Source: Escherichia phage ESCO5. Taken from it: a stretch of 64,000 nucleotides of DNA. Location of the stretch: the sequence record NC_047776.2, one strand, 5' to 3'. Position numbers and translations under genes: made by a program. Positions 1-64,000 of the stretch are shown here, piece after piece (within the stretch, counting starts at the first letter, position 1; every line of letters starts with the position of its first letter). The notes beneath the pieces were generated by a model that was given only the letters and a program-made list of their open reading frames with translations, did not search any database and was not told the DNA's origin.

Positions 1-1
1 A

Positions 2-529
2 TGGTCAGAAGTGTACGCATCTACAGGAACCATTAATACTTCAGATGGAACATTAAAAACTAAACCTACAGAGATTGAAGATATTTTACTGAAAGCGTGG
101 GAAGATATTCATGTAATCTCTTATCAATGGCTGAGTGCTATCGCGGAGAAAGGAGATTCTGCGCGTATTCATTTTGGTGTTATAGCTCAAGATGTAAGAG
201 ATATTCTGATTAATTATGGTTTAATGGATGAAAATAGCACTGATTGTAAGTATGCTTTTCTGTGTTATGATGAATACCCTGCTATGTACGATAGTGTTGT
301 TACGGGACAAAAAGAAATCCCTTTATTTGATGATGAAGGGAATGTTGTAATTGATGAAGAAGGTAATCCAGTAACAATCGTAGAAGATGTTGTAGAAACT
401 ATCGAAATAATTCCAGCAGGATCGCGATGGGGTATCCGCGCTGACCAAATGTTTTTTATTGAGATGGCTTATCAACGTAAAAAGTTAAAAGCTCTTGAAG
501 AAAGACTTGCAACCCTGGAAAGTAAATAA
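2..529 (+). CDS. C-terminal fragment of a tail fibre/tailspike with intramolecular chaperone (peptidase S74-like) domain; 5' end lies outside the window
   Basis: Frame is open to window start. Motifs SDGTLK, HFGVIAQDV and a C-terminal coiled coil (KKLKALEERLATLES) match the self-cleaving chaperone domain of endosialidases and phage fibres. Confidence 0.6.
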   Translation, partial: WSEVYASTGTINTSDGTLKTKPTEIEDILLKAWEDIHVISYQWLSAIAEKGDSARIHFGVIAQDVRDILINYGLMDENSTDCKYAFLCYDEYPAMYDSVVTGQKEIPLFDDEGNVVIDEEGNPVTIVEDVVETIEIIPAGSRWGIRADQMFFIEMAYQRKKLKALEERLATLESK

Positions 530-556
530 TACCGCTTAGGCGGTATTTCAATCTTT
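529..556 (+). terminator. intrinsic terminator-like hairpin
   Basis: taccgcttaggcggta hairpin followed by a T-rich run just after the stop at 529. Confidence 0.4.
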
Positions 557-577
557 ATATCTCACTTAGAGGTACTC

Positions 578-841
578 ATGGTTAAAGAGAAAAACGGTTT
601 TAAAAAATTTATTCGCGGAATGTTCTGCACTTACCCCGGCAACGGGGTAAGCTCTACGAAAGTCTGGAACGCTGTAGGCATGTCGGTTATGACAGGCATG
701 TTTATCTTTTTAGGAATAGAAAAAGAAATTCCTGAATGGATGGGTTGGGCTTTTGTTTTCATGATAACCCCTTCTCGCCTCATGAAAAATCTTATTGATT
801 TACGTTGGGGCAGATCACAATCTACCAAAGAGGATGACTAA
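578..841 (+). CDS. hypothetical small protein, hydrophobic core
   Basis: 87-aa ORF with AGAGG upstream of the ATG; stop overlaps the next start. Confidence 0.4.
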   Translation: MVKEKNGFKKFIRGMFCTYPGNGVSSTKVWNAVGMSVMTGMFIFLGIEKEIPEWMGWAFVFMITPSRLMKNLIDLRWGRSQSTKEDD

Positions 842-2328
842 TGGACGAATATGGTTTGACAGATGCGGGATTTGTAATCCCGACTTTTGACGATGTTTTA
901 AACAACTACATGACAGCAGTAAAAAACACATTTGGTGCAGATGCAGCCACTTCGGAAGATACTGTGATCGGACAACTGTTTAGAATAATTGCATACACAG
1001 ATTACACATTGTGGGAAGGTATGCAAGGGGTTTATAATACTCAAACACTGGATGGTGCAGAAGGTATTTATCTTGACGAAATCTTTTCTAAACGTGGTTT
1101 CTATCGAGCAGGGGCAGCAGCAAGTACAGGTTATGCATATGTTAAAAGTAATAACAAAGCAGCTTGGACTTACGAGTTAGGCACAGATATTTACTTCAAC
1201 TCTGATAGCGATATGAACTACTATGTTAGCACACCAACTATGTTGAATGCTAAGATTGCAGCTTATCAAATTTCTCGTGCTAATGCCACTGCTACAGGTG
1301 TTCCAAATATTACTTTTTATGCACAAAGTGCGATAGATGGAGGACTAAACAGTAAAACACTTGCACCTGGTTCTTCTACATTTATAGCCGATCTTGAAAC
1401 TTTTATCAAGGCAAACTTAACAGAGGCTGATCGTAGTCTTGTATTTTCTGATTCTGGTAACTTGTCAATTGGTTTTACTTCTTTAACCAGTGATACTCCA
1501 GTGGGACTAGTAACTCCTATCAAATTTTATGCTAGTGTTCCAGTTGGAACCAAATGGAGTGAAATTCCGGTAGTTGCAGCAGAGAAAGGATACAATCCGG
1601 TGGGTGTGGAGTCTATTACAGGGATATCTTCTACCTTTACAGGTTATCTTGATAGTGGTAACTTCTATTCGTTTTCTCCTGGTCGAGATGTTGAGACAGA
1701 TGCAGAATTCCGCTCTCGTTTCAATGACAACGTTGACGAAGCTAACGCAGGGACACGAGCAGCTATTGTGAAAGCTCTGTTACTTACAGATGGTGTTACT
1801 AAGGTGAAGATTTATGATAACCCTACGTTACATGATCAAGAACATGCTCCAGCTATGACTTTCCAGACTATAGTCTATGGAGGGAGTGCTGAAGAAGTTG
1901 CTGAAGTTATTTACAAAACTAAACCAATCAACAGTTTGACACATGGAACAACTAACATAACTGTTACAACGGAAGACGGAGGACAAGAAATTATTCGTTT
2001 TTCTCCTGGTGCTTCTGCTACGTATTCCGTAAAACTTGTTTATCAAACTGTCAACGGAACAACTTTAAGTGGAACAGAAAAACAAAACATTGTAGAAGCT
2101 TTACAAAACCTGCAAGCTTACTTTGAATTAGGTTCTTCAGTAACGAACGATCAAATCAAAGGTGTTATTTATGCAGCACTTGCTTTTGGACGCTTGACTT
2201 CTCTTCGTGTTTATGTTAAACTTAATACTGAGGATGACAGTAAATATACAGAGAATAATATAGTTCCTGCTTATAATGTTGTCCCTTCTTTTGACCTTGA
2301 TAACATTTCTTACGAGTATGGAGTGTAA
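841..2328 (+). CDS. baseplate protein (gpJ-like, tentative)
   Basis: 495-aa ORF heading a J-I-H-G-like order of baseplate and fibre genes; call rests on size and context only. Confidence 0.45.
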   Translation: MDEYGLTDAGFVIPTFDDVLNNYMTAVKNTFGADAATSEDTVIGQLFRIIAYTDYTLWEGMQGVYNTQTLDGAEGIYLDEIFSKRGFYRAGAAASTGYAYVKSNNKAAWTYELGTDIYFNSDSDMNYYVSTPTMLNAKIAAYQISRANATATGVPNITFYAQSAIDGGLNSKTLAPGSSTFIADLETFIKANLTEADRSLVFSDSGNLSIGFTSLTSDTPVGLVTPIKFYASVPVGTKWSEIPVVAAEKGYNPVGVESITGISSTFTGYLDSGNFYSFSPGRDVETDAEFRSRFNDNVDEANAGTRAAIVKALLLTDGVTKVKIYDNPTLHDQEHAPAMTFQTIVYGGSAEEVAEVIYKTKPINSLTHGTTNITVTTEDGGQEIIRFSPGASATYSVKLVYQTVNGTTLSGTEKQNIVEALQNLQAYFELGSSVTNDQIKGVIYAALAFGRLTSLRVYVKLNTEDDSKYTENNIVPAYNVVPSFDLDNISYEYGV

Positions 2329-2330
2329 AA

Positions 2331-2960
2331 ATGGCAGTGAGTGTTGACCATGTAACAACTTGGGCCAGTATCAATGAAGATGTTAAAAACCTTCTGATTG
2401 AAGATTTTAAATCTTCTCCTAACATTGTCAAGCTCCTCTACATCGTATCCAGTGAAAAGCAAAAGATAGATCAGGCAATGATCTATCTTGCTAAACACCG
2501 CTTGATCTCCACAGCCACAGGCAAATACCTAGATATCTTAGGAGAAGAAATGGGGATCGAACGTAATGGCTCTGATGATGAAGAGTATAGAACAATATTA
2601 AAAATCAGGGCTTACCGCGTAGCCTCATCGGGGACTCGTGGTGACATAATTGATATCTTCGCCCGTTTCACAGGAACAGAGCGTGAAACGCTTAATACTT
2701 ACGTAGGTTTGAATAAAACCTTTGATGTGTTTTTCTACAACCTGTGTCTTCAATCTGATCAAGCTTTAGAGCAGTTGCTAAGTGTTTTCCCTATTATTAG
2801 TAGCTACCGTCTTGGAGCAAAAGCAGGATCAGCTTTTGGTTTTAGTTCTTATTATGCTGCCAAACCGCCTCATGGTATTGGTGGTTTAGGTTCCCTGTAC
2901 ATGGAATCTACTGGGGATGAAACAGGACGCATGTGTACGCTTCTCAAGCAAATAGATTAA
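2331..2960 (+). CDS. baseplate/tail protein (gpI-like, tentative)
   Basis: 209-aa ORF directly after the gpJ-like gene; context-based call. Confidence 0.4.
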   Translation: MAVSVDHVTTWASINEDVKNLLIEDFKSSPNIVKLLYIVSSEKQKIDQAMIYLAKHRLISTATGKYLDILGEEMGIERNGSDDEEYRTILKIRAYRVASSGTRGDIIDIFARFTGTERETLNTYVGLNKTFDVFFYNLCLQSDQALEQLLSVFPIISSYRLGAKAGSAFGFSSYYAAKPPHGIGGLGSLYMESTGDETGRMCTLLKQID

Positions 2961-2969
2961 GGAGTTTAA

Positions 2970-4031
2970 ATGGCGAAGCCAATATATTATCCTGACTGGG
3001 CTACACAAACTGTAACGCTCCCAGGAACTTTAAACACAAACAAAATTAGACCTAAAGAAACCATCCGCACAATTGGTATGGATTATGGTCAAATCATGAC
3101 TTGCGAAGAAATGAACTGGATTCTTAATAATATCGGTTTATGGATTCGCTATTTGGTGGATGACTTTCTTCCAACTTTACCTGATACTTACTTGCCTTTA
3201 ATTGGAACTAAGATTACAATGGCAGGTGATGCTACTGGTGAGGCTACTTGGAATGGTAATAAAGAAGTTACTTTATCTATCCAAGTTCAAGATAATAGTC
3301 ATAATCACTTGTCGGCAAACATTACAGATGCCACTAGTTCAACAGTAACACCAAACGTGTTGGTAAAACGTGATGCAGGTGGTGCTATTTACGGTGGTGA
3401 TATTTATGTTAATGGCACTTCCACAACAGATCCTGCAACACTGTTCTTCAAAAACTTTGCAGGACAAACGAATGGTGAGATTTCTGCCGAGTATCAAAGC
3501 GGAGGTCAGCTTTACATCTATCGTAGAAATCCTAGCACAGGTAGTGTATCGGCAGGTGTTCGTTTATATGATGCAGGTTATGTTCTAATAGATAATCCAA
3601 GATCAAACAGTGGACAAGACACTTCTAACGGAAATGCTTTAGTTCGTTTAGATTATCTGAACTCTCGTTTGACTTCCCTTCAGAATACATTGCAGACGAA
3701 TATTAACACTGTTCAAAACAACTTGAATAATGTTAACAACAACCTCTCTTCTCGTATAAACAATGTAGAAAGTAATCATCAAAGTCAGATTACAAATAAC
3801 TACAACTATGCTAACGGAACCTTTGTAAGAGATATTCGTTATACTAGCCAAGGTGTGTATTATCCACCAGGGAACGAGGTTTCTTGGACTTATATCTGTT
3901 CTTCTGGTTATGTTCTTTCTGGTATTATCGTACAGGAAACAGGACGTAGCTCTGCGGATAACATCGGTGGGGTTTACTTCAAACGCCTCCAGCGCAACGT
4001 TAACGGAAACTGGTACGATATTGGAGGCTAA
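2970..4031 (+). CDS. tail fibre protein
   Basis: 353 aa with N/Q-rich heptad-like segment (NTVQNNLNNVNNNLSSRINNVESN) and Gly/Ser/Thr-rich C-terminal part; sits in the fibre gene block. Confidence 0.5.
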   Translation: MAKPIYYPDWATQTVTLPGTLNTNKIRPKETIRTIGMDYGQIMTCEEMNWILNNIGLWIRYLVDDFLPTLPDTYLPLIGTKITMAGDATGEATWNGNKEVTLSIQVQDNSHNHLSANITDATSSTVTPNVLVKRDAGGAIYGGDIYVNGTSTTDPATLFFKNFAGQTNGEISAEYQSGGQLYIYRRNPSTGSVSAGVRLYDAGYVLIDNPRSNSGQDTSNGNALVRLDYLNSRLTSLQNTLQTNINTVQNNLNNVNNNLSSRINNVESNHQSQITNNYNYANGTFVRDIRYTSQGVYYPPGNEVSWTYICSSGYVLSGIIVQETGRSSADNIGGVYFKRLQRNVNGNWYDIGG

Positions 4032-4577
4032 ATGATATTTACAAACTTTAAAAAATATATTCCTGAAGACCCTGAACTAAAAGAATTGGTAGAAGCAGAG
4101 AACATTCTTTTTCTTCGTTGCGATCAAGGTTACGATTGGTATGATTTACGTAGCACAGAATTCAATAACGATAAAATGAAAGTCGTTTTTGATGATCAAA
4201 ATCGTATTGTGTTTTGGAATACTGATCCTACACTACTTTGCCCTGAAGATCTTTCTATAGCACAAGTAGACTTTAACATAGATACTTTTGAGGATATTAG
4301 GAACAAGGTTCTGGATTTAGAAACCTTAACTCTTAAGAATAAAGAGTATTCCCGTGAAGAGTTGATGACACAAGCTAGTGCAAAAATTCGCTCTTTACAA
4401 GAAACAGCGGTAGCACTTATAACACCTTTACAGTATGCTAAAGATTTAGAAATGGCTACTGAAGACGAATTAGCTTATCTTAAAAATCTTCAAGTTTATG
4501 TAGTTAAACTAAATCGTGTTCCGCTTCAAAAAGACTATCCTTACGCTATAGATTGGCCTACATTACCGACAGAATAA
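4032..4577 (+). CDS. hypothetical protein, possible tail fibre assembly factor
   Basis: 181-aa ORF immediately after the fibre gene with overlapping stop/start (TAAATG); context only. Confidence 0.35.
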   Translation: MIFTNFKKYIPEDPELKELVEAENILFLRCDQGYDWYDLRSTEFNNDKMKVVFDDQNRIVFWNTDPTLLCPEDLSIAQVDFNIDTFEDIRNKVLDLETLTLKNKEYSREELMTQASAKIRSLQETAVALITPLQYAKDLEMATEDELAYLKNLQVYVVKLNRVPLQKDYPYAIDWPTLPTE

Positions 4578-4586
4578 GGGATCACT

Positions 4587-4922
4587 ATGGAATTTCAAGA
4601 AGCATGGGGACTTGCAAAGGATGCAATAATCCCTTTAATCGGAGTCATCTGGTTCTTTTTCAAACAAAAAATGGATAAATTCGGCTCTGATCTTGAGGAA
4701 ATGGAGGAGAAAAGTCGAGAGCTAGAGAAGAAGTTGGTCTTTGTTGAATCAACTTATGCAACTAAAGCCGAACTTACCCAGATGCTAAATCAAATTAACT
4801 CTACATTAATGGCAAATAATAACACTCTTGAGCAAAAAATTGAAAAGATTATGGACCTCAAGAATGCGACTATCCAAATGATGCTAGATGACATAGTTAA
4901 ACGTACACAGAATAAGGGGTAA
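4587..4922 (+). CDS. hypothetical membrane-anchored coiled-coil protein
   Basis: 111 aa; N-terminal hydrophobic helix (IIPLIGVIWFFF) followed by a predicted coiled coil. Confidence 0.45.
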   Translation: MEFQEAWGLAKDAIIPLIGVIWFFFKQKMDKFGSDLEEMEEKSRELEKKLVFVESTYATKAELTQMLNQINSTLMANNNTLEQKIEKIMDLKNATIQMMLDDIVKRTQNKG

Positions 4923-4925
4923 TTA

Positions 4926-7900
4926 ATGGCAACATTCCCAACATATCCAGCAACGTCTCTCGAACAGGGCGTAGACCTGGTTATTTTCTCATCTAACCAA
5001 CTCCATGATGTTATTAATGGAAGTGCTACAGAGAGTATTGAAACAGAATCAGGGTTGATACCAACCCTGAGAAAATCCCTTGTTGACAACTTTTTCTTTA
5101 AAAGCCCATTGGATTGGGCGCAAGGCACAAACGAAACAGTTTTTAACCAACTACGTTATTTTCAGAATGGGGTATTGAGCGGTTATTATTATGCTCCTAA
5201 TGCTACATTGGTAAACCCAATTCCTATGCAAGGGACTCCAGTAGGAGATAACAACTGGGTATTGTGGGGACTGAAGACAGAACAACTAGCAACAGAAGTC
5301 ACCCCTTGGGTATATTCTGGTGCAACTGGTTATGAAACAGTAATCAGTCCTCCCTACATCTTTGATAGTGCTATTGTTACAATCAATGGTGTTATTCAGG
5401 TTCTGGGAGAAGCTTTCCGCATAGAAGATAGTAAAATCATTTTATCTGAACCTTTGGGACATGATCCTGCAACAGGACTGCCAAACAAGCTTTTTGCCTA
5501 TATTGGTAAAATCGTAGCTTCCGCAGATACAGATCCTAACTTAGAAAACCGTCTTGTCAGTTTAGAAACAAAAACTGAAGAACTGACAGAAAACATGGAT
5601 AAAGTACCTTTACAAACTATTGCTCGTAAATACGGTTTGTTGGATGACGAAGTAGCTTACGCAACAGCGGGTCAATCATTAACAGGGATTAAAGCTCTGT
5701 ATGATCCGGTAGCACAATCTTCCTACACATTGCCTCCTAACATCACAGGGACTTTAACATCTTTGTCTGTTTCTGGAGTAATGACTTATTCTGGCGGATC
5801 TGTAGATCTTTCTGCATTAGCTGTTGAACGTGGACAGTTTGTTCATTTGCCTACAAGCTTTGGTAATAATGTAACTCTGACAGCTAAAAATCAGACGATT
5901 GGGCGTGGCGCTGGTCGCTATCGTTGGGCGGGAAGTTTACCAAAAAGTATTTTAGCTTCTGATACATTGGAAACAAGTGGTGGATTAGGTCCAAATGCAT
6001 GGGTTCTAACTAATACAGAAGGACTGTTAACCCCTCGTGGTGGAACATACAACGATTTATTCGATGTTGTCCGCTTATCAGAATTTGCTAACAATACAAC
6101 TACCTATACCACACCAGAAGCAGCTTTCCAGGCGGCACTGTTAGCAGCAAAAGCTTCGAAAAGTAAGATTCTCGACGCTTACGGTTGTGATATGACTTTC
6201 ACGACAAGCTCTTTTGATATTCAAGATATCACTTTGCGTGGGGGTGTGTTCCGTGGTCAACGCGATTATCGTGTGCAAAATGCTACAGTAGAAGGCACAA
6301 CTTTCCGTAACTCTCGTGTTATGTATTGGGGTGGTGCTGTGCGCATGTTCGATTGTTTGTGGGACGGTGCTCCTCGCGCAGGTCAAGTTGGTAGCTTGGT
6401 ATTCCAAGGAAACCCAATATCAGGTACTTTTGAAATTGATAATTGTACTTTTAAAAACGGGTTATATGGCATCCTTCAACAAGGAACAGGGGAACCAGTA
6501 ACACGCGGTGTCTTCCGTAACCTTACCTTCATGGACATGCAAGGTGATGCAATAGAACTGAACGTCATCAATAAACATTATGATGATGGTTGTGTGATTG
6601 AGAATATTTACCTGTCTAATATTGATGGGACTAACGCTCCTATTCCTCTGTCCAACTGGGGTATCGGTATTGGTGTGGCTGGTAAAGGACCATATGGTTA
6701 CGGAATTCCTGATGATCAATATTGCAAGAATATTACAATTCGTAACGTTTTTGCAAAACGTTGTCGTCAGATTGTCCACGTAGAAGTTGGTCGTAATATT
6801 TCTATCGAAAACATTCATGGCGATCCAGATCAAACTGTATCTGTTGGGACAGGTTTGGCAACTGGCGCAGTTGTAATGTATGGAAGTAAAGATTTTACGA
6901 TTGATGGTGTTTACGGAGAGCCTAAAACAGACGGTAGCACACTTGCAAGTAATATCCGTATGATTTATTTGGAGTGGGGAACTAACGCAGTTCTGGATGA
7001 AGAGGGCAATCCGGTAGTTCCGGCACAGGGCAGACCTTCAAACCCATGCTTTAACTATTCTGTTCGTAACATTCACACCAAAACTGGGCGTGTTTTTGCA
7101 GGAGTTTCCGCTGGGCCAGGTTATGAAAACAGAGTCAGCTTTGAGAATATCCATTGTGCTGCGTTGCAGTTGTTCGGTGTAGCTTCTTGGCTTTCAATGT
7201 CTAACATCACCTGTAATATCTTTGATTGTGTTGGTCAACCTGAATCTGGTCCAGGGACATTTTATGATGGATTCTTCCGTAGAGAAAAATCTGTTCTTGA
7301 GATGGTTAACGTAAACTGTTACCCAGATGGCAAGACTATGGTTACTGGTCGCCCACAGTGGAGCCGTTGCCGTTACTCTGATATTCATCGTGTCAACTGT
7401 AATGTTGAAGCTAATATGTATACCAATATCGCAGGTGGTATTGGAGCTATTGTAGGGACAACTGGCAAAGTTTATTACTTAGAGCCTAACCCTAGCCGAA
7501 ACATTGATGGGATGCATTTCCCAACAGGGAAGGAGTTTGACAAAGGGGATATGATAGTCAAAGCGGATAATACGTTCTTCCTTGTAACAACAAGTGGGGC
7601 ATACATTCCAGATATCCCAGCTTTCGGTATTCGAGCTACACAAGCAGGAGATACCTTCCTGACACAGAACTTGACTCCTAATGGGACAGCAACAAACGCT
7701 TCTTGGTTGTATCACTATCCTCTGTCAGCAGGAACACGTATCCGTATTCCTGGTGCTGGTGTAGGTGGAGCAGATTTGGACACAGTTATTACTCGTGCAC
7801 CTTATCAAGATAATGATACGTGGACTAACCCAGTTAAAATAGACATTGCAGATCCAATTGTAACGCCTACGAGTGCTGGAGTTAGAATCAAAACCATACC

Positions 7901-7979
7901 TAACGATTCTAGTAATGTTTCTGTAGGTAATACTGCGGTTATTCGCCCAACACCAGTGGTAGATGTGCCAACAACCTAA
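4926..7979 (+). CDS. tailspike / tail fibre with parallel beta-helix (possible depolymerase)
   Basis: 1017 aa; recurring rung-like motifs (IENIHGD, VRNIHTK, FENIHCA, NITIRNV) typical of pectate-lyase-fold tailspikes. Confidence 0.6.
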   Translation: MATFPTYPATSLEQGVDLVIFSSNQLHDVINGSATESIETESGLIPTLRKSLVDNFFFKSPLDWAQGTNETVFNQLRYFQNGVLSGYYYAPNATLVNPIPMQGTPVGDNNWVLWGLKTEQLATEVTPWVYSGATGYETVISPPYIFDSAIVTINGVIQVLGEAFRIEDSKIILSEPLGHDPATGLPNKLFAYIGKIVASADTDPNLENRLVSLETKTEELTENMDKVPLQTIARKYGLLDDEVAYATAGQSLTGIKALYDPVAQSSYTLPPNITGTLTSLSVSGVMTYSGGSVDLSALAVERGQFVHLPTSFGNNVTLTAKNQTIGRGAGRYRWAGSLPKSILASDTLETSGGLGPNAWVLTNTEGLLTPRGGTYNDLFDVVRLSEFANNTTTYTTPEAAFQAALLAAKASKSKILDAYGCDMTFTTSSFDIQDITLRGGVFRGQRDYRVQNATVEGTTFRNSRVMYWGGAVRMFDCLWDGAPRAGQVGSLVFQGNPISGTFEIDNCTFKNGLYGILQQGTGEPVTRGVFRNLTFMDMQGDAIELNVINKHYDDGCVIENIYLSNIDGTNAPIPLSNWGIGIGVAGKGPYGYGIPDDQYCKNITIRNVFAKRCRQIVHVEVGRNISIENIHGDPDQTVSVGTGLATGAVVMYGSKDFTIDGVYGEPKTDGSTLASNIRMIYLEWGTNAVLDEEGNPVVPAQGRPSNPCFNYSVRNIHTKTGRVFAGVSAGPGYENRVSFENIHCAALQLFGVASWLSMSNITCNIFDCVGQPESGPGTFYDGFFRREKSVLEMVNVNCYPDGKTMVTGRPQWSRCRYSDIHRVNCNVEANMYTNIAGGIGAIVGTTGKVYYLEPNPSRNIDGMHFPTGKEFDKGDMIVKADNTFFLVTTSGAYIPDIPAFGIRATQAGDTFLTQNLTPNGTATNASWLYHYPLSAGTRIRIPGAGVGGADLDTVITRAPYQDNDTWTNPVKIDIADPIVTPTSAGVRIKTIPNDSSNVSVGNTAVIRPTPVVDVPTT

Positions 7980-8043
7980 TGGAAATAGAGAGGGGGATTC
8001 CCCCTCTTCTTCCAATAGAATGGTCTAATAATAGGAGAGATAA

Positions 8044-10068
8044 ATGAATTTAACAAGACCTAATAGTGCGATAGCCGATCTAGTAGAAGCTACTTATCGA
8101 AAACGTCGCAGTTTTGAGGCAGGTTTTACATTACGTAATTCCCGTGAAGTTTTGCTGTTAGCGGCAGAAGGGAATTATTACCAATGGAAAGGAACTTTTC
8201 CTAAAGTAGTTCCAGCAAACTCTACGCCAGCCACCACAGGTGGTATTTCTTCCCTTGCATGGCAAAGTGTTGGGACCGCTGATGATATAGCAATTATCAA
8301 TGCCAAGTTTACGGCAATGCAGCAACAGATTGATGATCTGTCGGAAACAATACCTGAAGCTGGTAAATCGGCTTATCAGATCGCACTTGATAATGGTTTT
8401 GTTGGAACAGAAGCACAATGGCTTGCTTCTTTGAAAGGGGATACTGGTGCTCAACTTAATATTAAAGGATCATTAGCAAGCACTAGTGAACTACCATCTA
8501 CAGGTAACGTAGCAGGTGATGGTTATATTGTAGGAGATGTAATCTACGCTTGGGATGGGGCTGTTTGGAAACTTATCTCTTCTCTTGGGCCAGAAGGGAA
8601 ATCAGCTTACGAGGTATGGTTAGCAGATGGTAATACAGGATCTGTTTATGACTTTCTTGCCTCTATAAAAGGTGATAAAGGAGACGTTGGTCCTACAGGT
8701 CCACAGGGTGCACCTGGTGTCAACGCTAATGGTTTTGATTACCGTGGAGATTTGCCTTCTACAAGTAACTTACCACAACCTAACTCTGAAAACGTAAGCC
8801 AAGCTTATTCTATTAATGGTAATCTTTATGTCTCTAATGGGACAGCTTGGGTCAACATGGGTAATATTGTTGGTCCTCAAGGTCCACAAGGTGAGGCAGG
8901 TAAAGACGGTCTAGATGGAACAGATGGAGACGAAGGGAAATCTGCATATCAAAGTTGGCTGGATGCTGGTAATGAAGGGACAGAAGTAGATTTTATTGCC
9001 TCACTTAAAGGTCCAAAAGGAGACAAGGGTGATCAAGGAGAGCGAGGTCCACAAGGTGAACTAGGTCCACAAGGACCAGTGGGTGCAACAGGATCAGGTT
9101 TAGAGATTATCGGGGTTCTGAACAGCGAAGCTGAACTTCCTCCTACTGGAGAAGTAGGTGATGCATATAAAATTAATAATGATTTGTATGTTTGGGTTCA
9201 AGATGCTACAGAATGGATGAATGTAGGCAGTCTTGGAGGAACATCAATTACAGCTAAAGGTCATGTTCCGAACAGTGAAGCTCTCCCTGTTTATAATAAC
9301 TACGGTGATGCCTATTTAACTGAAGACACTAGTAATCTTTACATCTATACCTACGATCAAGACACCAATTCCGCATCTTTTGTTGACATGGGAAGTATTA
9401 AAGGCGACAAAGGTGAAAAAGGGGATAAAGGAGATAAGGGTGATCCTGGAACAAACGGAACCAACGGTACTGATGGGACCAACGGTAAGGACGGCGCACA
9501 GTGGTTTGTAGCAACAACTAATCCAGTCACAGGAGACGGTGTTATCAATGATTACGCCTTCAATACTACCACTGGAGCAGTATTTAAGAAAACAGATTCT
9601 TCTACGTGGACACTTATAGGAACTCTTCCTAGTATACCAGAAGCCCCTCAAGACGGCTTGACGTATGGTCGTTCTGATGGAAACTGGATCGAAATATCAG
9701 GATCAGATCCTACGGAAGCTATAACACCAACTAGAGTTACAGCAGGTTTCATGGAACTTGAAACAACTACTGCCAACTCTGGAGCATCTTGGACTCCTTC
9801 TGGAACTTCCAATATGTATGTTGTTACAGTAACTGACGCTCTGACAGTTGGAGCATGGCCTGGTGTCACTGGCTCTACAAAACCTAAAGCGTTTTCAGCA
9901 ATGATTTATTTGATTCAAGATACAACGGGACACACGGTTACACTAGATGCGTCTTATGGAGCACTAAATGATACAGAAATAGCAACTACTGCTAACGCAG
10001 TAACAATTTTGCAATTAACGTATCCTGGTGTGGGTGATATCGTGGACATGGTTGTTGTAACACGATAA
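8044..10068 (+). CDS. tail fibre with collagen-like Gly-X-Y segments
   Basis: 674 aa; several G-X-Y runs (GPTGPQGAPG; GPQGPQGEAGKDGLDGTDGDEGK; GDKGEKGDKGDKGDPGTNGTNGTDGTNGKDG) and three GKSAY(Q/E)-W/A-L-D/A-GN modules. Confidence 0.7.
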   Translation: MNLTRPNSAIADLVEATYRKRRSFEAGFTLRNSREVLLLAAEGNYYQWKGTFPKVVPANSTPATTGGISSLAWQSVGTADDIAIINAKFTAMQQQIDDLSETIPEAGKSAYQIALDNGFVGTEAQWLASLKGDTGAQLNIKGSLASTSELPSTGNVAGDGYIVGDVIYAWDGAVWKLISSLGPEGKSAYEVWLADGNTGSVYDFLASIKGDKGDVGPTGPQGAPGVNANGFDYRGDLPSTSNLPQPNSENVSQAYSINGNLYVSNGTAWVNMGNIVGPQGPQGEAGKDGLDGTDGDEGKSAYQSWLDAGNEGTEVDFIASLKGPKGDKGDQGERGPQGELGPQGPVGATGSGLEIIGVLNSEAELPPTGEVGDAYKINNDLYVWVQDATEWMNVGSLGGTSITAKGHVPNSEALPVYNNYGDAYLTEDTSNLYIYTYDQDTNSASFVDMGSIKGDKGEKGDKGDKGDPGTNGTNGTDGTNGKDGAQWFVATTNPVTGDGVINDYAFNTTTGAVFKKTDSSTWTLIGTLPSIPEAPQDGLTYGRSDGNWIEISGSDPTEAITPTRVTAGFMELETTTANSGASWTPSGTSNMYVVTVTDALTVGAWPGVTGSTKPKAFSAMIYLIQDTTGHTVTLDASYGALNDTEIATTANAVTILQLTYPGVGDIVDMVVVTR

Positions 10069-10070
10069 CA

Positions 10071-10096
10071 GAAGCCCCGAAAGGGGCTTTCTTTTT
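10071..10096 (+). terminator. rho-independent terminator
   Basis: agccccgaaaggggct hairpin followed by ttcttttt. Confidence 0.6.
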
Positions 10097-10109
10097 ATGG
10101 AGGGTTTAA

Positions 10110-12782
10110 ATGTTTCCAATTCCAATATTTACTATTATGACCAGCACTGGTGTCGTTCCTCTGCCAGCAGGTATTGTTAAAAAAGTAATCACTCTAGATT
10201 ACCCAGATAATGCTGGCAATTCTAATAGCAGTTTAGCAATTTTGCTTAATGATGGTAGATTGTTTACTCAAGGCGCAAACCTTTTTGGTGAGATTGCAGA
10301 TGGAACTCGTAGTGCACGATTCAATAATTTCCACTTAGCTTCTACTGTAGTAGCGGATGTGTTTACCGCAGATCGTTGTTTTGTTATTAAAACTAACAGT
10401 GGGGGATGGCAATATTCAGGATTGACAGCAGGGTTGGTAGGATCTATAGCAGCAGGTGGTACGGATGCATGTGTAACTACTTGGACCAGCTTTCCATCTG
10501 TAATAACAGGGACTATCTCTTTAGCCAATCTTAAAGAGGTTAAGGGAGGATATAACAACACTCTCTGGTTGATGAATAGTGGTGTTCTTTATGGATCAGG
10601 TCAAAACACAGTAGGCAGTTTAGGTGCAAGTACTACTAACGAAGTTTCTACTCCTCGTCAGATAACAAGTGCAGCAGTTGCTTTTGATGCAGGTTACAAC
10701 CAATGCTCTTATGTCAACAATGTGGGAACCTTGCGTGTTTGTGGGGCTAGTAAAGGTTTAGCAGGTAATAATAACACAACAACAGCTTTTGTCAATGCCA
10801 AGATATCCGCTACTGAAACAGTGTATGTCAAAGATTACATCAATACAGTTTCCCAGACAATAGTTGTAGGAGATACCTCCGGTGGCACGGGTACAGTAAA
10901 CTACTTATATGTTAGATCTAATACAGAAACAACCTACACTAAACTGGACACCTTTGCAGCAGGTTTCTCAACATGGAAATTTCCACCAAGCCGCCACTCT
11001 TTTTTCGTTGGGATCAATAATTCCTTGTGGGCTATTGGTAAGAACTACACTGCAAACTTAGGTTTGGGGTATGATTCTGCGAGCGGAGATCCACTCCAAG
11101 TGGGAAAACCAGTTAAACCTGAAGGAGTGGGTTCCTGGGATATAAACAAGCTCACAAGCGTTCATACACTGAATATGGATGTTACTAACCAATTAGGTTA
11201 TCAAGGAACCTTTTTCGTTTATAATGGAGATATGTATTATTCAGGTATTTGGAAAGATGGGAAAGCCTCGTATCTGTTCAATAGTGGTCTAAACTATAAT
11301 AAATTCACACCAATAGCAAGCTCCGTGATTACAGGGGATGTTCTGGCAACTGGCTTAACTACAGATTCTTTAGGAATTTGTATTGTAGGTGGAACTAAAC
11401 AGTTGACACATTCTGTTAGCCCAGAAGGAGGTAAACTTTTCAATATTAAATACACTTCTTCTGCCCCTGCAAACATGACAATATCATCTACTGGTTTAAT
11501 GACTTTCCATGCAGAAGGTGGTTTTGATGCAGGTATGACAGCCTTAAACGCTGAAGGAACAATTTTATCAGATACCTCTGGAGGATATGCTTCAACATTG
11601 AGTGTTTACACCCCTAGCTTATCTGCGATGGATGTAGGAACAACACAAACAATGGTAGCAGAAATAACACCAACAGGAGCAGCAAGCTTACCTGATATGG
11701 TTGTTGAGTATACAACTACAGATCCTAATGTTGCTACAGTAGATCCTACAACTGGTGTAATAACTGGTGTTGGTGATGGTGGTTGTAGGATTGGTTGCAC
11801 AGCTACGTATCAAGGTGTTGTTACCGCTTCTGATAGTTCTTATTTAACGGTGAATGCTGTTGCGGGAAAGGAGTTAGCTCCATCTCCGAGTAGTAGTTTA
11901 ACGGTTCTAAACGGATATTTCAACCACTCGGCAGATGGGGCAATTACGTTCCCAACTTTATCGGGTACTGTTACACCAGCTAACTTTGTAGTTAAGGTGG
12001 ATGACGTTGTAGTTCCTTCAAGTAAAGTAATATTTAGAAACAAAGCTTTCTCTACAGTGGATAGTTATCCAGCAGGAGAATATAGACTGGCTATTGAATT
12101 TGCAAGTGCTTCAGTAGTTAATAGTGTGGAAGTGTCTATGGAAGCAAACCCAAGTCTTTTAGAACTTTGGGGCGGTAATAGAATCAGTTATTCTACAAGC
12201 CCAGCCTCACAATTCTTAAAAGGTTGTGCTAACTTAAGACGAATAACTTCTGATTGTTTTAGTAACACATCTTACACCGGAACATCTATAAGCGGTATCT
12301 TCTCTGGCTGCACAAGTTTGACAGCTATCCCTGAAGGATTATTCAGTGATGCTTTATTTCCTTCAATGACAACAATGTCAAGCACGTTTGAAGGTTGTAC
12401 ATCTTTAACATCTATTCCTTCAGATTTATTTAAGAATCTGTCAAAAGTTACAAGATATTCTTACACCTTTAAAGATTGCACCTCTCTTGCAGAAGTTCCA
12501 GCAGGAATGTTTGATAATATTCCAACGAAAGTGACCTCTTTAACAGCTACATTCCAAGGTTGTTTAGGACTTACAGATTTTAATAAGATCTTTAATGACA
12601 ACCCAGGGTTAACTGTTTGTGGTAAACGTGGAGCATTATCTTCTTTCTTTAGTGGATGCACAAATCTTACAGGAACAGGAACAACATTAACAAATACATT
12701 AGGCGGAGTAGCTAATAGTTACCTATTCAGGTATTGCACAAAACTTTCTGATTATAACAACATTCCTTCCGGTTATAAATAA
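10110..12782 (+). CDS. tail fibre with Ig-like segment and C-terminal leucine-rich repeats
   Basis: 890 aa; Big2-like stretch (TTDPNVATVDPTTGVITGV) and six repeats of F-x-G-C-T-S-L-T-x-I-P-x-x-L-F near the C-terminus. Confidence 0.6.
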   Translation: MFPIPIFTIMTSTGVVPLPAGIVKKVITLDYPDNAGNSNSSLAILLNDGRLFTQGANLFGEIADGTRSARFNNFHLASTVVADVFTADRCFVIKTNSGGWQYSGLTAGLVGSIAAGGTDACVTTWTSFPSVITGTISLANLKEVKGGYNNTLWLMNSGVLYGSGQNTVGSLGASTTNEVSTPRQITSAAVAFDAGYNQCSYVNNVGTLRVCGASKGLAGNNNTTTAFVNAKISATETVYVKDYINTVSQTIVVGDTSGGTGTVNYLYVRSNTETTYTKLDTFAAGFSTWKFPPSRHSFFVGINNSLWAIGKNYTANLGLGYDSASGDPLQVGKPVKPEGVGSWDINKLTSVHTLNMDVTNQLGYQGTFFVYNGDMYYSGIWKDGKASYLFNSGLNYNKFTPIASSVITGDVLATGLTTDSLGICIVGGTKQLTHSVSPEGGKLFNIKYTSSAPANMTISSTGLMTFHAEGGFDAGMTALNAEGTILSDTSGGYASTLSVYTPSLSAMDVGTTQTMVAEITPTGAASLPDMVVEYTTTDPNVATVDPTTGVITGVGDGGCRIGCTATYQGVVTASDSSYLTVNAVAGKELAPSPSSSLTVLNGYFNHSADGAITFPTLSGTVTPANFVVKVDDVVVPSSKVIFRNKAFSTVDSYPAGEYRLAIEFASASVVNSVEVSMEANPSLLELWGGNRISYSTSPASQFLKGCANLRRITSDCFSNTSYTGTSISGIFSGCTSLTAIPEGLFSDALFPSMTTMSSTFEGCTSLTSIPSDLFKNLSKVTRYSYTFKDCTSLAEVPAGMFDNIPTKVTSLTATFQGCLGLTDFNKIFNDNPGLTVCGKRGALSSFFSGCTNLTGTGTTLTNTLGGVANSYLFRYCTKLSDYNNIPSGYK

Positions 12783-12813
12783 GAAAAGGAGCCATTTGGC
12801 TCCTTTCTTTTAT
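12781..12813. terminator. bidirectional rho-independent terminator between convergent gene blocks
   Basis: aggagcc-attt-ggctcct hairpin flanked by an A-run upstream and a T-run downstream, between the + fibre genes and the - replication block. Confidence 0.6.
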
Positions 12814-12838
12814 AAAAACTCTTTATAAATCAATAAGA

Positions 12839-13726
12839 TCAGAACGGAATATCATCATCGAAGTCCATCGGAGGTTCTTCTTGATTACTTGGAGTTGGTT
12901 CTGGTTGTGGTTCAGGCTTTTTAACTTCTTTCTTCTCTTCTTTCTTAGGTTGTTCTGCGGAACCACGAATGGCAGCAGCAACTTTATCAGACAGAGCCAG
13001 AACTTTACGAGCAGAATCAATCAGATCTTCTACAGATACAGTCTTAATGGTATGGTCTTTACAAGCATTAAGGATAGCGTGACCAACAGATGCCCCAAGA
13101 TCATAATCATTAATATCAACGCCACGAGATTCAGCAATTTCAGATTTCAGCGTGACAGTTGCAGATTGAACAACCCCAGCGATATCGAAAGCATCGCCTT
13201 TAACACCATTACGAATCAGTTCCAGTGCACCATTTACTGCGTGACCAGTTTCCAGACCTACAGTATCACGTTTTTTATAGGACTGTTTAGGAGCAGCATC
13301 GTTGGAACCTTTATTGCCAGAAGATTTGTTAGACTTCTGAACACCATCGGTAGACAATACTGTAATACGAGATTTTTTAGTATTGTAGTAAGTTTTACCG
13401 CCTTTATTATCAACGCGATCAATATCAATACTTACTTCTACACCTTTTTCAATAGTGATCCAGTTATCACCTTCTTTGACTTGCAGGTTTTCATAACCTT
13501 CTTTCAGTTCAATGTCACCAAGAGAAATCCAAACACCTTTCTCCTCTGGTTTAGCACCTTTCTCTTTCAGAACAAGAGAAGCTCGGTGAGTTGAAACAAT
13601 CGTTTTTCCTTCCCAATGAAAAGTTTTAGGTTCAGCGAATTTATCCAGTTTAACGTAGTCTACGATACCAGTTGCATAAGTTACGGTTTTGCCTTTACGA
13701 TCAGTTTCAGTATTAATTACGGACAT
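12839..13726 (-). CDS. putative ssDNA-binding protein with E. coli SSB-like acidic C-terminal tail
   Basis: 295 aa; Pro/Glu/Lys-rich linker and C-terminus ...MDFDDDIPF, identical in its last six residues to the E. coli SSB tail; sits at the start of the replication block. Confidence 0.55.
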   Translation of the reverse strand: MSVINTETDRKGKTVTYATGIVDYVKLDKFAEPKTFHWEGKTIVSTHRASLVLKEKGAKPEEKGVWISLGDIELKEGYENLQVKEGDNWITIEKGVEVSIDIDRVDNKGGKTYYNTKKSRITVLSTDGVQKSNKSSGNKGSNDAAPKQSYKKRDTVGLETGHAVNGALELIRNGVKGDAFDIAGVVQSATVTLKSEIAESRGVDINDYDLGASVGHAILNACKDHTIKTVSVEDLIDSARKVLALSDKVAAAIRGSAEQPKKEEKKEVKKPEPQPEPTPSNQEEPPMDFDDDIPF

Positions 13727-13742
13727 TATTATCTCCTCTATA

Positions 13743-14135
13743 TTACATTAATTTTGCACAGAAAGAGCGGAGTCTTTCCATATCATCTTGCTCTAACAGG
13801 TATTTACCTTTACCTATTCCAACTCCAATTTCACCGTTAGGGAAATGAACTATTTGCACTGGAAAACCTCCGAGTTTAATTGTGGCAGCTTTGCCTTCTT
13901 CGTCTATAACGTTTCGGATTGTATCTTGCAGTGAAATGAATTCTTTGTTTGTAACAGTGGCTTCAATTATTTCAGAGGTTTCAACACGAGCCGTTAGCTT
14001 CTTGTCTCCACCTTGAATAATCAAAATTTGAAAATAAAAAGAGTTGTCAAGACCTACAACATTTTTCTCAACTAGTGTCAAACTGGTATAATTTCCATAA
14101 ACAGTTTCAACAGCTATTTTAGAACGTTCAGTCAT
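13743..14135 (-). CDS. hypothetical protein
   Basis: 130-aa ORF, same strand and tight spacing with neighbours. Confidence 0.5.
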   Translation of the reverse strand: MTERSKIAVETVYGNYTSLTLVEKNVVGLDNSFYFQILIIQGGDKKLTARVETSEIIEATVTNKEFISLQDTIRNVIDEEGKAATIKLGGFPVQIVHFPNGEIGVGIGKGKYLLEQDDMERLRSFCAKLM

Positions 14136-14180
14136 TGAATGCTATCCTATCATAAAATGTTTAATATTGTCAAGCTTTAA

Positions 14181-14774
14181 TTACCAAGGAATATCTTCTT
14201 CTTCCAATTTGGTATCTACTTGAGGTGGACGTGGAACCTTAACCTCTTTAACAAAACGAAGATATGGAAAACGTGTAGCGATTTTAATAACATGTTTGGC
14301 ATCTTCTCTAACATCTTTGTGCAAGAAGCAGATCCCTGTTTCCAAAGTTGTTTCAAAATCTTTAGAGTAATAACAATCCTTTCCATCAAATGCAGCCTGG
14401 CAGATGGACAGATCAAACTCATTCAGAAAGGTTGTCATTACATTTGGGTCCATAATCATAAGGTTGCAAAGCTGACCGTCACGTTCAAATTCAAAAACGT
14501 GTTTAAGACCAGTAACACCCTCGTAGTTATCAGAAGCCTCTTTGTTTCCTAGCTTACGAACATTAGTTCCCATTAAAGCAGATGCAATTAGTTCTTGTAT
14601 TTGCTCTTCTGATCGATGTGCAGGAAGTGACGTATAGAAATCCAGATCACGTCCAGCAATATCAAGAATACGCCAATCACGAACAGCACCGCCAGCCAAG
14701 ACAGAATTAGGATCAGCGATCTTTAAGACAGTAAGAATTTCTTTGGCAATGTTGATTTGTTTTGATTTAGTCAT
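14181..14774 (-). CDS. nucleotidyltransferase (CCA-adding-enzyme-like head domain) with SSB-tail-like C-terminus
   Basis: 197 aa; GGAVRD...RDLDF matches the pol-beta-type nucleotidyltransferase hG[GS]...DxD signature of CCA/poly(A) enzymes; C-terminus EEEDIPW resembles the SSB tail. Confidence 0.5.
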   Translation of the reverse strand: MTKSKQINIAKEILTVLKIADPNSVLAGGAVRDWRILDIAGRDLDFYTSLPAHRSEEQIQELIASALMGTNVRKLGNKEASDNYEGVTGLKHVFEFERDGQLCNLMIMDPNVMTTFLNEFDLSICQAAFDGKDCYYSKDFETTLETGICFLHKDVREDAKHVIKIATRFPYLRFVKEVKVPRPPQVDTKLEEEDIPW

Positions 14775-14985
14775 TGATACGCTCCACAGTTACTTTAACA
14801 ATATCGTCCATATTAATCTCATCTCCCAAGACTTCAATAACACCTTCCTCATAAAGTCGAGCACATTCTTCCCATACTTCTGCTTCCGTCATTCCACCTT
14901 CAATCTTATTTGCAAGACCTTTAATAACATCTTCATTTTGTTCATCAATAAGAATTGAAACATTAAAGCTCACTAGTTTACGCAT
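14767..14985 (-). CDS. hypothetical acidic protein
   Basis: 72-aa ORF; start overlaps the upstream stop. Confidence 0.45.
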   Translation of the reverse strand: MRKLVSFNVSILIDEQNEDVIKGLANKIEGGMTEAEVWEECARLYEEGVIEVLGDEINMDDIVKVTVERIND

Positions 14986-14995
14986 TGTTTTCTCC

Positions 14996-15163
14996 TTATA
15001 CCTCTAAACGGAAAGTTTCTTTAGATACAAAATCGTATCCACCTTTTTCAAGCCAGTCATTGTAAACCTCATCAGCTTGAGACTCTATCATAAAATACCG
15101 AGTGGTAATTTCGTCTCCGACAATACGCACAATTTTATAGCAAATCATGATACCATTTCCCAT
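14996..15163 (-). CDS. hypothetical small protein (below the ORF-track cutoff)
   Basis: 55 codons; GGAGG 7 nt upstream of the ATG; TAATG overlap with the upstream gene stop. Confidence 0.3.
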   Translation of the reverse strand: MGNGIMICYKIVRIVGDEITTRYFMIESQADEVYNDWLEKGGYDFVSKETFRLEV

Positions 15164-15354
15164 TAATCTTCCTCCAGATCAATTTCATTATAGCAATGTA
15201 TGCAGTAGCCATCGTTGTGCATATGTTGTTCATAAGACATATCTTTACCACAAGACCAACAACGAATATCGCCATCGTCCCATTCACGTTCTTCTTCGCC
15301 TTCAAATGCATCTGGTAGGTAAGGCATACCAAGACAATCTAAATCGTAATGCAT
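15163..15354 (-). CDS. small zinc-ribbon protein
   Basis: 63 aa from the ATG preceded by AGGAGG (track ORF starts further upstream inside the polymerase gene); CxxC...CxxC pairs (CWSCG, CIHC). Confidence 0.45.
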   Translation of the reverse strand: MHYDLDCLGMPYLPDAFEGEEEREWDDGDIRCWSCGKDMSYEQHMHNDGYCIHCYNEIDLEED

Positions 15355-15367
15355 ATCTCCTCCTATA

Positions 15368-15385
15368 AAGGGGCAGAAGCCCCTT
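15368..15385 (-). terminator. intergenic GC hairpin after the polymerase gene (weak terminator or processing site)
   Basis: aaggggcttctgcccctt hairpin on the - strand followed by ttataggagg, then the next RBS. Confidence 0.3.
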
Positions 15386-15403
15386 ATAAAACAATATGTT
15401 AGA

Positions 15404-18400
15404 TCAATGACAGGATGCCCAGGAATTACCCACGTCATATCCGGCAGTAAGCTGAACGTTAAGATTGTAAAATTCTCCAGCCTTAGTAACAGCTAAAGCA
15501 GCAAGTTCACCTGCCCGACTATAAGCTGTAAACCATCCACCTTTGGGAGATTCATGAATGTTAGCCCAAATTTGCCCTGTCTCTTTTTCCTTATTATGCT
15601 TCCATTCTTCAACTTTAGCAAGGCATTCTTTATCAATTTTCTTTTGTTCTTCAGGATCGTCTACTTTCTTCCAACCTAATGATTCAGGTGAAAACCATTT
15701 GAATTCTACAAGGTTACGAGAAACTTCAAGCTGGGCTTCATCGTGGTATGCAATCATTTGTTGCACGAAGTCTTTATTCTTCCAGTCATCTTTAAAGAAG
15801 TCAACACTTAGTCCTTCTTCTTCGATCATATCGTCATAAATAACCATTGCACGTTTAGCACAGATAACCCCACCACTTTGGAACAGAGAGTTAAGAATCG
15901 CGTGAGCAGAACGAGTAGGAACCTTACGACCGTCAATACCCAAAACATACTGTTTACCAGTCTTAACCCAGAAATCGTTTAAACGTTCTTTAAGACGCGC
16001 CAGTGGGAATGCAGCTTCCCAGAAAGCATCGAACACCAGTTGCCCTGTAAACTTATCGCTACCAATTGTTTTAGCAACCTTGTCGGCTTGTGCACCATAG
16101 GTAATACCATACTTAACAGATTTAGCAGGACTACGTTCAAATTTACGTCCAATAGTTTCAGTGATACGTTTTGCCATCATGGTATGAACATCGTTAGGCT
16201 TCTCTAACAAGAGAGCGTTACAGTATTCATGAGGCTCCGGTTCGTAGCGCCAACAGTTTCCTGTGATGGTAATGCAGTCTTTCTGACGCATGACCCACGT
16301 ACCAAGTTCTGTTTGTGGACACCAAACATCCTCTACACCCCACTCTTCAATAGTCAAACTTTGAACAGGAATGTGAGAGCGGTTAGCCAATGTTACCACT
16401 TTTACTTTCTGCTCTTTTGTATTGAAAGCTACAGAGATATTGCCTCCATGCACCAGGTACGAGGCAGTTAAAGCTGCTTCAAAAAGTTCACCTGGGTTCT
16501 GCGCCCAACGCCAAACAGGTTTTTGTTTATGTTCATGCCAGTAACCATCTGCAATCAAGAAACCTTCCAAGAAAGCTACACGCTCGGCATGAGACATATT
16601 AACTACACGCTCTACCCACGGAACATCCCATTTACCTTGTTGAACAGAAGTTAAACTATTTACCTGATCTTGTTCCATGTTAAATGGAGCATTACAAATA
16701 ATATTATCTCCTGTGCAAAGCTCGGCAGTTGTTCTGACTTTAGGCACATAAGTATTCCCTTTACTACGGGTATTAACATACCAACGGTGATCTGCTGTTG
16801 CACGGTAAGTGTGTGATTTCCCTTTAATCTCAAACGTCTTACTATTTTTATAGAAGACCTTACCTTTTACTTTAGTCCATTCTTTCAGACCTGTTTCAGC
16901 ATTGTACCCTAAAATCTCATCCCCTTCCTTCAGGTCGTGATATCCTACCCAACCTTTACGAGTCAAAGCTTGAGCATCCATCGGCACACAGTAATGCGAC
17001 TCAATCTTTGCTTCCAAAGAGTCGAAGTCATAACCGATCTGGAAATATTTAGGAACTTCTACACCAAACAAGTTACGCATCTCCCATCCAAACAAAGATG
17101 TGACACGAGGGATATTGGCTACAGACCTATGCTTCATACGAGAGGTTGCAGCATCACATGTAGCGGCTGGGGTAGGAATACGCCCATCTGCCCTTACTGC
17201 GGCTAAGAAACCTTTATCGTATTCTTGATCTTCTTCATCTTCTTCCCAATCAGCACCGCCACCTAAAATAGAGTTCCTACGATGCTTATACGTTAAGTAT
17301 TCTACAATCTGAGTAGCATAAGGAAATTTCTCACCCAAAGCTTGCAGGTTAGGACAGATTTCTTTTTCCTGACCTTTGGTAAAACATGGGTTAGTCAATA
17401 CTTTAAGACCGCGACCTTTACCTTTTGCTATACGCTCTTGAATCTTCCTTTCCAAGGTTTCCGGTGCGCACTCCAGATGATCACAACGGTCCTGACAAAA
17501 ATTAGAAGATAAAGTTTGCTCAACGTAAGCTCGAATACCTTTCTGAAGTTCTTCCTCACTCTTTTTAATCTTGGTGCCAGATTTAAGAGTCAAATCTTTA
17601 TCTTTATATTCCGATGGTACCCAACCTAATCCTACAAGCCAGTTTTTAATATGGGTTGTATCGTTCAATGTCGCAGGGATGTTAGGATCACACAGAGGCT
17701 CATCTGCTGCAACTGGCAGTTTCCACTCTTTCCCCAACATAACTAACCACCAATCGCCATCCCTCTCTTCCAAATGACCATCATGTTTTTTAGCAAAATT
17801 GATCATATGGTTAGTTGGTTCGAGGTTCTTTTTAATTTGCAATTTAGGCGGAATAAAAGCTTTAAGATAACCTTTTGTTGCTGGTTTAGGTGGCAAAATA
17901 GGCTCAACGAGTAAACGAAGACGCTCCATTTCTGCATCCAAAAAAGCAAGGTTCTCTTCTGCTTGCTTCATATTAAAAGCAAACCCACGGTGTTCCTGGC
18001 GCGTGATAATGTCTGCTACACGTTGTTCAAGTTCAAATGGACCTTCCCATTTATCATAATCACCCCATTCTTCCATAAGGTAGTTATATACGCTCGTATT
18101 GGCTTTGTTGTCATAGATACAGTAATAAAGCATATCCGCAGCAAAAGTCTTAAATCGATCTTCTTCTGGAATCTCTTTACGGAAATCTATTTTTACATCA
18201 CCACCTGCTTTTCGAGAAAGTGCTGCCAAGCTATGTCCTGATTTGCCCTCAATCTTTCGATCTGGGTTTAACACTTTACTCAAAATCAAGGAGTCAATAA
18301 GTTTTACCTTATTTTTGCCCCACGTATTATATTTAACACTGTAATCTAATCCATAAAACAGTTTTGTAGCCAACCAGTCGTAGTTGATACCGTTGTGAGC

Positions 18401-18736
18401 CACAGCCATTTCAACCAGATATTCAGGCTTGTCTTTAAAATAACCTTCATGATTAATAAAGTCTGGGAAATCTTTTAGTTGAAAATGCGTGTAATCTTGC
18501 GCCACATACTCTTTAAGAACATATGTATATTTACCATCTGACTCTTCATAAGGACGCCCATCAAAGATGTATTTAGGGCCATCGTGGAAAGCTACTATTT
18601 CTCCTGTTTCATGGTTCTCTAAGACAATACAGTGCATTTGAAATGTGTCTTTGAGACGATAAGGACTAGCTAAATAATCAATAGTGTCATTATTCAACAA
18701 TCCGTTTGCTTCAATATCCCATGTAAACTTACTCAC
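15404..18736 (-). CDS. DNA polymerase, family A, with 3'-5' exonuclease domain and an intein-like insertion
   Basis: 1110 aa; GTG start after AGGAGG. Exo I motif DIEANG; motif A DFDSLEAKIESHY; motif B AKSVKYGITYGAQ; motif C YHDEAQLEV; about 245 extra residues between motifs A and B. Confidence 0.85.
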   Translation of the reverse strand: MSKFTWDIEANGLLNNDTIDYLASPYRLKDTFQMHCIVLENHETGEIVAFHDGPKYIFDGRPYEESDGKYTYVLKEYVAQDYTHFQLKDFPDFINHEGYFKDKPEYLVEMAVAHNGINYDWLATKLFYGLDYSVKYNTWGKNKVKLIDSLILSKVLNPDRKIEGKSGHSLAALSRKAGGDVKIDFRKEIPEEDRFKTFAADMLYYCIYDNKANTSVYNYLMEEWGDYDKWEGPFELEQRVADIITRQEHRGFAFNMKQAEENLAFLDAEMERLRLLVEPILPPKPATKGYLKAFIPPKLQIKKNLEPTNHMINFAKKHDGHLEERDGDWWLVMLGKEWKLPVAADEPLCDPNIPATLNDTTHIKNWLVGLGWVPSEYKDKDLTLKSGTKIKKSEEELQKGIRAYVEQTLSSNFCQDRCDHLECAPETLERKIQERIAKGKGRGLKVLTNPCFTKGQEKEICPNLQALGEKFPYATQIVEYLTYKHRRNSILGGGADWEEDEEDQEYDKGFLAAVRADGRIPTPAATCDAATSRMKHRSVANIPRVTSLFGWEMRNLFGVEVPKYFQIGYDFDSLEAKIESHYCVPMDAQALTRKGWVGYHDLKEGDEILGYNAETGLKEWTKVKGKVFYKNSKTFEIKGKSHTYRATADHRWYVNTRSKGNTYVPKVRTTAELCTGDNIICNAPFNMEQDQVNSLTSVQQGKWDVPWVERVVNMSHAERVAFLEGFLIADGYWHEHKQKPVWRWAQNPGELFEAALTASYLVHGGNISVAFNTKEQKVKVVTLANRSHIPVQSLTIEEWGVEDVWCPQTELGTWVMRQKDCITITGNCWRYEPEPHEYCNALLLEKPNDVHTMMAKRITETIGRKFERSPAKSVKYGITYGAQADKVAKTIGSDKFTGQLVFDAFWEAAFPLARLKERLNDFWVKTGKQYVLGIDGRKVPTRSAHAILNSLFQSGGVICAKRAMVIYDDMIEEEGLSVDFFKDDWKNKDFVQQMIAYHDEAQLEVSRNLVEFKWFSPESLGWKKVDDPEEQKKIDKECLAKVEEWKHNKEKETGQIWANIHESPKGGWFTAYSRAGELAALAVTKAGEFYNLNVQLTAGYDVGNSWASCH
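16256..16990 (-). mobile_element. putative intein (Hint domain with LAGLIDADG-like remnant) inside the DNA polymerase
   Basis: Insertion starts with Cys right after motif A (SHY|CVPMD) and ends ...ITGN|CWRY (Asn then +1 Cys); contains a TxxH block (RATADH) and a LAGLIDADG-like motif (FLEGFLIADGYW). Flanks rejoin as a normal family A motif A-to-B spacing. Confidence 0.45.
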
Positions 18737-19530
18737 TATTCCTCCTTTCTAATGTTCTCCAGAACCCACTGAAGTTCTTTTAAACTTAAACTTCTTACTC
18801 CCGCAGTTTTACTAGCTTCAGCTTTAAGTAACGGGTAAGCCTCAATGATACGCGTTTTAAGATCAGAAGTCAAGGCTTTTAAAAAATAGGTAGATGCTTC
18901 AGATAAAGAATCTTCTTCTGATAACACTTTACCTGCACTTGCTCCCGCTCTCCTAACGGCTATATCGTAGTCTTTACTGTTACCTAATACGAATAGTCGA
19001 TTCTCTCCTAAAACAACGGGAGAACGCTTCTCGTTGCGTTTAATCCATATCTGGAATACACAAGGAACATCCCAAGGTTCTCCATGAAGAATAAAAGATC
19101 CTTTTGGACATTCTTCTTCGTAAAGAAGATGCATGTGGGGATTTAGTTTGTGTGCAAAAAAGATTTTTTGAAATGTGCGAGGCAAGATAAAACAAATACC
19201 ACCTTCGTTATCCAACATTTCAGCACAATGGTTAAAGAACTTAATGGCAAGACTAGCATTTTTTCCAAACGGAGGATTACCGACAAAAGCAGTTACACTA
19301 CCAACAGACTCAACAGATTGAGCTAAAAAATCTGCCTCAATACAATCTTCAAACTTAGGGTCAATATCAAAAGAAGTTATGTTTTTAAAACAAGAAGAGA
19401 AAGCTCCTTCTCCCGCAGATGGTTCTACGTAGTTAGCTTCCTCTCCAAAAATTTCTTTGATCTTATCACATAAGAACCCCGCATAAGCGGGGTTAGTGTA
19501 ATATTGATCAAGTGTGTTCAACTTGCTCAA
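18736..19530 (-). CDS. DNA N6-adenine methyltransferase
   Basis: 264 aa; TTG start after AAGGAGG. AdoMet motif EPSAGEGAF and catalytic NPPF motif. Confidence 0.7.
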   Translation of the reverse strand: MSKLNTLDQYYTNPAYAGFLCDKIKEIFGEEANYVEPSAGEGAFSSCFKNITSFDIDPKFEDCIEADFLAQSVESVGSVTAFVGNPPFGKNASLAIKFFNHCAEMLDNEGGICFILPRTFQKIFFAHKLNPHMHLLYEEECPKGSFILHGEPWDVPCVFQIWIKRNEKRSPVVLGENRLFVLGNSKDYDIAVRRAGASAGKVLSEEDSLSEASTYFLKALTSDLKTRIIEAYPLLKAEASKTAGVRSLSLKELQWVLENIRKEE

Positions 19531-19539
19531 TAGTCCTCC

Positions 19540-19971
19540 TTAGTTGTTAGCGAACTCAATAGTGAGGTCAACTTTACCATCGTCAGAAATAACCATGTTT
19601 TTGGTATTTTTAAAGATGATATCTACTTTACCTTCACTTACACGACAGAATGCAACACCATCTGCAACTTTATCGATATAATATTTGTAAGAAAGAATAC
19701 CCACTTTACTACGACCAGCACCTTTTGTGAAAGAAGGGCTTACATCGAAACGGAAACCTTTAGAAGAAACAACACGGTAAGAACGTCCAGTTGGAAGATG
19801 TTCAATAACAGAGACATTGTTCTCAACAACTTTTACAGCAAACTCTTCAGGATGATCCTCAACAATCATATGTGGGATGGCAAATGCCAACGCTTGTTTG
19901 TGTTTAATAACACCAGCACCCAGAGCACCAGCAGCTTTAACTTTTGCATTCAGATCGATTGTCATACGCAT
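19540..19971 (-). CDS. hypothetical protein
   Basis: 143-aa ORF with its own promoter and RBS (GAGGAG) upstream. Confidence 0.5.
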   Translation of the reverse strand: MRMTIDLNAKVKAAGALGAGVIKHKQALAFAIPHMIVEDHPEEFAVKVVENNVSVIEHLPTGRSYRVVSSKGFRFDVSPSFTKGAGRSKVGILSYKYYIDKVADGVAFCRVSEGKVDIIFKNTKNMVISDDGKVDLTIEFANN

Positions 19972-20004
19972 TTTTACTTCTCCTCTTGTTTGGTTGATGA
20001 GACA

Positions 20005-20033
20005 AGTATAAGTCCCTTCCGTAAAGTTGTCAA
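20005..20033 (-). promoter_or_regulatory. sigma70-like promoter (TTGACA-N17-TATACT) for the 143-aa gene
   Basis: On the - strand: TTGACA at 20033-20028, TATACT at 20010-20005, then RBS and ATG at 19971. Confidence 0.45.
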
Positions 20034-20045
20034 CAGGTATTTTTA

Positions 20046-20066
20046 ATAAAAGGGCCGAAGCCCTTA
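20046..20066 (-). terminator. terminator-like hairpin after the primase-helicase gene
   Basis: aagggcttcggccctt followed by ttattaaaa on the - strand. Confidence 0.35.
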
Positions 20067-21842
20067 ATAATTGCTATCCGTAGGCAAATTAGCAGGATTG
20101 TTGAAATACTGCTCTTTGTCATGCAGAGTTGCAGTTCTAATGTCATAGTAAAACTGCCCTGCCGGACCAGTTTCCGAGAACTCACGGTTTTTTAGGATAA
20201 AGCAATGAGTCGTATTGCGTTCTACAGGGTCTTCAGCGGCTTTATCTCGTTCCAAAGCCAAGGTAATACCAGCACCTTTAGCCAAGAAACTACTACCCAT
20301 TGCATCGTCCTCTGTTAAGTGTTCATTGCCACCATTAGCCGATTTCTTAACGTGTGAGATGACGATAATAGTTATAGCATACTCTTTCATGATGCGCTTC
20401 AACCATGTTGCTAACTCTTCCTGGGCTTGAACATCCATACCAGAAAGCAAATCAGAATAAGGGTCGATAACAAGAATTGTTACTCCAAAATAGATGATCA
20501 TCTCCAAAACTTTTTCTTTGATAGACTCCACATCTGCTCCACGATCATCACACACATAAAAACGTGGTGATCCATCTTCTCTTTCGTAAAAATCCAGGAT
20601 TTTTTCTTTATTCTCTTCCAAGATTTGAAATTTCTCTTCCGGTGTTTTCCTGTGTAGAGGAATATGCAGGAACGAGGACAACAGGTTACGAGAATATTTC
20701 TTATAAGTTGCTTCCAAGGACAGAATACCTAGGGTATGTTCTGGGTGCGCAACAATAATATGTTTGGTGATCTCGTTCACCATCAAAGTTTTACCGATAC
20801 TGGTCTTTGCCAGGATGACTGTAATCTCTTCCTCTACTAAACCACCACCCAGCATATTTGCAGCAACACGCATAAAAGGAGGCAAGGTAATCATCTTGGA
20901 TTCCAAGCATTCTAATGCAGCTTCATACAAGACATTAGAAGCATAAACACCTGCTGGGGTGTATAGACGAGCACTCCAAAAAGCTTTTACGAAATCTTTT
21001 GCACGACCTTCTTCCAGATACTGATTGGCATCCTTAAGATCCATCTGCATACGATAGACTTTGTTACGAGGCAGCACCTTAACAATATTTTCAAATGCCT
21101 CATTACCTGCTTTGTCGTTATCCATGCAAACAATAATCTTCTTAAATTTTTCAAAGAAAGGATATTGTGCCTGAACTTGTTTATACATACTGGTTTCACC
21201 AGTTGTGCCACTTACTACGGCTGGAAGCTCATATTTACTGTCCAAGTTTTCAGATAGCATTTGATAAGCTGCCAGAGCATCGTGTTCACCACCTGTAATT
21301 ACAACAGTATGAGAACGGTCTGCAAAACGAATTTGTCCAAAAAGATCTACATCTTTACCTACTTGACCAATAGGTTTACTGAAATCTTTAGGATGAATAC
21401 GACGCTTAAAACCAACCAATTCTTTACCGATGGTAGTCGGATATAAACAACTTTCTACTACCATCTGATCTCCTTCCTGACGGTATTCATAACGAACACC
21501 ATAGAAAGATGAAACTTTTTCTTTAATGCCTCGATAACCACGTGGGTTGGTTGATGTTTCTTGAACAATTTTACGATGAATCTGTTTATTAAATTCCGAA
21601 CCCACAATCTCCTCCTCTTCTTCTAAAACTTCACCATTTTCTCGTAACCATTCTACGCTAGGAATAGTGTATTCACACGCAAAGCACTTAGCACCTTTAT
21701 GCTCTCCATTAGAATCTAATCCGTAAACCATCAGGTTATTACGAGAGCGATCCTTGCCATTTTTCATGCAGCGCGGACAACCTGTATGTCCTTCCTTGCT
21801 AAGATCAACATCAAATCCATATTTAGTTATAATGTGCGACAC
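20064..21842 (-). CDS. primase-helicase (T7 gp4-like)
   Basis: 592 aa; N-terminal zinc ribbon (CPRC...CFAC), Toprim-like GGEHDALAA, Walker A ILAKTSIGKT, Walker B-like VLVIDPYSD. Confidence 0.8.
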   Translation of the reverse strand: MSHIITKYGFDVDLSKEGHTGCPRCMKNGKDRSRNNLMVYGLDSNGEHKGAKCFACEYTIPSVEWLRENGEVLEEEEEIVGSEFNKQIHRKIVQETSTNPRGYRGIKEKVSSFYGVRYEYRQEGDQMVVESCLYPTTIGKELVGFKRRIHPKDFSKPIGQVGKDVDLFGQIRFADRSHTVVITGGEHDALAAYQMLSENLDSKYELPAVVSGTTGETSMYKQVQAQYPFFEKFKKIIVCMDNDKAGNEAFENIVKVLPRNKVYRMQMDLKDANQYLEEGRAKDFVKAFWSARLYTPAGVYASNVLYEAALECLESKMITLPPFMRVAANMLGGGLVEEEITVILAKTSIGKTLMVNEITKHIIVAHPEHTLGILSLEATYKKYSRNLLSSFLHIPLHRKTPEEKFQILEENKEKILDFYEREDGSPRFYVCDDRGADVESIKEKVLEMIIYFGVTILVIDPYSDLLSGMDVQAQEELATWLKRIMKEYAITIIVISHVKKSANGGNEHLTEDDAMGSSFLAKGAGITLALERDKAAEDPVERNTTHCFILKNREFSETGPAGQFYYDIRTATLHDKEQYFNNPANLPTDSNY

Positions 21843-21854
21843 TTTGTTCTCCTG

Positions 21855-22133
21855 TTAAAATGGTTCGTTAGTCTCCATCATATATTCTGCTTCTAGTTCT
21901 TCCATGTGCTTTCTAAATTGGAAAGCAATTTCTGCTACAGTTACATTTAAATCTTTTTCAAAAACTTCTGTAGATCCTTCATAAAAACGAATACCGTCAA
22001 TTAAAAGCCCTCCGTGGTAATCCCAATCGCTTTCACGAGAAAGTGGATTAGGTTCTTCATAATAGTAATCCACCTCCACAACCAAGGCTTTCCCGTTACG
22101 AGTGGTGTATTCAAAATCAAAAGTGTTAATCAT
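21855..22133 (-). CDS. hypothetical protein
   Basis: 92-aa ORF; stop overlaps the next start. Confidence 0.5.
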   Translation of the reverse strand: MINTFDFEYTTRNGKALVVEVDYYYEEPNPLSRESDWDYHGGLLIDGIRFYEGSTEVFEKDLNVTVAEIAFQFRKHMEELEAEYMMETNEPF

Positions 22134-23077
22134 TATAGCTCCTCAAATAAAAGTCTACGACGCTCATTCAACACATCAATGTGATAATGAGTCCTGACAT
22201 ACTTAGCTAATGCTAATCCTTTCTCCATGCAAACATCGGGAGCACTTAATAAGTATTCCGTAATATCTTTCCACTCGGAAGGTGTTTCAGCAAAGAATAA
22301 CAAATCTTTAAACTCTTGTGTATGATAATTCTCACGAGGAGAGCAGATTAAAGGTAAACCCTTAGCACCTGCCTCAAGAATTTTAAGATTGCTTTTTGCA
22401 TTATTAAACACGTTATCGATCAATGGTGCAAGACTGATTTGATGACCATCGTAAGATTCCATGTAGTAGGCATATGGTCTTACACCTTCATAAACACAAG
22501 TTGGTGCTACATTTTCCCTGATTAAAGACCATTCACGACTACTTAAAACTTCAGAATCCCTACGAAAACCACATATTGTAAGATCTTTACCAAAATCGGG
22601 CAAGATAGCCAAATCTTGTTTATGTGTTTCACTTCCAGCCCAGACTAATGGAGTTTTGGAGTAGCGATCACGGGTCAACACAAATTGACCTTCATCGTAA
22701 GGAAGTCCATTAGGGATTATGTGCACATTATCATTGTATTGTGAAAGTTCAACTTGCAAGGCAGGTGTCGTAGTTGTAACAAGATCACTGTGCTCTAAAA
22801 ACCATTTTAAATGTTCACGAATACCTGATTCAAAAATACCTTCTAACATGTGTCCTTTTGGAATAACTAAAGAGTCATCCAAATCCATAACCATTTTAAA
22901 GCCCAGGTTTTTAAGGGCTAAAAAGCCCTCTTTACCTTTTGTTGGCACTCCGTTAAAAACGAAAACGTTGTGTTTAGGTTGTGAAGAGAACTGCCTTGAG
23001 TAAGGCAGCACTACCCTATGGAAATCGCAGACACTATAATTGATTCCGTTACGATTGTCAAGAATTATTTGTCCCAT
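22133..23077 (-). CDS. glycosyltransferase (GT-B fold, group 1-like), paralog 1
   Basis: 314 aa; C-terminal KSNLKILEAGAKGLPLICS resembles the GT1 sugar-donor-binding motif; clear paralog of the next gene. Confidence 0.5.
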   Translation of the reverse strand: MGQIILDNRNGINYSVCDFHRVVLPYSRQFSSQPKHNVFVFNGVPTKGKEGFLALKNLGFKMVMDLDDSLVIPKGHMLEGIFESGIREHLKWFLEHSDLVTTTTPALQVELSQYNDNVHIIPNGLPYDEGQFVLTRDRYSKTPLVWAGSETHKQDLAILPDFGKDLTICGFRRDSEVLSSREWSLIRENVAPTCVYEGVRPYAYYMESYDGHQISLAPLIDNVFNNAKSNLKILEAGAKGLPLICSPRENYHTQEFKDLLFFAETPSEWKDITEYLLSAPDVCMEKGLALAKYVRTHYHIDVLNERRRLLFEEL

Positions 23078-23084
23078 ACTTCAC

Positions 23085-24032
23085 CTACAAACTTTCAATA
23101 ACCTGGCGTCGCAATTCGTTTGCATCTGCCAGATTATAATGTGTTCGAACATGTTCCGCTAAGAACAAGCCGCGATCTTCCCGATAGTTCGGATTGCGAA
23201 GAAGCTTAACAATTTCGTAATGCCATTCAGCTTTATTCTCTGCGTAAGCAACAGCGCGAGCATCTACAGGGTTAAAATAAGGTAATACCTTAGAACAAAC
23301 AATCGGAATACCTTTTGCCCCAGCTTCAAGGATTTTGAGATTACTTTTACAATTATTAAAATCATTGTCTACCAAAGGAGCTATAGCAATAGCATGACTT
23401 TCGTAAACACTCATGTAATTATCTAAATCTTTTACAGCAGCTTTATATTTGGCGTTTGGTAAATTTCTACGGATCTTAATCCACTCTTGCCCTGTGATAC
23501 TCTGCGATGCTTCATATCCTGCAATAGTAAGAAGTTCATCATCGAAAGTATTAGAGACTAGTCGTAAATCGGGTTCGTGACTAGCACCGCCAGCCCATAC
23601 AACAGGGGTACCGGATGAACGATCATTTGACAAAGTGAATTGTCCGCTATCAAAAGGAAGTGCATTTCGGATCACAACAACATTCCTATTTAAGTGACGG
23701 ATCTTATATGCCAAATATTCCGTAGTCACAATGACCACATCGGCAAGCTTAACCATAGCTACAATAGCATGAGTGTTTGACTCATATAAACTTGCTAAAT
23801 AATGTTCTGGATTAAGTTGGTAGAAATCATCTAAATCTACAACAATCTTAACACCTTGACGTTTCAGTGACAGAACATATTCTGCCCCTTTAGAATGAAT
23901 ACGGTTAAACACGACAACATCTTTCTTAGGCTGAAAATTATTGTTGTTAAATGGTATAACAATACGATGATAATCACAACCACTGTGAGGTTTTGCATCA
24001 ATTTTCAGTTTAGTCCATTTTTTATTTGACAT
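23085..24032 (-). CDS. glycosyltransferase (GT-B fold, group 1-like), paralog 2
   Basis: Shares VVWAG, APLVDN and KSNLKILEAGAKGIPIVCS with paralog 1. Start placed at the ATG 9 nt after AGGAGG (track ORF extends to 24071). Confidence 0.5.
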   Translation of the reverse strand: MSNKKWTKLKIDAKPHSGCDYHRIVIPFNNNNFQPKKDVVVFNRIHSKGAEYVLSLKRQGVKIVVDLDDFYQLNPEHYLASLYESNTHAIVAMVKLADVVIVTTEYLAYKIRHLNRNVVVIRNALPFDSGQFTLSNDRSSGTPVVWAGGASHEPDLRLVSNTFDDELLTIAGYEASQSITGQEWIKIRRNLPNAKYKAAVKDLDNYMSVYESHAIAIAPLVDNDFNNCKSNLKILEAGAKGIPIVCSKVLPYFNPVDARAVAYAENKAEWHYEIVKLLRNPNYREDRGLFLAEHVRTHYNLADANELRRQVIESL

Positions 24033-24705
24033 GTGCCAGTGCCTCCTCATAAGAAATTCGGATTTTCCCATTTTTAATATCTTCTAAAGACGCTTTATAT
24101 TCTTCCCAGTTAATGCCAATAGCAACTTCTTTCTCTTCTTTTGTCAGATTAGCAAAAGGCATAGGATTGTTTCCAAAAACATCGTCTGGGTGGATATAAG
24201 CCATGATACGAAGTGGACAAGGTATTGCCTGAATGCCCTGATTCAAACCAGCAGCTTTCAAACGGTGTACCCATTCAGCATCTTCAAAACCATAGCCGTG
24301 AGTGTAAGGGCGGAAATAACCCATCTTCTCAACAACGGCACGAGAATACATTGCAAATTGACACATTGCAAGTTCCCAGAGAATAACTTCTCCTTTACTC
24401 CCAACAACTTTATCTTTGAAATACTCCGGCATACCAAAGAAATCCCATCCTCCAGAGACAGCTTGATCTACAAAATATGTTTCCCATCCCTCCATGATTG
24501 GGTAGCAATCGTCGTCAAAAATAAACCAATAATCATAACCTTCTTCATAAAACTGGTGCATAAGTTCATTCCTGGCGTAAGCTACACCTTTACGATCTGG
24601 ATCGTTGAATACTCGAAAATCTGCATGTGGATCTGTTACAAGGTAGTCTTTAAGTGGACGGACACCTACAGTGATAACACCCACTCCGATTTTAATATTT
24701 TCCAT
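24022..24705 (-). CDS. glycosyltransferase-like protein (GT-A-like, DxD-type motif)
   Basis: 227 aa; FIFDDDCYP acidic motif after a beta-strand, typical of GT-A nucleotide-sugar transferases. Confidence 0.45.
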   Translation of the reverse strand: MENIKIGVGVITVGVRPLKDYLVTDPHADFRVFNDPDRKGVAYARNELMHQFYEEGYDYWFIFDDDCYPIMEGWETYFVDQAVSGGWDFFGMPEYFKDKVVGSKGEVILWELAMCQFAMYSRAVVEKMGYFRPYTHGYGFEDAEWVHRLKAAGLNQGIQAIPCPLRIMAYIHPDDVFGNNPMPFANLTKEEKEVAIGINWEEYKASLEDIKNGKIRISYEEALAHVK

Positions 24706-24713
24706 TTTCTCTC

Positions 24714-25277
24714 CTAAATAGTTTTACTGTGATCGTGACAGTGTAATAAATGATGTATAGACCGTTGAGGATTTGTTTGACCTAATCTGTAAATGTGAAA
24801 CAGATACATTCCCCGCATCAATCCTAACCTCTTTCCTTTTTCATGTAAAGTGCGAGAGAAAATTAAGTCGAATTGGATAGATTTTTCTTCGAAAGGAATT
24901 TCATTCCACAATGATTTTCTAAAAAGCAAAAAGAAACCTGCCAGAGGTGTTCCGAAAGGAACTTCTTCAACACTCACTTTATGATATTCTCTTGCAATCT
25001 TAGCATATTCTATATGGTTTAGAATATCTGGATCATCGTTAATTTGGTTAGAGAAAAGCTGATAACCACTACCTAACCTGTTACAAGTTGCACCTATTAC
25101 ATCAAAAGGCGGGTTTGACATAACAAGCTCTTCAAGCATAGATGGTTGATCAGGCAGGAGGAACATTGTATCGGTATCTCTTAAGCACACCCAACTATCA
25201 TCTGGAAGAACGGCAATAGCTTCATTGATAGCCTTGCCGATATTTCCTGTCAGATAGGGAGTAATATAATAAATCAT
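24714..25277 (-). CDS. glycosyltransferase-like protein (GT-A-like)
   Basis: 187 aa; N-terminal Rossmann-like IYYITPY... and LRDTDTMF motif. Confidence 0.4.
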   Translation of the reverse strand: MIYYITPYLTGNIGKAINEAIAVLPDDSWVCLRDTDTMFLLPDQPSMLEELVMSNPPFDVIGATCNRLGSGYQLFSNQINDDPDILNHIEYAKIAREYHKVSVEEVPFGTPLAGFFLLFRKSLWNEIPFEEKSIQFDLIFSRTLHEKGKRLGLMRGMYLFHIYRLGQTNPQRSIHHLLHCHDHSKTI

Positions 25278-25293
25278 TCTCCCCTCCGTTATA

Positions 25294-25485
25294 TTAACTG
25301 TCAGCTACAATCCCACGTTTAATCATTTCTTGTTGGATTTGGATGACACGATCTCGTGCTTCCATATATTCTTTAAAAGATTCTTGGAGATGGTCACGAG
25401 CTACATCCCGTAGTTTAATCAGCTTGTCGTTTGTCACTTCTTGAAGAGAGATCTCGCCAGTTTCATTGGTCCCAAGCGTTTTCAT
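25294..25485 (-). CDS. hypothetical protein
   Basis: 63-aa ORF, predicted helical. Confidence 0.4.
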   Translation of the reverse strand: MKTLGTNETGEISLQEVTNDKLIKLRDVARDHLQESFKEYMEARDRVIQIQQEMIKRGIVADS

Positions 25486-25693
25486 TTACAACCTCCTTAA
25501 TAGCTACTGCACAGTTCTTACAAATACATTGACCTTTGTTCTTAGAAATTTCAATGTAAGGTTCATTTTCGTTTTCTCCGCGTCGTGAATCGTATATTAC
25601 AGTATTGAAGCAGACAACGCAAATGTTTTTAATAACAACATATTTTTGCACTTTTTGTTTAGTGCGAAAATTTACTTCAATGACTTCTCCCAT
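25463..25693 (-). CDS. small zinc-ribbon protein
   Basis: Start placed at the internal ATG that overlaps the upstream stop (TAATG), giving 76 aa; CVVC...CKNC pairs. Confidence 0.4.
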   Translation of the reverse strand: MGEVIEVNFRTKQKVQKYVVIKNICVVCFNTVIYDSRRGENENEPYIEISKNKGQCICKNCAVAIKEVVNENAWDQ

Positions 25694-25977
25694 CAGTGAA
25701 TCTCCCCTAAAATGTTGTTTTGAGACATTACTGCGGAGCATTCTACAGCATCATGAGTCCTTGCAAAACGCTCCCACAGCACAGCATCTACTTTAAGAAC
25801 CACACAAGGATAAATACTGTCGTTGATCATATCAATGCTATATTTATCTACATCCTTTTCATCTTCCATAAACAAAGTAGCGTATGCTTCCAAATGTTTA
25901 CGGGTGTAGTATACGTCCTCTTCGGTAAGACCGACAACCAGGTAACTTGCTACAACAACAGTATTATCTTCTTGCAT
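25693..25977 (-). CDS. hypothetical protein
   Basis: Start placed at the ATG after AAGGGGAG (MQEDNTV...), 94 aa; track ORF extends upstream into the hydrolase gene. Confidence 0.4.
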   Translation of the reverse strand: MQEDNTVVVASYLVVGLTEEDVYYTRKHLEAYATLFMEDEKDVDKYSIDMINDSIYPCVVLKVDAVLWERFARTHDAVECSAVMSQNNILGEIH

Positions 25978-25978
25978 T

Positions 25979-26500
25979 TTAACTCCCCTTTGGTAGATAG
26001 AAACCATGCACTTTATCTCGATAAACAAGACGCATATCACGCTCCCAGTGTGTCCTTATATTCCGTTTCTTGAAGTATAGAGCACCTTTAGTAACATCTA
26101 AAACAGACCGCAATTCAGGAAAATGTTTCTCTAAATAAAGTAAACGCTCCGCTATTGCTTTTGCTTCCTGCCATTTATCTTTCTCTGTCACGTTAAAAGT
26201 TTTCGCATATGAGAATTGCCCTTTCTGGAACAAGACTCCCTTGACTGTGTTAGGGAAGTAGGCATCATTTCTTCTGTTGATTACCACATTCCCAACGGCA
26301 TTCATTCCTTTTTTACCCAGACCGCGACCTTCTGCGTAAATTGCACAAGCTAATAGAATTTTATCATTATATTGCTTTGTACATTTGTGAACTACTTTAG
26401 CGGTTTTTACGTTTGCAGCTTCGGCTTTCGCCACAACAGGTGTAAATGTAAAAGCAGTTAAGGATAGTAACGCAACTGTTACAAAGTTTTTTATCAGCAA
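25979..26500 (-). CDS. secreted cell-wall hydrolase (SleB/Hydrolase_2-like); candidate endolysin or peptidoglycan-remodelling enzyme
   Basis: 173 aa; TTG start 7 nt after AAGGAGG; N-terminal signal-like segment (VALLSLTAFTFTPVVAKA); AIYAEGRG motif typical of SleB-type hydrolases. Confidence 0.55.
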   Translation of the reverse strand: MLIKNFVTVALLSLTAFTFTPVVAKAEAANVKTAKVVHKCTKQYNDKILLACAIYAEGRGLGKKGMNAVGNVVINRRNDAYFPNTVKGVLFQKGQFSYAKTFNVTEKDKWQEAKAIAERLLYLEKHFPELRSVLDVTKGALYFKKRNIRTHWERDMRLVYRDKVHGFYLPKGS

Positions 26501-26532
26501 ATTTTGCCTCCTTTTTAAGTTAACGAATTTCT

Positions 26533-26561
26533 AGTATAACACGATAGAGGCTTTATTGCAA
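26533..26561 (-). promoter_or_regulatory. sigma70-like promoter (TTGCAA-N17-TATACT) upstream of the hydrolase gene
   Basis: Read on the - strand; preceded by a GC hairpin (gagggggagaaatccccctc) downstream of the TerD stop. Confidence 0.4.
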
Positions 26562-26596
26562 GAGGGGGATTTCTCCCCCTCAAAATCATTTGTTAA

Positions 26597-27199
26597 TTAT
26601 GGACATTCATACCATTCTTTTTTACCACCGAAGGCCATTACCACATCGCAAATATCCAGACCAGCTTTACCTACACCATATGCTTTCAGCTTCCATTCTC
26701 CATCTTCACGAACCAGGGAAGCCACGTGGCAGATTGTGTTGCCAGCTACTTCAGGAGCCAGGAAGTCAAAATCCAGAATTTCCACATTACGCTCGGAGTC
26801 GAAGATTTTAAGCATACCTTCAGAAGCATGACCAAAACGTTTCAGACCTGTATCATCATCAATAGTCAGAACAAAGGCAATCTCTTGTGCATCAGGAGAG
26901 ATTTTAGCCAGAGTAATATCAATCTGCTCCATGCTGCCAGTTCCATCACGAACATCGTCACCAGCAAAGGTAGAACGTTCAGGATCAAACTTATTAGCAT
27001 AGCAAACCAGATGACGTGCAGACAGCATTTCAGGATTGCCAGCGGCATTGTGACGACAAACCAGTGCACTTACATCCAGATCCAGTTTAGAATCAGATTT
27101 CCAAGAGAACTCCAGGCGTAGTTCTTTCAGAGCCGGAGCAACTTTCTTCAGGGAAATTTTTTCGCTAGAGCCTTTTTTCAGGGAAATTTTATCAGTCAT
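26597..27199 (-). CDS. terD: TerD-family protein
   Basis: 200 aa; duplicated N-terminal ISLKK motif, LDLDVSALV, FAGDDVRDGTG, IAFVLTIDD and GEWKLKAYG closely parallel E. coli TerD. Confidence 0.8.
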   Translation of the reverse strand: MTDKISLKKGSSEKISLKKVAPALKELRLEFSWKSDSKLDLDVSALVCRHNAAGNPEMLSARHLVCYANKFDPERSTFAGDDVRDGTGSMEQIDITLAKISPDAQEIAFVLTIDDDTGLKRFGHASEGMLKIFDSERNVEILDFDFLAPEVAGNTICHVASLVREDGEWKLKAYGVGKAGLDICDVVMAFGGKKEWYECP

Positions 27200-27214
27200 C
27201 TTTTGTCTCCTCTA

Positions 27215-27484
27215 TTATTTAAGTGTAATACCAGTTACAGTCAATTCTACTTCCAAAAGCTTAGATGTGTTTTGGATTGATACTAATTGTGCATGATGGT
27301 TTAGTTCTACAGCAGAATAATCATTTTCCCCATCATCTACTTTTAAATAAACAATGATTTCACTAAGGTCTAAACCATTTTCGTCAAATGCATTTTCATA
27401 GACGAAAGTATCTCCTACATCCAAATCTTTAATGGTAAGGCATCGTTTATTTACTTTTTGCTCATCAATTTCGAAGTTTAACAC
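27215..27484 (-). CDS. small protein, paralog of 28506-28784, sits directly upstream of terD
   Basis: 89 aa; shares DLDVGDTF(V/M)Y, DENGLD and (T/N)ITLK with its paralog. Confidence 0.5.
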   Translation of the reverse strand: MLNFEIDEQKVNKRCLTIKDLDVGDTFVYENAFDENGLDLSEIIVYLKVDDGENDYSAVELNHHAQLVSIQNTSKLLEVELTVTGITLK

Positions 27485-27713
27485 TTCTTCCTCCTAATAT
27501 TATCTCCGGTTTATATATACGAAGAATTATAGCATTTTCATTTTCTTTGTCAACCCATTCTTCATAATCAGGCCATACATGAATCTCTACTCTACTTACA
27601 ATATCTTCCATTCGCACAGTCCCAATGAAATACTCTTTGAGACTGCACATAATGAAAGCTTCTCTCTCGCGCCAATAATTTTCTATGACTTGAGAGGCAA
27701 GCTCGTCGATCAT
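27465..27713 (-). CDS. hypothetical protein
   Basis: 82-aa ORF with overlaps at both ends. Confidence 0.4.
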   Translation of the reverse strand: MIDELASQVIENYWREREAFIMCSLKEYFIGTVRMEDIVSRVEIHVWPDYEEWVDKENENAIILRIYKPEIILGGRSVKLRN

Positions 27714-28504
27714 TTTTTAGCACCTACTTTAACAACCCACTCTCCGAACTCTTCAGATAAGAGTTTGTCATAAAGCTCTGAATCTGTCAAGTCTAAATCT
27801 TTAATGCCAATAAAACCAACATTATCATAAGCATTTGCCAGTTCTTTCAGGAAGCCAAACTTCTCATTACCAACGCCAACCATGAACCAATAAATAGGTT
27901 TATTCTTATTCTCTTCAATAAGACGACGAACAGCACTAGGATCACCATTCTCACCATCCGTCTGGAAGAATACAACACCAGGGGTAACGTCAGCACCTGG
28001 TTCAGACACAGCTACAACCTTTTCACGCTCTACAGATACTGTTTCAGTTTTACCAAGCAGACGATTAAAGAAGCCTTTCTTTGGAGCCTCTTCTTGTACC
28101 ACTTGTTTAGTGGTAATATATTTGGTAACAGTGCCAAAATACTCATCGTAGATATCTGCCATTACAGGGGCGTAATTTGTTCCACCTCCGATACGAACAT
28201 TACGCATACATTTACCAACATAGTCATCGTAAACGTCTGCTGTTGCTGGAGTAAGCTCTTGGGAACTCGTATTGAAGGCCCACATATCAATTTGTTGATT
28301 ATCGTCGAACAGCATACCAAAAGGAAGCAGTTTACCTACAAAATCACTCACTACCCCACTAGAATATAGACCATGCATACTACCAGAAATATCTAGAGCA
28401 CATGCTACACGAAGAACAATCTTACCTTCATTCAGGTTCTTATTCTTTTTCAGAGAGAAAGCAAGGTTTTCTTGACGTTTTTTCAGGCTGATTTTATCGG
28501 ACAT
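27710..28504 (-). CDS. TerD-N-terminal motif plus von Willebrand factor A domain protein (TerY/TerF-like)
   Basis: 264 aa; N-terminus MSDKISLKK as in TerD; vWA MIDAS motif LDISGSM, then GGGTNY and FFQTDGENGD. Confidence 0.7.
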   Translation of the reverse strand: MSDKISLKKRQENLAFSLKKNKNLNEGKIVLRVACALDISGSMHGLYSSGVVSDFVGKLLPFGMLFDDNQQIDMWAFNTSSQELTPATADVYDDYVGKCMRNVRIGGGTNYAPVMADIYDEYFGTVTKYITTKQVVQEEAPKKGFFNRLLGKTETVSVEREKVVAVSEPGADVTPGVVFFQTDGENGDPSAVRRLIEENKNKPIYWFMVGVGNEKFGFLKELANAYDNVGFIGIKDLDLTDSELYDKLLSEEFGEWVVKVGAKK

Positions 28505-28505
28505 A

Positions 28506-28784
28506 TTATTTCTCCTTCTTAAGTGTAATGTTGGTAACTTCTAAATCTACTTCCACCATATTTGTATCTGGCGGGATGCAATGAGTATAGCCTCGTTGTG
28601 CTAGTGATCCATTAATACAAATCGCACTGTTTGTGGAATTTTTAATGAACACCAAGTTACGGTAGGTATCCAACCCTGCGTCTTCATAGGCATCATAATA
28701 CATGAATGTGTCCCCTACGTCAAGATCTTCGAAAGCAATAGGTAAATCCTGACCTTTTTCTTCTTGAATATTGAATCTAAACAC
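28506..28784 (-). CDS. small protein, paralog of 27215-27484, sits directly upstream of the TerD-vWA gene
   Basis: Start placed at the GTG 5 nt after GAGGAGG so that the product aligns with the paralog (VFRFNIQEE vs MLNFEIDEQ); track ORF extends to 28850. Confidence 0.45.
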   Translation of the reverse strand: MFRFNIQEEKGQDLPIAFEDLDVGDTFMYYDAYEDAGLDTYRNLVFIKNSTNSAICINGSLAQRGYTHCIPPDTNMVEVDLEVTNITLKKEK

Positions 28785-29340
28785 GCATACCTCCTCTACC
28801 AATTTTGAAGCCCAAATCGTAAGCTTCCTTAGTAATCTTTTGTAACTCACTTATAGGAAGTGTTACAAGAGGATCATCTTCTTCAATTTCCATCTTGTCA
28901 TCTTCTGTTTCAATGAGAGTATTATGCACTTTGTGATAAGGGTTGTCAACACGTTTAAACTTATTCTTTTCTGTGCTGAAAAAACAATCTGGATCTTCTT
29001 CACCATCACCCCAACCTTGATTAGGATCTCCGTCAGATTGTTCTGTAGGGATTTCACCTGTAAAGTACTCTTCCAGCACCATAGCAATACCGTCCCTTGG
29101 ATTTGAGGAATGCATTAAATCACAAACCTTACCCCAATCCATAGCCCATTCGAACCGTTCACGAACGCCATTTTCATCCTCTTTTCCAGAGAAAACACAA
29201 CCATAACTATCATAGTTGCCATACATCTCTTCAATAACAACACCGTCTTTCAAAAGAAAGAGGTAGCAAGGTGATCCGTCGAAAGAAGTAGAAAGGGCAG
29301 CTTTGCCCGATTCTTTGCACAAAAAACTAAAACAACCCAT
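28777..29340 (-). CDS. hypothetical acidic protein
   Basis: 187-aa ORF, Asp/Glu-rich centre. Confidence 0.5.
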   Translation of the reverse strand: MGCFSFLCKESGKAALSTSFDGSPCYLFLLKDGVVIEEMYGNYDSYGCVFSGKEDENGVRERFEWAMDWGKVCDLMHSSNPRDGIAMVLEEYFTGEIPTEQSDGDPNQGWGDGEEDPDCFFSTEKNKFKRVDNPYHKVHNTLIETEDDKMEIEEDDPLVTLPISELQKITKEAYDLGFKIGRGGMRV

Positions 29341-29543
29341 TACAAACCCTCCTTCAGATTATCAAGAGCTACAGTGGTTTCACAAAATTCTCCATAAGCT
29401 TTATGATGTTCCAGAAAAGCTTCGGGTCCACCCCAGTCATTATCTTGTGTATTCCAACCATCAATAAAAGCATCTTCAATGATTGTGATCAGTTCTTGTC
29501 GGGTTAACTGGATAATATTAGGATCGTTATCGTAGTTAAACAT
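29340..29543 (-). CDS. hypothetical protein
   Basis: 67-aa ORF; stop overlaps the next start. Confidence 0.45.
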   Translation of the reverse strand: MFNYDNDPNIIQLTRQELITIIEDAFIDGWNTQDNDWGGPEAFLEHHKAYGEFCETTVALDNLKEGL

Positions 29544-29709
29544 CTTCTTCCTCCTCTAAAATATGAAACCCGTAATTACAATAGTCCTGAAAGGTTTCGT
29601 GCGCAAGATCTTCTATATCCTCTTGAGACATATCATCTTCAATTTCGATATCCACAACCTCATTGCATCCACACCAAGCAGTTTCAATATTCACTCGTAA
29701 TATTTTCAT
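29536..29709 (-). CDS. hypothetical small Cys-containing protein (below the ORF-track cutoff)
   Basis: 57 codons (MKILRVNIETAWCGCNEVVD...); TAATG overlap with the upstream stop. Confidence 0.3.
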   Translation of the reverse strand: MKILRVNIETAWCGCNEVVDIEIEDDMSQEDIEDLAHETFQDYCNYGFHILEEEEDV

Positions 29710-29906
29710 TACTCCTCCTCCTCATTGAAGTCAATATCTGCAAGGAGTTCGAATTTACGGAAGTTACGACAACCTTCATAAATATAACAATCACGACAAA
29801 CTGCTAGAACACTTGGGGGATATATGCCTCCCATCGGTGCGAATCGTTTTTCGTCATCATAACGGACACCAATGTCTTCATCAATTATATAGATACGGAT
29901 TCTCAT
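29709..29906 (-). CDS. hypothetical protein
   Basis: 65-aa ORF, Cys-rich. Confidence 0.45.
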   Translation of the reverse strand: MRIRIYIIDEDIGVRYDDEKRFAPMGGIYPPSVLAVCRDCYIYEGCRNFRKFELLADIDFNEEEE

Positions 29907-31015
29907 TTACCAAGCCCTCGTTTCACAGCAGCTACCATCCCGTCTTCCAGAGATTGAACTTCATTAATATAATCAACACGAGCAGCACGGGCTTCCGTAT
30001 TGATGCGGTTAGTTTCTTCCAACATCTTAACCAAGTTTTCCTGATCGTGACGCAGAGTTTCAATATCCAACACTTGACGGTTAGCCAGTGCTGCTGCTTC
30101 GATCTGATTCTGTGTGGCAAGATCGCTACCTAGTTTAATTGCCAGGTTAAATTCATCAAGAACGTTATTCTGCGTCTCTGCTGCTTTCATTTGACGTAAG
30201 CTCTCGATATACATTGAGAAGTTAGCAGAGTAAGCAGGAATAACATTATTTACTATGTTACGCGCAGATCGCATTAAGCTTGCAGAAACTTTTTGCATAC
30301 CTTGTACACGCGGTCCCATTTGGACACACAGTAGGCGCAACGCCTTTAAATCTGCAATACGAATCTCCAGGAGATCCAAAGTATCTCGGATCACTTGTCG
30401 CTGTTCTACGGCATCTTCTGGAAGAGCAGCCAAAGCTTGTTCTTCTTTTTCATAGGTTGCTGTTAGAAGCTGCATATCTCGGTTCAAACTTGCAGCATAT
30501 TGTCCAATAGCTTGGTGTAGCTTTTCAAGATATACCAAGGAATCTTCTTCTTTGCGAATATCCATTTGAAGGTTCTTTACCAACTCTTCAATACGGTTAT
30601 TAACATTATCAAACTCCCCAAACAGGTCTTCTTTCATACCCATAACTTTTTTAATGAGTTTAGTAATACCCTTGCTTTGTTTAATAGAGTTTGGATCAAG
30701 TTGTTTTGCCTGTTTAATCAAGGCTGTGAGTCGTTCACTCATCTGATCGCCTTGATTACTACGTTGATGTTTTAACACCTCGGCATTCAAGGAACGCAAG
30801 GTTGTTCCTGCCTCTGCCCCAATCTCTTCGATCTCTTGTCGGGTCATAGAAGGTAAAACTGGAACTTCTTGCGGTGCTGCTGGTGCATAAACAGGACTGG
30901 CATCTAACACACTTGGAGCAAATACAGATTTACTTGCATCTGTTGTTGCAGCGAATACACTCATTTCAGACTTCTTCTGACCACCAGTAGCTGCTTTTAA
31001 AAATGGACTTGTCAT
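29903..31015 (-). CDS. TelA-like (toxic anion resistance family) helical protein, tentative
   Basis: 370 aa, predicted long helical/coiled-coil protein with Pro/Ala-rich N-terminus; size, architecture and Ter-gene context suggest TelA/KlaA; PspA-like is an alternative. Confidence 0.4.
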   Translation of the reverse strand: MTSPFLKAATGGQKKSEMSVFAATTDASKSVFAPSVLDASPVYAPAAPQEVPVLPSMTRQEIEEIGAEAGTTLRSLNAEVLKHQRSNQGDQMSERLTALIKQAKQLDPNSIKQSKGITKLIKKVMGMKEDLFGEFDNVNNRIEELVKNLQMDIRKEEDSLVYLEKLHQAIGQYAASLNRDMQLLTATYEKEEQALAALPEDAVEQRQVIRDTLDLLEIRIADLKALRLLCVQMGPRVQGMQKVSASLMRSARNIVNNVIPAYSANFSMYIESLRQMKAAETQNNVLDEFNLAIKLGSDLATQNQIEAAALANRQVLDIETLRHDQENLVKMLEETNRINTEARAARVDYINEVQSLEDGMVAAVKRGLGK

Positions 31016-31602
31016 TCTTCATTCTCCTCTTCTGCATCTCTTATATATGGTGAAACACCGTACTCTTTAGCTACTTTAACCCAATCATCCCATTTATACA
31101 ACCATAATTTTCCTTCAGTTCCTTCTTTATCTGATTTCAACCACATGTTAGGTTGCTTGCCTGGGTACATGCGATTAGGTTTACGATTATAACCTCTAAC
31201 ACATCTTGTCGCAAACCTATCTACCAGAACAAGAACATATTTATATTCGTGGTTCAACGGCTCTTTGGAAGTGGCTTTAGGATTAGCTCCTAATTCTGCT
31301 GCCAGTTTTTGCCAATGAGCACCGTGTCTACTAAACTTACCCATACAACCATCAATAGCATGAGCAATTTCGTGCTTCATTGTATCCACGATCATATCTC
31401 TTGTAGAGTTCTTATGCAAGTGCCAATTTACAACAACAATTTTATCTCGGTAGTTGCACCAACCGAAAGAGTTATTAACTTTGTTTCTAACACAAGCTTT
31501 ATATCCTGCTTCACGTAACATGTTGTAGTAAACAGGAAAATCTTCTTTTATTTCCTGCATCACTTCCCACCACAAGAGTTGCAAGTCTCTCTCGGTATGC
31601 AT
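31012..31602 (-). CDS. SprT-like zinc metallopeptidase domain protein
   Basis: 196 aa; HEIAHAI (HExxH) followed by a further His. Confidence 0.45.
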   Translation of the reverse strand: MHTERDLQLLWWEVMQEIKEDFPVYYNMLREAGYKACVRNKVNNSFGWCNYRDKIVVVNWHLHKNSTRDMIVDTMKHEIAHAIDGCMGKFSRHGAHWQKLAAELGANPKATSKEPLNHEYKYVLVLVDRFATRCVRGYNRKPNRMYPGKQPNMWLKSDKEGTEGKLWLYKWDDWVKVAKEYGVSPYIRDAEEENEE

Positions 31603-31605
31603 AAC

Positions 31606-32199
31606 TTACACCTTAAAAGCGAAATGCGTGGTCGTGGCTTCAAAATCAGGGCCAGATAAACTTGCACTGAAATCTGAAATATTTGTAATTAAAAAGCTTT
31701 TATGCATACCTAACACAGCCACGCTTTCAATATCTTCTACTAACATTTCAATCATGTTAGAAACATGGCTGAACGTAGAGTTTTGTTTTTTGATGGTGTA
31801 GAAAGAAAGATTCCCACCTGCTATATAAGACACCTCTTCAAAATCTTTAATCGTATATTGTGTGCCATCAGTAAAGAAAATGGTAGCTTTATTAGTAGCA
31901 CGTTTCTTGTTTTTTGGTCCTTTTTTACGTTTACTGCGAGTAGGCAAACCGTTTGGAAATACCGTAGCTACAAATTCTTCAGGAGAAACCTCCTTACCGA
32001 AATCATAACCGTAAGAAACAGCGTCTATAAACTCGTCGTCTTCATTTTTAAAATAATGAAAATAGGGCCAATTTGAGAGATTATCGAGCATCTTATGCTC
32101 ATCCACAGCAGAGAACGTATCCCTCAAAGCACGTGTGATTTGCAAAGCATTAGGCAAACTTTTAACACCTGTAATGGAAGTACGAATAGAAATTGTCAT
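31606..32199 (-). CDS. hypothetical protein
   Basis: 197-aa ORF. Confidence 0.5.
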   Translation of the reverse strand: MTISIRTSITGVKSLPNALQITRALRDTFSAVDEHKMLDNLSNWPYFHYFKNEDDEFIDAVSYGYDFGKEVSPEEFVATVFPNGLPTRSKRKKGPKNKKRATNKATIFFTDGTQYTIKDFEEVSYIAGGNLSFYTIKKQNSTFSHVSNMIEMLVEDIESVAVLGMHKSFLITNISDFSASLSGPDFEATTTHFAFKV

Positions 32200-32213
32200 T
32201 GTTTTTCTCCTTA

Positions 32214-32651
32214 TTAACGTCGCTTGCTACGAGATGAACTCTTTTTACTTAAAGGACTATTGTAAGATTTACGAGTTGTATAGCTACTATTTGTTTTAAA
32301 AGTTTGTCTCGGCTTTTCATAAGTTTTTATCTCTTGTTTAGGCTTACTATAAAAATTAGTTTTCGGTTTAGGTGTATTATAATGCTTATTAATAATCGTT
32401 CTGTTATCGTTATAATCCCCACTGCTACGATTACTACCGCCACTCATCATATGCCCTAACAACATACCTGTAGCAAACTCACCAACACCGCTACTACTAG
32501 AACCGCCACCATTGTTGATAATAGTTGTATCTCCGTCAGATCCTTGTTGAGCGTATTGTTGAGGAGGTTGTTGGTATTGTGCAGGATTTGTTTCATCCTC
32601 GCAAGCTGTTAAAAAGATACAACCAATTAAAATCAGGGCTAGTTTTTTCAT
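32214..32651 (-). CDS. putative lipoprotein, Gln/Gly/Ser-rich with basic C-terminus
   Basis: Start placed at MKKLALILIGCIFLTAC (signal peptide with lipobox LTAC); track ORF extends to 32726. Confidence 0.5.
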   Translation of the reverse strand: MKKLALILIGCIFLTACEDETNPAQYQQPPQQYAQQGSDGDTTIINNGGGSSSSGVGEFATGMLLGHMMSGGSNRSSGDYNDNRTIINKHYNTPKPKTNFYSKPKQEIKTYEKPRQTFKTNSSYTTRKSYNSPLSKKSSSRSKRR

Positions 32652-32838
32652 ATTTGCTTTCCTCGTTTTGGCTATTAATACATCTGTGTTTGAAATCTCC
32701 AGAGAAGCAATAAAGTTGCTCTCCATCTCGGTATAAACTCACTTTACTGCCGTTGATTACGCTTGTCAATACAAAAATTACAACAAACAACCCTATTGCA
32801 AAACAAATATTTTCAAACACAACCAACAAGTATTTCAT
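32593..32838 (-). CDS. hypothetical small membrane protein
   Basis: 81-aa ORF with a hydrophobic N-terminal segment; overlaps the lipoprotein start by about 58 nt, so uncertain. Confidence 0.3.
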   Translation of the reverse strand: MKYLLVVFENICFAIGLFVVIFVLTSVINGSKVSLYRDGEQLYCFSGDFKHRCINSQNEESKYEKTSPDFNWLYLFNSLRG

Positions 32839-33185
32839 TTTAAAAATACCTCATCATCAGTTTCATTATCCCAGAAGAACAAGTCCCAACCATTCGGATC
32901 ATTCCATTTAGCTGCTGGAGAAGTCCATATTTGCTCGATATCAATATTCAAAACTTCACCGTTTCGTTTTGAAACAGCTTTAGTTAATTCCCAACGGGAT
33001 ACAGGCTCCACTTCCCCTGAACCACTCCCACAACAAGCTACCACATTAGGAGGCAAATTAATTGGATCTTTGGTCACAATCATAACGCTTACCCCAGGGT
33101 AAACTTTTGAAAGATAATCTAAAACGTAATCCACATCACCAGATAAATCCCAAACAAGTTCTTGAATTTCATCAAAATTATTCAT
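32835..33185 (-). CDS. hypothetical acidic protein
   Basis: 116-aa ORF with RBS AGGAGAG. Confidence 0.5.
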   Translation of the reverse strand: MNNFDEIQELVWDLSGDVDYVLDYLSKVYPGVSVMIVTKDPINLPPNVVACCGSGSGEVEPVSRWELTKAVSKRNGEVLNIDIEQIWTSPAAKWNDPNGWDLFFWDNETDDEVFLK

Positions 33186-33191
33186 AAGTCT

Positions 33192-33222
33192 CTCCTATAA
33201 AATAGCCTCCCGAAGGAGGCTC
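33192..33222 (-). terminator. terminator-like hairpin after terC
   Basis: gcctccttcgggaggc followed by tattttata on the - strand. Confidence 0.4.
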
Positions 33223-33227
33223 ATCTA

Positions 33228-34202
33228 TTAAACAGCAGCTTCTTCTTTTTCAGGGAAGATAAAGCTTGCAATAACACCAAGAGATAATGTGCCTAGAACA
33301 ATCATCAGACTTACGTTAGGGGAAATATCATGCGGGAGGAATGACCACTTGGCATGAAGTGTTTCACCGAACGGGTGATACATAAGTTTAGCACCAACAA
33401 ACACCAGAACCACAGCAACAGCTTTCTCTAAGTGAACCAGATATTTCACAGCTACACTTAACACAAAGAAAAGTGCACGTAAACCAAGAACAGCCATCAG
33501 CATTGCAGAATAAACTAGCAGAGGTTCTTGTGTCACACCGATTACAGCCGGAACTGAATCAAAAGAGAAGACAATATCTGTAAGCTCAATAACAAACACA
33601 CAAAGAAGAGCAGGAGTTGCATATTTAATACCATTCTTAATGGTAATGAACTTTTCACCATCTAGTGCATTGTGCACAGGCAGAACTTTACCTACTAAAC
33701 GAACAGCCCAATGCTTAGAGTAATCAATATCCTCTTCTTCGTCACCACCTTTGATGATAGCCACGGCAGACCAAGCTACAATCAAACCGAACAACACTTG
33801 GACCGACCAATGAAGGTTAAACAAAGCGGTCCCTGCTGCAACAAAAATACCTCGGAAGACAATGGCTCCTGCAATCCCCCAAAGTAAAATCTTATGTTGA
33901 AGATGTGTGCTCTTAATTCCAAAGCTTGCAAAAATTGCCATGAATACCATCAGGTTATCTACAGAAAGACTCTTTTCCAACACATAGCCACTTAGGAAAA
34001 GCGCGGCAAACTCTTTACCATGTTCTACCCAAATGAATGCGTAATATCCTAAAGCTAAAGCAATCCAAAAAACAGACCAAAGCAAAGCAGATTTAATTCC
34101 AATTTCTTTATTCTCTTTATGACCAAAGAAATCGATACCAATAGACAATGCCAAAATACCAACTAAAACAACTACATCAATAATTGGGAAACCGAGTTGC
34201 AT
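33228..34202 (-). CDS. terC: TerC-family integral membrane protein
   Basis: 324 aa, multi-pass hydrophobic; twin signatures EKSLSVDNLMVF and DIVFSFDSVPAV typical of the TerC family. Confidence 0.75.
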   Translation of the reverse strand: MQLGFPIIDVVVLVGILALSIGIDFFGHKENKEIGIKSALLWSVFWIALALGYYAFIWVEHGKEFAALFLSGYVLEKSLSVDNLMVFMAIFASFGIKSTHLQHKILLWGIAGAIVFRGIFVAAGTALFNLHWSVQVLFGLIVAWSAVAIIKGGDEEEDIDYSKHWAVRLVGKVLPVHNALDGEKFITIKNGIKYATPALLCVFVIELTDIVFSFDSVPAVIGVTQEPLLVYSAMLMAVLGLRALFFVLSVAVKYLVHLEKAVAVVLVFVGAKLMYHPFGETLHAKWSFLPHDISPNVSLMIVLGTLSLGVIASFIFPEKEEAAV

Positions 34203-34220
34203 TCTTTTCTCCTCTCTTTG

Positions 34221-34280
34221 CGGGGAACTATTCCCCGCTTCATTTGATATATATCTTACTCTTTTTAAGAACTATGTCAA
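34221..34280 (-). promoter_or_regulatory. promoter plus 5' stem-loop cassette upstream of terC
   Basis: On the - strand: TTGACA (34280-34275), -10-like TAAGAT/TATATA, then hairpin gcggggaa-cta-ttccccgc, RBS and ATG at 34202. Confidence 0.45.
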
Positions 34281-34283
34281 CAC

Positions 34284-34505
34284 TTATTTTGTTGAATGAG
34301 AGGAAAAGATTCCTCGTAATACCGCCAGAATAAACGAAACACAAACCACGGTCCAGAAGGTTACTGGGACAGTGATATCTGCATGACCCATAACTTCAGC
34401 AACATAGTTGTAAGCCAGCAACAGTAACCAAGCTGGAATCAAACTAAGCATAAAAGCAATAACAAAAAAGCTTACCACCGCAATAATACCTGCAAAAACA
34501 CCCAT
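34284..34505 (-). CDS. small membrane protein
   Basis: 73 aa with two or three hydrophobic helices. Confidence 0.5.
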   Translation of the reverse strand: MGVFAGIIAVVSFFVIAFMLSLIPAWLLLLAYNYVAEVMGHADITVPVTFWTVVCVSFILAVLRGIFSSHSTK

Positions 34506-34517
34506 ACTAATCTCCTC

Positions 34518-34991
34518 TTAAAGTTTATAAATAGTCACATCGTGACCTGTTTTTACTAAAGTTTCTTCAATCATCACTTGGATGATAGCCCAATTACCTC
34601 CAGCATATCCAGCGCCAATCATAGGTAAGCCGATCTTACATTTTTGGTCACGGAGAAGCACATCATTAGCCATAGCTATTAGTGCATCGTAAAGTGCATC
34701 ATAGTCCAACTGACGACCTTTAGCATTGTATCCGTAACGGTATTGCCCGTATAGATTATATACCAAAGGGTCTGATTGTTCGTCTGGCACCCCTAAACTA
34801 AAAGAACCTAACTTACTTTGATCACCAGCCATTGTGTCTAAATCTGCCGCATATGCATAAGGGAATGCTCGTTTAATTTGCGGAGCAATTCCTGCCCCCA
34901 TATTACACATACAATTGCAACAATGAGCAATAACAGTTACTTCACCTGCTTTAGCGGCATCAATAAGATTACCTGTTTTCATTTTAAGCAT
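34518..34991 (-). CDS. macro-domain-like protein (ADP-ribose binding/processing), tentative
   Basis: Start placed at the ATG after AAGGAG (track ORF extends to 35057); IAHCCNCMCNMGAGIA and GLPMIGAGYAGG resemble macro-domain signature segments. Confidence 0.4.
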   Translation of the reverse strand: MLKMKTGNLIDAAKAGEVTVIAHCCNCMCNMGAGIAPQIKRAFPYAYAADLDTMAGDQSKLGSFSLGVPDEQSDPLVYNLYGQYRYGYNAKGRQLDYDALYDALIAMANDVLLRDQKCKIGLPMIGAGYAGGNWAIIQVMIEETLVKTGHDVTIYKL

Positions 34992-35004
34992 TTTTAGCTC
35001 CTTA

Positions 35005-35832
35005 TTACAGAATGTGTTGTTTTGTGTAACGATCCAAGAATTCAAAGTTTTCAGCATACTTTGAAATTCGGTTGTAACCTTCTCCCAAACATCCGAAGAA
35101 AAGTTGCTCTACATAGTAGTGTGGCAATTGGCTAAGAATGATTTTGAAGTCTTCGTGATTTTGGCCCATAAGATACTTAATAGGACGAACAAGACACTGT
35201 GCATCACGTTCTTCATTAATCATTTTAACAAACGCTTCTGGTGTATTGATATAGTTAAAATTCAGTTTAGCTTCAGTATCTGCTTGATTACCTTCATATT
35301 TTGCAAAATACAAGAAGTAAACATCATTTTTAACTTGATTTTCATCAAGAATCTCAATCAGTTTGTCTTCATGAGTTCCGGTGATATTTACATCATCAAT
35401 GAACACAAGCTTCTTATCACCCCAGAATTCTTTGTTGCAGTAGAATGTATCCCCATCAATAAGTTTCTTACGACTAGCTTTATCCAAGAAACCATAATCG
35501 TTGATATAGCTAACTTTACGATGAATAATATCCAGTTCTGCTGAACGACCTTGATCATATTGTGCTTGCAACATATTAAAGTAATTAATAAAATGATCTG
35601 TCATCATTGTTGCAGCATTGTGCACATGGTTATAAGGAGAAGGGATGATAACAAATTGTTCCCCAATATGTTTCATTGCCACTTGAGCAAAAAACTGAAG
35701 TACCAATTCTTTACCCATACGACGCGCAGCTTGGTTACTACCAAATTTCAATTTTGAATAGTCTTTGATATCAAAAGTAGCAGTTTCCAGGTCATCAAAT
35801 TTATTTGCAAAAATTTGAGTTTGATTACGCAT
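35005..35832 (-). CDS. phosphoribosyltransferase-like protein (type I PRTase fold)
   Basis: 275 aa; KKLVFIDDVNITGTHEDKL matches the PRPP-binding motif (hydrophobic-hydrophobic-D-D-hydrophobic-x-T-G-T). Confidence 0.5.
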   Translation of the reverse strand: MRNQTQIFANKFDDLETATFDIKDYSKLKFGSNQAARRMGKELVLQFFAQVAMKHIGEQFVIIPSPYNHVHNAATMMTDHFINYFNMLQAQYDQGRSAELDIIHRKVSYINDYGFLDKASRKKLIDGDTFYCNKEFWGDKKLVFIDDVNITGTHEDKLIEILDENQVKNDVYFLYFAKYEGNQADTEAKLNFNYINTPEAFVKMINEERDAQCLVRPIKYLMGQNHEDFKIILSQLPHYYVEQLFFGCLGEGYNRISKYAENFEFLDRYTKQHIL

Positions 35833-36481
35833 TTACAATTTCTCCTCTTTTAAGTTTCTCTAGTAAGTCGTTAGGGTTCTTAATATGACAGAAGTTAATC
35901 CCTATGTCAACACATTTACCATCAAATTCTTCGCTGTCCCCAACATGTAAAATCTCTTCAGCCTTCAAAGGAATGCTTGAATATGTGGCGGTCCTAACAA
36001 AGAATCTAGGATCTGGTTTACATAACAGATGTTCGTCTGAAAAATGCATAAATTCAAAACAATTCCAACTGTCGAACATACAAGCACGACGCAAAATATC
36101 CCCAGATATAAAATTAGTATTGCTTTTAATACTAAGATCATATTTACCAGACAAGTATAGCAAACAAACTGGCAAATCTAAAGCGATATGTGGAGGAAAT
36201 TTAAGAAACCATTGCTCACAATCAAAACGCATTTGTGCAGATTCTACAGGGGTTAAACCTATCTTTCTTCCCAACATATTCCATGCATATGCTACACCTT
36301 CTGCACACCCATTTAGTGCAGCATTATCCATAATTTCTTTGGCATCTTTATATGCTTCTTTTGCCGCACGTTCAGACATTCTACCATATGTAGCAATAGT
36401 GTGCGTACGTGCATCTGCATAGTTTTGATTGGCAGAAATAAGAGTATTCCATACATCAAAAGAAATATGTTTTATTGTCAT
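35825..36481 (-). CDS. HAD-superfamily hydrolase-like protein
   Basis: Start placed at MTIKHISFDVWNTL; motif I-like FDVWNTL (second Asp replaced, as in haloacid dehalogenases) and motif IV-like LHVGDSEEFD. Confidence 0.4.
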   Translation of the reverse strand: MTIKHISFDVWNTLISANQNYADARTHTIATYGRMSERAAKEAYKDAKEIMDNAALNGCAEGVAYAWNMLGRKIGLTPVESAQMRFDCEQWFLKFPPHIALDLPVCLLYLSGKYDLSIKSNTNFISGDILRRACMFDSWNCFEFMHFSDEHLLCKPDPRFFVRTATYSSIPLKAEEILHVGDSEEFDGKCVDIGINFCHIKNPNDLLEKLKRGEIVNA

Positions 36482-36482
36482 A

Positions 36483-37088
36483 CTAGGCCCACCACGCATC
36501 AAGATTTAAGTTACTGTCTACCACAACTTGTTCTATGTGGTAGCCTTTTATCTGTATCCCACTGTTCAAGAGCATATCATATGCTTCATTGAAACGCAAC
36601 TTATCTTCTGCGGAATATAAGCGAGCATTGTAAAATCGGTAATCAAGTTCTTCAGCATTAGAAGAAATACGGAAGAAGTTTGTTTCTACTTCAGGATCAC
36701 TTGCTGAAGTTTTAATGTGAACTTCTCCGTAATTTTCTTTGCTTAGATCCATGAAAAGAACACAGGCAACATGTTTAAACATTCGTTCCAGTTTGTAACG
36801 AACAACATTGAAACCTGCGTTCTCAAGTTTTTCTACACATTGCAACATTAACGTAGTGTCGAGATCGCTTTGATACTTTGTTAACATACGATCACGTTGA
36901 GACTTTGTATCCCGATGTAAATCAATTGTTGTGCATTTGGCACCAATGATCTTAGCTGCTTTCATCAACTCTTCAGAACTAACGTTAGATAAAGTAAGAT
37001 GAAAATGGGCTTTCCACACTTTTTTAGCAGGGACACCAAAAGATTTATCCCCACTATTCGGCATGTTGACTACTACACTATGTTGCAT
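36483..37088 (-). CDS. hypothetical protein
   Basis: 201-aa ORF. Confidence 0.5.
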   Translation of the reverse strand: MQHSVVVNMPNSGDKSFGVPAKKVWKAHFHLTLSNVSSEELMKAAKIIGAKCTTIDLHRDTKSQRDRMLTKYQSDLDTTLMLQCVEKLENAGFNVVRYKLERMFKHVACVLFMDLSKENYGEVHIKTSASDPEVETNFFRISSNAEELDYRFYNARLYSAEDKLRFNEAYDMLLNSGIQIKGYHIEQVVVDSNLNLDAWWA

Positions 37089-37103
37089 TACTTATCTCCT
37101 CAC

Positions 37104-37295
37104 TTAAAATGGAAGTCTTTGAAGTTCATCTCCTCCGATATCAAGTAATTTAGCAACATCTCGATCAGAAAGCAACTCTTTTCTTTGTAAAATATCCACA
37201 AGGGTTGCAAGAATGTCCTTAACGTCCCGATCACTGTTCTTCAAAAGTTCTCCTGCCGTCCCTACCCTATCTCCTACAGCAAAATATGTAACCAT
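37104..37295 (-). CDS. hypothetical small protein
   Basis: Start placed at the ATG after AGGAGG (MVTYFAVGD...), 63 aa; track ORF extends into nrdG. Confidence 0.4.
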   Translation of the reverse strand: MVTYFAVGDRVGTAGELLKNSDRDVKDILATLVDILQRKELLSDRDVAKLLDIGGDELQRLPF

Positions 37296-37308
37296 AAAAC
37301 CTCCTACG

Positions 37309-37779
37309 CTAATCTGATTGCCAACCACTCGCCGTTTTGGTCCATAATCTTTGATTATCTGACCCTCTGAAAGGTTTTGTGGTTGGATTGTTTATTTCAT
37401 ACTTTCCGTCTACAATAATGTCAACAAGATTTTTAATATACAAAGGCACTTCCTCAAAAGTATATCCTGTATACACCATTATATCTTTGCTTGACCCATA
37501 AACGTCTCTAACCTTTTCTATAAGGTTTTTAACATTGTAAATATTCTGCGGATCTAATGGTTCTCCTCCTAAAATTGTTAAACCTTTTACAAACGGTCTT
37601 GACAAATCTTTTAAAACTTGCTCTACATTTTCGTTAGTGAACGGTTTCCCATAAGAATAAGACCAGGCTTTCTGGTTAAAACAGCCACGACAACCGTGGC
37701 TACAACCACTAACCCAGAGGGAGCACCTAACTCCCTCACCATTAATAAGATCTACAGGTTCATATCCTGCAAAATTCAA
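37309..37779 (-). CDS. nrdG: anaerobic ribonucleotide reductase activating protein (radical SAM)
   Basis: 156 aa; CSHGCRGC (CxxxCxxC) cluster near the N-terminus; immediately downstream of nrdD with overlapping stop/start. Confidence 0.8.
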   Translation of the reverse strand: MNFAGYEPVDLINGEGVRCSLWVSGCSHGCRGCFNQKAWSYSYGKPFTNENVEQVLKDLSRPFVKGLTILGGEPLDPQNIYNVKNLIEKVRDVYGSSKDIMVYTGYTFEEVPLYIKNLVDIIVDGKYEINNPTTKPFRGSDNQRLWTKTASGWQSD

Positions 37780-39590
37780 AGATGTTTCTCCCTTTGCAAA
37801 ACTTCCTGCATTTTACCTTTGTTATAAGGCCGTGAATTAGGGGCAGAAAGATACCCTGATACACGTCTAACTACAGAAATAGTTTCTTCTTCATGGTTGC
37901 CACAATTAGGACACTCAAACCCTTTAGCCGTTGCCTTAAATTCTCCATGAAAACCACACTTAAAGCATTGATCCACGGGCTGATTAATACCAAAATAGTG
38001 AATATGTTCATAAGCGTAGTCTACTAAAGTCTCCAAAGCTTCTAAGTTATTCTTTAAGTTTGGTGTTTCGACATAACTTATGTTACCACCATTGCTAATC
38101 TGTGCAAAACCTGCTTCATAATCCCATTTTTCAAAAGGATTTGTTACCAACCATACAGGTTGATGAAAAGAATTAGTAAGATAGTCTCTTTCTACCAGAC
38201 CTGGATATTTTTCATTTAAAGCTGTTGCAAATTTATAGCACAAGGATTCTGCTGGAGTTCCATAAAGACTAAATGCCAACTTAGATCGTTCTTTAAACAC
38301 AGCACACACATCTTTCATATGTTGCAGAATGTTTTTACCTAGTTCCTTTTTATCTTTTTCCTCTGGATAAAGGATTTCCAAAGCTTCGGCAAGACCTACA
38401 TAACCAATACTAATAGAAGCATAACCACCTTCAAACAAAGCACCAATTTCATCGTTGGCATTTAAACGCGCTAAAGCCCCTTCCATGAAAAGAATAGGGT
38501 TTTCAGATGCTTTGGTATGTCTGATACGGTTTACACGTAGCATGTGAGCATCGTAGGCTATCTCCATATGTTTATTAAGAAGATCGGTGAAAGATTCTCC
38601 TTTACTTCTCGCTTCCGCAGCAATCAGAGGCAAGTTGATAGAAACTACTCCAAGGTTGAATCGTCCATCATATTTTTCTCCTTGTTCGGTGGCATAGTAC
38701 GACAAAAAGGAACGACAACCCATACTCGTAACGGTACCATCTGCTGATCCCGTAACTTCTTTGTTCAAAGGAACAGAAATAAAATCTGGATAAATACGAT
38801 CAGCACAACATGCCAAAGCTTGTTGCTTAAGGTCGTAGTTAGGATCACTAGGTTTCATGTTAACACCTTCTTGTAAAAAGAAAATAACTTTAGGGAATAC
38901 AGGCGTTACATGATCTTTACCTAGACCGTTACTATGCACTTTAAGATAGTTAGCTGTGATCATTCTGCCAAAAACAGAGGTATCCAGACCCATACTGATT
39001 GTAATAAAAGGAGATTGTCCATTAACACTCATTAAAGTGTTAACCTGATACAAAAGAGTTTGCATAGCGTCATATACATCTTGTTCGGTCATTTCTAGGG
39101 CTTCTTTCCTTGCATAACAACCGTAGCGACGTTTGGTTATCTCCATGTTTTTAAGGAAACTGGCTTCAACATAAGGACTAAGACCTTTATCAATGTGCGC
39201 ACACGTCTGACCTCCATACTGACTGGAGGCAACAGCTTGGATGATTTGAGTTAGCACTGTAGTAGCTACTCCAATAGATTTTGGTTTTTCTATCTGTGCA
39301 GCACCGATCTTAAAACCATTCTCTAACATATCTTGATAATTAACAAGACAACAGTTTGTAAGAGGAGAGAGCAGATAATCCAAGTCGTGAATATGTCCAA
39401 AACCTTCTGTATGCCATTCTGACAAGTTTTTTGGCAGTATCTGTGTCATTGCCATATGTTTGCTTAAAATCCCCGCCAAGAGATCCCTGTGCGTGTTAAC
39501 AAGGTGGGAAGGTTTGTTTGCATTCTCTCTAGTGTATGTTTCTGAAGTGCGATCTAAAAAAGAAAAAACATCTTGGTACAAATCTTTCAT
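37776..39590 (-). CDS. nrdD: anaerobic ribonucleoside-triphosphate reductase
   Basis: 604 aa; C-terminal zinc ribbon (CFKCG...CPNCG) and glycyl-radical motif RRVSGYL. Confidence 0.85.
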   Translation of the reverse strand: MKDLYQDVFSFLDRTSETYTRENANKPSHLVNTHRDLLAGILSKHMAMTQILPKNLSEWHTEGFGHIHDLDYLLSPLTNCCLVNYQDMLENGFKIGAAQIEKPKSIGVATTVLTQIIQAVASSQYGGQTCAHIDKGLSPYVEASFLKNMEITKRRYGCYARKEALEMTEQDVYDAMQTLLYQVNTLMSVNGQSPFITISMGLDTSVFGRMITANYLKVHSNGLGKDHVTPVFPKVIFFLQEGVNMKPSDPNYDLKQQALACCADRIYPDFISVPLNKEVTGSADGTVTSMGCRSFLSYYATEQGEKYDGRFNLGVVSINLPLIAAEARSKGESFTDLLNKHMEIAYDAHMLRVNRIRHTKASENPILFMEGALARLNANDEIGALFEGGYASISIGYVGLAEALEILYPEEKDKKELGKNILQHMKDVCAVFKERSKLAFSLYGTPAESLCYKFATALNEKYPGLVERDYLTNSFHQPVWLVTNPFEKWDYEAGFAQISNGGNISYVETPNLKNNLEALETLVDYAYEHIHYFGINQPVDQCFKCGFHGEFKATAKGFECPNCGNHEEETISVVRRVSGYLSAPNSRPYNKGKMQEVLQREKHL

Positions 39591-39693
39591 TATTAATCCT
39601 TATTTTGTGAGTAGAACTATTATTCTACCTCTTTCAACCGAAAAAAGCTTTGAGGGAAATCAAAAAAGGCGCAAAGTGCGCCTTTAAGTTTTA

Positions 39694-41079
39694 TCATTTG
39701 GAGAGGAATTGTCTTCCCATGATCTTACCGTTCTTCACAGCGGTCCCATCGTGTCCATTGTAATCCCAGGTTCCATCGATATTACGCAAGAAGCTATCAC
39801 GAACAGTATAGGCTTTACCGTTCTCTACTTTACTTTCTTCCACAATGATTGCCATAACAAGCTTATTTTCAATTTCGGTAGTAACCGATTCTTTGATACC
39901 CTCTGTAACTTCACGATCATATTGGATATAAACTCGCTCCTCGGTTACTTGCACGTCTACCACATTTTTAAATGTGTAGGTCTGTTGCGTAGTGTAGAGG
40001 ACACGAACGACACTCTTCTTACCTACCGGAGGCTTCTTACGAGGCTTACGGTAACGTGGTTTAGGGTTGTTAGTTGGAAGCCAACCAACAATATCCCGAT
40101 CATATCCAACATGACCCCAAGTGAAATGCGTAGCCGATCCACTATCCGTAGTTCCGTCACGAAAGAGAACTTCTACGTGACCACCACAAGGGCGGTGTCC
40201 ACCATTATTATAGTTGTATTTTGCCGTGCGCGGGAGAATGAAGTATTCTTTAATCGCCCACTCTTCCAGATTGTCGATATTCCAAGTGAATACTGTTCCC
40301 TTAGCAACATCTGTTTGACCATTGTTGAAGCGAACCTGCACGAAATCTTCCGAAGGCATAACACCTGTGTTCGGCAGATATTCAAATGCAGTATCTTCCG
40401 CTACAAACTGTTCTTCCTCTTGCTCCTCAATACTTGGCACAGGCGCAGCTTCATCGTATTTCGCAGCAAACATATTTTTAAATTCTTGAGCCGTGACTTC
40501 TACAAGGCCGCGATCACCAGTAGCAGCAGAGTGTGGGCGTGGTAAATCCCCAACTTCAATATGCATTGCATCTAAGCCTGCTTGACGATCAAAGAAGATA
40601 ACCTTGCGGAATTGTTTATCTTTATATTGTGGCAGTTCATACATACTTGGATCGATTGTCTTCAAACGTTCAGCATCTTCTGGCTTCCAGAAGCTTTTAC
40701 CTGTTGCAAATCTAAAGTCTACCAGTAGTTTAACAACATCTCCTAATGATAAACTATCTGCATCTACGAAAACGTCTTCGATTCCCAATAACCCTGATTT
40801 CTTAAGAATCAAATCTAACATGTAACCTCCTGTGGTTTGTTCTGCGTCTGGATAACGATCAACACTGGTGCTGGTTACACCGTTTATTTCACCAGTGGAG
40901 GCATTGTAGGAAATATATGGGAAGGTCATATCGTTCATTGCAAAATCACCTGAACAGGTTGGATCATCTTCTCCCTCCCAGCCATACACCTTCACAATAC
41001 CTTCACACAATTTGTCATACACACCAGCGCGACGTGCTGCTTCAGCAACTTCCTGTTTACGGGCAAATTTATTAATCAT
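39694..41079 (-). CDS. hypothetical protein
   Basis: Start placed at the ATG after AGGAGG (MINKF...), 461 aa; no recognised motif. Confidence 0.55.
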   Translation of the reverse strand: MINKFARKQEVAEAARRAGVYDKLCEGIVKVYGWEGEDDPTCSGDFAMNDMTFPYISYNASTGEINGVTSTSVDRYPDAEQTTGGYMLDLILKKSGLLGIEDVFVDADSLSLGDVVKLLVDFRFATGKSFWKPEDAERLKTIDPSMYELPQYKDKQFRKVIFFDRQAGLDAMHIEVGDLPRPHSAATGDRGLVEVTAQEFKNMFAAKYDEAAPVPSIEEQEEEQFVAEDTAFEYLPNTGVMPSEDFVQVRFNNGQTDVAKGTVFTWNIDNLEEWAIKEYFILPRTAKYNYNNGGHRPCGGHVEVLFRDGTTDSGSATHFTWGHVGYDRDIVGWLPTNNPKPRYRKPRKKPPVGKKSVVRVLYTTQQTYTFKNVVDVQVTEERVYIQYDREVTEGIKESVTTEIENKLVMAIIVEESKVENGKAYTVRDSFLRNIDGTWDYNGHDGTAVKNGKIMGRQFLSK

Positions 41080-41629
41080 GATTCCTCCTGTTAATTGCCA
41101 TAGATGCACGAGGTTCGGCTATGGCTGTTGCATAAATATATGGATGACCTTGTGGGGACAATCTTGTTCCGAATGACCCTAATTCTAAACCATTCATGTC
41201 TTCCACGTCAAGCCCTATTTCTGTTTCTACAATTCTTGTTTGGACTTTGTAGTAGGTCCAGAAGAAGTATCGCATTTCTTCGGCATACTCTTTCACTTCA
41301 CCAAAGCTGGGATAGAACTCAATCAACTCCAGCTTCAAGAAGATGTTGAAGTGAGAATCATCCAACACTTCCTCTGTGCGGTAACATGGTGTCAGGGCCA
41401 TGTAGGGATGACCAGCGATAAACTCGTAGCCATCCTTTTCCATTTGCAAGAATGATTGCTCGGCACTGGCAACATAAAACTTCCCATTAGGATGCCCCAA
41501 AGGAGCATCTTCTTTGCCAGGTGGCAGTGTGAATGCCAAAATATCTGCATCCACTAAATAAGGAACATCTAACATTTCAGCAAAGCGTCCATAACTCTGG
41601 ATGGCTTCGGCAATCACACCTGTGTTCAT
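41072..41629 (-). CDS. hypothetical protein
   Basis: 185-aa ORF. Confidence 0.5.
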   Translation of the reverse strand: MNTGVIAEAIQSYGRFAEMLDVPYLVDADILAFTLPPGKEDAPLGHPNGKFYVASAEQSFLQMEKDGYEFIAGHPYMALTPCYRTEEVLDDSHFNIFLKLELIEFYPSFGEVKEYAEEMRYFFWTYYKVQTRIVETEIGLDVEDMNGLELGSFGTRLSPQGHPYIYATAIAEPRASMAINRRNHD

Positions 41630-41877
41630 GACCTTCCTCCTGTGCGGAAAGCGCGTTTAGTAATGTTGGACATAATGATTAAATCTTGTAAAGTCATATC
41701 TGGGAACTGTTGTTCTAAAACTCCCTCGACAGCCCCTATAATATCTGACAATTCAACAAGTTGCATTATTTTGCAATCCTGCTCAACAGCATCAAAAAGT
41801 TCTTCTACTTCCTCTTTAATCTTTTCTATGCTGCCATAAGGTTGTTTCTTAATGTCTGTTATGTGATACCCTGCCAT
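41626..41877 (-). CDS. small all-alpha protein, possibly MazG-like nucleotide pyrophosphohydrolase
   Basis: 83 aa; EEVEELFDAVE and ELSDIIGAVEGV resemble the MazG/HisE-type EExxE...D motifs; weak. Confidence 0.35.
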   Translation of the reverse strand: MAGYHITDIKKQPYGSIEKIKEEVEELFDAVEQDCKIMQLVELSDIIGAVEGVLEQQFPDMTLQDLIIMSNITKRAFRTGGRS

Positions 41878-43470
41878 TTAACGATCCTCTCTGATTTGAT
41901 TAATCTTACGAGCAAGGGCAGCTATAAGCTTATCTTCTTCAGATACAGGAGCCGTGCTCTTACCTAAACGATGCATGTCTAAAATCTCTTGAACAGTTCG
42001 GTTCCATTGCAGACATTTAATACAACGTGTATGTGCAACATACAGAAGATTTCGTTCTGATTCTTCAAGACCTACCCACTCACCCTTCTTATCGTAATTA
42101 GAAGGGAAGTCATTTGCAACAATAACCTGATCCCATTCCAAACCTTTTGATTTGTGGGCTGTAGTTAAAGTAACTTTAGCCGTTGGAGAGTTACGGTGCA
42201 TACGTAAAGTGTATGCAATATTATTAGCTTTACCAGAAACAACAATGTTTAAAAGTCGTTTTGCATCAGGATCTGATTCTGCACACTCTACAAATTCTTC
42301 CCAAGAAGTGTAAGGTAGAACTGTCTCATGCTTAACTTTGTCCAAATCACCTCTACGTAAAGCATTAACACTATCAACCATAGAAATGAAATCTTTGGTA
42401 TCTACGTTAATAATAATCTCTTCTCCGTTAGCGATTCGGTCCATAGCTTCGAGCAACAGGGTCAAATTCTTACGGAAAATAATGGTGTAAGGTTTACTAT
42501 AATCTACCACATCAGAATGAAAACTTCCAGTGACAGTATCATAACCTTTCCCTACCAGCGGATGCTTCAGAGGTGAGCGATCAGAAAGGATCGCATTAGC
42601 AATGTCCGCAACTTTAGGACCAAAGCGAAAACAAGCTGTCAGAGGCAACTCAACCCCATATGTAGCCGTTTGCTTCATCATGTTCTGGCTTCCACGGAAC
42701 TGATAAATACTCTGAAACTCATCACCCACAACAACAATACGTTTAGCCGATTTAGCATTGCGAAGGATAGACAGGAATGCAGGGTTAACATCCTGGAATT
42801 CATCTCCAAAAATAATATCGTATCCTAAATCTTCTTTACTCAATTCAAAGAGTTTCACATAGGTGTCATGAGTCATAATGGTTTCTGATTTAGGATCAAT
42901 ACGCTCACGCCAAAGTTGCTTCGCATATTTAACAACTTCGTTAATAAGTTTTTGTTCGTTGATGTTCTTACGTTTAAGATCTGACATATGCACTTTAGGA
43001 AAATGTTTATGTCCAATATATTCATCGTCAGAAAACTCGTATTTAGCTAAAGTTTGTTTTACCATTAACCCGATCATTGCACGAGTCAGTAGCACTTTAC
43101 CATTCTTATCAATCAAGTTCTGAATCTTGAATTTTTTGGCAATCTCACTACCAGTTCCAGCTACGTTAACATATTGACCTTCTGGACGAGACAATTTGTG
43201 TCGAAGGTTTTGTGGAAGACGCTGGTAACAGATTGAATGTAGCGTTCGGCACATAACATTAGGCGGCATTTTACGTCGAGCTTCCTCTGCCATACTTTTG
43301 TTAAACGCCAAGTATAGAATACTATCATTTGTGCCATTAGCCAACATATACAGCGTTGACGTTTTACCTGATCCAGATTTAGCTTGAATTGTAACGAAAC
43401 GATTTTCTTGATACCCACTTTCAATAGCGTATTGTTCGTCGGTAGGTGTAAAACTCAATTGTGTAGACAC
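41878..43470 (-). CDS. SF1 (UvrD/Dda-like) DNA helicase
   Basis: 530 aa; Walker A AKSGSGKTS, motif II FGDEFQD, VVVGDEFQSIY and TAHKSKGLEWD. Confidence 0.7.
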   Translation of the reverse strand: MSTQLSFTPTDEQYAIESGYQENRFVTIQAKSGSGKTSTLYMLANGTNDSILYLAFNKSMAEEARRKMPPNVMCRTLHSICYQRLPQNLRHKLSRPEGQYVNVAGTGSEIAKKFKIQNLIDKNGKVLLTRAMIGLMVKQTLAKYEFSDDEYIGHKHFPKVHMSDLKRKNINEQKLINEVVKYAKQLWRERIDPKSETIMTHDTYVKLFELSKEDLGYDIIFGDEFQDVNPAFLSILRNAKSAKRIVVVGDEFQSIYQFRGSQNMMKQTATYGVELPLTACFRFGPKVADIANAILSDRSPLKHPLVGKGYDTVTGSFHSDVVDYSKPYTIIFRKNLTLLLEAMDRIANGEEIIINVDTKDFISMVDSVNALRRGDLDKVKHETVLPYTSWEEFVECAESDPDAKRLLNIVVSGKANNIAYTLRMHRNSPTAKVTLTTAHKSKGLEWDQVIVANDFPSNYDKKGEWVGLEESERNLLYVAHTRCIKCLQWNRTVQEILDMHRLGKSTAPVSEEDKLIAALARKINQIREDR

Positions 43471-43484
43471 GTATTTCTCCTCTC

Positions 43485-43994
43485 TTAATAAAAACTCTTG
43501 ACAATCCTCATCATTTCCTTAGCTCTGCTGGCATAAGGTTCTTTTAGATTAGGTGGCAAATGTGCATTAATGTATCCCATTTGTTTTTCCCATGTCCACT
43601 TATCTTTAAATCTTGGCATGGTATCTCCTGCTAAACTGTTTTCTTTTCGTGTTTGAATAATCCAATTACATGGAAAATGCACACCACCTTTACGGAAGGG
43701 AATATAATGTCCCAATGTGAATGCCTTATTGTTCTTTAAACGTCCAGCTAAATTAAGATTAACAATAAGACTACGAAACACATAGTATTGATAAAGATTG
43801 TCAACAGTATATACAGAGTAGTATGCTCTAAGTGCATTATCTCTACTAAGATTACCAACATCCAAACTGCACCAGTTTAAATTACTTGGATCATAGTTGT
43901 GATTATCAATCCATTCTTCTCTTTCCTCAAATTCTGCATTAACAGCAGATTGCCCTGCTGTAGATACAAAAAGAGAATTTGCATCAAAGAACAT
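43485..43994 (-). CDS. hypothetical protein
   Basis: 169-aa ORF. Confidence 0.5.
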   Translation of the reverse strand: MFFDANSLFVSTAGQSAVNAEFEEREEWIDNHNYDPSNLNWCSLDVGNLSRDNALRAYYSVYTVDNLYQYYVFRSLIVNLNLAGRLKNNKAFTLGHYIPFRKGGVHFPCNWIIQTRKENSLAGDTMPRFKDKWTWEKQMGYINAHLPPNLKEPYASRAKEMMRIVKSFY

Positions 43995-44004
43995 ACTCCC
44001 TCCT

Positions 44005-44415
44005 TTAGTTTACATCGTTTAGAGCATTACCAATCTTTAAGATAATAACATCGTTAAGGGCTTCTTCTCCATTAAGGCCAGAGAAAGCAGGAGTAACGAA
44101 AGTTACCATATAATAATGGTCTTCTTGTAGGATTGCGATAACGCCGTCTAGTTTAACATCTCCTGTGAAACGAAAAACTTTCAACTTTTGTTCTAAAGGA
44201 AGATCTCCTTCAACATTTAAAACCATATCTCCAACACCAAACTTTTCTGCCCCGATGTAGATGTAAGCTTGGTCCTCTTTTTTATGATAATACAGTGTTG
44301 CTTGTTTGTCTTGTAGTGTTGTGATACCAAACACATCTACATCAATAATATTTTTCAAAAATTCTCCTCCCAAATCCAATAATTGTCTACATAAGTAGGA
44401 TGCCTTTTGTCCCAC
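44005..44415 (-). CDS. hypothetical protein
   Basis: 136-aa track ORF; an internal TTG 6 nt after GGAGG (about 44358) is an alternative start that avoids a 61-nt overlap. Confidence 0.45.
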   Translation of the reverse strand: MGQKASYLCRQLLDLGGEFLKNIIDVDVFGITTLQDKQATLYYHKKEDQAYIYIGAEKFGVGDMVLNVEGDLPLEQKLKVFRFTGDVKLDGVIAILQEDHYYMVTFVTPAFSGLNGEEALNDVIILKIGNALNDVN

Positions 44416-44723
44416 TCTTTTCTAGCCCAAGCCACGGCTGCTATCAATACATCTCCATGACAAGGTTGAGGGGAGCAGAAGCAAACTAAATCTTTCCCTT
44501 CTAGCTCTAATAAATCTTCAAGAGTGATCTTACCACAACGAATTTGCTCCCACAACCACTCTTTATACCTTTGTATAGTTGATCCTCGTGGTTCATCATC
44601 TTTTAACTTAAAAGGGTTTGCAAACTTGGAGGCTTTTAGTCCCATGTGTGGCATTGCTCTACCAATATAAACAGCACCTTCTGGGATTGTTTTGCCTAAA
44701 TGGTAAAAGTTTAATACCTTCAT
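44355..44723 (-). CDS. DUF4326-like protein
   Basis: 122 aa; NPF...GS...Y..W...CFC.P.PCHGDVL pattern recalled from that family. Confidence 0.45.
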   Translation of the reverse strand: MKVLNFYHLGKTIPEGAVYIGRAMPHMGLKASKFANPFKLKDDEPRGSTIQRYKEWLWEQIRCGKITLEDLLELEGKDLVCFCSPQPCHGDVLIAAVAWARKEWDKRHPTYVDNYWIWEENF

Positions 44724-44724
44724 A

Positions 44725-45087
44725 TTAACCTAAACACATACGTGCGATCAGACCTTGAATTAGTTTATCTGCTTCTTCTCGATCATAGTCGGTATCTTCT
44801 ATACCACCATCTTCGTCACGATAAACTTTACCTTCCAGGTACCCAGCATCGATCAAACCAATAATCAAATCGAACTGCCAACAAGAATTACCGAAAGGAC
44901 GTTTTCCACTGAAACTGTCTTCTTCTTCCCAAAGTGTAGAGAGCAGTCGTCTGAAATATTCACGCACAGTAACAGTGCCAAGATCATCGTCTTCAAAAAC
45001 AACATCTAAAGCATCTGGTTCAGCTTTATCTACAACAGGCACATAACGTTGACCATTAATAACAACATCTACAATCGTTTCTCTCAT
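44725..45087 (-). CDS. hypothetical acidic protein
   Basis: 120-aa ORF. Confidence 0.5.
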   Translation of the reverse strand: MRETIVDVVINGQRYVPVVDKAEPDALDVVFEDDDLGTVTVREYFRRLLSTLWEEEDSFSGKRPFGNSCWQFDLIIGLIDAGYLEGKVYRDEDGGIEDTDYDREEADKLIQGLIARMCLG

Positions 45088-45446
45088 TTTTCCTCCTTCT
45101 TGTATTCTAAGAACATGTCAACTTCATAAGCTGCCCGTTCATTAAATTTACTAGGATCTACTAAAATAAAAAGTTGTTTATTTATATCTTGAAACTCTTT
45201 TACTACAATGTAAAGGTGTTTCTTACAAGAGAAGCCTGTTGCTTGATAAGCATCGCCCCAATCATCCACACCTTTTAATGTTTCTACATACTTACATTTT
45301 ATTTTATCTTTACCGTCTTGGTAAAGTGCTTCACCTCCGAACCATGTGAAGAATTTAGTGCGATCTGCCCCAACCTTAAAGCCGTCACGAGCAAAAACAC
45401 CAGTAGAGGCTAATAACAGCAAGGCAAACAGCACTTTTCTCATCAC
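45084..45446 (-). CDS. hypothetical secreted protein
   Basis: 120 aa; N-terminal signal-like segment (MMRKVLFALLLLASTGVFA). Confidence 0.5.
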   Translation of the reverse strand: MMRKVLFALLLLASTGVFARDGFKVGADRTKFFTWFGGEALYQDGKDKIKCKYVETLKGVDDWGDAYQATGFSCKKHLYIVVKEFQDINKQLFILVDPSKFNERAAYEVDMFLEYKKEEK

Positions 45447-45751
45447 ATCTCCTCGTCGGACTTCAAGGCTTTAGAGAATACTACATTAAACATTTCACCG
45501 CAACCATTATTAACATAATACATGATGTAATTATCATCTTCGTCTACAGGCGCACGATACTCCAATTCATAACTATACAGATTAGAATTACTTGTGCAAC
45601 CTTGTGGATACCAAAAGTAAAGTTCACCACAAGATTCTACCCATTTAAGACCAGTCCGATCTTCAAACACCAATGTAGAAGGGTTTTCTGAATCTTTCAC
45701 AGCTTCTTCATACTGTTGATGTACCATAACTGCTAATGATAATGTACTCAT
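45443..45751 (-). CDS. hypothetical protein
   Basis: Start placed at the ATG after GGAGG (track begins at a GTG one codon upstream). Confidence 0.5.
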   Translation of the reverse strand: MSTLSLAVMVHQQYEEAVKDSENPSTLVFEDRTGLKWVESCGELYFWYPQGCTSNSNLYSYELEYRAPVDEDDNYIMYYVNNGCGEMFNVVFSKALKSDEEM

Positions 45752-45924
45752 CACGCCTCCAAATAGTGTTTACAAATGACAAAACGCCATGTTTGTTTAT
45801 AATAGTTTCTTTTTTCAAGAGCCTCTTTGTAAGAGGGTATACGTTGCGACAGAAGCATCCATTCACAATCTGCACCCATTCTTCCATAAAGCGCGTAACG
45901 GATGTTACTTTGTTTATCTCCCAT
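45751..45924 (-). CDS. hypothetical small protein (below the ORF-track cutoff)
   Basis: 57 codons; AAGGAGG upstream of the ATG; stop overlaps the next ATG. Confidence 0.3.
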   Translation of the reverse strand: MGDKQSNIRYALYGRMGADCEWMLLSQRIPSYKEALEKRNYYKQTWRFVICKHYLEA

Positions 45925-45967
45925 AAATGCCTCCTTAATCTTGTTTACAAGTATACCCTCTAATTAG

Positions 45968-46165
45968 TTACACTTTTTCCCAAGTACCAAAAGCACAGGA
46001 AGGGTAGATTCCAACTTGAGGGTTTCCGTTATCATCTTTGAAAGTAAAACTGTTGTTGTCTTTATCAAGAACTGTAGAATAAATCTTACCAACAGTAACG
46101 CAGTTGGAAGCTTGACCCAGTTCAGTAAGAGTAAGACATTTCATTTTCTGTTTCTTTGTAGCCAT
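45968..46165 (-). CDS. hypothetical protein
   Basis: 65-aa ORF. Confidence 0.45.
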   Translation of the reverse strand: MATKKQKMKCLTLTELGQASNCVTVGKIYSTVLDKDNNSFTFKDDNGNPQVGIYPSCAFGTWEKV

Positions 46166-46247
46166 TTATAAAGTCTCCTTAGTAAGTGAATCTTTATTCT
46201 ACACAAAGAGCTTTGCACATGTCAAGTAACTCTTTGTGAGATTAATC

Positions 46248-46517
46248 TTAATGATTGATGATGTTGATGACGATCTTAGTTTCAACCTTAGCCCAACAGG
46301 AATCTGCTTCATTAAAACGACTATTTGCAATGTATTCTCCTGCACGAGAACCTGTTAAGCAAACTGCACCTGTATCTGTAGCTAAGTAGTAGTCCCGTTC
46401 TTGTTCATTTACTTCTGAGTTGTAGTAATAGAAAACAGACATAGGTTCAATTTCAGATAAACGGTATAACTTTGGAACAGGGGATTTCTCGATAAACTCA
46501 ACAGAAGTTTTACTCAT
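46248..46517 (-). CDS. hypothetical protein
   Basis: 89-aa ORF. Confidence 0.5.
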   Translation of the reverse strand: MSKTSVEFIEKSPVPKLYRLSEIEPMSVFYYYNSEVNEQERDYYLATDTGAVCLTGSRAGEYIANSRFNEADSCWAKVETKIVINIINH

Positions 46518-46750
46518 TTGTTTTCTCCTAGATCTAAACTAATTAAGAAGTCACGAAGGATGATCATTTGTTCTGTAGACAATGATAATACACCTTCTCC
46601 ATAAATATCACCAGACCATTCAGCAGTTAGATCTAGTGTACCAGTACCAGGAAACCAATCAATAGTGATCTGATTACCATTAGAGTCAGGTAGTATTTCA
46701 CTGACTAACATAACACACTCTCCTATTATTGTTCTTGATCTTACGATCAT
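46514..46750 (-). CDS. hypothetical protein
   Basis: 78-aa ORF; stop overlaps the next start. Confidence 0.5.
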   Translation of the reverse strand: MIVRSRTIIGECVMLVSEILPDSNGNQITIDWFPGTGTLDLTAEWSGDIYGEGVLSLSTEQMIILRDFLISLDLGENK

Positions 46751-46880
46751 CTACCGATAAGAACAAGTACTTAAATCTCTGTTCTTCGAACATCTAACGA
46801 TAGAGATTAATCTATTACATAATCTATACTCGCTATCGCTCGACCCTTCGGGGTTAGGGTAGCATATTTTTTGAAAAAAG

Positions 46881-47204
46881 TCAACACTTATTTTTGGTAA
46901 GTAGATAAATCAATTGTTCACCTGCTTCTGGTGCATATAGTGCTTTAGTATCGAAGTCAAAGAAGTGAGTGACTCCTGTTACTTTGGATGCCTGAATAGA
47001 TAATCGTGCAAGCTTAAGCAGATTATCCATTTCTGCAATCTTTGCACGAAACACTGCACGTGTAGCGTCAAAAGCTGCATGTGGCATGTATTTACGATTT
47101 AGACTACTACGTTTAAATTTACGATAATCTGCAATGATCTTGTTACGTTCTTTGTTCAAGTGCTTTACCAGTGCAGTGTATACATGTGGTTCTTTGTTAG
47201 CCAT
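46881..47204 (-). CDS. hypothetical basic protein
   Basis: Start placed at the ATG after GAGGAG (MANKEPHVY...); track ORF extends to 47237. Confidence 0.5.
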   Translation of the reverse strand: MANKEPHVYTALVKHLNKERNKIIADYRKFKRSSLNRKYMPHAAFDATRAVFRAKIAEMDNLLKLARLSIQASKVTGVTHFFDFDTKALYAPEAGEQLIYLLTKNKC

Positions 47205-47409
47205 TGTTAATCTCCTCTTCATATGTTGGTAGTGCATGGTATGCGATCACAGGTGCCAAGTCAAAATAAAAATGACCATTGATAACAGCTATCGTGCCAT
47301 TGCGTGTTTTGTTAACTTCACAGAATCCCTTCTTGCCGTTTGCCATGATTACAAGCCACTCTCCGATAGGAACATCCTCGGTACCAGATACTTTAATCCA
47401 TCCACTCAC
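47197..47409 (-). CDS. hypothetical protein
   Basis: 70-aa ORF. Confidence 0.45.
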   Translation of the reverse strand: MSGWIKVSGTEDVPIGEWLVIMANGKKGFCEVNKTRNGTIAVINGHFYFDLAPVIAYHALPTYEEEINNG

Positions 47410-47663
47410 TTTACTTCCCCTTTGTAATCGGACACTATACCAGGTCTTACTTTTGCCTTAAGATGTTTCAACTCTACCATAGGAGTTGCCACTTGTATAG
47501 GGCTAACTTCAACCTTGTAGATAGTATATTCATAAGTCGCATATTTACCGATGGAATGCAAATACTTAATTGCGTGTTCAGGGGAATCTGCTTCAACATA
47601 CCCTAAATCTTTCGTAGTGCGGCCTTCACAGTCGCCTTCTGTAGTTACGTGATAAAGTGTCAT
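47406..47663 (-). CDS. hypothetical protein
   Basis: 85-aa ORF. Confidence 0.5.
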   Translation of the reverse strand: MTLYHVTTEGDCEGRTTKDLGYVEADSPEHAIKYLHSIGKYATYEYTIYKVEVSPIQVATPMVELKHLKAKVRPGIVSDYKGEVK

Positions 47664-47983
47664 AAAACCTCCTTCTTGTTGGCTGCTTCAATCATAGCGT
47701 TAAGAGTCTCCATACCGCTTTCAACTGCTTGAGCAATCTCTTGGAACACAGACTTCTTAAAGATGTATAAAGACCCTGCCTGTAAGCGTTGCACACAGCA
47801 TAAGATCGCTTGGTGATCCATCAGGAAGTCGCCGTAGGCTGAATCAATCTTACCTGTAATTGGGTTGTCTCGTGAGCGAGGATCGTATTCTAATGTGATA
47901 TGCGTTACACCAGGTAAAGTAACAAACTGACAACGGATGTTGACACGTGGTGCAATTGACACGCTAAACAGACTGTTTGACAT
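47660..47983 (-). CDS. hypothetical protein
   Basis: 107-aa ORF with RBS GAGGAGG. Confidence 0.5.
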   Translation of the reverse strand: MSNSLFSVSIAPRVNIRCQFVTLPGVTHITLEYDPRSRDNPITGKIDSAYGDFLMDHQAILCCVQRLQAGSLYIFKKSVFQEIAQAVESGMETLNAMIEAANKKEVL

Positions 47984-48130
47984 TTAAACCTCCTCATAGT
48001 AAGGCAAAGCTTTAATCAACTGTTCTGAAATGCCATTCTCTGTCCATGTAACCCCGTTGTCAAGAGAAACATACCCTTTCTTATCGATAAATTTACGGAG
48101 ACAACCAGTGAACTTGTTTTTGTAGATCAT
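47984..48130 (-). CDS. hypothetical small protein (below the ORF-track cutoff)
   Basis: 48 codons; ATGA overlap with the upstream stop; AAGGAAAG upstream. Confidence 0.3.
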   Translation of the reverse strand: MIYKNKFTGCLRKFIDKKGYVSLDNGVTWTENGISEQLIKALPYYEEV

Positions 48131-48570
48131 TTCTTCTTTCCTTTCTTTAATTTGTTGTGACCTTTACCCTTGTAAAGCTTGTGATTACGAGCAGACGGGT
48201 TATTTTGGTTCTCCAGTCGGCTAACAGGTGTCTTCCAAAGATTCCCTGCTACAAAAGAGGCTGCCACAAGTTCTTCCAGGCATACAAAATCCAAAGCAGG
48301 CATCTTTGTTTCCCTCATCTCGCGTTCTACATTAGACAACACTCCTTCTTCCTTACTGTCTTCTTTTTCAATTACAGACCAACCCTGTTCCTGCCAAGCT
48401 TCCCCTCTGAACCAAGTTTCCATGTTATAACCGTGTTCGTCGAGAATAACACCATCTCGCATCTCAAACCATTCGCCACCACAAAAATGGCGGTGCTCAA
48501 CACGTCTACCTTCCTTCATTGCTTCTTTAGCTTCGGGCCAAGTCAGTTTGATGTTTTGGATGTTTTGCAT
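48127..48570 (-). CDS. hypothetical protein with Lys-rich C-terminus
   Basis: 147-aa ORF, first gene of the - strand block; divergent promoter region upstream. Confidence 0.5.
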   Translation of the reverse strand: MQNIQNIKLTWPEAKEAMKEGRRVEHRHFCGGEWFEMRDGVILDEHGYNMETWFRGEAWQEQGWSVIEKEDSKEEGVLSNVEREMRETKMPALDFVCLEELVAASFVAGNLWKTPVSRLENQNNPSARNHKLYKGKGHNKLKKGKKK

Positions 48571-48600
48571 TTGTTTTCTCCTTTTGTTTGGTAGGAGTTG

Positions 48601-48628
48601 ATCTTAACAAGATTAAAAAGTATGTCAA
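48601..48628 (-). promoter_or_regulatory. sigma70-like promoter (TTGACA-N16-TAAGAT) for the - strand block
   Basis: On the - strand: TTGACA at 48628-48623, TAAGAT at 48606-48601, upstream of the ATG at 48570. Confidence 0.45.
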
Positions 48629-48631
48629 TAC

Positions 48632-48659
48632 TTGATCTGAAATTATTTTCAGGTATCAT
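48632..48659 (+). promoter_or_regulatory. sigma70-like promoter (TTGATC-N16-TATCAT) for the + strand block
   Basis: Divergent from the - strand promoter; upstream of the ATG at 48685. Confidence 0.35.
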
Positions 48660-48684
48660 GTATGAACATTAACAAGAGAGGTAG

Positions 48685-48978
48685 ATGATGAACATTACTT
48701 TAGCAACTAAGAATATTTCTGAAACAATTAACGGTTTTGGTGTGATTGTAGCCTTGCACGGTAACAATGAGAAATGGTTGGCTTCTTTTGAAGAGGATCG
48801 TCAACACAACATTATTTTAGATGCCCCTATAAAAGTTATGCATATCGTTGGTGAAAGCAAAGTGCTCACTTCCTCCCGTTCAAAAGAACAAATTACAAAT
48901 GAATTAGTAAAACTGCTTGACAATGTTCTTAACATGTTTGATAATGCACCCATCGATACAAAACGTGTCTTAATGTGA
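48685..48978 (+). CDS. hypothetical protein
   Basis: 97-aa ORF. Confidence 0.5.
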   Translation: MMNITLATKNISETINGFGVIVALHGNNEKWLASFEEDRQHNIILDAPIKVMHIVGESKVLTSSRSKEQITNELVKLLDNVLNMFDNAPIDTKRVLM

Positions 48979-48990
48979 GAGGAGAACAAA

Positions 48991-49278
48991 ATGTACTATT
49001 CACAAGACGAAGTAGCAAACATTAAACTGGCAGTGGGAGATCTTATTGTGTCACCTAACTACTATTGGGATAACACAGATTTGGTTGAAGTAGTAACCCA
49101 TGTTGGAGTTGAAGGTATTGTGCTCTACACACTAGGTGGAGGTGTTGTTGGGGAAATGGAACGTTATACGACAACGAAGAAACTGGTAAGCTCTTATCAC
49201 ATGTTTTTACACCAAGGTTCGGAAGAGTATACAGCTTTCTTGTTGAAATTAGATGCAGATCGGGAGAAGGCACGATGA
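48991..49278 (+). CDS. hypothetical protein
   Basis: 95-aa ORF with RBS GAGGAG. Confidence 0.5.
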   Translation: MYYSQDEVANIKLAVGDLIVSPNYYWDNTDLVEVVTHVGVEGIVLYTLGGGVVGEMERYTTTKKLVSSYHMFLHQGSEEYTAFLLKLDADREKAR

Positions 49279-49631
49279 AAATTGTACACGATGAAATTCA
49301 AATAGAAGAAAGTGACCTGATGGATTTGGATGCAGCTTTGGGGAAGGTAATCTATGCAGGAATTAAAGCCTTCCGTGAGAAGGCAAACAATAGCACGTTT
49401 GTCATGATCCCCACTAAACTGATGCGTGTTTTGTATCCAAATAGAAGTGCGCCGTATACAGATGAAGAAGAGGAGACAGGTAGAAGAGAGTGGTTAAATA
49501 TTTTAGAAAAGATGGAGAATGCTTTTATTGATAGTGGTAATCCAGAAATCGTGTATGCTGAAGATCAAAGGAAGGCACGGTTAGAGGGCCGTCTTTTATT
49601 CGCTAGTTATTTTGATAATCTTTGGAGCTAA
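49275..49631 (+). CDS. hypothetical protein
   Basis: 118-aa ORF; ATGA overlap with the upstream gene. Confidence 0.5.
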   Translation: MKIVHDEIQIEESDLMDLDAALGKVIYAGIKAFREKANNSTFVMIPTKLMRVLYPNRSAPYTDEEEETGRREWLNILEKMENAFIDSGNPEIVYAEDQRKARLEGRLLFASYFDNLWS

Positions 49632-49633
49632 AT

Positions 49634-49810
49634 ATGTCTGAATTCTTCACAATGGCTTTCTTAGGGATCTATCTGATTATTAGTGCTGTTGGCTTAATCA
49701 TGTCTCTAATAGAGGAAATGGGAATTAAGTGGAATTGTGCATTCGGTATAGCTCTTATGCTCACTCCAGTTTGGATCTACATTTGCAAATCGGTTGAACT
49801 AATTGGTTAA
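49634..49810 (+). CDS. small membrane protein
   Basis: Start placed at the ATG (MSEFFTMAFLG...), 58 aa, hydrophobic. Confidence 0.45.
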   Translation: MSEFFTMAFLGIYLIISAVGLIMSLIEEMGIKWNCAFGIALMLTPVWIYICKSVELIG

Positions 49811-49820
49811 TGGAGGTAAT

Positions 49821-50159
49821 ATGTTTAGTAAAGAAATGAGAGAGGTGATCGCTACTCTGGTAGTTGATCATGGTGTTGAAGTTGAGCGTCACGTTTGGAA
49901 AGACGAGCCTCCTTTCTTTGATTTGGCATCACGGGCTAAAAGTCACATGTATCTCCTTGAAGATGATAAGGATTTTATTCTGCGTATGCGTTATGATCGA
50001 GAGTTTAGAATTCCTCTTGACACAGATCCTGATGATGTAGTATTGTGGTTGGCAGAGCATTTCGCATTTAACGCTCTACATGGAAGAAGTTTTGGTAATG
50101 AACGTTGGGATACCATTTGTCGTAAACATAATATTGAACCAGAATACGGGAGTATGTAA
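49821..50159 (+). CDS. hypothetical protein
   Basis: Start placed at the ATG after GGAGG (MFSKEMREV...). Confidence 0.5.
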   Translation: MFSKEMREVIATLVVDHGVEVERHVWKDEPPFFDLASRAKSHMYLLEDDKDFILRMRYDREFRIPLDTDPDDVVLWLAEHFAFNALHGRSFGNERWDTICRKHNIEPEYGSM

Positions 50160-50410
50160 TGTTAAGTATCAAACCTAAAATGATTACTGAAGATCAAAAA
50201 GATTACATTTATAAATGTGGTCGGGTGTGGAAAGAATACACTAAAGGTAATGAAGTTATTGTAGTTACGGAACATGCTATTTCTTTATCAGATCTTTTTG
50301 GTGATTATTTGCAAGTCATTAAAATTGGTATTGACAGAGGTTTGGTGCAGGTGTTAACATTATCCCAAGTTGAAGCAGAACACTTAGACAAAATCATTGT
50401 CGAGTTCTAA
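50159..50410 (+). CDS. hypothetical protein
   Basis: 83-aa ORF. Confidence 0.5.
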   Translation: MLSIKPKMITEDQKDYIYKCGRVWKEYTKGNEVIVVTEHAISLSDLFGDYLQVIKIGIDRGLVQVLTLSQVEAEHLDKIIVEF

Positions 50411-50423
50411 GAGGAGAAAGAAT

Positions 50424-50588
50424 ATGATCTCTTTAGAATCAATAGCTTTTAAGAAAGGGTATACCGCAGGGTTCAAGTTTGGTATGTTTAATAAAGTAAA
50501 TCCATATTGTCCAATGACACACAAAAAGGAATTCGAAGAATGGGAAGATGGATTTTCTAAAGGCTATCAGGCAAAGGGTTGGTTGTAA
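50424..50588 (+). CDS. hypothetical small protein
   Basis: Start placed at the ATG after GAGGAG (MISLESIAFKKG...). Confidence 0.45.
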   Translation: MISLESIAFKKGYTAGFKFGMFNKVNPYCPMTHKKEFEEWEDGFSKGYQAKGWL

Positions 50589-50597
50589 GGAGAGAAT

Positions 50598-50762
50598 ATG
50601 ATTTTAAACTTCATCATCAACTTGTGTTTGACATTGGGACTACTTTGTGCAATAGTATCCCCTTTGGTTGGTGAATATTGTTCTGAATTGGCGATGTTTA
50701 TAGTTCTTGGTGCGGCTATTGCTAATATGTTTGTCGCTGCGATTTGTATGTTGTGGGAATAG
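50598..50762 (+). CDS. hypothetical small membrane protein (below the ORF-track cutoff)
   Basis: 54 aa, hydrophobic (MILNFIINLCLTLGLLCAIV...); AGGAGAGA upstream. Confidence 0.35.
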   Translation: MILNFIINLCLTLGLLCAIVSPLVGEYCSELAMFIVLGAAIANMFVAAICMLWE

Positions 50763-50773
50763 GAGGGAAGTTT

Positions 50774-51130
50774 ATGAAAAAATTAATCTTAGCCACATTG
50801 CTGGCTACCGTAAGCTTCACCACTTACGCTCAAAAATTTGTAGCAGTTAAAACGGATATTGGTAAAGATGTTGTGATCACAGGCAACAAGTTTTACTATA
50901 CACCTGGAAATGGTGTTCTAGAAGAGTGTAAAGATGTTGAGGCATATACAGGAAAAGAAGATAACACGGAACGTCCTTTTTATTCGATTATAGCTACTTG
51001 CAAAAATGAAATAGTAGCTATTAAACAATACAAAGATGCCCCTGGAGGAGAGTACTTATTAATCAAGAATATTAAGAGTGAAAAAACTGCAAAGTTTACA
51101 GTAATTATTTTAAAAGGAGAAACGTTCTAA
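50774..51130 (+). CDS. hypothetical secreted protein
   Basis: Start placed at MKKLILATLLATVSFTTYAQ (signal peptide) after GGAGGGAAG. Confidence 0.5.
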   Translation: MKKLILATLLATVSFTTYAQKFVAVKTDIGKDVVITGNKFYYTPGNGVLEECKDVEAYTGKEDNTERPFYSIIATCKNEIVAIKQYKDAPGGEYLLIKNIKSEKTAKFTVIILKGETF

Positions 51131-52269
51131 TGAAATACACTATTTTTGGAGATGTGGCTGTTGTAAATAAGGAATATGGCGTTGAAGCTAATAAACTTCC
51201 TGCTGGAGTTTGGGTTGTCAACTGCGATCCGCACGGTAACTACTCTTTAGTGCGTGGTGAAAGTTTCTCTCTTCCGAACACTCTTTATGGGGAAACTAAA
51301 GACCGCGCCGCACATGTTATTAAAACATTTGCTCGTCGTAGTAAAGAAGGTAAAAATACTGGGGTGTTACTGACAGGGACAAAGGGCAGTGGTAAGACGA
51401 TGTTAGCTAAACTGATTAGCATGTCCCTAATGTCCACAGAAGGTTTAGGTATTCCAACCATTTTGGTGACACAGCCTTACACAGATGCTGGATTCTTAGA
51501 ATTTATGAGCAAAATTACAGATCGTGCTGTTGTTTTATTTGACGAGTTTGATAAAGTGTACGCTAAGAAAGAAGATCAGGAAGCACTGTTGACCTTGTTG
51601 GATGGAACAGGAAGTGGAAATAAACTTTACATCCTCACTAAAAATAGTGGCTATATCTCGGAATATTTTGTAAACCGTCCTAGTCGTATCTATTACAGTT
51701 TCAATTACGATAAACTGTCTAGTGAAACTATGTTAGATTACTTGGATAAGAACTTGGTAAATAAAAAACACGTAGATAACTTCCAACGTTTATGGGATGT
51801 TAGCACAGAGTTGTCTTTCGATGTTATTCAAGGCATTGTAGAAGAATTGAATTTCTATCCAAAAATGACTTTTAAAGAATGTCTTGAAATGATGGGTATT
51901 TCTTTAGGGAACGATGCTAAATGGAATGTGGCTTCTATCGTAGCTAATGGCAAAACCTTGAAGGTGAATTGGATCAATAACTGGCACGACTTCACCCCTA
52001 CTAAGTTTTTGTCGGGTGCTTGTTCCCTGAACATCTATCTACAAAGTTTGAAAGATGATGAAGTGGAAGCAATGGAAACCAACAGTTATGTTATCCTGGA
52101 TGAAGATGGTGATCCACATATTGATCTATGTGCAACGGCTGATGGTCTAACTTGTGATCTGATTGAAGGTGGTAAGATTCTGGTTATGAGCACTACACCA
52201 GGAAACACTCTGCGAGTGGTGCTGGAGCCTGTAACACAACGTTCCACCACACTGGGTAGCGTGTTCTAA
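51130..52269 (+). CDS. AAA-family ATPase
   Basis: 379 aa; Walker A LLTGTKGSGKTMLAK and Walker B VVLFDEFDK. Confidence 0.65.
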   Translation: MKYTIFGDVAVVNKEYGVEANKLPAGVWVVNCDPHGNYSLVRGESFSLPNTLYGETKDRAAHVIKTFARRSKEGKNTGVLLTGTKGSGKTMLAKLISMSLMSTEGLGIPTILVTQPYTDAGFLEFMSKITDRAVVLFDEFDKVYAKKEDQEALLTLLDGTGSGNKLYILTKNSGYISEYFVNRPSRIYYSFNYDKLSSETMLDYLDKNLVNKKHVDNFQRLWDVSTELSFDVIQGIVEELNFYPKMTFKECLEMMGISLGNDAKWNVASIVANGKTLKVNWINNWHDFTPTKFLSGACSLNIYLQSLKDDEVEAMETNSYVILDEDGDPHIDLCATADGLTCDLIEGGKILVMSTTPGNTLRVVLEPVTQRSTTLGSVF

Positions 52270-52274
52270 TAAAG

Positions 52275-52300
52275 ATGCCCCGCAAGGGGCATTTCTTATA
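52275..52300 (+). terminator. terminator-like hairpin
   Basis: atgcccc-gcaa-ggggcat hairpin followed by ttcttata. Confidence 0.45.
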
Positions 52301-52310
52301 GGATGAAATC

Positions 52311-53519
52311 ATGAGTAAAGCTAAAAGTTGGGAAGAATATAAAGCAGAATGCGAGATCATAGCTCTCTCTAAAGGATATAAAATTTTAGGCCATAAAGAA
52401 TGGAAAGGGTGTGAGACTAAACTCCTGATAGAATGTCCTGTGCACGGTGTATGGGATACTTGTAAAATATCTAACTTTAAAAGTGGGAAGTCTTGCCCTT
52501 CTTGTGGTGAATTAACAAAAAGGGAGAAGAGAACGAAGAGCAGAGAGGACCAAGAGAAAGAGTGTGAAGAAGAAGCGTTAAAAAGAGGTTGGCGCTTCTT
52601 GGGTATCTACGGAGAATGGCTGAAAGCTAAAAAGACACGAGTAATCTTACGTTGTGATAGGGGTCACGAGTTTAACACATCTACCATAGACAACTTTAAG
52701 AATAATAAACAAGGTTGTCCAGTTTGTCGTTTAGAGGATATAGGTAAACACAATAAGCTTTCAGACGATCAGCACATACAAGATTTCATGAGTACGGGTG
52801 TGTTTCCCGAAGGCACTACCTTCACTAATACAGGGGAAAAAGCTGGGAGGAGCGAAATACTTTGGAGTGTATTTTGCCCTATCTGTGCTATAGATGAGTT
52901 TTCCAAAGCTGGGGTAGGAACGGGATATTTTATCGGTAGAGGTAGTTCATTAAAACAGGGTATGCGCCCTTGTCGTTGTTCTGCCAGTTACAAATATTCT
53001 GAAGAAGAGATGACATTTAGAGCAAAAAGTGACGTAGAACGTAGAGGGTACGTGTGGTTGGGGTGGATTGGGAAAGCTTCTATACTTGGGGATTTTGAAT
53101 ATGGTTGCAAGGATCATGGGAAACATGTGTGTAGTGCTAACAATTGGTTAAATAAGGGGTGTGGTTGCCCTGGTTGTGCAGGTATGAATCAACAACAAGC
53201 CTACATTAATTATATTTACGATGAGCAAGATATTATCTGTGCACTGAAGTTTGGTATTGCTAATAATAGTAATCGCCGTATGAAAGAACAAAATAGTCGT
53301 AATGTGTTTACTATGAAACAGAGCCAAGTGTGGCACTTCCCTACTGTGAAGCAATGCAAAGATGCAGAAAAGCGTTGTAAGCGTGTCCTTCACACGGAAG
53401 CAGTGAGCAAATATTCTATGCCAGATGGCTACACAGAGACAGTGGAGTTATCTTGCATGGCATCAATACAAAATATTTATAAACTTTATGGTGGAACATT
53501 ACAGGAGGAAACATGTTAG
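52311..53519 (+). CDS. multi-zinc-ribbon protein
   Basis: 402 aa; at least four C-x2-H/C ... C-P-x-C-G/R units (CPVHG...CPSCG; CDRGH...CPVCR; CPICA...; CKDHG...CPGCAG). Confidence 0.5.
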   Translation: MSKAKSWEEYKAECEIIALSKGYKILGHKEWKGCETKLLIECPVHGVWDTCKISNFKSGKSCPSCGELTKREKRTKSREDQEKECEEEALKRGWRFLGIYGEWLKAKKTRVILRCDRGHEFNTSTIDNFKNNKQGCPVCRLEDIGKHNKLSDDQHIQDFMSTGVFPEGTTFTNTGEKAGRSEILWSVFCPICAIDEFSKAGVGTGYFIGRGSSLKQGMRPCRCSASYKYSEEEMTFRAKSDVERRGYVWLGWIGKASILGDFEYGCKDHGKHVCSANNWLNKGCGCPGCAGMNQQQAYINYIYDEQDIICALKFGIANNSNRRMKEQNSRNVFTMKQSQVWHFPTVKQCKDAEKRCKRVLHTEAVSKYSMPDGYTETVELSCMASIQNIYKLYGGTLQEETC

Positions 53520-53878
53520 TTGACGTTCAAATTATGCGCAACGAAAGAATGGACTTCTTTGAAGCAGTAGAGAAACATCTGATCCGATGGGACTATGAAT
53601 TTGTTCCTGCTGGATGTGGACCAGTAGAGCATTTAGCGGAAGACGACGATGTATACATGATCATTCGTCAAGTGTACCAGACAGACCAGTGTGAAGAAAC
53701 TCCCGAACTGATTTTGTTTGAGTGTAAAGATCTTGCAAAATATTTTGACTATGGTGGAAAAGAGGGTCATAATCTCTCCAGATACAATAAACGTCTACTT
53801 ATCTTAGACTACATGCGGAACAACAAACACAAACTCATCGACGCAGACGCAGTTTATGGCTACTGGTGGATGGACTAA
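53513..53878 (+). CDS. hypothetical protein
   Basis: 121-aa ORF. Confidence 0.5.
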   Translation: MLVDVQIMRNERMDFFEAVEKHLIRWDYEFVPAGCGPVEHLAEDDDVYMIIRQVYQTDQCEETPELILFECKDLAKYFDYGGKEGHNLSRYNKRLLILDYMRNNKHKLIDADAVYGYWWMD

Positions 53879-53891
53879 CAAAGGAGAAACT

Positions 53892-54071
53892 ATGGCACGT
53901 TTAGCAGACCATGAAATCTTTAAACCTATTCTGAACCACTATGATGAACTTAAGGCAGTGTTGGATTGTTATAGAGAGGATGAAGAACGTTTGGAAGTGA
54001 ATCTTAAGATAGTTCTGATGAAAGCTTTTCAAGACGGGCAAGCTGAAGTCTTAGGAGGCATGAAAAAATGA
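53892..54071 (+). CDS. hypothetical small protein
   Basis: Start placed at the ATG after AAGGAGA (MARLADHEIF...). Confidence 0.45.
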   Translation: MARLADHEIFKPILNHYDELKAVLDCYREDEERLEVNLKIVLMKAFQDGQAEVLGGMKK

Positions 54072-54610
54072 GAATAACTGATGAATATGTATTCTTCTTT
54101 TCACATAAAGATGTGTTTAGTAATTGGTATATTGCACCCTTTACAGAAACCGAACCAGGTTACAATCAGACATTTAATTGTGTCGAACAATACATGATGT
54201 GGCGTAAAGCTTTGCTTTTTAATGACCACAACACGGCACAGGCTATTCTGACTCATAGTTTGATACGGAAAGATGAGAAGATCCAAGCTTATTACAAACG
54301 TATGGGTAGGGCAGTGTCAGATTTTGATAACAACGTATGGGAAGAGAACCGTGAGCGTATTGTTATGCGAGGTTTATGCTTGAAATATGTACAGAATCCA
54401 GATTTGTATGCAGACTTACACCTTTACCAATACAAAACGTTTGTTGAAGCAAGTCCTTACGATAAGGTTTACGGTATTGGAATGGGAATGTATGAACCAG
54501 GGGTGCTAAATCCGGTCAACTGGAAAGGGCAAAATCTTTTAGGTAAATATCATAACAAACTGATCGAAATACTTTTCCCAGACAAAATACCGCAAAGACG
54601 ATATTTGTGA
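54068..54610 (+). CDS. NADAR-domain (YbiA-like) protein
   Basis: 180 aa; FSNW, CVEQYMMWRKALLFND and WEENRERIVMRGL align with the YbiA/NADAR pattern (FSNF ... EHYFQAQKF). Confidence 0.6.
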   Translation: MRITDEYVFFFSHKDVFSNWYIAPFTETEPGYNQTFNCVEQYMMWRKALLFNDHNTAQAILTHSLIRKDEKIQAYYKRMGRAVSDFDNNVWEENRERIVMRGLCLKYVQNPDLYADLHLYQYKTFVEASPYDKVYGIGMGMYEPGVLNPVNWKGQNLLGKYHNKLIEILFPDKIPQRRYL

Positions 54611-54852
54611 TATTTTAACTTTTTTCATTTTTAGAACAAAGGCGTCACTTTGTAGCACAGAAATAAGGCTCCTACAGCACCGTAGAGAGCCTATTATTTT
54701 GTCCTATACAAACCCTTGTCTTTTTCAGTTTGCATCACTAGGATTCGATCTGAGTGGGTTCCTGAAGGTCTGCCAATAAGATTAAAGGTTATCTCAAATT
54801 CCCACTACCTATTATCTCAAAAATCCCTCAAATTATTTAAACTTTTTAAGAA

Positions 54853-55038
54853 TTTACAAAAGTGAAAGTTGAAAACCAAAATTTAAAGTTTAGGAAAATT
54901 ATCTTAAAATGTCAGATACAAAACAAAACTCAAAAGTCAAGGAAAATTTTAAAAATTTTGCGCGCCCACAGTATTTAAAGTTTTTTTGCTTTTACAAAAA
55001 TGAAAGTACAAAAGCAAAATTTAAAGTTTACAAAAATT
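54853..55038. repeat. iteron-like imperfect direct repeats in an AT-rich non-coding region
   Basis: About 48-bp units at 54853-54900 and 54991-55038 (roughly 42 of 48 identical), with a degenerate third copy between them. Confidence 0.5.
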
Positions 55039-55050
55039 TATGCAGATGGG

Positions 55051-55166
55051 AATGAGAAGAGTTCTCATATGGAAATGCAAATGATAATGATTCGCATTTA
55101 GGTTTATAAATGAGATTGATTCTTATTTGATAAGGTAAATGATAATCATTCTCATTTAGAGAATGA
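55051..55166. promoter_or_regulatory. array of four palindromic operator-like sites, two closely matching the Fur-box 7-1-7 pattern
   Basis: ATGAGAA-gag-TTCTCAT (55052-55068); TGATAATgATTCGCA (55082-55096); aaatgagattgattcttattt (55108-55128); TGATAATcATTCTCA (55140-55154) with TCATTCTC/GAGAATGA inverted repeat; spacing about 29 bp. Confidence 0.45.
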
Positions 55167-55415
55167 CGCGCAGGGGCGGTGTTTGTCTCGCGCTCCCGTG
55201 TCCCCTCGCCATGTAATAAGAATAACAGATCCAGCCAGGAAAGCAAGCGATTATTTTATCTTTACATTTCTTTACAAATATATAGCGCCCAGCCTACCGG
55301 CGATCAACCTTCCAACCAGCGCCCTGGTATGTTAGCCCCGCCTTTACGCCGTGGGGGTGGCGCTTCCTCTTCTGTATGTAAAACAGTATAAGCCCGATCC
55401 CTGGGCTTGTCAAGA

Positions 55416-55682
55416 TTATTTTTTGTTTTCTTGCCAGGATAGGACACCTAACCAAAAATGCATATCGCCCCGCGCCCCTGGTGGGATCTTGCTTTCCCCG
55501 CCGCCACTGCAAGCCCATAAATAACCATCAGCGAACGGATCAAAGTTTTCTATTTCTTCCACCTTATGATCGCCCAGGTTGAGAACTGTTTCAACCTTTA
55601 AGCCCGTTGCGCTTGCTACCTGGTGCACCGTGCCGCCTTGCCAGCCTAATGAGTGCATAAGGTGTAATGTAGTATTCGTCAT
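55416..55682 (-). CDS. hypothetical protein in a GC-richer segment
   Basis: 88-aa ORF on the - strand with codon composition visibly GC-richer than the rest of the window; weak RBS. Confidence 0.35.
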   Translation of the reverse strand: MTNTTLHLMHSLGWQGGTVHQVASATGLKVETVLNLGDHKVEEIENFDPFADGYLWACSGGGESKIPPGARGDMHFWLGVLSWQENKK

Positions 55683-55790
55683 GGTGTCGCCCTTTCTTTG
55701 TTGTGCGCCCTGGTTGGCGCGGTAGAAAGATGATAGCCCTTTCTTTTATATATAGCAAGCAAAAAGAAAATAAAAAGATTGAAAAAGTGA

Positions 55791-55849
55791 TTGACGTTCG
55801 CCAGGTGGCGGCATAATATTTACCACGTAGGGCGGCAATGGTGCCGCTC
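55791..55849 (+). promoter_or_regulatory. promoter plus 5' stem-loop cassette
   Basis: TTGACG-N17-TAATAT then ttaccacgtaGGGCGGCAatggTGCCGCtca hairpin just downstream of the -10. Confidence 0.55.
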
Positions 55850-55868
55850 ATTATTTGGAGTTAAAATC

Positions 55869-56066
55869 ATGGCAACATTGCACATTGTGGCGAAAGCTGG
55901 ACAAATAAACGTGGTAGTAAACGGTTTTACTGAGTTCAGTCATCCCCAGGATGATCATGAAACGGTTTTATCTTTCATTGATTCTCTGTTAGAAATGGGA
56001 GTCATTACAGAAGACCAGCACGCTACAAAATGCAAGCGCGTTAATCAAATTGCAGGGATAGAATAA
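55869..56066 (+). CDS. hypothetical small early-type protein
   Basis: 65 aa from the ATG after GGAG; the track start at 55791 lies inside the promoter. Confidence 0.5.
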   Translation: MATLHIVAKAGQINVVVNGFTEFSHPQDDHETVLSFIDSLLEMGVITEDQHATKCKRVNQIAGIE

Positions 56067-56073
56067 AAAGTAT

Positions 56074-56131
56074 TGACAACAAACAACAACCTGATAAGAT
56101 GTATCACATAGGGCGGCGGAATGGTCCACCG
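56074..56131 (+). promoter_or_regulatory. promoter plus 5' stem-loop cassette
   Basis: TTGACA, -10-like TAAGAT, then atagggcggcggaatggtccaccgc hairpin; the ctgataagatgtatcacatagggcggcgga segment recurs at 57531. Confidence 0.5.
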
Positions 56132-56157
56132 CTCACAACAGAAGAGAGATTATAATC

Positions 56158-56430
56158 ATGGCATCATATAGCGCAACAATGATCGTAGCTGGCACCACTG
56201 GTAAACCTATGAGCGGTGGCGGATCTTTCGCAAATATCAACATTGACGGGCGTTTATCCCTGGACGCAGCGATCACCGTGGCGCGGGAAACATTTAAGAA
56301 AGAATGTAAATTCAATAAACAAGATTATCTCGGTTTTGCTATTGAAAAAACCGCGCGCTTTGTTGATTATAAAAGCCCGAAGATGGTTGATACTACACTA
56401 AAAGCGCAAGATGTAGCGTTTTTGCTTTAA
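56158..56430 (+). CDS. hypothetical small early-type protein
   Basis: 90-aa ORF. Confidence 0.5.
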   Translation: MASYSATMIVAGTTGKPMSGGGSFANINIDGRLSLDAAITVARETFKKECKFNKQDYLGFAIEKTARFVDYKSPKMVDTTLKAQDVAFLL

Positions 56431-56434
56431 GGCT

Positions 56435-56489
56435 TGACATTAACGAATAATTTGTTAATATGTTACATAAAGCGGGAATAGTTCCCGCT
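56435..56489 (+). promoter_or_regulatory. promoter plus 5' stem-loop cassette
   Basis: TTGACA, TTAATAT, hairpin agcgggaa-tag-ttcccgct. Confidence 0.5.
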
Positions 56490-56506
56490 ATTTGTAAGGT
56501 GGTAGA

Positions 56507-56764
56507 ATGTTTTACATCAAATTAAAAGGTCACGTGATCGCGTTCAAAGATAACGCTTTTTACAGATTAGCAAAATATGCGTTAATACATCCCCACTATG
56601 TTTATATAAGGGGGCGTGATGAAATAAATATCTTTGATCAAACAACATGCGAGAACATCGAGATCCGCAAGGTTGGCGTACGTGATTATCGTACATCTTT
56701 CTACCCTTGCAAGGATTCAGCAAGTCTTTTTAAAGTATGCCAATTGTTGAAAAAAGGTGGTTAA
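56507..56764 (+). CDS. hypothetical small early-type protein
   Basis: 85-aa ORF. Confidence 0.5.
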   Translation: MFYIKLKGHVIAFKDNAFYRLAKYALIHPHYVYIRGRDEINIFDQTTCENIEIRKVGVRDYRTSFYPCKDSASLFKVCQLLKKGG

Positions 56765-56765
56765 T

Positions 56766-57323
56766 ATGGGCCGCGAATATGTGATCCAGTCTTGGGTAAA
56801 ACATGAAGCAGATGATCCGCGCATCATTCCCGATCATCTTATCGATGAATCCACGGGATATAGCGGTGAGCAAATAGGTAACAGATTAGCACGTAGTAAC
56901 GGCAACGTAAAAGCGCGTTATGTGCGCCCTGGCTGGCTGGCAAATGGTAACGCTGATTTATCCAGTGCGGAAGATGCGAGCGACGGCGCGAAAGATAATC
57001 CTTTGTACAAAGTTGATCCGGCTTTTCGTGTCCTGGATGAATACCCCAGCAAGATAGCGGCGCTCGATCAGGCCCTGGAAAGTCAGCGCATCACCTGGAC
57101 CGCTTACAACATGGCAAAAAACGTACTTGATGGTAAATTGATTCAAGCTGAAAGAAAATTAGCCAAAATTGCAGCCATAGCCCAGGAGGAAGACGAGGAG
57201 ACAACGGAAGAGGAAGAGTACGAAGAGATCCCGCCGTTGTTGTGTGTTGATGCTTTTCCTGATTATCAGCCGACAGAGGAAGAAAAAAGGATCGCACTAG
57301 AAAACTTTGAAAATAGTCTTTGA
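56766..57323 (+). CDS. hypothetical protein with strongly acidic C-terminal region
   Basis: Start placed at the ATG after GGTGG; C-terminal EEDEETTEEEEYEEIPP. Confidence 0.5.
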   Translation: MGREYVIQSWVKHEADDPRIIPDHLIDESTGYSGEQIGNRLARSNGNVKARYVRPGWLANGNADLSSAEDASDGAKDNPLYKVDPAFRVLDEYPSKIAALDQALESQRITWTAYNMAKNVLDGKLIQAERKLAKIAAIAQEEDEETTEEEEYEEIPPLLCVDAFPDYQPTEEEKRIALENFENSL

Positions 57324-57376
57324 CATATCGCCGCCACTGGCATAATATTTACCACGTAGGGCGGCAATGGTGCCGC
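57319..57376 (+). promoter_or_regulatory. promoter plus 5' stem-loop cassette
   Basis: TTGACA-N17-TAATAT plus the same ttaccacgtagggcggcaatggtgccgctca leader as at 55821 and 60166. Confidence 0.55.
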
Positions 57377-57404
57377 TCATAGTGAAATTATGCAAGAGGC
57401 TTAC

Positions 57405-57500
57405 AATGATTAATAAAGGAAATAGCTTGACGGTTGGAACGATTAACGCTATCATTCTCGCCGTTCCATTTTGGGTTGTAGTAGCGGCTATTATTTTCTA
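57405..57500 (+). CDS. hypothetical 31-aa hydrophobic peptide
   Basis: Only ORF available downstream of the cassette before the next promoter (MINKGNSLTVGTINAIILAVPFWVVVAAIIF). Confidence 0.3.
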
Positions 57501-57510
57501 AAAAATATTC

Positions 57511-57563
57511 TTGACAACGTTTTTTAATCTGATAAGATGTATCACATAGGGCGGCGGAATACT
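57511..57563 (+). promoter_or_regulatory. promoter plus 5' stem-loop cassette
   Basis: TTGACA, gataagat, hairpin gggcggcggaatacttccccgcc. Confidence 0.5.
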
Positions 57564-57592
57564 TCCCCGCCAAAACAAAAAAGGGTAACACA

Positions 57593-57955
57593 ATGAGCAA
57601 GCAAATCAATACTATCATGTTAAACCTGGTATCCTTCCGCGATGATATGAAAAATTTACCACGTGAAACGGTTGATATTCATGTTTCAGCTTATCGCGCC
57701 CTTATTGACATGTTACCGCTAAAACGTGATCAACATGCCGCTAATATGATGCTTAATGCTATGCTTAAAAAAATGATTCAAACGGATCTCACTCTGGCGT
57801 ATGAGTATCAAGGGCGCTTATATGCAACTTACAACAAGGCGGTACCTGGTCTGGGAAGTACCGAAGAGTTGCACGGCTTAAACCTGGATCAAAACACTTG
57901 GGATAGTATGCGCCGCGTTATGGTATGGGCCGAAAGCGGTAAAATTTACGAATAA
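57593..57955 (+). CDS. hypothetical early-type protein
   Basis: 120-aa ORF. Confidence 0.5.
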   Translation: MSKQINTIMLNLVSFRDDMKNLPRETVDIHVSAYRALIDMLPLKRDQHAANMMLNAMLKKMIQTDLTLAYEYQGRLYATYNKAVPGLGSTEELHGLNLDQNTWDSMRRVMVWAESGKIYE

Positions 57956-57961
57956 AAACGG

Positions 57962-58022
57962 TTGACACTGTTTAAAATTCTAGTATAGTTTACCACATAG
58001 GGCGGGAAGTGGTTTCCCGCCA
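57962..58022 (+). promoter_or_regulatory. promoter plus 5' stem-loop cassette
   Basis: TTGACA-N16-TATAGT, hairpin ggcgggaa-gtggt-ttcccgcc; leader nearly identical to the one at 58748. Confidence 0.55.
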
Positions 58023-58043
58023 ACAATGAAAAAGGTTATCATC

Positions 58044-58409
58044 ATGGCTATTAATATTAATGTTTCCTCTTATGCTACCCTGGCTAACACGGCTAAAATT
58101 GAATTATCCAGCATTGAGGCGGTGCATATTAGCGCCCGTCGCTGGTTTCAACAGTCCTACGGTAACACATATTTTTCTTTAATGGTTGACGTTGAGATCG
58201 GCGGCAAACTGATTGAAGTGGTAAACGTGCCGTTCCAATATGGATACGGGGATCACTTTGACACTGTAGCAATGGAAGAATTTAGCAAGGTTATTAATAT
58301 GGAAGGTAAAGAGTTTTCACGCGGCGAGTATCTTTCCCGTTTTTGCCGTGACAATGGGATCACTGTATACAGTCATGCAAGCGATGTTAAACGTAAAAAA
58401 GATCTATAA
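58044..58409 (+). CDS. hypothetical early-type protein
   Basis: Start placed at ATGGCT by analogy with the duplicated leader at 58830 (aaaggttatcatcATGgct). Confidence 0.5.
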   Translation: MAININVSSYATLANTAKIELSSIEAVHISARRWFQQSYGNTYFSLMVDVEIGGKLIEVVNVPFQYGYGDHFDTVAMEEFSKVINMEGKEFSRGEYLSRFCRDNGITVYSHASDVKRKKDL

Positions 58410-58415
58410 AAAGCA

Positions 58416-58476
58416 TTGACAGCACGAATAAAAAGAGTAAACTGTATTACATAGAGAGCGGGAACACTTCCCGCCT
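58416..58476 (+). promoter_or_regulatory. promoter plus 5' stem-loop cassette
   Basis: TTGACA, weak -10, hairpin agcgggaa-cac-ttcccgcc. Confidence 0.45.
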
Positions 58477-58498
58477 CACTGAAAAAGAGAGAAAAATC

Positions 58499-58738
58499 AT
58501 GGCTAAATCTAAAATTTACAACGGTCACAAAAACAAAACTCATTGGAATGTAAGCCTTTGGATCAACAACGATGAAGGTTTTTATAATCTTGCGCGTGAA
58601 TTTATTGCAGCTAACACCAATAAGAATGACGCAGCGCGTGATATGATGTTATTTCTTGAAAGTATGGATCAAGATAAAACGCCAGACGGTTACAAGTTCA
58701 GTAAAACTGCAATCCGTGCCGCTATGGTAGGAATGTAA
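58499..58738 (+). CDS. hypothetical small early-type protein
   Basis: 79-aa ORF. Confidence 0.5.
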   Translation: MAKSKIYNGHKNKTHWNVSLWINNDEGFYNLAREFIAANTNKNDAARDMMLFLESMDQDKTPDGYKFSKTAIRAAMVGM

Positions 58739-58747
58739 TAAAATAGC

Positions 58748-58807
58748 TTGACACTGATTTTTATTCTGGTATAGTTTATCACATAGGGCGGGAAGTGGTT
58801 TCCCGCC
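58748..58807 (+). promoter_or_regulatory. promoter plus 5' stem-loop cassette
   Basis: TTGACA-N16-TATAGT, hairpin ggcgggaa-gtggt-ttcccgcc. Confidence 0.55.
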
Positions 58808-58829
58808 AAATCAAAGAAAGGTTATCATT

Positions 58830-59057
58830 ATGGCTATCGTTATTGTTCGCGTATCCGGCACGGTTGGAATCTCCCAGGTAGTAGCAGTTATCACCGAGAA
58901 GAAAGGGGATGATCTTCACTCTTCCTTGAATAGCTGGGCGGTCGCTAACTTCGGGCAATGGTCGAGCGTCGAGTACATCGAATCCTACCAGGTGCCGACG
59001 ATTAGCCTAACCGATCTCAACGTTGATCGCTTGTTGTGCCTGGATGAATTAATCTGA
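58830..59057 (+). CDS. hypothetical small early-type protein
   Basis: 75-aa ORF. Confidence 0.5.
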   Translation: MAIVIVRVSGTVGISQVVAVITEKKGDDLHSSLNSWAVANFGQWSSVEYIESYQVPTISLTDLNVDRLLCLDELI

Positions 59058-59067
59058 AAAAAGATTA

Positions 59068-59124
59068 TTGACACCGGAAAGAAAAAGAGTAGAATATATT
59101 ACATAGGGCGGCAATGGTGCCGCT
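59068..59124 (+). promoter_or_regulatory. promoter plus 5' stem-loop cassette
   Basis: TTGACA-N16-TAGAAT, hairpin gggcggcaatggtgccgc. Confidence 0.55.
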
Positions 59125-59146
59125 CACAACTAAAAGAGAAATCATC

Positions 59147-59341
59147 ATGGCGCTTAAAAAACTAACAAGCAATACTCGTTGGGATGAAATTGACGGGGAA
59201 GTATACATTTTCGCCCGTAAACCAGGTGATCAAAAATGGTCAAAGGCTTTTACTTGCCACCCTGCAACAATAGACCTGATAAAAAGGGAAGGTTTACGTG
59301 AAGCGGTAGCAAGAAGTTTACTGATCCCTTATAAAAAATAG
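59147..59341 (+). CDS. hypothetical small early-type protein
   Basis: Start placed at the ATG (MALKKLTS...); the track start at 59114 lies inside the hairpin. Confidence 0.5.
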   Translation: MALKKLTSNTRWDEIDGEVYIFARKPGDQKWSKAFTCHPATIDLIKREGLREAVARSLLIPYKK

Positions 59342-59342
59342 T

Positions 59343-59405
59343 TTGACAATATGCTGTTATCTGGTAAAGTGTACGACATAGGGCGGGGCAATAAGGCAAC
59401 GCCCA
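59343..59405 (+). promoter_or_regulatory. promoter plus 5' stem-loop cassette
   Basis: TTGACA, TAAAGT, hairpin gggcg-gggcaataaggcaa-cgccc. Confidence 0.45.
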
Positions 59406-59422
59406 TTAATGAGGGTAGAATC

Positions 59423-59527
59423 ATGTTAGAGAAAATTTTCACGGTTGTAATAGTTGGCCTGGCGTTATCGGTTGGATTGGTTGCAACTATGGCTAACATG
59501 ATCCTATCTTCCCACGGTATTGGATAA
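59423..59527 (+). CDS. hypothetical 34-aa membrane peptide
   Basis: First ORF after the cassette (MLEKIFTVVIVGLALSVGLVATMANMILSSHGIG). Confidence 0.3.
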   Translation: MLEKIFTVVIVGLALSVGLVATMANMILSSHGIG

Positions 59528-59537
59528 GGTGAATCAA

Positions 59538-59753
59538 ATGATCACGAATAAGACAGGTAAAACAGAATTTTTACGCGGCTTGCAAATAGGTAAACCTGAG
59601 ATCTGGCATTGCACTAAATCCGCGCATAATGAAATGAAAGATTTTACCGCTACTTTACAACGTGTTAAAATATCTATCACACAGAAAAAAGCCTTGTTAG
59701 TAGTAGAAAACGAGATCCCGCAAACTATTATTATTGTCGAGCGTACAGCATGA
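59538..59753 (+). CDS. hypothetical small early-type protein
   Basis: Start placed at the ATG after AAGGTG (MITNKTGK...). Confidence 0.45.
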   Translation: MITNKTGKTEFLRGLQIGKPEIWHCTKSAHNEMKDFTATLQRVKISITQKKALLVVENEIPQTIIIVERTA

Positions 59754-60136
59754 AAACAGAAATCATTATTGAAATCATCAACGGCTATAAAGAAGCCTTT
59801 ATTTTTGCTGAATCAGCAAGGGATCATGAAGGTAATTTTATTGATAACTTAGACGATTATGATTTTTCTCCTAGCGCGGACGAACGGATCGCCCAAGATG
59901 TAACAGCCTTTATTAATGCTAATCTTGCCGCTATCTCTGAGGCAATGAGCGACGGCGCAACAGCCAACCAGATCGGGAATGATTTACATTTTACCCGTAA
60001 CGGTCACGGCGTAGGCTTTTGGGATCGCCCTGAAATATACACCACTAACACGGCGAACCGCCTAACCAATGCAGCTAAGTTTATGCCGAACGTGTCGGCT
60101 TACATTGGTGAAGATAATTTGATTTATATTGAATAA
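59750..60136 (+). CDS. hypothetical early-type protein
   Basis: 128-aa ORF; ATGA overlap with the upstream gene. Confidence 0.5.
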   Translation: MKTEIIIEIINGYKEAFIFAESARDHEGNFIDNLDDYDFSPSADERIAQDVTAFINANLAAISEAMSDGATANQIGNDLHFTRNGHGVGFWDRPEIYTTNTANRLTNAAKFMPNVSAYIGEDNLIYIE

Positions 60137-60142
60137 AAAGTA

Positions 60143-60254
60143 TTGACACAGATCGCCAGTGTGCTAATATTTACCACGTAGGGCGGCAATGGTGCCGCTG
60201 ACACAGATCGCCAGTGTGCTAATATTTACCACGTAGGGCGGCAATGGTGCCGCC
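60143..60254 (+). promoter_or_regulatory. tandemly duplicated promoter plus stem-loop cassette
   Basis: TTGACA at 60143-60148; the 55-bp unit gacacagatcgccagtgtgctaatatttaccacgtagggcggcaatggtgccgc(t/c) occurs twice head-to-tail (60145-60199, 60200-60254). Confidence 0.6.
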
Positions 60255-60272
60255 GATAATGAGGAAAGTAAA

Positions 60273-60572
60273 ATGGAAACTATCGCTATTGTTACCGTAG
60301 AAAAACTGGTTGTTGGTGATGTATTCGCGTTAATGGTGCCTAACAGCAGCAAGCTGGGCGCTTATGAAGTAATGGATCATAAAAATGAATCATTTGGCGA
60401 CGGTTGCACAATGGCGGTAAAATCTTTAAAGGATGGAATCATCCGCCAGGCTAACTGGCACAAAGGGAATCAAGTCGGTTTAATATCAGCTAATTTCTTG
60501 CCAGAAGAGCAAACGTTAGACCAACTATCAGGCGGTAAGACGTTAGCCGAACTACTGGAAACAGCGATCTAA
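60273..60572 (+). CDS. hypothetical early-type protein
   Basis: 99-aa ORF with RBS GAGGAAAG. Confidence 0.5.
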   Translation: METIAIVTVEKLVVGDVFALMVPNSSKLGAYEVMDHKNESFGDGCTMAVKSLKDGIIRQANWHKGNQVGLISANFLPEEQTLDQLSGGKTLAELLETAI

Positions 60573-60580
60573 TCAACAAA

Positions 60581-60596
60581 GGGGCGGCAACGCCCC
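60581..60596 (+). promoter_or_regulatory. intercistronic GC stem-loop (no -35/-10 recognised)
   Basis: ggggcg-gcaa-cgcccc between two genes, no U-tract; likely RNA stability or processing element. Confidence 0.4.
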
Positions 60597-60616
60597 ACAT
60601 CAGAAAGGAAAAGATT

Positions 60617-60853
60617 ATGAGTATTGCAACAGTATTAAACGCCGTTAAAACCGCTGAATCATCCGGCTTGCATGTTGAGCTTATAGATCAACCAGGTGGC
60701 GATCTCCTTGTCCAGGTTTACCCGCCGAAAGTAGGGGATGATTATTATTGGGCTTATTCTGATACGTTCGAACAAGTAGACACGAAAGCGATCACGGCTT
60801 TTATTTTAAAAACTATTGAAGAAAATAACTTTCATCATAACATCAATCAATAA
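60617..60853 (+). CDS. hypothetical small early-type protein
   Basis: 78-aa ORF. Confidence 0.5.
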   Translation: MSIATVLNAVKTAESSGLHVELIDQPGGDLLVQVYPPKVGDDYYWAYSDTFEQVDTKAITAFILKTIEENNFHHNINQ

Positions 60854-60863
60854 ACCATAAGCG

Positions 60864-60879
60864 GGGCGGTAACGCCCCA
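60864..60879 (+). promoter_or_regulatory. intercistronic GC stem-loop
   Basis: ggggcg-gtaa-cgcccc, same type as at 60581. Confidence 0.4.
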
Positions 60880-60907
60880 TTAAACGCAATAGGAAGAGGA
60901 TAGACGC

Positions 60908-61198
60908 ATGAAAAAGATGATCGCAGTAGTTGCCCTGGTTGTTGGTATTAACGCGCCTGTACTGGCTAATGAGTTGCCAGAATCCATCACGCTAACCGAT
61001 ATCAACGCAATAAACCGGATCGGCGTTAATTATCGCCTATGCCTTGCCGCTAAAACTTTCCAGGACGGCACGACAGAATACCACGGATTCGAGGGTATCC
61101 GCTGCGGTGAGCTTGCACGCGACCTTAAGGAAGATCCAGACCTTGAGGCCATACCGATGACCGTAAACGGTAAAGCTTACGTAAACCGCCAACAATGA
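60908..61198 (+). CDS. hypothetical secreted protein
   Basis: 96 aa; N-terminal signal-like MKKMIAVVALVVGINAPVLA. Confidence 0.5.
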   Translation: MKKMIAVVALVVGINAPVLANELPESITLTDINAINRIGVNYRLCLAAKTFQDGTTEYHGFEGIRCGELARDLKEDPDLEAIPMTVNGKAYVNRQQ

Positions 61199-61215
61199 GA
61201 AAGGTAATCATCACA

Positions 61216-61329
61216 ATGGGGATCGTAGTAGCAACGCTGGCGCTTATCCCCTTCATGGTTGAACATGTGCTGATCAGTGTTGTCCTTGTAGTCAGTGACC
61301 TATTGGAAACGGTTGGCACCTGGTTTTAA
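61216..61329 (+). CDS. hypothetical 37-aa membrane peptide
   Basis: RBS AAAGGTAA then ATG; hydrophobic product; followed by a terminator-like hairpin. Confidence 0.3.
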   Translation: MGIVVATLALIPFMVEHVLISVVLVVSDLLETVGTWF

Positions 61330-61334
61330 GATAA

Positions 61335-61366
61335 TAAATAGGGCTTGCAATAGTCCTATTTTTTGT
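61335..61366 (+). terminator. terminator-like hairpin with T-run
   Basis: Imperfect hairpin tagggc...gtccta followed by ttttttg. Confidence 0.35.
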
Positions 61367-61503
61367 TATACTTATTGAACGGGCGGCACCTGGGAGCAGG
61401 GGAAGATAATCACCGGAAGACCCCGCTATATATTGATAACTAACGCCTATCAAACAACAAAACATCAAAGGAACAAACTATCAAATCTTTACAATTCTAC
61501 CTA

Positions 61504-61562
61504 TTGACACCGGATCACGCTTACATTATTATTTATCACGTAGGGCGGGAATGTTTCCCGCC
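61504..61562 (+). promoter_or_regulatory. promoter plus 5' stem-loop cassette
   Basis: TTGACA-N17-TATTAT, hairpin ggcgggaa-tg-tttcccgcc. Confidence 0.55.
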
Positions 61563-61580
61563 TGATTTAGGAGTCATATC

Positions 61581-61814
61581 ATGATCGAACAAATTAAAAG
61601 CACTAAACCAAATGTTAACGGTAATGTTTCTCACTTTATCGGGGATAATGAAAGAGGTACACCGTACGCCGCCGTAACCGTTCAACCGAACGGGGATTAT
61701 TGGTTTACCGTGTACGGATCTTACTCTTTTGGACGTTCGGCACATGATAAGATCTTGCAAGTGGTTAAGCCTACTGGGAAGAATATCACAGCAGAAAAAT
61801 TTTATAAAAAATAG
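61581..61814 (+). CDS. hypothetical small early-type protein
   Basis: 77-aa ORF with RBS AGGAG. Confidence 0.5.
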   Translation: MIEQIKSTKPNVNGNVSHFIGDNERGTPYAAVTVQPNGDYWFTVYGSYSFGRSAHDKILQVVKPTGKNITAEKFYKK

Positions 61815-61815
61815 C

Positions 61816-61875
61816 TTGCTTTATAGCTCCTGTTAACTTATAGTTATTGCGTAGGGCGAGCAATACAGCAAGCCC
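61816..61875 (+). promoter_or_regulatory. promoter plus 5' stem-loop cassette (variant)
   Basis: TTGCTT-N17-TATAGT then gcgtagggcgagcaatacagcaagccc. Confidence 0.45.
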
Positions 61876-61892
61876 ACAAAGAGGAAAATAAA

Positions 61893-62261
61893 ATGAGCAA
61901 ATCAGCAATTAAAGCACTTGAAAAAGCACAAGAAGTGATCGCAACGTCAACCACTGGCGCAAAGGTTAATCTCGTTTGTTATCTGACAGATGAAACTATC
62001 CGTAAAAATTGGCGTAATGCTGATTTACTGGCTTGCTTATTGATTAATAGTGTCGCTAATGCTTTCCAGTGTGAAACAGCCGAGAGCCTGGAGGAAAACT
62101 TGTTTGATAATATGGATCAAGCCATTGAAACCTATATACAATCAAACCTGGATAGCTGGAACAGTAAAACATGGCCCGACAATTTACGCGATACAACTGA
62201 TCAACTGATCCGCCTTGCCCTGATGGTTGAACGCGATAACGTTCACAACCGCACAAAGTAA
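61893..62261 (+). CDS. hypothetical early-type protein
   Basis: 122-aa ORF with RBS AGAGGAAA. Confidence 0.5.
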   Translation: MSKSAIKALEKAQEVIATSTTGAKVNLVCYLTDETIRKNWRNADLLACLLINSVANAFQCETAESLEENLFDNMDQAIETYIQSNLDSWNSKTWPDNLRDTTDQLIRLALMVERDNVHNRTK

Positions 62262-62326
62262 GATTATACAAGGGCGCACTAAGCGCCCTTTAACGTAAAG
62301 AAATGTAAATAATGCGCTATCCCCTA

Positions 62327-62355
62327 TTGACAGGGGATCGGCGTTATATTATATT
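62327..62355 (+). promoter_or_regulatory. sigma70-like promoter (TTGACA-N17-TATATT)
   Basis: The -35 sits in a small palindrome cccctattgacagggg; preceded by hairpin agggcgcactaagcgccct at about 62270-62290. Confidence 0.5.
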
Positions 62356-62400
62356 TAACTCACTGGCAGCAAACAACGAAATGAAACAAAGGATAACAAC

Positions 62401-62820
62401 ATGAACATTAAATCAAATAATCCGGCTTACTCTTTCGATAATGCTTTTTGTCACGGGAGCGCCGCTAAAGGCTTCGAAATTGAGGGTAAGCTGGTTATTG
62501 TGAACGTTGACGGGGAAGAGGTTGCAGTATATCCGGCAAACGATGTTAAAAGCCGTCTACAATGCCGCATGGATGTTACCGCATATCAGCTTGATCCGAT
62601 CCGTGTAGTTGCCCTGGTCCTGGAGGAAGAGATCAAAGCAATGCATCATAGCAATAAGTTTATTGGTGACGCGCAGGACAATATGAAAGTATGCCGCAGT
62701 AAAGTTAACGAAGCATTGAAAGAATACGGTTTTAAGGATCTGATGATTAAACGTGATGAAAAATTCCGCTTTCGTAATGACCTGGCGAACCGGATCTACT
62801 CAATCTATGAAGCGTTATAA
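62401..62820 (+). CDS. hypothetical early-type protein
   Basis: 139-aa ORF, last gene before the terminator and the non-coding region. Confidence 0.5.
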   Translation: MNIKSNNPAYSFDNAFCHGSAAKGFEIEGKLVIVNVDGEEVAVYPANDVKSRLQCRMDVTAYQLDPIRVVALVLEEEIKAMHHSNKFIGDAQDNMKVCRSKVNEALKEYGFKDLMIKRDEKFRFRNDLANRIYSIYEAL

Positions 62821-62834
62821 TTGACAACAAAACA

Positions 62835-62862
62835 AGGGCGCACCAAGCGCCCTTTCTTTTTG
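62835..62862 (+). terminator. rho-independent terminator
   Basis: agggcg-caccaa-gcgccct hairpin followed by ttctttttg. Confidence 0.65.
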
Positions 62863-63069
62863 CCCGAACAATGTTGATAGATTCCGCCTATGAAAAACCG
62901 ACACAGAACAAAATTGCATAATTTGCGCTATCGAGCTAATCAACCAGCAAACGAATAACCATACACCCCAGGGTTACAGGCTGTTAGAGAGCTATTTAGA
63001 GCGGTTAAAATCGATCAACAACCAACAACAAACAACCGAAAAAGGCTGTTTTCTTCCTTTCCAGTGCAA

Positions 63070-63084
63070 TGATAACCATTATCA
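63070..63084. promoter_or_regulatory. Fur-box-like 7-1-7 palindrome
   Basis: TGATAAC-C-ATTATCA matches the Fur 7-1-7 consensus (tGATAATnATTATCa) at 14 of 15 positions. Confidence 0.4.
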
Positions 63085-63139
63085 TCTACCCTTGCGTATC
63101 TATACAATATAAGTGCATAACTATAATGTTGATAATAGT

Positions 63140-63330
63140 TCGCAACAACTAACCAACCAACAACCTAAAACAATAAGCAAACTAATCATAATCAAAGGAA
63201 TAATAGCAAGATGATTGATAACGACAAACAATCAAACCATGATGAATACTAAGCAAGATAACGATAACACGACAAAACAACCAACTAACGAACAATAACA
63301 AACGAAACCATTAAAATAATAACTATTAGC
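63140..63330 (+). repeat. A+C-rich strand-skewed low-complexity region (non-coding)
   Basis: About 190 bp made almost entirely of A and C with few G or T (caacaactaaccaaccaacaacctaaaacaataagcaaac...); no ORF. Confidence 0.5.
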
Positions 63331-63480
63331 AAAATAGTGCCTGAATGAAATCATTACAAAACGAATCATTCACAGAGTCATCATTAGCACGCTATGCCGG
63401 ACACATAGCGAGCTAATAATAAGCCAACTACACCCCAACAATCATAACCATCGGTGACGGTTATTTCTTGTTACTGCGTA

Positions 63481-63499
63481 GCTTGCAATAATTGCAAGC
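63481..63499. repeat. perfect 19-bp palindrome
   Basis: gcttgcaat-a-attgcaagc. Confidence 0.6.
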
Positions 63500-63823
63500 G
63501 TAATGACGCTTACACTTATTGCGCTGGCTTATTATTAGCATTATATGTAATTACCAAGATCATAACATTAGCGCAATAACAATAATCATTGTAATGATTA
63601 TGTAAGGAAACAATTAGCATGGCAATAATTATGGGGGCAATGGGAGGATGATTATCATCATTCCGATACATTGCACACTATGCACATAATAGAATAAAAG
63701 TCAATAATTTTGGGGGCGAAATGTTACCGCCACAGGCGGGAATGTTGAGCAAGTTCTCTTAAACGTAAATAAAATCAGAAAATTCTTGATTTATTTTGGC
63801 TTTTATGTTAATAAACGTTTAAA

Positions 63824-63838
63824 TAATAATCATTCTCA
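63824..63838. promoter_or_regulatory. Fur-box-like palindrome
   Basis: TAATAAT-C-ATTCTCA, same half-site (ATTCTCA) as at 55140-55154; related sites at 63581-63601 and 63648-63663. Confidence 0.35.
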
Positions 63839-64000
63839 TATAAATAATAGTCTGCTTGTCATGAGCGGGATTAGTTGACATTGTTCCGTCATATGATGAA
63901 GTTGCCAAACCATTGATAAATAAGTGTTTGTGTGATTTATAATCAAGTGGCCCACCTTGTCGCTATGTTGGCATGAGCCTTGCATAAGTCATTGAATACG

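Follow-up and report, generated by a model that had tools for sequence, protein, structure and literature searches.

The stretch analysed here (the window) comprises 64,000 nucleotides of one strand of Escherichia phage ESCO5 (NC_047776.2), whose genome belongs to the Phapecoctavirus (phAPEC8-like) group. A plus-strand ORF encoding a NADAR-domain protein (54068–54610) stops directly left of a non-coding stretch at 54611–55166, which a first-pass annotation had described as AT-rich and without plausible ORFs. The ORF check of the window agrees with this description: the stretch contains no conserved ORF, and the records of relatives have no annotated feature at the corresponding place. The GC content of 54800–55199 is 0.295, the minimum of the last 20 kb. 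A terminator-like hairpin lies near the left edge (Table 1), and a terminator is annotated at the equivalent place in phAPEC8 and ASO2A. With this hairpin the upstream plus-strand gene block ends, and the module described below is probably bounded by it on the left. To the right lies a small minus-strand ORF, which is annotated in tuntematon and ASO2A, and a minus-strand ORF is also present there in alia, BIS47 and Av-05. The flanking genes encode the NADAR protein, an endonuclease and an ATPase; no iron-related gene is nearby, and no DNA-binding or initiator domain was found in the genes flanking the array. A search of both strands of 54000–57000 against Rfam (E value up to 1) returned no match, and ARAGORN predicted neither tRNA nor tmRNA. 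The 54611–55166 interval makes up the AT-rich half of a control module (approximately 54.66–55.41 kb) that is conserved and non-coding and that divides a terminal block of small early genes (approximately 55.8–62.8 kb) from the rest of the genome.

The window aligns to the right end of phage Schickermooser, whose genome begins and ends with the same 329 nt, and the physical right end of the window phage probably lies near 64,076. A terminal repeat of 328 bp was reported by Korf et al. 2019 (PMC6563267). Between the palindrome array and the inferred right end there are 8.9–9.0 kb (approximately 6% of the genome) with small plus-strand genes; in Schickermooser the distance to the physical end is approximately 14 kb (9%). 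The cumulative GC skew has its minimum at approximately 48.4 kb, at a strand switch; it follows the direction of transcription and makes no turn at the array.

Table 1. Positions of sequence features in and around the control module and in the terminal tract of the window
Feature	Position	Strand	Remarks
Terminator-like hairpin, AGGCTC...GAGCCT plus T-run	54665-54701		Read from sequence
T5 'DRA'-type double repeat, TTGAGATAAT-N11-ATTTGAGATA	54790-54820	-	
Iteron-like AT-rich direct repeats	54829-55038		72-nt copies 54829-54900 and 54967-55038, 82% identical
Fur-like site 1, AATGAGAAGAGTTCTCATA	55051-55069		15.5 bits
Overlapping partner of site 2, AATGCAAATGATAATGATT	from 55074		Shifted 6 bp; 17.7 bits; centres 55083 and 55089
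Fur-like site 2, AATGATAATGATTCGCATT	55080-55098		23.7 bits
Fur-like site 3, AATGAGATTGATTCTTATT	55109-55127		20.0 bits
Fur-like site 4, AATGATAATCATTCTCATT	55138-55156		27.2 bits, above all seven K-12 operators used for the matrix
Conserved GC-rich stem-loop, AUGGCG...CGUCAU	55163-55212	-	5' end of predicted leftward RNA
Predicted sigma-70 promoter P_L	55219-55246	-	-35 TTGCTT (55246-55241), 16-nt spacer, -10 TATTCT (55224-55219)
Predicted CpxR-type box, GTAAA-N5-GTAAA (CTTTACATTTCTTTACAAA on plus strand)	55260-55278	-	Perfect match at 55261-55275
GC-rich non-coding block, CTACCGGCGATC...CTTCTGTATG	55294-55378	-	Highly conserved
Second sigma-70 promoter P1, TTGACA-17-TATACT	55385-55413	-	11/12
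Small ORF, 88 aa, phrog_19316	55416-55682	-	Conserved in relatives
Fur-like site, terminal non-coding tract	63068-63086		21.2 bits
Direct terminal repeat (329 bp)	63748-64000		First 253 bp in window; from Schickermooser alignment
Fur-like site inside terminal repeat	63822-63840		23.7 bits

The right part of the non-coding stretch carries four palindromes, first noted as standing about 29 bp apart; their start-to-start spacing is exactly 29, 29 and 29. Two of them had been credited with 13 to 14 of the 15 positions of the Fur 7-1-7 consensus, and recounting gives one mismatch at 55140–55154 and two at 55082–55096. With up to two mismatches this consensus has five matches in the window against 0.69 expected, while AATGAKAATNATTMTCATT has six, with up to three mismatches, against 0.34 expected. 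A Fur matrix derived from E. coli K-12 identifies four sites of at least 20 bits, compared with 0.087 in 300 Markov simulations. The same half-site had also been reported at four places towards the right end. Those at 63070 and 63824 belong to complete sites (Table 1); the one at 63581 is present nearby but weak (13.2 bits), and that at 63648 stays below 8 bits. An additional Fur-like site is centred at 63324 (19.2 bits), and a further one of 27.6 bits lies in the terminal repeat just past the end of the window. With 70% A+T the region resembles Fur boxes, themselves AT-rich, and a chance similarity in low-complexity DNA could be argued on this ground. However, when the AT-rich segment was simulated 2000 times with matched composition, no run reached three sites of at least 20 bits. 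Across subfamilies the flanking DNA diverges, but the sites persist, and in most lineages so does their spacing of 29 bp. We regard this explanation as refuted, with a probability close to nil.

The Fur-box-like character of the palindromes is borne out by two reciprocal matrix tests. A palindromic K-12 motif, AATGATAATNATTATCATT, was learned de novo from only seven Fur-regulated intergenic regions; on the array it scores 15.5–27.2 bits, against 13.1–24.2 for the K-12 operators themselves, and it reaches 17.4 at most once the array and the terminal tract are left aside. In the opposite direction, a matrix built from 35 phage palindromes only was applied to 178 kb of E. coli K-12, and nine of its top 11 matches fall at the fecI, fhuA, fecA, entC/fepB, fepA/fes, cirA and fepD/entS promoters. 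The Fur operators of E. coli (fhuA, fecI, fecA, cirA, fepA-fes, fepB-entC and fepD-entS) have the 19-bp palindromic core AATGA(T/G)AAT-N-ATT(A/C)TCATT, as does the array. Compared by eye, Zur and KdgR boxes have the AAATG...CATTT flanks in common with the array but not the core, and they fit less well than Fur. Site 2 has a partner shifted by 6 bp, as do T5 and T5-like sites; overlaps of 6 bp characterise Fur clusters (Chen et al. 2007, PMC2189734). As judged from the matrices, the array palindromes carry Fur specificity and are of operator-grade quality.

The array nevertheless differs from the E. coli operators in several respects. It consists of four separate sites in 29-bp steps, whereas the E. 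coli operators are contiguous runs of hexamers. At ±4 the phage sites prefer G (66%) and the K-12 sites have T in 63%; a second constraint or another protein could lie behind this difference. The E. coli operators overlap the promoter that they repress, while the array sites do not, and the array lies on the DNA of a virulent phage without an iron gene in the vicinity. In the literature on virulent coliphages, the only mention of a 'Fur box' that was found concerns sitABCD on lambdoid phages.

The half-sites vary independently, being symmetric at ±4 in 23 sites against 25.4 expected and at ±5 in 35 against 37.9, so that a hairpin or cruciform was ruled out and a protein site is favoured. In phage tuntematon, sites 3 and 4 are inverted as a block with sites and spacing intact, which also suggests protein sites rather than hairpins. 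The protein might be encoded by the phage itself, i.e., a dimeric DNA-binding protein with Fur-like specificity acting as a packaging or terminus factor or as an early repressor. Such a protein would suit sites that adjoin physical ends and terminal-repeat boundaries, and the systematic G at ±4 that is unlike the K-12 operators. On the other hand, the motif is common to four unrelated phage groups (Demerecviridae, Stephanstirmvirinae, Vequintavirinae and Alcyoneusvirus), each of which would require the same specificity, and this makes an operator for a phage regulator less economical. BLASTP of all ORFs of T5 1–11500 against all ORFs of the window returned noise only, with no homolog of A1 or A2. 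A shared phage protein behind the motif was rejected on that comparison of the T5 long terminal repeat (LTR) with the window, which leaves no candidate there, and the flanking genes have no DNA-binding domain. Moreover, sequences so near to the consensus would be expected to bind abundant host Fur anyway. We consider a phage-encoded protein very unlikely; the occurrence of the motif in four groups, together with the lack of a shared T5 LTR protein, points to a host factor rather than a phage factor.

The non-coding module with its array is conserved in the Stephanstirmvirinae and Vequintavirinae, and similar parts are found in RaK2-like jumbo phages; the rV5 paper draws a 'non-coding' box on which it does not comment. 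A query spanning the GC-rich block (55160–55440) matches 232 phage records. The number of sites ranges from one (Av-05 and one other contig) to at least five (T5-like phages), and the 29-bp step accounts for 15 of 31 adjacent spacings across the phage arrays. The 19-mer of site 4 is found identically in DT57C, BIS47 and Av-05. From the last site to the GC-rich block the distance is 179–185 nt in most Phapecoctavirus and Vequintavirinae-like lineages. Among the matches listed in a palindrome scan of IMG/VR there were further arrays with other spacings and many single sites, which say little on their own.

Left of the array lie direct repeats, for which two to three copies of an approximately 48-bp unit had been proposed. 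The repetition itself stands, although the unit is better described as 72 nt, present in two copies plus a partial third at 54917–54949. The tract also holds a 33-nt family with three copies (54869, 54917 and 55007) and TTTACAAA sub-motifs at 54853, 54991 and 55027. These repeats are lineage-specific: their place is taken by another family in CR9 and Av-05 and by DRD repeats in T5. Further left, a pattern taken from DRA copies 2–3 of T5, and chosen post hoc with both sequences seen, has one match in the window against 0.00 expected. The same pattern matches T5 at 10040–10067, phAPEC8 and ASO2A, and Tandem Repeats Finder (TRF) reports a 24-nt repeat of 2.1 copies over this element (54789–54837). 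When IMG/VR was scanned with the DRA pattern, 59 of 73 loci had no Fur-like site of at least 20 bits and resemble chance matches, whereas approximately ten, most of them on contigs of T5-like size, have Fur-like clusters nearby.

Two predicted, conserved promoters are located 60–260 nt to the right of the array, both reading towards it. The predicted start of P_L is near 55212, which places the array approximately 50–160 nt downstream. In the window P_L has eight of 12 consensus positions and is absent from the list of a simple promoter scan; across 13 lineages both hexamers are kept and the spacer sequence varies freely (TTGCAA-17-TATATT, TTGATC-16-TATTAT and TTGATT-16-TAATAT). P1 overlaps the terminator-like hairpin of the upstream minus-strand ORF; its hexamers are conserved, and the intervening hairpin changes by compensatory substitutions in CR9, BIS47 and Av-05. 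A rightward promoter over the last site (TTGAAT-18-NAGAAT, Vequintavirinae) was rejected since the A at position 2 of its -10 is not conserved. An iron-responsive promoter or operator had been suggested for the region: the Fur-like sites are there, but only weak promoter-like matches (9/12) touch the array, no convincing promoter overlaps it, and the sites lie downstream of a conserved leftward promoter. Context beyond the earlier annotation is provided by the homology to the T5 injection-stop region, by the position at the edge of the terminal early block, and by the adjacent promoters and CpxR-type box.

The perfect CpxR-type box, its motif taken from PMC9600279, has one match in the window against 0.03 expected, centred approximately 56 nt upstream of the P_L start. 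The box is invariant across the 14 lineages of alignment A1, and it is also present in repeat region 1 of the T5 LTR, in T5-like phages and in Muenster. It stands 5–6 nt from the P_L -35 in Vequintavirinae and one helical turn farther in Stephanstirmvirinae. At CpxR-activated promoters the box (GTAAA-N5-6-GTAAA) is upstream of the -35 of a sigma-70 promoter, as is the predicted box at P_L. In Muenster the motif occurs four times within the first 3 kb, so it might just as well be an element of phage promoters.

Between P_L and P1 lies the GC-rich block, which in alignment A1 shows long invariant runs and loop indels of 1, 2, 4 and 6 nt; because of these indels it is taken to be non-coding. One compensatory change from A-U to G-C was found in it, and the local GC skew (-0.21) is like that of minus-strand genes. 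A plus-strand RNA was considered for the block, but it gave a weak consensus fold with one covarying pair, and the minus strand fits better. The stem-loop at the start of the predicted leftward RNA has a fold energy of -27.3 kcal/mol (z = -3.1). In alignment A2 its closing pair (19–63) is G-U in six sequences and G-C in six, and pair 18–64 is AU in five, GC in three, GU in two and AC in two; read on the plus strand, the G-U pairs would be A-C mismatches. The G-U pairs and the negative GC skew are modest evidence that favours the minus strand as the transcribed one. A second hairpin (55145–55167) reuses the right half of site 4.

A close parallel to the module is found in phage T5. 'Repeat Region 3' of the T5 LTR and the region in the window are both non-coding, and each borders a terminal block of small early genes on its inner side. 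The T5 palindromes E–I/DRC (9468–9637) are Fur-like, score 22–27 bits with the K-12 matrix and have the same motif as the window; some T5-like phages use the 29-bp step of the window, and T5-like phages have identical 19-mers in common with it. Counted from the genome end, the order in the T5 LTR equals that in the window, i.e., small genes, palindromes, lineage-specific direct repeats and DRA, and the orientation of DRA relative to the palindromes is also the same in the window as in T5 and T5-like contigs. In T5 the palindromes bracket the shear point of the first step of DNA transfer, calculated at 9618 (Davison, bioRxiv 10.1101/866236). Repeats at this stop have been described since 1987, and their role is still called untested in papers of 2023–2026; no paper was found in the literature search that combines 'first step transfer' with 'Fur'. 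The two regions also differ. T5 has paired DnaA boxes (IRD'-spacer-IRC'), termed 'reminiscent of oriC' (Davison, bioRxiv 10.1101/866236), along with a LexA-type box and DRD repeats, all of which the window lacks. The DnaA box TTWTNCACA has no match in 54.6–56.2 kb and five in the whole window, where 10.7 are expected; the DRD repeat GTGCAAATCCGAC has no match with up to two mismatches, an A-rich repeat family being present there instead. The T5 region is inside a terminal repeat of 10,139 bp, while the close relative of the window phage has a repeat of 329 bp, and a GC-rich block with leftward promoters beside the array is found in the window and not in T5.

A similar arrangement occurs in Alcyoneusvirus (RaK2, K64-1 and Muenster), in which a four-site Fur-like array is followed after approximately 140 nt by the same CpxR-type box (CTTTAC-N4-CTTTAC) as in the window and then by tiny rightward genes. 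In contrast to the window, this array lies 0.8–0.9 kb from the physical left end, inside a terminal repeat of 20,030 bp; extra Fur-like and CpxR-type boxes are scattered among the early genes, and no conserved GC-rich block was seen in the module.

These parallels raise the question of a DNA-entry checkpoint of the T5 type, in which the right end would enter first, the early block (9–14 kb) would be expressed, and transfer would pause at the array, with or without Fur, until the remainder of the genome follows. The first step in T5 transfers 7.9% of the genome, to be set beside the fractions given above for the window and Schickermooser; the shared order of elements also speaks for a checkpoint, as does the location of the array 0.5–0.9 kb within the inner boundary of the long terminal repeat in T5, phiR2-01 and Muenster. 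Circumstantially, both Demerecviridae and Vequintavirinae are sensitive to daunorubicin, which stops a T5-like phage once the first transfer step is over (PMC13250531). Against this stand the short terminal repeat, 329 bp rather than about 10 kb, and the lack in the window of paired DnaA boxes, DRD repeats and an A1 or A2 homolog. We also know of no mechanism by which a cytoplasmic DNA-binding protein halts the entry of DNA. The injection-stop assignment in T5 was itself made by position only (PMC10644984), and a checkpoint at this locus is, in our estimation, unlikely.

The module could also be a replication origin, with transcripts from P1 and P_L priming or opening the AT-rich repeats, lineage-specific iterons binding a phage initiator, and Fur (in T5 also DnaA) in an accessory role. 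In transcription-primed and iteron origins, e.g., T4 oriF and oriG and the iteron plasmids, a promoter reads into an AT-rich tract with direct repeats. In the window a promoter is followed by a structured G+C-rich leader and then by a repeat tract rich in A+T; the repeats change between lineages while their position is kept, as iterons do, and the T5 counterpart contains its paired DnaA boxes. Unlike those origins, however, the window has few and long repeats (approximately 2.5, of 48–72 nt), no DnaA boxes in the region and no recognisable initiator gene among the neighbours, and the cumulative GC skew turns at the strand switch rather than at the array. Davison cites a mapping of the T5 origins to near the genome centre. 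We think an origin at this place improbable.

Another function for the sites would be that of a decoy, in which the amplified phage genome titrates Fur and so derepresses host iron uptake and RyhB to the benefit of iron-dependent phage enzymes. The Fur footprint is close to 29 bp in size, and the sites could consequently be filled independently at their spacing. They score above host operators, are independent of promoters and variable in number, and are doubled by the terminal repeats in T5 and Muenster. The Fur titration assay itself relies on derepression of the Fur regulon by multicopy Fur boxes (PMC2189734). The register with the conserved block is maintained, however, for which a decoy has no need, and one to four sites per genome is a small number unless the copy number is very high. 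A decoy may be considered distinctly unlikely.

The reading that we put forward, tentatively and at somewhat below even probability, is that host Fe-Fur loads on the array and acts as a block to leftward transcription at the module. In an iron-replete cell, Fe-Fur dimers would occupy all four sites soon after DNA entry and might form a nucleoprotein block of approximately 120 bp. Host RNA polymerase, as predicted from the conservation of the promoters, would start leftward non-coding transcription at P1 and P_L and proceed into the array, where the block would stop or attenuate it before the AT-rich repeats and DRA. The function of the repeats, be it priming, opening or boundary, could hence be tied to the iron state of the host and perhaps also to its envelope-stress state. 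Because the same parts in the same order mark the first-step stop of T5, the module is expected to act as it does there. Several observations are contrary to a Fur block. The usual geometry of repression, with the box over the -35 and -10, is absent, the sites being at approximately +50 to +160 of the predicted promoter; a range of one to at least five sites among phages is loose for a precise roadblock; and Fur-like sites in the 329-bp terminal repeat and 0.8 kb from the Muenster end are unexplained by transcription alone.

The identification of the T5 palindromes as operator-grade Fur boxes would provide a candidate host factor for the old puzzle of the injection stop. Since three further groups of large virulent phages carry these boxes in comparable positions as well, the hypothesis is a concrete and cheap one. 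In its widest form, Fur-operator arrays would be a host-factor-gated checkpoint of DNA entry in T5-like, rV5/phAPEC8-like and RaK2-like phages, with Fe-Fur as the host component of the T5 stop. We view this generalization as distinctly improbable; if it is true, two-step genome delivery would be widespread among large virulent phages of enterobacteria. More broadly, unrelated virulent phages may wire global regulators of the host (Fur and CpxR-type, in T5 also LexA- and DnaA-type) into a non-coding boundary module, and if so, a lytic phage could read iron, envelope and DNA status at entry. This would be of practical concern, as phAPEC8, rV5, PVP-SE1, T5-like and RaK2-like phages are therapy candidates in iron-limited host environments.

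The array occupies a gap that is without coding annotation in any relative examined, in a region (54000-56600) with 95-98% identity to Phapecoctavirus genomes, e.g., phAPEC8, ECML-183-2, ZCKP1 and tuntematon. The first-pass annotation had described an AT-rich control segment here, and the GC content of 0.295 at 54800-55199 agrees with that description. The direct repeats that it had proposed were recovered as a 72-nt unit present twice with 82% identity; a third, partial copy accounts for a 33-nt family. Four palindromes at about 29-bp spacing had also been proposed; the step is exactly 29 bp, and the window contains 6 matches to the palindrome pattern versus 0.34 expected. The resemblance to the Fur 7-1-7 consensus was likewise borne out, with 5 matches versus 0.69 expected. 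The repeated unit ahead of the early genes consists of a -10-like hexamer and, after it, a GGGCGGC...GCCGC hairpin. It is annotated as a PHIRE 'promoter' in phAPEC8, and looks like a conserved promoter-plus-5'-hairpin cassette.

Features of the array region and of the related T5-like regions (window coordinates unless a T5-like region is named)
Feature	Position	Strand	Remarks
AAA ATPase, CapR/T5orf172-type endonuclease, NADAR-domain protein	NADAR protein ends 54610	+	upstream of array
DRA double repeat	54790-54820	-	TTGAGATAAT...TTTGAGATA
72-nt direct repeat	54829-54900; 54967-55038		
33-nt repeat family	54869; 54917; 55007		
Palindromes, sites 1-4	starts 55051; 55080; 55109; 55138		
P_L (predicted)	55246-55219	-	TTGCTT-16-TATTCT; weaker in this phage; Vequintavirinae version TTGCAA-17-TATATT
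CpxR-type box	55260-55278	-	GTAAA-GAAAT-GTAAA
GC-rich core block	55294-55378		CTACCGGCGATC...CTTCTGTATG; nearly invariant across alignment
P1 (predicted)	55413-55385	-	TTGACA-17-TATACT; 11/12 consensus positions
Conserved 88-aa ORF	55416-55682	-	downstream of array
Repeated unit ahead of early genes	55813-55836; 56094-56117		
Long run of tiny genes	from 55869 onward	+	promoter-like and terminator-like signals for each gene
TACTGTATAAATATACAGTA box, T5 piece L006	3838-3857		T5 AY587007 about 9337-9356, palindrome D
TACTGTATAAATATACAGTA box, T5-like region L004	about 2872-2891; about 2964-2983		
TACTGTATAAATATACAGTA box, T5-like region L005	about 3150-3169		

The specificity of the palindromes for Fur was assessed by two tests that share no data. 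In one, a symmetric matrix built only from 35 non-redundant phage palindromes was run against 178 kb of E. coli K-12 sequence, divided into four pieces. Nine of the 11 best matches lie at the fecI, fhuA, fecA, entC/fepB (three of the nine), fepA/fes, cirA and fepD/entS promoters, which are the classical Fur-regulated promoters of these pieces. The other two fall in the map-rpsB spacer (K-12 189590; 18.7 bits) and the yeiS-preT spacer (2233870; 13.2 bits), neither of which is known as a Fur target. In the other test, a 19-bp palindromic motif with the consensus AATGATAATNATTATCATT was obtained by expectation-maximisation on seven K-12 Fur-regulated intergenic regions, with no phage sequence. 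This K-12 matrix scores the array sites at 27.2, 23.7, 20.0 and 15.5 bits, the K-12 operators themselves at 13.1-24.2, and the best match in the 64-kb window beyond the array and the terminal tract at 17.4 bits. The window holds four sites of at least 20 bits versus 0.087 in Markov simulations, and when the AT-rich segment was simulated 2000 times, three or more such sites never occurred. A partner of site 2, shifted by 6 bp, scores 17.7 bits; overlapping sites with a 6-bp offset characterise Fur clusters (Chen et al. 2007, PMC2189734). The in silico evidence shows real, conserved and phased sites, which are of operator grade by Fur's own specificity.

The sole systematic difference between phage and K-12 sites is at position ±4, where 66% of phage sites have G and 63% of K-12 sites have T; G at this position is nevertheless found in the fecI and fhuA operators. 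It is very unlikely that the sites serve a phage protein with Fur-like specificity, and we infer that host Fe-Fur occupies the array. Action of the array as a Fur decoy is quite unlikely.

Among 58 unique phage sites, the half-sites vary independently at the variable positions, with 23 symmetric sites versus 25.4 expected at ±4 and 35 versus 37.9 at ±5, and there is therefore no selection on base pairing. In tuntematon (L002 4112-4159), the block with sites 3 and 4 (window 55109-55156) is inverted, with sites and spacing kept. Both observations fit a dimeric DNA-binding protein and disfavour an RNA or cruciform role of the palindromes themselves.

A BLAST search for distant matches, with the array as query, returned 416 phage records, and a separate query with 55160-55440 returned 232, which come from Stephanstirmvirinae and Vequintavirinae. 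Justusliebigvirus, Certrevirus, Mydovirus, Avunavirus and further contigs have an equivalent gap, flanked on one side by a plus-strand gene block and on the other by a block of small plus-strand genes. In an alignment of the module from 14 lineages, the distance from the last palindrome to the GC-rich block is 179-185 nt in most lineages, with the earlier sites in 29-bp steps. A CTTTAC-N4-CTTTAC tandem motif is invariant, and both predicted leftward sigma-70 promoters keep their hexamers with freely changing spacers. The GC-rich block is not coding, because its loops carry indels of 1, 2, 4 and 6 nt; the GC-rich stretch 55160-55380 around it is conserved as DNA sequence, has no match in Rfam, and probably forms the leader of a transcript that would run leftward from P1. 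The predicted P_L RNA starts with a conserved stem containing, in half of the lineages, G-U pairs which would become A-C mismatches on the opposite strand. Its first 83 nt have a fold energy of -27.3 kcal/mol (z = -3.1), and the right half of site 4 also forms part of its second hairpin. The GC skew is negative at 55200-55600, like that of this phage's minus-strand genes. As far as sequence can indicate, this favours leftward non-coding transcription that would run into the array. An iron-dependent block of this putative transcription unit is ranked first as the function of the array, because the conserved promoters point at it. Against this reading stand a geometry unusual for Fur and the sites near the genome ends, which it leaves unexplained.

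In its minus-strand reading, the tandem motif fits the CpxR recognition motif, GTAAA-N5-6-GTAAA (PMC9600279), perfectly, and it is found once in the window versus 0.03 expected. Its centre precedes the predicted P_L start by about 56 nt, and in Vequintavirinae it lies 9-10 bp closer to P_L, about one helical turn. The box is also present in LTR repeat region 1 of T5 AY587007 (5076-5094; pre-early promoter region), in contigs of T5-like phages, and in the early regions of RaK2-like phages, with four copies (1036, 1409, 2304 and 2538) within the first 3 kb of Muenster. The box may be a phage promoter element rather than a CpxR site.

In T5-like phages, the sequence that the array matches is non-coding and lies at the inner end of the terminal repeat. 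The annotated DRC repeats and palindromes E-I of T5 (AY587007; 9468-9637) have a motif identical to that of the array, and score 22.1, 27.2, 21.6 and 20.6 bits with the K-12 matrix. The T5 terminal repeat ends at 10139; the calculated shear point of first-step transfer is 9618 and a major nick is at 9661-9668 (Davison, bioRxiv 10.1101/866236). That analysis assigns no function to the palindromes it lists and makes no mention of Fur, later papers describe the T5 repeats as still untested (PMC10644984, PMC13250531), and our literature search found no paper combining 'first step transfer' and 'Fur'. The DRA double repeat is a second element common to T5 and the window (0.00 expected, with a pattern chosen after both sequences had been seen). 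In T5-like contigs, Fur-like clusters are always 5' of DRA, by 400-1200 nt; the array is likewise 5' of DRA in orientation, at 240-330 nt, and the T5 plus strand therefore corresponds to the window minus strand. From the genome end, the order in both is small early genes, Fur-type palindromes, lineage-specific direct repeats and DRA. By the in silico evidence, the array is part of a module that the T5 injection-stop region has as well.

Unlike the T5 region, the window has no DnaA boxes and no DRD repeats, and no homologs of A1, A2 or other T5 LTR proteins were found in it. A replication origin in the array region, with its direct repeats, is unlikely. In T5-like injection-stop regions, a perfect TACTGTATAAATATACAGTA box, which we take from the LexA consensus to be a LexA-type SOS box, adjoins the DnaA boxes. 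Daunorubicin sensitivity is common to Demerecviridae and Vequintavirinae (PMC13250531), which is compatible with a common early step and proves nothing.

The Schickermooser genome has an exact direct terminal repeat of 329 bp, given as 328 bp by Korf et al. 2019 (PMC6563267). The window aligns to its right end, stopping 76 bp short, and the repeat would therefore start at window 63748, with the physical end near 64076; several independent records end at or near the same position. The array is 8.9-9.0 kb from the right end, about 6% of the genome, and about 14 kb (9%) from it in Schickermooser, which has more small genes; the first step of T5 transfers 7.9% of the genome. An improbable reading, set beside these distances, is that the array is a DNA-entry checkpoint. 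The terminal repeat carries two Fur-like sites (23.7 and 27.6 bits), and the preceding 0.9-kb non-coding tract (62821-63747) another two (centred 63077 and 63324), so that the early-gene block is bracketed by Fur-like sites. The half-site had been noted earlier as recurring at four positions; those at 63070 and 63824 are strong, the vicinity of 63581 is weak, 63648 is unsupported, and the site at 63324 is additional. The tract has a strong strand asymmetry (AT skew +0.25; GC skew -0.24), with A+C-rich runs, e.g., CAACCAACAACAAACAACC. In the Schickermooser terminal repeat, a TGATATTT motif (about 283-290) directly follows the last Fur-like site; at the left border of the module, this motif is present once in the window (54608-54615) and in 3-4 copies in CR9 (L009 about 2450-2545) and Av-05 (L011 about 2470-2520).

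Among the matches listed in an IMG/VR scan, a 345,809-bp contig with a four-site array is Klebsiella phage RaK2, in which the array and a CpxR-type box lie at 225443-225866. K64-1 and Muenster, also jumbo Alcyoneusvirus, i.e., the fourth phage group, have such an array as well. In Muenster (L224) it lies at 790-900, 0.8-0.9 kb from the left end and within the terminal repeat of 20,030 bp that PhageTerm predicts, and is followed by the CpxR-type box at 1036 and then small rightward genes. T5, phiR2-01 and Muenster all have the array within a long terminal repeat, 0.5-0.9 kb from its inner boundary. Other, uncultivated viral contigs among the matches listed (L104, L127, L128, L163, L188 and others) have arrays of 3-9 Fur-like sites with spacings of 22-23, 34 and 37-39 bp. 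Several single sites are at the very ends of contigs in the same list, and this may point to an association with repeats or termini.

Both Fur operators and the T5 repeats were known before. The identity of the T5 repeats with Fur operators, a boundary module of Fur-like sites conserved in large virulent phages of four groups, and the pairing of a Fur-like array with a CpxR-type box were not found in the literature searched. These findings turn an old question into simple experiments.

Follow-up and report, generated by a model that had tools for sequence, protein, structure and literature searches.

A GC-rich, gene-free segment of phAPEC8-like coliphages as a putative pair of minus-strand small RNA genes

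The window analysed here is a stretch of 64,000 nucleotides from Escherichia phage ESCO5 (NC_047776.2), a phAPEC8-like (Phapecoctavirus) coliphage, and within it a GC-rich segment occupies positions 55155-55430. The segment is conserved and without coding potential, it has an ordered promoter architecture and compensatory pairing, and its modules behave like genes: they occur as two sequence types, are duplicated in tandem and carry independent promoters. These observations support a non-coding segment under strong purifying selection, with the compensatory changes typical of structured RNA. With moderate confidence, we interpret it as two genes for small non-coding RNAs on the minus strand, transcribed by the sigma-70 polymerase of the host, probably early in infection. 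The coordinates of the elements are collected in Table 1.

Table 1. Elements of the GC-rich segment and of the Fur-like array to its left; positions refer to the window.
Feature	Position	Strand	Description
Promoter P1	55385..55413	-	-35 TTGACA 55408-55413; spacer 17 nt 55391-55407; -10 TATACT 55385-55390
Core RNA	55293..55375	-	about 85 nt, read 55375 to 55293; predicted to be driven by P1
Core leader ACAGAAGAGGAAG	55363-55375	-	purine-rich
Candidate H-type pseudoknot in core	55336-55362	-	S1 CGCC:GGCG; S2 CCCC:GGGG; A-rich loop 3 UAAAGGC
Core bulged hairpin domain	55305-55335	-	upper stem ACCAG/CUGGU at 55315-55328
Core tail AUCGCCGGUAGG	55293-55304	-	invariant
Direct repeats TGTAAAGA nn TGTAAAGA	55259..55276	-	10-bp period; just upstream of P2 -35
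Promoter P2	55219..55246	-	-35 TTGCTT 55241-55246; 16-nt spacer; -10 TATTCT 55219-55224
Module A RNA	55163..55212	-	5' stem-loop from predicted P2 start; outer stem AUGGCG..CGUCAU
Module A conserved loop GAGACAAACACC	55178-55189	-	displayed by 5' stem-loop
Fur-like array with half-site	55053..55167	.	half-site GAGAAT 55160-55165; overlaps first bases of GC-rich segment
Four Fur-like 15-mers TGAnAATnATTnTCA	starts 55053, 55082, 55111, 55140	.	exact 29-bp period; 0-2 mismatches

Composition, coding status and conservation

The segment has 48.9% GC, which places it at the 98.8th percentile among all 276-nt windows of the stretch; the window as a whole has 39.4%. The excess resides in two blocks (55165-55222, 62%; 55283-55384, 60%) joined by a linker of 30% GC, and the regions to the left of the segment have 25-26% GC. 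The original prediction had described a composition unlike that of the flanks and the absence of a convincing open reading frame, and both descriptions hold. The 70-residue plus-strand ORF (55179..55391), which is rich in Ser, Arg and Pro and starts with GTG, has no Shine-Dalgarno sequence and is not kept in close relatives, where the longest stop-free plus-strand stretches vary across genomes that are 87-98% identical and where indels of 1, 2, 3 and 4 nt fall inside the ORF region. No open frame in the segment is conserved across the homologs compared. ARAGORN found no tRNA or tmRNA genes in the window, and searches of the window region and seven homologous loci against Rfam 15, at a permissive E-value, gave no match inside the element.

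A blastn search with 55020-55440 matched 368 phage records. Positions 55138-55382 are the sole part of the gene-free gap of about 1 kb whose DNA can still be aligned throughout Stephanstirmvirinae and a number of Vequintavirinae genera; where the relationship is distant (Certrevirus, Mydovirus, Seunavirus, Justusliebigvirus and other genera), this stretch alone aligns, with 69-77% identity, and is mostly without annotation. The core retains about 70-77% DNA identity in genera whose flanks no longer align, and it exists as two sequence types. A covariance model of the core found 42 copies, none of them at unrelated loci. Further, a scan of 185,579 species genomes for an 18-mer returned 65 matches, approximately the number expected by chance, among which nhmmer recognized one real homolog, located on a phage-like 4-kb contig of a metagenome-assembled genome (L089).

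Three phages, P7_Pc, Ro1 and cardinal, have two tandem cores each, every core with its own promoter. Between the cores of Ro1 lies a co-oriented ORF of 197 residues, annotated in RefSeq as an HNH endonuclease, whose Shine-Dalgarno sequence is found 16 nt past the core; since this ORF has no promoter of its own, transcripts from P1 would have to read through into it. A homolog of the ORF is located between the two cores of cardinal, and just a 3' remnant of it is left in P7_Pc.

Two neighbouring or related elements were considered and set aside. The product of an adjoining gene (88 residues), considered as an RNA-binding partner, has no Pfam domain, falls into a PHROG of unknown function and is missing from several genera that carry the RNA. 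The ToxI-like pseudo-antitoxin of the related phage phiTE belongs to a separate locus; the gap studied here corresponds to phiTE_078/079 and is without the 36-nt repeats. A search of the literature on transcriptomes, sRNAs or Fur boxes in phages of the Vequintavirinae and Stephanstirmvirinae yielded nothing relevant.

Predicted promoters and putative RNA modules on the minus strand

As in structured-RNA genes, both putative RNAs have a promoter of their own that is conserved in sequence and register. P1 is the top sigma-70 match within 54400-56300, agreeing with the consensus at 11 of 12 positions in our promoter scan. Its register is held in 40 distinct copies from about eight genera, with -35 variants TTGACA, TTGACG and TTGCAA, -10 variants TATACT, CATAAT, TATATT, TATAGT and TATAAT, and a wholly variable spacer of 17-18 nt. 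The hexamers of P2 are held in 19 distinct copies (TTGCAA, TTGATC or TTGCTT, followed after 16-17 variable nucleotides by TATATT, TATTAT or TATTCT), and in these the stem of module A begins about 6 nt past the -10. The TGTAAAGA repeats are kept in every genus with P2, in a total of 19 distinct sequences. They are separated from the P2 -35 by 3 nt in most genera but by 12-13 nt in the present one, that is by about one helical turn more; candidate roles are an UP-like element, an activator site or the 3' region of the P1 transcript.

The GC-rich spacer of P1 forms a hairpin (gcccgatccctgggc, 55392-55406). Across homologs, the loops of these hairpins are of the GNRA type (GAAA, GCAA) and their stems include G.U pairs, which are valid in the minus sense only. 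The hairpin was also flagged as a terminator-like site on the minus strand, and it probably doubles as the 3' hairpin or terminator of the upstream minus-strand gene 55416..55682. The original prediction had the segment end near this hairpin and a T-run at 55392-55430. Both elements are present, but they do not form a canonical plus-strand terminator, because the T-run begins about 10 nt past the stem; the run is the coding end (..QENKK-stop) of the minus-strand gene, and the hairpin fills the promoter spacer.

P1 is predicted to start a transcript near 55378-55375, the first 85 or so nucleotides of which would fold into a compact core of pseudoknot and hairpin with an invariant tail. Covariation among homologs supports a structured RNA, as the original prediction had proposed: in an alignment fitted to a model that already held the hairpin, the hairpin domain shows 58 double-sided cells of compensatory change, compared to 13.0 in shuffles, and 0 of 500 shuffles scored as high. 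In slid controls the signal collapses. Six of the seven pairs of the domain have changes on both sides, and single-sequence folds of the cores, in agreement with the covariation, give the same architecture from different stem sequences.

In the candidate pseudoknot, S2 reads CCCC:GGGG in one core type and CCAA:UUGG in the other, and it is CUCC:GGGG in one relative (L027); one compensated pair and one wobble support it. As most of the core does not vary, very few substitutions speak for S1, for a long-range helix or for the greater part of S2. The long-range helix GGCGG:UCGCC proposed by RNAalifold was rejected, as type-2 cores do not keep it. G.U pairs are also found in an alternative GGCG:CGCC helix; these, like the CUCC:GGGG of L027, count toward the minus sense.

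Hairpins are strand-symmetric, so the covariation is compatible with the plus strand too. In 23 of 29 sequences the core folds better as minus strand. For a 244-nt stretch of the window the folding energy is -74.2 kcal/mol on the minus and -64.4 kcal/mol on the plus strand, with z-scores that are unremarkable (-1.18 and -0.66) and significant for neither. The consensus fold reaches -14.4 kcal/mol on the minus strand, compared to -10.6 kcal/mol on the plus strand, where it needs a helix broken by the type-2 core.

Module A is found in all genera, including the rV5-like phages, which have two copies of it and no core. Its outer stem varies between A-U, G-C and G.U pairs in the minus sense, and single-sequence folds combine this stem with an inner hairpin presenting AGACAAWCA; folding energy favours neither strand. 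P2 would start this second RNA, with GAGACAAACACC shown in the loop of its 5' stem-loop.

From both promoters, transcription would run leftward into the Fur-like palindromes and the AT-rich repeats. As no ORF lies downstream of P1 and P2, the RNAs themselves would be the product. A terminator scan found no canonical intrinsic terminator after the core on the minus strand; the 3' ends may lie at the palindromes, acting as hairpins or as protein roadblocks. We would guess that the RNAs are trans-acting and that their invariant single-stranded stretches pair with other nucleic acids or bind a protein. When the window was scanned by duplex energy for targets of these stretches, self-antisense matches and weak background were all that was returned.

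Several likenesses noted during the analysis were discarded. A Shine-Dalgarno-like, GGA-rich or CsrA-sponge reading of the core leader was dropped because some homologs carry A-rich leaders without GGA. Other resemblances were seen by eye and are partial, with no support from Rfam or ARAGORN: GGAAGGUGGAUC recalls a Shine-Dalgarno sequence, or its complement the 3' end of 16S rRNA, while CCAGGUCGGAAGG recalls 4.5S RNA and the core tail a tRNA D-arm.

The Fur-like array and competing explanations

The last Fur-like box of the array (55135-55153, GTAAATGATAATCATTCTC), which the original prediction had pointed out, is real: it agrees with the Fur consensus at 16 of 19 positions, where 0.04 such matches are expected per window. 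Judged by its letters, it would count as a Fur site under the 19-bp consensus or the 7-1-7 motif. One relative (L019) carries a perfect TGATAATCATTATCA, the 29-bp spacing recurs in CR8 and Mydo, and a 21-mer box, AAATGAGAATCATTCTCATTT, is identical in a T5-like phage. As P1 and P2 lie on the minus strand and are aimed at the boxes, these are downstream of both promoters, at about +50 to +160 from the predicted start of P2 and about +215 to +325 from that of P1. Classical Fur repression is therefore unlikely, and any effect of the boxes would be confined to how long the RNAs are or how far they read through, leaving initiation unrepressed.

Among the rivals to an RNA-gene reading, the main one is that the transcripts serve a replication origin. 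The gap of about 1 kb would then be an origin or cis-acting DNA hub, with the palindromes as iterons, the repeats of 25% GC as unwinding element and P1 and P2 providing activating or priming transcripts, and the structured core would form a primer or R-loop instead of acting in trans. Precedents for such an arrangement are the origin promoters of T7 and T4, the transcriptional activation of lambda ori and ColE1 RNA II. We give this reading a minor share of the probability. It agrees with the regular period of the four palindromes, which lie outside the GC-rich segment and beside a region of 25-26% GC with a 138-bp direct repeat, with the presence of repeats in the same gap of other genera (63-78-bp GATC-rich repeats, 12-bp repeats and boxes spaced by 29 bp), with the direction of P1 and P2, both of which aim into the repeat region, and with the adjacent genes, which include a helicase on the upstream side in KP2025 and ligases on the downstream side in several genomes. 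However, the cumulative GC skew of the window has its minimum at about 47-48 kb and is positive on either side of the gap, bearing in mind that transcription bias dominates skew in phages, and a search of 54600-55800 for DnaA, LexA and IHF sites gave nothing above the noise of one mismatch, the DnaA and IHF results speaking against an origin. Further, transcriptional activation alone leaves the invariant core of about 85 nt, the compensatory pairs, the two types and the tandem, promoter-bearing copies unexplained. The same boxes also occur in the non-coding region of T5-like phages, at the inner end of the left terminal repeat, together with the injection-stop signal, and the replication origins of T5 have been mapped elsewhere in its genome. 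The occurrence in T5-like phages, where identical or near-identical boxes lie with DnaA and LexA boxes in a non-coding region at 9.2-10.9 kb, is in line with a DNA-level hub for host factors that makes no functional RNA; Fur would bind the boxes, other factors the TGTAAAGA repeats and the core, and the hub would serve timing, genome entry or titration. This T5-like region, to which the hub would be analogous, has been described as conserved and untranslated and as the place of the injection stop (bioRxiv 10.1101/866236). The regular, iteron-like array and the AT-rich repeats around the locus would also suit a DNA-level element, as would a core that is largely invariant in sequence and not merely in structure. 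Nevertheless we consider such a hub quite improbable: loops of variable length on compensatory stems are the signature of RNA or single strands and not of a duplex binding site, P1 and P2 are conserved as promoters, and T5-like phages share the boxes only, the GC-rich core being absent (no hit of the covariance model in L101).

The original prediction had a plus-strand transcript start at a Fur-controlled promoter over the last box and extend, as sRNA or leader, to 55392-55430. While a non-coding segment with signs of a structured RNA is supported, the rightward strand and control by Fur are not, the conserved promoters being on the minus strand, and we hold this model to be very unlikely. In most Vequintavirinae the box does lie in the spacer of a TTGAAT-N18-cAGAAT arrangement, possibly a weak plus-strand promoter, and on the plus strand the mirror image of S1 (55347-55362) leads into a pyrimidine run and was flagged as terminator-like. 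In ESCO5, however, the equivalent of the -35 is GTAAAT, the GATAAT (55140-55145) that had been read as a -10 lacks a -35 at the proper distance of 16-18 nt, the sole TTGATT being 19 nt away, and the promoter scan found no acceptable plus-strand promoter overlapping the last box or elsewhere in 55020-55431. Neither the spacer hairpin nor the T-run is kept in other genera, the consensus fold is the weaker one on this strand, the G.U evidence points to the minus sense, and there is no likeness to RyhB or any other Rfam family. The least credible reading, to which we attach almost no weight, is that the segment encodes a small protein or is host DNA that was acquired and is now decaying. The deviating base composition could be taken in its favour, and ORFs have been called here by several annotators (for example phAPEC8_00257 and F1M1E), but these occupy different frames and strands in different genomes, and near-identical relatives are separated by frameshifting indels. 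As for a remnant, which the original prediction had also suggested, a blastn search for a donor locus gave no match in 5,426 complete E. coli genomes, and the strong conservation across genera speaks against decay.

Relation to known systems and significance

Like the Fur-repressed sRNA RyhB (Rfam RF00057), the locus we interpret as RNA genes is a short non-coding one adjoining Fur-box-like sequences. It differs in that the window region and seven homologous loci have no sequence or structure match to Rfam, the boxes lie downstream of the promoters and not over their -35 or -10, no Rho-independent terminator follows on either strand, and the strand transcribed would be the opposite of the one originally proposed for an RNA of this type. 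Another parallel is found in the small early phage RNAs made from host-type promoters, such as lambda oop RNA and the put RNAs of HK022, in which a sigma-70 promoter is likewise followed directly by a structured RNA without ORF and, in put, the structure begins a few nucleotides past the transcription start. Neither has a sequence relationship to the locus; put acts in cis on downstream genes, which the locus lacks on that strand, and oop is antisense to a gene, whereas the locus overlaps none.

Origin-associated transcripts, such as ColE1 RNA II, phi1.1A/B of T7 and oriF/oriG of T4, and iteron origins, such as lambda ori, resemble the locus by promoters directed into an AT-rich region beside regular repeats with internal dyad symmetry. 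Here, in contrast, the repeats are accompanied by neither a linked initiator gene nor a skew signal, they match the consensus of a host factor and are shared with the unrelated T5-like phages, and the RNA module is duplicated independently of them. H-type pseudoknot RNAs with an A-rich third loop, known from the preQ1-I and SAM-II riboswitches and from frameshift stimulators, share with the candidate pseudoknot of the core a 4-bp S1, an L1 of 1-2 nt, a 4-bp S2, an A-rich L3 of 6-7 nt and a purine-rich stretch in front, but the core has no Rfam hit and is followed by no ORF that it could regulate. Repeat Region 3 of T5-like phages (bioRxiv 10.1101/866236) is likewise a large, conserved, untranslated region with many palindromes and direct repeats, including the identical 21-mer; it carries DnaA and LexA boxes as well as GTGCAAATCCGACA repeats, but neither the GC-rich core nor module A has a homolog there.

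Among coliphages of broad host range, the relatives of phAPEC8, rV5 and PVP-SE1 belong to those isolated most often, and they are widely proposed for therapy. In hundreds of their genomes the gap of about 1 kb, which holds the most conserved DNA of the neighbourhood, is without annotation or mis-annotated with spurious ORFs. At a minimum, the annotation can now be corrected by removing the ORFs across the segment and placing two predicted early leftward promoters, and a covariance model that recognizes the element has been defined.

A wider and decidedly speculative scenario, which we regard as improbable in its entirety, would be a new family of phage regulatory RNAs in which the pseudoknot and hairpin core is joined by a second, stem-loop RNA, and in which a coupled array of Fur sites sets the extent of the transcripts. 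By this means, lytic phages of Enterobacteriaceae might read the iron status of the host or titrate Fur as genome copies multiply, tuning early development or replication, and the same array might have been recruited independently in the injection-stop region of T5-like phages. If the pair of minus-strand RNA genes is real, it would represent a rare case of a conserved non-coding RNA gene with its promoter in virulent enterobacterial phages, and it would offer a handle on the function of the adjoining Fur-like array that they have in common with T5-like phages.

Conservation of the GC-rich segment

The GC-rich segment (55155-55430; 48.9% GC against 39.4% in the window, 98.8th percentile) sits inside a gap of ~1.1 kb without genes and is composed of two blocks of 60-62% GC with a 30% GC linker between them, preceded by regions of 25-26% GC. 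The surrounding 1.3 kb share 96-98.5% identity with many genomes of Phapecoctavirus (phAPEC8, ESCO13, ASO2A, PNJ1809-36), a group of virulent myophages that infect E. coli and belong to the subfamily Stephanstirmvirinae. Beyond the 88-aa minus-strand gene on the right follows a series of short plus-strand genes, every one of them preceded by a separate sigma-70-type promoter. The 88-aa gene is common to Stephanstirmvirinae, W70 and some Certrevirus phages; Mydovirus and Seunavirus have an unrelated minus-strand gene of ~62 aa in its place, CR8 is without it, and the phAPEC8 record omits it, annotating a plus-strand ORF over the RNA locus instead. Early plus-strand promoters (55791-55850, 56073-56135 and further right) are followed, ~8 nt past each -10, by a conserved stem-loop, TAGGGCGGC..GCCGCTCA, annotated as phage promoters (PHIRE) in the phAPEC8 record and as terminators in that of ASO2A; they resemble stem-loops at the 5' ends of early mRNAs. 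Like P1 (see next section), the promoter at 55791 carries a spacer hairpin.

A sensitive blastn search with 55020-55440 matched 368 phage records. Stephanstirmvirinae can be aligned over the full query, and Vequintavirinae genera (Certrevirus, Mydovirus, Seunavirus, Henunavirus, unclassified Klebsiella and E. coli phages) only over 55138-55382, at 69-77% identity; in the latter, DNA-level alignment is lost in the neighbouring sequence, including most adjacent genes. Rv5-like Vequintavirus aligns only in the left part, 55138-55256. In all 15 distant genomes that we fetched, the match lies within a stretch of 0.8-1.2 kb that is unannotated or filled with short ORFs, whose frame and strand vary between genomes. 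Genomes 87-98% identical to the window differ in their hairpin loops by 1, 2, 3 or 4 nt, and in their open frames. The 70-aa plus-strand ORF noted in the original prediction is present and, as described there, Ser/Arg/Pro-rich and without a ribosome-binding site. Conservation combined with inconsistent annotation is what one would expect of a functional non-coding element.

Neither Rfam 15 at permissive E-values (no match in the element, in the window and seven homologous loci) nor ARAGORN returned a match. A conserved 18-mer had 65 matches in 185,579 species genomes, homologous only in one 4-kb MAG contig; the others are as many as chance predicts. This contig, L089 (JAEZZU010000352.1), was assigned to a 'Proteobacteria bacterium' MAG; it has a core RNA homolog of full length at 948-1048 (nhmmer E = 9e-26) and is probably mis-binned phage DNA. 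E. coli genomes gave no blastn match, contrary to the suggested origin of the segment from host DNA.

Features of the locus (window positions unless a fetched sequence, L, is named)
Feature	Position	Strand	Remarks
NADAR-domain gene	54068..54610	+	left of gap
Terminator-like hairpin	near 54667-54700		bidirectional; left of gap
AT-rich region	54829-55038		25% GC; left of boxes, where ~250 bp have this GC content; 138-bp direct repeat
Four Fur-like 15-mers	starts 55053, 55082, 55111, 55140 (within 55053-55167)		exact 29-bp period, like iterons
Module A loop GAGACAAACACC	55178-55189		conserved; displayed by hairpin inside outer stem
P2, TTGCTT-16-TATTCT	-35 55241-55246, -10 55219-55224	-	165 bp left of P1
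Two repeats TGTAAAGAnnTGTAAAGA	55259-55276		10-bp-phased; just upstream of P2 -35
Core part 4		-	invariant tail
Core part 3	55335-55305	-	bulged hairpin domain
Core part 2, CGCC-A-CCCC(C)-AC-GGCG-UAAAGGC-GGGG	55362-55336	-	H-type pseudoknot topology
Core part 1		-	purine-rich leader
P1, TTGACA-17-TATACT	55413-55385	-	11/12 positions; best sigma-70 match in 54400-56300
88-aa gene	55416..55682	-	right of gap; unknown function; PHROG 19316
197-aa ORF, Ro1	L033 6420-7013	as cores	between two cores; HNH endonuclease in RefSeq
Homologous ORF, cardinal	L105 328-921		between two cores
ORF 3' remnant, P7_Pc	L010 1815-1890		last ~75 nt only

Minus-strand promoters and their predicted RNAs

The segment contains two sigma-70-type promoters on the minus strand, P1 and P2. 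In 40 distinct copies, P1 has TTGACA, TTGACG or TTGCAA as -35 and TATACT, CATAAT, TATATT, TATAGT or TATAAT as -10, invariably separated by 17-18 nt of unrelated sequence. P2, in 19 distinct copies, reads TTGCAA/TTGATC/TTGCTT, 16-17 variable nt, TATATT/TATTAT/TATTCT. GC-rich hairpins make up the P1 spacers; GNRA loops (GAAA, GCAA) occur in several, together with G.U pairs that are valid in the minus sense only, which argues that the spacer also functions as a minus-strand RNA hairpin. It is listed as terminator-like by a terminator scan and probably serves the upstream minus-strand gene as 3' hairpin or terminator.

Downstream of P1, conservation sets in at ACAG (55375), a few nt past the expected start, and ends at ..AUCGCCGGUAGG (55293), delimiting what we call the core. 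Its predicted hairpin domain is well supported. Homologs folded singly share one architecture, a lower and an upper stem with a single bulged base between them and a terminal loop of 4 to 8 nt, built from at least six different stem sequences; in a MAFFT alignment, RNAalifold and pair counts show that 13 of 29 sequences have an A-U/G-C swap, and they show G-C flips as well. In an alignment of 43 covariance model hits (42 genuine copies and one weak hit, 39 distinct rows), fitted to a model that includes the hairpin, two-sided changes are seen at six of the hairpin's seven pairs. Cells changed on both sides number 58, against 13.0 in shuffles (none of 500 reaches 58), and all slid controls collapse.

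Support for the candidate pseudoknot, which has an A-rich third loop, is uneven. One core type has CCCC:GGGG as its helix S2, the other has CCAA:UUGG, and a single phage (L027) has CUCC:GGGG, thinner support than that for the hairpin; S1 (CGCC:GGCG) is invariant. An alternative long-range helix, GGCG:CGCC, uses the tail and excludes S1, with G.U variants only. The helix GGCGG:UCGCC proposed by RNAalifold was discarded, being lost in the second core type.

The covariance model, built from the first alignment and run on the fetched phage loci, identified 42 true core copies, one per phage except for two each in Pectobacterium phage P7_Pc, Raoultella phage Ro1 and Escherichia phage cardinal; it found none in rV5-like, T5-like or chance-match loci. 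The second core type (CCUACCAACGGCGnUAAACUUGG...) differs in its hairpin; these three phages have it as their promoter-distal copy, and it is the sole copy in KP12, A7_1, FKP3 and pEa_SNUABM_55. Every copy has its own P1-like promoter, and in duplicating together with their promoters the modules behave as genes do. The ORF inserted between the cores of Ro1, in which a Pfam scan detected no significant domain, has a Shine-Dalgarno sequence 16 nt beyond the first core's end and lacks a promoter. That such an inserted gene depends on P1 read-through speaks for an active P1 and against a strong terminator after the core.

Downstream of P2, the stem-loop that we call module A begins at the predicted start, with AUGGCG.. 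in ESCO5, AUAGCGGG.. in other phages, and ..CGUCAU or CCCGCUAU as the opposite side of the stem. Its outer stem varies between A-U, G-C and G.U (minus sense), with A.C at one position in six sequences. Rv5-like phages, which have no core, contain a second copy of module A instead, downstream of a P1-like promoter and with its own Fur-like box.

As hairpins are symmetric, several independent observations are needed to assign the RNAs to the minus strand. Both conserved promoters lie on this strand, and the inserted ORF has the same orientation as the cores. The GNRA loops and G.U pairs of the P1 spacers, the CUCC:GGGG of L027 and the G.U pairs of the alternative helix point the same way. The consensus folds at -14.4 kcal/mol in the minus against -10.6 in the plus sense; for the core, the minus fold is the stronger one in 23 of 29 sequences, and the window's full 244 nt fold at -74.2 against -64.4 kcal/mol. 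Fold z-scores against shuffles were not significant (-1.18 and -0.66), and module A showed no energy preference for either strand.

The Fur-like boxes

The last of the Fur-like boxes to the left of the segment (55135-55153) matches 16 of 19 Fur consensus positions, with 0.04 matches expected per window, in agreement with the original prediction. The 29-bp spacing recurs in Cronobacter phage CR8 and Proteus phage Mydo, and in the relative L019 the 7-1-7 Fur motif is matched perfectly, TGATAATCATTATCA. The adjoining AT-rich region contains a direct repeat with 72-nt copies, 82% identical, and promoter-like TTTACA-18-CAAAAT sites on the plus strand; the corresponding region of other genera has GATC-rich repeats of 63-78 bp and repeats of 12 bp. 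An identical 21-mer, AAATGAGAATCATTCTCATTT, occurs within 55073-55127 and in the T5-like Escherichia phage HASG4 (L101 740-1270), together there with four further Fur-like boxes, two DnaA boxes and a perfect LexA box, TACTGTATATTTATACAGTA. This T5-like region is non-coding, lies at the inner end of the left terminal repeat and holds the candidate injection-stop signal (bioRxiv 10.1101/866236). Being common to unrelated phage families, the boxes point to sites for a host factor. A second cluster occurs in a seemingly non-coding, AC-rich region of the window, 63000-63900 (63070 TGATAACCATTATCA, 63130, 63643, 63824 TAATAATCATTCTCA).

Since the boxes are downstream of P1 and P2, classical repression of initiation is unlikely. 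Plausibly, a protein bound to them, Fur or another, could act as a roadblock to the leftward transcripts and set their 3' ends, or could affect the weak rightward promoters of the AT-rich region.

A pair of candidate RNA genes

We lean, with somewhat better than even confidence, towards a pair of early, promoter-equipped, minus-strand non-coding RNA genes: P1 and P2 would drive early transcription of two non-coding RNAs, which would act in trans. The original prediction, a rightward Fur-controlled RNA, was partly right, as the element is RNA-like, conserved and non-coding, and erred in strand, promoter, terminator and control logic. We regard such a rightward RNA as very improbable. In most Vequintavirinae, TTGAAT-N18-cAGAAT with a box in the spacer would suit it, a site absent in ESCO5, where a search for plus-strand promoters between 55020 and 55431 was negative and no -35 is suitably spaced from the GATAAT of the last box. 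The hairpin and T-run (55392-55430) that it took for the transcript's end both exist, yet the hairpin fills the spacer of a minus-strand promoter and the T-run is the complement of the minus-strand gene's last codons (..QENKK*).

An iteron-type replication origin, with transcriptional activation or RNA priming, would account for regular dyad-symmetric repeats that adjoin AT-rich DNA and into which promoters fire. We nevertheless deem it unlikely: the GC-skew minimum of the window lies elsewhere and the skew keeps its sign across the gap, the boxes fit a host-factor consensus and share their 21-mer with the T5-like repeat region, the core is duplicated independently of the repeats, and simple activation has no need of an invariant structured core. 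The cumulative GC-skew minimum of the window is at ~47000-48000, where gene orientation flips from minus to plus, a candidate divergence point or origin. Less likely again is a hub that acts purely as DNA, through host-factor sites and without a functional RNA; this reading leaves both the compensatory changes and the conserved promoters unexplained.

The two RNA genes that we favor would belong among the phage small RNAs. Their locus, of which we found no account in the literature as far as it could be searched, is kept across Stephanstirmvirinae and most Vequintavirinae, and it would gain interest if its link to the Fur-like array proves functional.

Follow-up and report, generated by a model that had tools for sequence, protein, structure and literature searches.

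A family of portable promoter–hairpin cassettes in the small-gene array of a phAPEC8-like coliphage

The window analysed here, a 64,000-nucleotide stretch of Escherichia phage ESCO5 (NC_047776.2), contains an array of small genes in which a unit of about 90 bp, combining a sigma70-type promoter with a GC-rich hairpin in fixed register, recurs again and again. We consider it probable that these units are early-gene expression cassettes with a structural hairpin at the 5′ end of the transcript, and that their shared sequence serves as a substrate for recombination. The hairpin would most likely act as a structural element at the RNA 5′ end, providing protection or insulation.

The phage is a Phapecoctavirus-like (phAPEC8-like) coliphage of the Stephanstirmvirinae and does not belong to the T4-type phages. 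As the initial annotation had estimated, the array (55791–62862, plus strand) holds 20 small genes across 7 kb, and all 20 proteins, initially put forward as candidates for host take-over or anti-defence factors, are of unknown function. The genes had also been described as GC-richer than their surroundings; an excess is present, but it is small (about 0.41–0.44 versus about 0.38–0.39 in most of the window). A cassette had been placed at almost every small open reading frame. Repeated units are indeed found, spaced every 250–450 bp where the array is densest, but a strong promoter with a downstream GC-rich hairpin precedes only 13 of the 20 genes and a weak promoter with a hairpin one more; the remaining six show translational coupling or have a hairpin alone in front. 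The elements are as follows.

55791–55849 (+): c1; promoter TTGACG-17-TAATAT (55791–55819), core CAC·GTAGGGCGG, hairpin 55830–55849 (dG −14.4, z −3.7)
55869–56066 (+): gene predicted to be driven by c1
56073–56134 (+): c2; promoter TTGACA-16-TAAGAT with extended −10, hairpin 56111–56134; gene 56158–56430, which has another hairpin type in P3322 and Paula
56434–56489 (+): c3; promoter TTGACA-16-TAATAT, hairpin 56471–56489 (AGCGGGAATAGTTCCCGCT), without the RTAGGG core
56507–56764, then coupled 56766–57323 (+): genes of c3
57320–57378 (+): c4; promoter overlapping the end of the upstream reading frame, hairpin 57359–57378
57406–57501 (+): gene for a 31-aa membrane peptide, predicted to be driven by c4
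57511–57571 (+): c5; hairpin 57550–57571; gene 57593–57955
57962–58021 (+): c6; promoter TTGACA-16-TATAGT, hairpin 58001–58021; gene 58044–58409
58416–58477 (+): c7; hairpin 58454–58477 with a bulged A; gene 58499–58738 (DUF7249)
58748–58807 (+): c8; hairpin 58787–58807; gene 58830–59057
59068–59125 (+): c9, a chimera (left part of KKP 3954 type, right part the phi92 gp243 leader); hairpin 59106–59125; gene 59147–59341
59343–59404 (+): c10; hairpin 59381–59404 with an internal loop
59423–59527, 59538–59753 and 59750–60136 (+): three-gene operon predicted to be driven by c10
60143–60254 (+): c11 and c12, promoter and hairpin as a tandem duplicate; gene 60273–60572
60581–60596 (+): hairpin-only module GGGGCG-GCAA-CGCCCC, promoter absent, before gene 60617–60853
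60862–60879 (+): hairpin-only module GGGGCG-GTAA-CGCCCC, promoter absent, before genes 60908–61198 and 61195–61329
61336–61361 (+): canonical intrinsic terminator, the first in the array, with a T-run after its 10-bp stem
61504–61563 (+): c13; promoter TTGACA-17-TATTAT, hairpin 61543–61563; gene 61581–61814
61819–61876 (+): c14; weak −35 TTGCTT, −10 TATAGT, core GTAGGGCG, hairpin about 61854–61875
61893–62261 (+): gene downstream of c14
62268–62355 (+): terminator-like hairpin (62271–62288), then promoter TTGACA-17-TATATT (62327–62355), 5′ hairpin absent; gene 62401–62820 downstream
62834–62854 (no strand assigned): bidirectional terminator-like hairpin at the array end
34220–34280 (−): outlying cassette; promoter TTGACA-16-TAAGAT, hairpin GCGGGGAATAGTTCCCCGC (34238–34220), upstream of an alx/TerC-family gene

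A scan for −35 and −10 boxes followed by a hairpin returned 13 cassettes on the plus strand (starting at 55791, 56073, 56434, 57320, 57511, 57962, 58416, 58748, 59068, 59343, 60143, 60198 and 61504) and a single one on the minus strand at 34280, the copy that had been noted upstream of terC and whose downstream gene belongs to the alx/TerC family by homology to P3322. At a minimum score of 10 of 12, the array contains 13 promoter-like sites, where dinucleotide shuffles yield 1.5 ± 1.2, and TAGGGCGG occurs in 11 copies, all on the plus strand between 55828 and 61548, where 0.54 would be expected by chance. The initial description of near-consensus promoters followed by GC-rich hairpins is thus borne out. 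A wider set, drawn from 11 sources, comprises 104 unique cassettes. Of these, 78 have TTGACA as the −35 box, 103 have a spacer of 16 or 17 nt, and in 87 exactly 7 nt lie between the −10 box and the R of the conserved core, CAC·RTAGGGCGG.

A typical cassette opens within an A-rich stretch that contains the upstream gene's stop codon and continues with the near-consensus promoter, frequently with an extended −10, and the core at the predicted start. A hairpin of 7–11 bp, which begins 3–4 nt after that predicted start, occupies about +4 to +25 of the predicted transcript, and an A-rich, unstructured leader that carries a Shine–Dalgarno sequence leads into the ATG. The cassettes always point in the same direction as their genes. 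A search of the accessible literature found no transcript data on this group of phages, so the start site of cassette transcripts is a prediction. The two promoterless hairpins, at 60581 and 60862, would be 5′-terminal only if the RNA were processed. In the genome of the closest relative, P3322, the family has no members outside the array and the alx copy, and it is absent from E. coli genomes.

The folding energies of all 15 hairpins in the window lie between −11.3 and −15.3 kcal/mol, and their z-scores between −2.1 and −5.2. In a set of 62 unique cassettes, pairing starts at +4 or +5 in 59, and 87% reach −12 kcal/mol or better, as do 0.8% of random 34-mers. The initial annotation described a conserved left arm, with the loop and right arm covarying. 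This is partly right: the base of the stem is invariant on both arms (GGCGG/CCGCC), variation is confined to the apical stem and the loop, and covariation to the apical pairs; the loops differ, with exact inversions in two orthologous pairs. There are at least ten different apical modules, every one self-complementary. In an alignment built from each sequence's own predicted fold, and which therefore leans towards structure, 90.5% of cells are paired (78% in shuffles), six of ten stem pairs change on both sides, and the covariation score is 0.289, compared with 0.137 in shuffles (reached by none of 500) and 0.03–0.08 in slid controls. Point mutations in the stem comprise one compensatory double change (A-U to G-C in the c7 hairpin of phiWec188), 11 one-sided changes that keep pairing and about five that disrupt it, so strict point-mutation support for stem pairing is thin. 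It appears from these comparisons that structure, rather than sequence, is kept in the variable part of the hairpin.

Alignment of the array with eight relatives revealed gene swaps at the cassettes. Clusters of homology breakpoints fall within cassette intervals in 17 of 24 cases, although these intervals make up 23% of the sequence (binomial P = 9e-7); some intergenic bias is expected anyway, because recombinants with intact genes survive. One and the same gene may have different promoter or hairpin modules in front of it depending on the phage, and where a whole hairpin module has been swapped, a hairpin is still present. Chimeric cassettes have their crossover within the shared core or hairpin; c13 is the crossover partner in a chimera in AV126. 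Between two type-A cassettes, this genome lacks a block of roughly 3.9 kb that comprises about 13 genes. The repeat families and the duplicated leaders reported initially were recovered, including a 108-nt repeat pair comprising c6 and c8 (57951/58737) and a perfect 55-bp tandem duplication in c11/c12 (60144–60198 and 60199–60253), a unit that is single-copy in every relative compared. Decayed hairpins and cassette remnants are tolerated (for example, family D4). Judged from this record, the cassettes appear to be joints for gene deletion, replacement and duplication.

The proposed kinship with the promoter-early stem-loop cassettes (PeSLs) of the T4-type phages RB49/phi1, T4/PST and KVP40/nt-1 (PMC2839356, PMC4122927) holds for genome shuffling but not for geometry. 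Both families fill the intergenic space with an A/T-rich stop codon, a near-consensus sigma70 promoter, a stable GC-rich stem-loop, a Shine–Dalgarno sequence and an ATG; both are concentrated in a hyperplastic region among small genes of unknown function; and in both, where close relatives differ by an indel or a replacement, cassettes flank the altered segment and the junctions carry chimeric cassettes. However, the published stem-loops, which have a terminator role, for the most part overlap the −35 and −10 boxes or sit between them (PMC2839356), whereas in the array, which belongs to a phage outside the T4 group, every cassette stem-loop follows the predicted start, at +4 or +5. The array also differs in its conserved RTAGGGCGG start core and in its GGCGG...CCGCC stem with a variable apex (RB49 has Gn-loop-Cn).

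A second point of reference is the T7 gene 10 leader, a 5′-terminal stabilizer stem-loop of a phage mRNA. The ompA and papA 5′ untranslated regions, in the work referenced in PMC3997798, likewise have a stable hairpin within a few nucleotides of the mRNA 5′ end, followed, as in the array with its predicted 5′ end, by an unstructured leader and ribosome binding site. The array hairpin differs in belonging to a family repeated about 14 times, and it is predicted to leave 3–4 nt unpaired, which is borderline for protection. Morons of lambdoid phages (discussed in PMC2839356) are also single non-essential genes with their own promoter, but they usually have a true terminator and no conserved flanking repeat that mediates movement; in the array, the regulatory repeat is itself the recombination joint. 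The small-gene region of rV5 (Vequintavirinae) has four or five strong sigma70 promoters followed by a hairpin of the same type (GGCGGGAA-N3-TTCCCGCC) in the same register, but the RTAGGG core is missing and most promoters of rV5 lack a hairpin; this pairing of promoter and hairpin is not described in the paper on the rV5 genome (PMC3606486).

Could the hairpins instead be terminators or attenuators, as in T4-type PeSLs, that damp upstream read-through so that each gene's own promoter dominates? A PeSL stem-loop placed between a promoter and lacZ cut expression as much as rrnB T1 did (PMC2839356), annotators of related genomes call the cassette hairpins ‘terminator’, c1 and c3 have T-rich tails, and the hairpin-only modules lie between genes. 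Nevertheless, we regard this as unlikely: the other 12 of the 14 hairpins lack a U-tract and are followed by A-rich sequence, the stem-loops of RB49 and phi1 are mostly upstream of the start, and canonical T-run terminators occur in the array only at 61336 and 62834. Moreover, the hairpins are fixed in register downstream of their own promoter's predicted start, where an efficient terminator would abort the cassette's own transcript.

The core itself, with or without the stem base, might be bound, either in the DNA or at the 5′ end of the RNA, by a phage or host factor that silences, stabilizes or processes all early transcripts jointly. It is almost invariant among the 104 cassettes, in contrast to the spacers of the promoters, the apical stems, the loops and the leaders, and operators typically occupy such a position, +1 to +9. 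Conservation far beyond what pairing alone needs, maintained even in the divergent Klebsiella phage KP13-26, counts against our preferred explanation and suggests a sequence-specific role outside it. A joint reader of this kind is still rather improbable to us, as we identified no candidate protein that would bind the core, the rV5 hairpins are of this type but lack the core, and frequent recombination inside the core could alone homogenize it. The loops are variable and can invert, so a protein that reads the loop, as in the lambda N/boxB system, is also excluded. Least plausible, and improbable in our view, is that the hairpin matters mainly as DNA, a GC-rich palindrome promoting template switching, slippage or cruciform-mediated exchange, the cassettes persisting as recombination-prone repeats without a dedicated RNA function. 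Loop inversions, the tandem duplication, crossovers inside the core or hairpin and the tolerated remnants would all suit such a palindrome, but co-direction with genes, fixed promoter register, pairing kept by most one-sided substitutions and retention of a hairpin after module swaps better fit selection on a transcribed structure.

We therefore return to the expression cassette with a 5′ RNA hairpin. On infection, host RNA polymerase would fire each cassette promoter, giving transcripts that begin with RUA and then the stable hairpin. As most hairpins lack a U-tract, transcription would also read through into downstream genes. The hairpin would work as structure, rather than as a sequence-specific site, and would shield the 5′ end in part from RppH and RNase E; within read-through RNA it would form a self-contained fold that leaves the leader free for ribosomes. 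Stabilization of E. coli mRNAs by 5′-terminal stem-loops has precedent in the references in PMC3997798. A pyrimidine as the second nucleotide is unfavourable for RppH (PMC8833179), and this position is an almost invariant U in the predicted cassette transcripts. Both enzymes need at least two unpaired nucleotides and prefer three or more (PMC8833179), so protection would be partial at best with 3–4 nt unpaired at the predicted start.

The array is presumably the hyperplastic, immediate-early region of this phAPEC8-like coliphage. At the DNA level, the 40–100 bp of sequence common to the cassettes would provide a substrate for homologous and microhomology recombination, through which genes may be deleted, replaced or duplicated and promoter, hairpin and leader modules reassorted.

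The region that holds the array, 55700-62900, matches 258 phage records, the best being Escherichia phage vB_EcoM-P3322 (Phapecoctavirus, Stephanstirmvirinae) with 94% identity over 96% of the query. Because its closest relatives belong to Phapecoctavirus and Justusliebigvirus, both Stephanstirmvirinae, the window phage is, by sequence relationship, phAPEC8/phi92-like rather than T4-type. Relatives cover 49-96% of the region, many only about half of it, and the region is therefore variable within the phage group. About 22 GenBank records of ~146-151 kb each that are titled ‘Campylobacter phage’ also match this coliphage-type region, one of them (MG065650.1, B15) with 96% identity; their Campylobacter host label looks doubtful.

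Using start codons with ribosome binding sites as the criterion, we placed 20 + strand genes, spanning 55869 to 62820, in agreement with the initial annotation of about 20 small genes. A promoter plus hairpin had been described before almost every ORF; this holds for 13-14 of the 20 genes, whereas the remaining genes either are translationally coupled or have just a hairpin ahead of them. The array is GC-richer than the remainder of the window, as had been stated, but only slightly. All 20 products are without known function, as proposed: Pfam, PHROGs and PDB sequence searches of the array proteins returned just ‘unknown function’ families and one DUF. After the last terminator of the array, 62863-64000 comprises more than 1.1 kb of A/C-rich sequence with CAACAA-type short repeats and no convincing ORF. 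Relatives have ~1.5 kb at this position, followed by the next long run of small genes, and the stretch is probably the counterpart of the ‘non-coding’ box drawn for rV5 (PMC3606486).

When the sequence was scanned for -35/-10 pairs with a GC-rich hairpin no more than 14 nt further on, 13 + strand cassettes were identified in the array and one - strand cassette at 34280; a 14th array cassette, at 61819, has a weak -35. The copies discussed individually below are as follows (c1-c14, array copies in order).

59068-59125, + strand: cassette c9
60143-60254, + strand: cassettes c11 and c12
61504-61563, + strand: cassette c13
61819-61876, + strand: cassette c14
34220-34280, - strand: outlying copy

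The octamer TAGGGCGG occurs 11 times, always on the + strand and between 55828 and 61548, where 0.54 occurrences are expected by chance. Promoter-like sites with a score of 10 of 12 or higher number 13 in the array versus 1.5 +/- 1.2 in dinucleotide shuffles, and their density in the remainder of the window is 0.32 per kb. A repeat finder recovered the duplicated leaders and cassette families noted initially, including a 108-nt pair (57951/58737) and a 55-bp tandem duplication. Judged by position in P3322, the - strand copy does precede an alx/TerC-family gene.

Promoter anatomy of 104 unique cassette sequences (the window and ten related loci)
-35 box TTGACA: 78/104
Spacer of 16 nt: 73/104
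Spacer of 17 nt: 30/104
Extended -10 (TG): 45/104
Exactly 7 nt from the -10 box to the purine of CAC-R (hyphen, predicted start): 87/104

The cassettes thus combine a near-consensus sigma70 early promoter with an A/T-rich upstream stretch and fill the intergenic space. A-rich sequence is found at -45 to -39, and the preceding gene has its stop codon within an A-rich stretch. Sigma70 polymerase is expected to start at a purine eight positions beyond the -10 box with a pyrimidine just before it, so the cassette RNA would be expected to begin RUA. Hairpin onset lies invariably 10-14 nt after the -10 box, and pairing begins at predicted RNA position +4 or +5 in 59/62 unique cassettes. On the 3' side of the hairpin is an A-rich leader carrying the ribosome binding site.

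The structure of the hairpin is conserved. All 15 window hairpins are stable (-11.3 to -15.3 kcal/mol; z-scores -2.1 to -5.2), and, of the unique cassettes, 87% reach -12 kcal/mol or lower. The initial annotation described a conserved left arm and a co-varying right arm. Instead, both arms of the stem base, GGCGG/CCGCC, are nearly invariant among relatives; it is the apex that varies while remaining self-complementary, as do all of the at least ten versions found (for example, CA-AUGG-UG, GAA-UAG-UUC, GAAA-UGG-UUUC, CGGA-AUGG-UCCA and GGGGCG-ACAAG-CGCCCC). Because plain MAFFT alignments of the cassettes were structurally incoherent, we replaced them with an N-padded alignment in which left-arm positions face their partners, fitted to the predicted fold of each sequence. 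In this alignment 90.5% of cells are paired versus 78% in shuffles, a percentage biased by own-fold fitting, and six of ten pairs change on both sides. The proposed covariation was found across relatives, with a score of 0.289 versus 0.137 in shuffles (0/500 reach the observed value) and 0.03-0.08 in slid controls, in an alignment that own-fold fitting tilts towards structure. Hairpins average -13.5 kcal/mol with their own right arms and -10.1 kcal/mol once right arms are exchanged between hairpin classes. Point-mutation evidence from near-identical hairpins is thinner: phiWec188 has the sole compensatory double change (A-U to G-C), and of the one-sided changes 11 preserve pairing versus about five that disrupt it, with a higher substitution density in the loops.

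The loops themselves are variable (AUGG, UAG, GUGGU, UGU, CAC, UAC and ACAAG). Two orthologous hairpins of Paula (locus L001, 5233 and 2667) and JLBYU50 (locus L012, 5290 and 2478) differ by exact apex inversions, CAATAGTG to CACTATTG and AATAGTT to AACTATT. The loop sequence therefore carries no information. Inversions of this type are the mark of template switching mediated by a palindrome or of recombination within the hairpin. Two further intergenic hairpins, at 60581-60596 and 60862-60879 (GGGGCG-GCAA/GTAA-CGCCCC, with GNRA-type tetraloops), have neither promoter nor T-run; candidate roles are a 3' barrier, a processing site or a decayed cassette.

The best-supported part of the analysis is the role of the cassettes as recombination joints. 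When the array was compared with eight relatives by BLAST, homology broke off at 24 clusters of breakpoints, 17 of which fall inside cassette intervals; these intervals account for 23% of the sequence (binomial P = 9e-7), an excess to be read with the caveat that viable recombinants favour intergenic joints anyway. Together with chimeric junctions and module swaps, this bears out the cassette-mediated gene swaps for which the initial annotation had suggested comparing related phages. One and the same gene can have different modules ahead of it in different phages.

Modules preceding orthologous genes in relatives (genes named by start coordinate)
Gene 56158: three hairpin types and two promoter types; the window and P3322 have the promoter in common and differ in the hairpin
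Gene 58830: two types each of promoter and hairpin
Gene 59423: three promoter types and one hairpin
Gene 61893: its weak native promoter or the strong one of c13

Direct alignment resolves two of the joints. Gene 61581-61814 is missing in AV126 and Ro121c4YLVW, and the remaining cassette of AV126 is a chimera of c13 up to CGTAGGGCG and c14 from there. In the window, the left part of c9 matches, up to GCCGCTCACAAC, the KKP 3954 cassette 3' of gene 58830, and beyond that point it matches the leader of phi92 gp243. As a result of this chimeric junction the window lacks a ~3.9-kb block of ~13 small genes that is present in P3322, Ro121c4YLVW, KKP 3954 and AV126; in its place is a 64-aa gene sharing 95-99% identity with the phi92-type (Justusliebigvirus) gene. 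At 60144-60253 (c11/c12), a whole promoter-plus-hairpin unit forms a perfect 55-bp tandem duplication, in which the second -35 becomes CTGACA. The duplication looks recent, because the cassette is single-copy in each of the seven relatives in which the homologous gene is present. Relatives also contain GTAGGGC remnants without a hairpin, and at 61186-61223 a leader-like fragment (CCGCCAACAATGAGAAAGGTAATCATCACAATGG; repeat family D4) is joined to the end of gene 60908-61198. This fragment may be a deletion scar, and the gene for a 44-aa membrane peptide may start at 61217 rather than 61195. In P3322 (2850-3013 of locus L002) and Paula (~1597-1752 of L001), the first cassette has, instead of its hairpin, a ~120-nt leader with AGGAGG followed by a six-codon mini-ORF (ATGCAGGACGGGCAAAGGTGA); in Paula the same leader precedes a different gene.

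In the 150-kb P3322 genome the cassettes are confined to the array, with 19-20 copies, and to one copy before alx. A cassette query matched 130 phage records. All four that we opened (Paula, P3322, JLBYU50 and KP13-26) are Stephanstirmvirinae, and the others among the matches listed are 130-160-kb phages of the same type. Among 5,426 E. coli genomes none matched, which rules out a host-derived REP-like repeat. In the divergent Klebsiella phage KP13-26 the core is retained as CAC-RTAGRGCGG with different hairpins. rV5 (Vequintavirinae) contains four or five units in which a promoter precedes an identically placed hairpin of the same GGCGGGAA-N3-TTCCCGCC type, without the RTAGGG core; the rV5 genome paper tabulates promoters and terminators and leaves their combination unremarked (PMC3606486). 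We found no earlier description of the cassettes, and no transcript maps, for this phage group in the literature. Several genes in the small-gene region of rV5 (106.6-120.6 kb) carry annotations of similarity to hypothetical proteins from RB49, a T4-type phage, which fits traffic of early accessory genes between two phage groups with promoter-stem-loop cassettes.

Other identities were rejected. Rfam 15 gave no match at the gathering threshold in the window and none at E up to 1 in 55600-64000. The sequence TAATATTTACCAC-GTAGGG (-10 to +10) followed by the GGTTTCCC hairpin recalls a T7-class promoter with the gene 10 5' stem-loop, for example in these cassettes:

57339-57378, + strand: T7-class-like stretch
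57984-58021, + strand: T7-class-like stretch

A T7-class promoter is rejected by the perfect TTGACA at 16-17 bp and by a match one base short of T7-class promoters. As a third reason, among seven large proteins scanned in the closest relative, either hypothetical or from the tail module, none matches a single-subunit RNA polymerase family; five of them have tail-spike or other tail-type domains and two have no match. We judge the likeness coincidental. RNase III sites are rejected on account of stems of only 7-11 bp, and the 61330-61505 spacer shows no small-RNA structure beyond its terminator (z -0.86).

We propose that host sigma70 polymerase would fire each cassette promoter early, that each transcript would start with RUA and the hairpin, and that transcription would pass most hairpins into the downstream genes. 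The hairpin may be a structural RNA module that hinders 5'-end-dependent decay and, within read-through RNA, may fold autonomously and leave the A-rich leader open for ribosomes. Stabilisation by 5'-terminal stem-loops is known in E. coli from work referenced in PMC3997798, and pyrimidines as the second nucleotide are disfavoured by RppH (PMC8833179), where the predicted cassette RNA has U. RppH and RNase E need at least two unpaired nucleotides and prefer three or more (PMC8833179); the predicted start leaves three to four 5' of the hairpin, enough for both enzymes, so 5' protection would be partial.

Hairpins acting as terminators or attenuators, as in the promoter-early stem-loop cassettes (PeSLs) of T4-type phages, are disfavoured. 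The GC-rich stem is present, but 12 of the 14 hairpins run into A-rich leaders without a U-tract, only two have at least five T in the next 8 nt, and the hairpin sits downstream of the predicted start of its own cassette. A terminator scan lists only one of the 14; the three canonical-looking terminators of the array (61336, ~62271 and 62834) are separate elements. A palindrome acting only as DNA would account for the loop inversions and cassette duplication, but strict orientation and register, and substitutions that keep pairing, speak against it. The core is conserved far beyond pairing needs, a pattern to which a binding factor, or homogenisation through recombination itself, may contribute. 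An operator or RNA label would explain this conservation; no candidate factor emerged, and a loop-reading protein is excluded, as is a lambda-type nut/boxB or other loop-specific protein-binding hairpin, by the variable loops and the exact inversion of two orthologous ones. It is an improbable extension that CAC-RTAGGGCGG and the stem base form a factor-read ‘address label’ on every phAPEC8/phi92-like immediate-early promoter or transcript, and that this creates cross-genus cassette exchange. If so, a putative phage or host factor would read the core for coordinated shut-off, stabilisation or processing, and the enforced conservation would also create a dedicated gene-cassette exchange system across genera.

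The resemblance to PeSLs proposed in the initial annotation stands for genome shuffling and fails for stem-loop position and host phage group. As in PeSLs (Arbiol et al. 2010, PMC2839356), one cassette unites a near-consensus sigma70 promoter and a stable stem-loop, lies in a hyperplastic region beside genes of unknown function (20/20 array genes), and bounds indels and replacements, with chimeric cassettes at the junctions. The PeSL stem-loop, however, varies in position, mostly between or over the -35 and -10 and in all subclasses upstream of the start, and is an effective transcription terminator (PMC2839356). Here it lies downstream of the predicted start, and terminator function is doubtful, the sequence arguing against it. 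PeSLs reside in T4-type myoviruses, in contrast to the Stephanstirmvirinae host genome here. As genome-shuffling elements, the cassettes work like PeSLs.

Cassette-mediated gene shuffling, until now documented only in T4-type phages, extends to phAPEC8, phi92 and in part rV5, a second large group of therapeutic and model coliphages. Its clean junctions show loss, gain and re-promoting of accessory early genes. The uniform design of strong promoter, fixed start, 5' hairpin and open leader would make the cassette a natural compact expression module, and the ~20 early genes of unknown function, with ~13 alternatives in relatives, would represent the variable host-interaction set of these phages.
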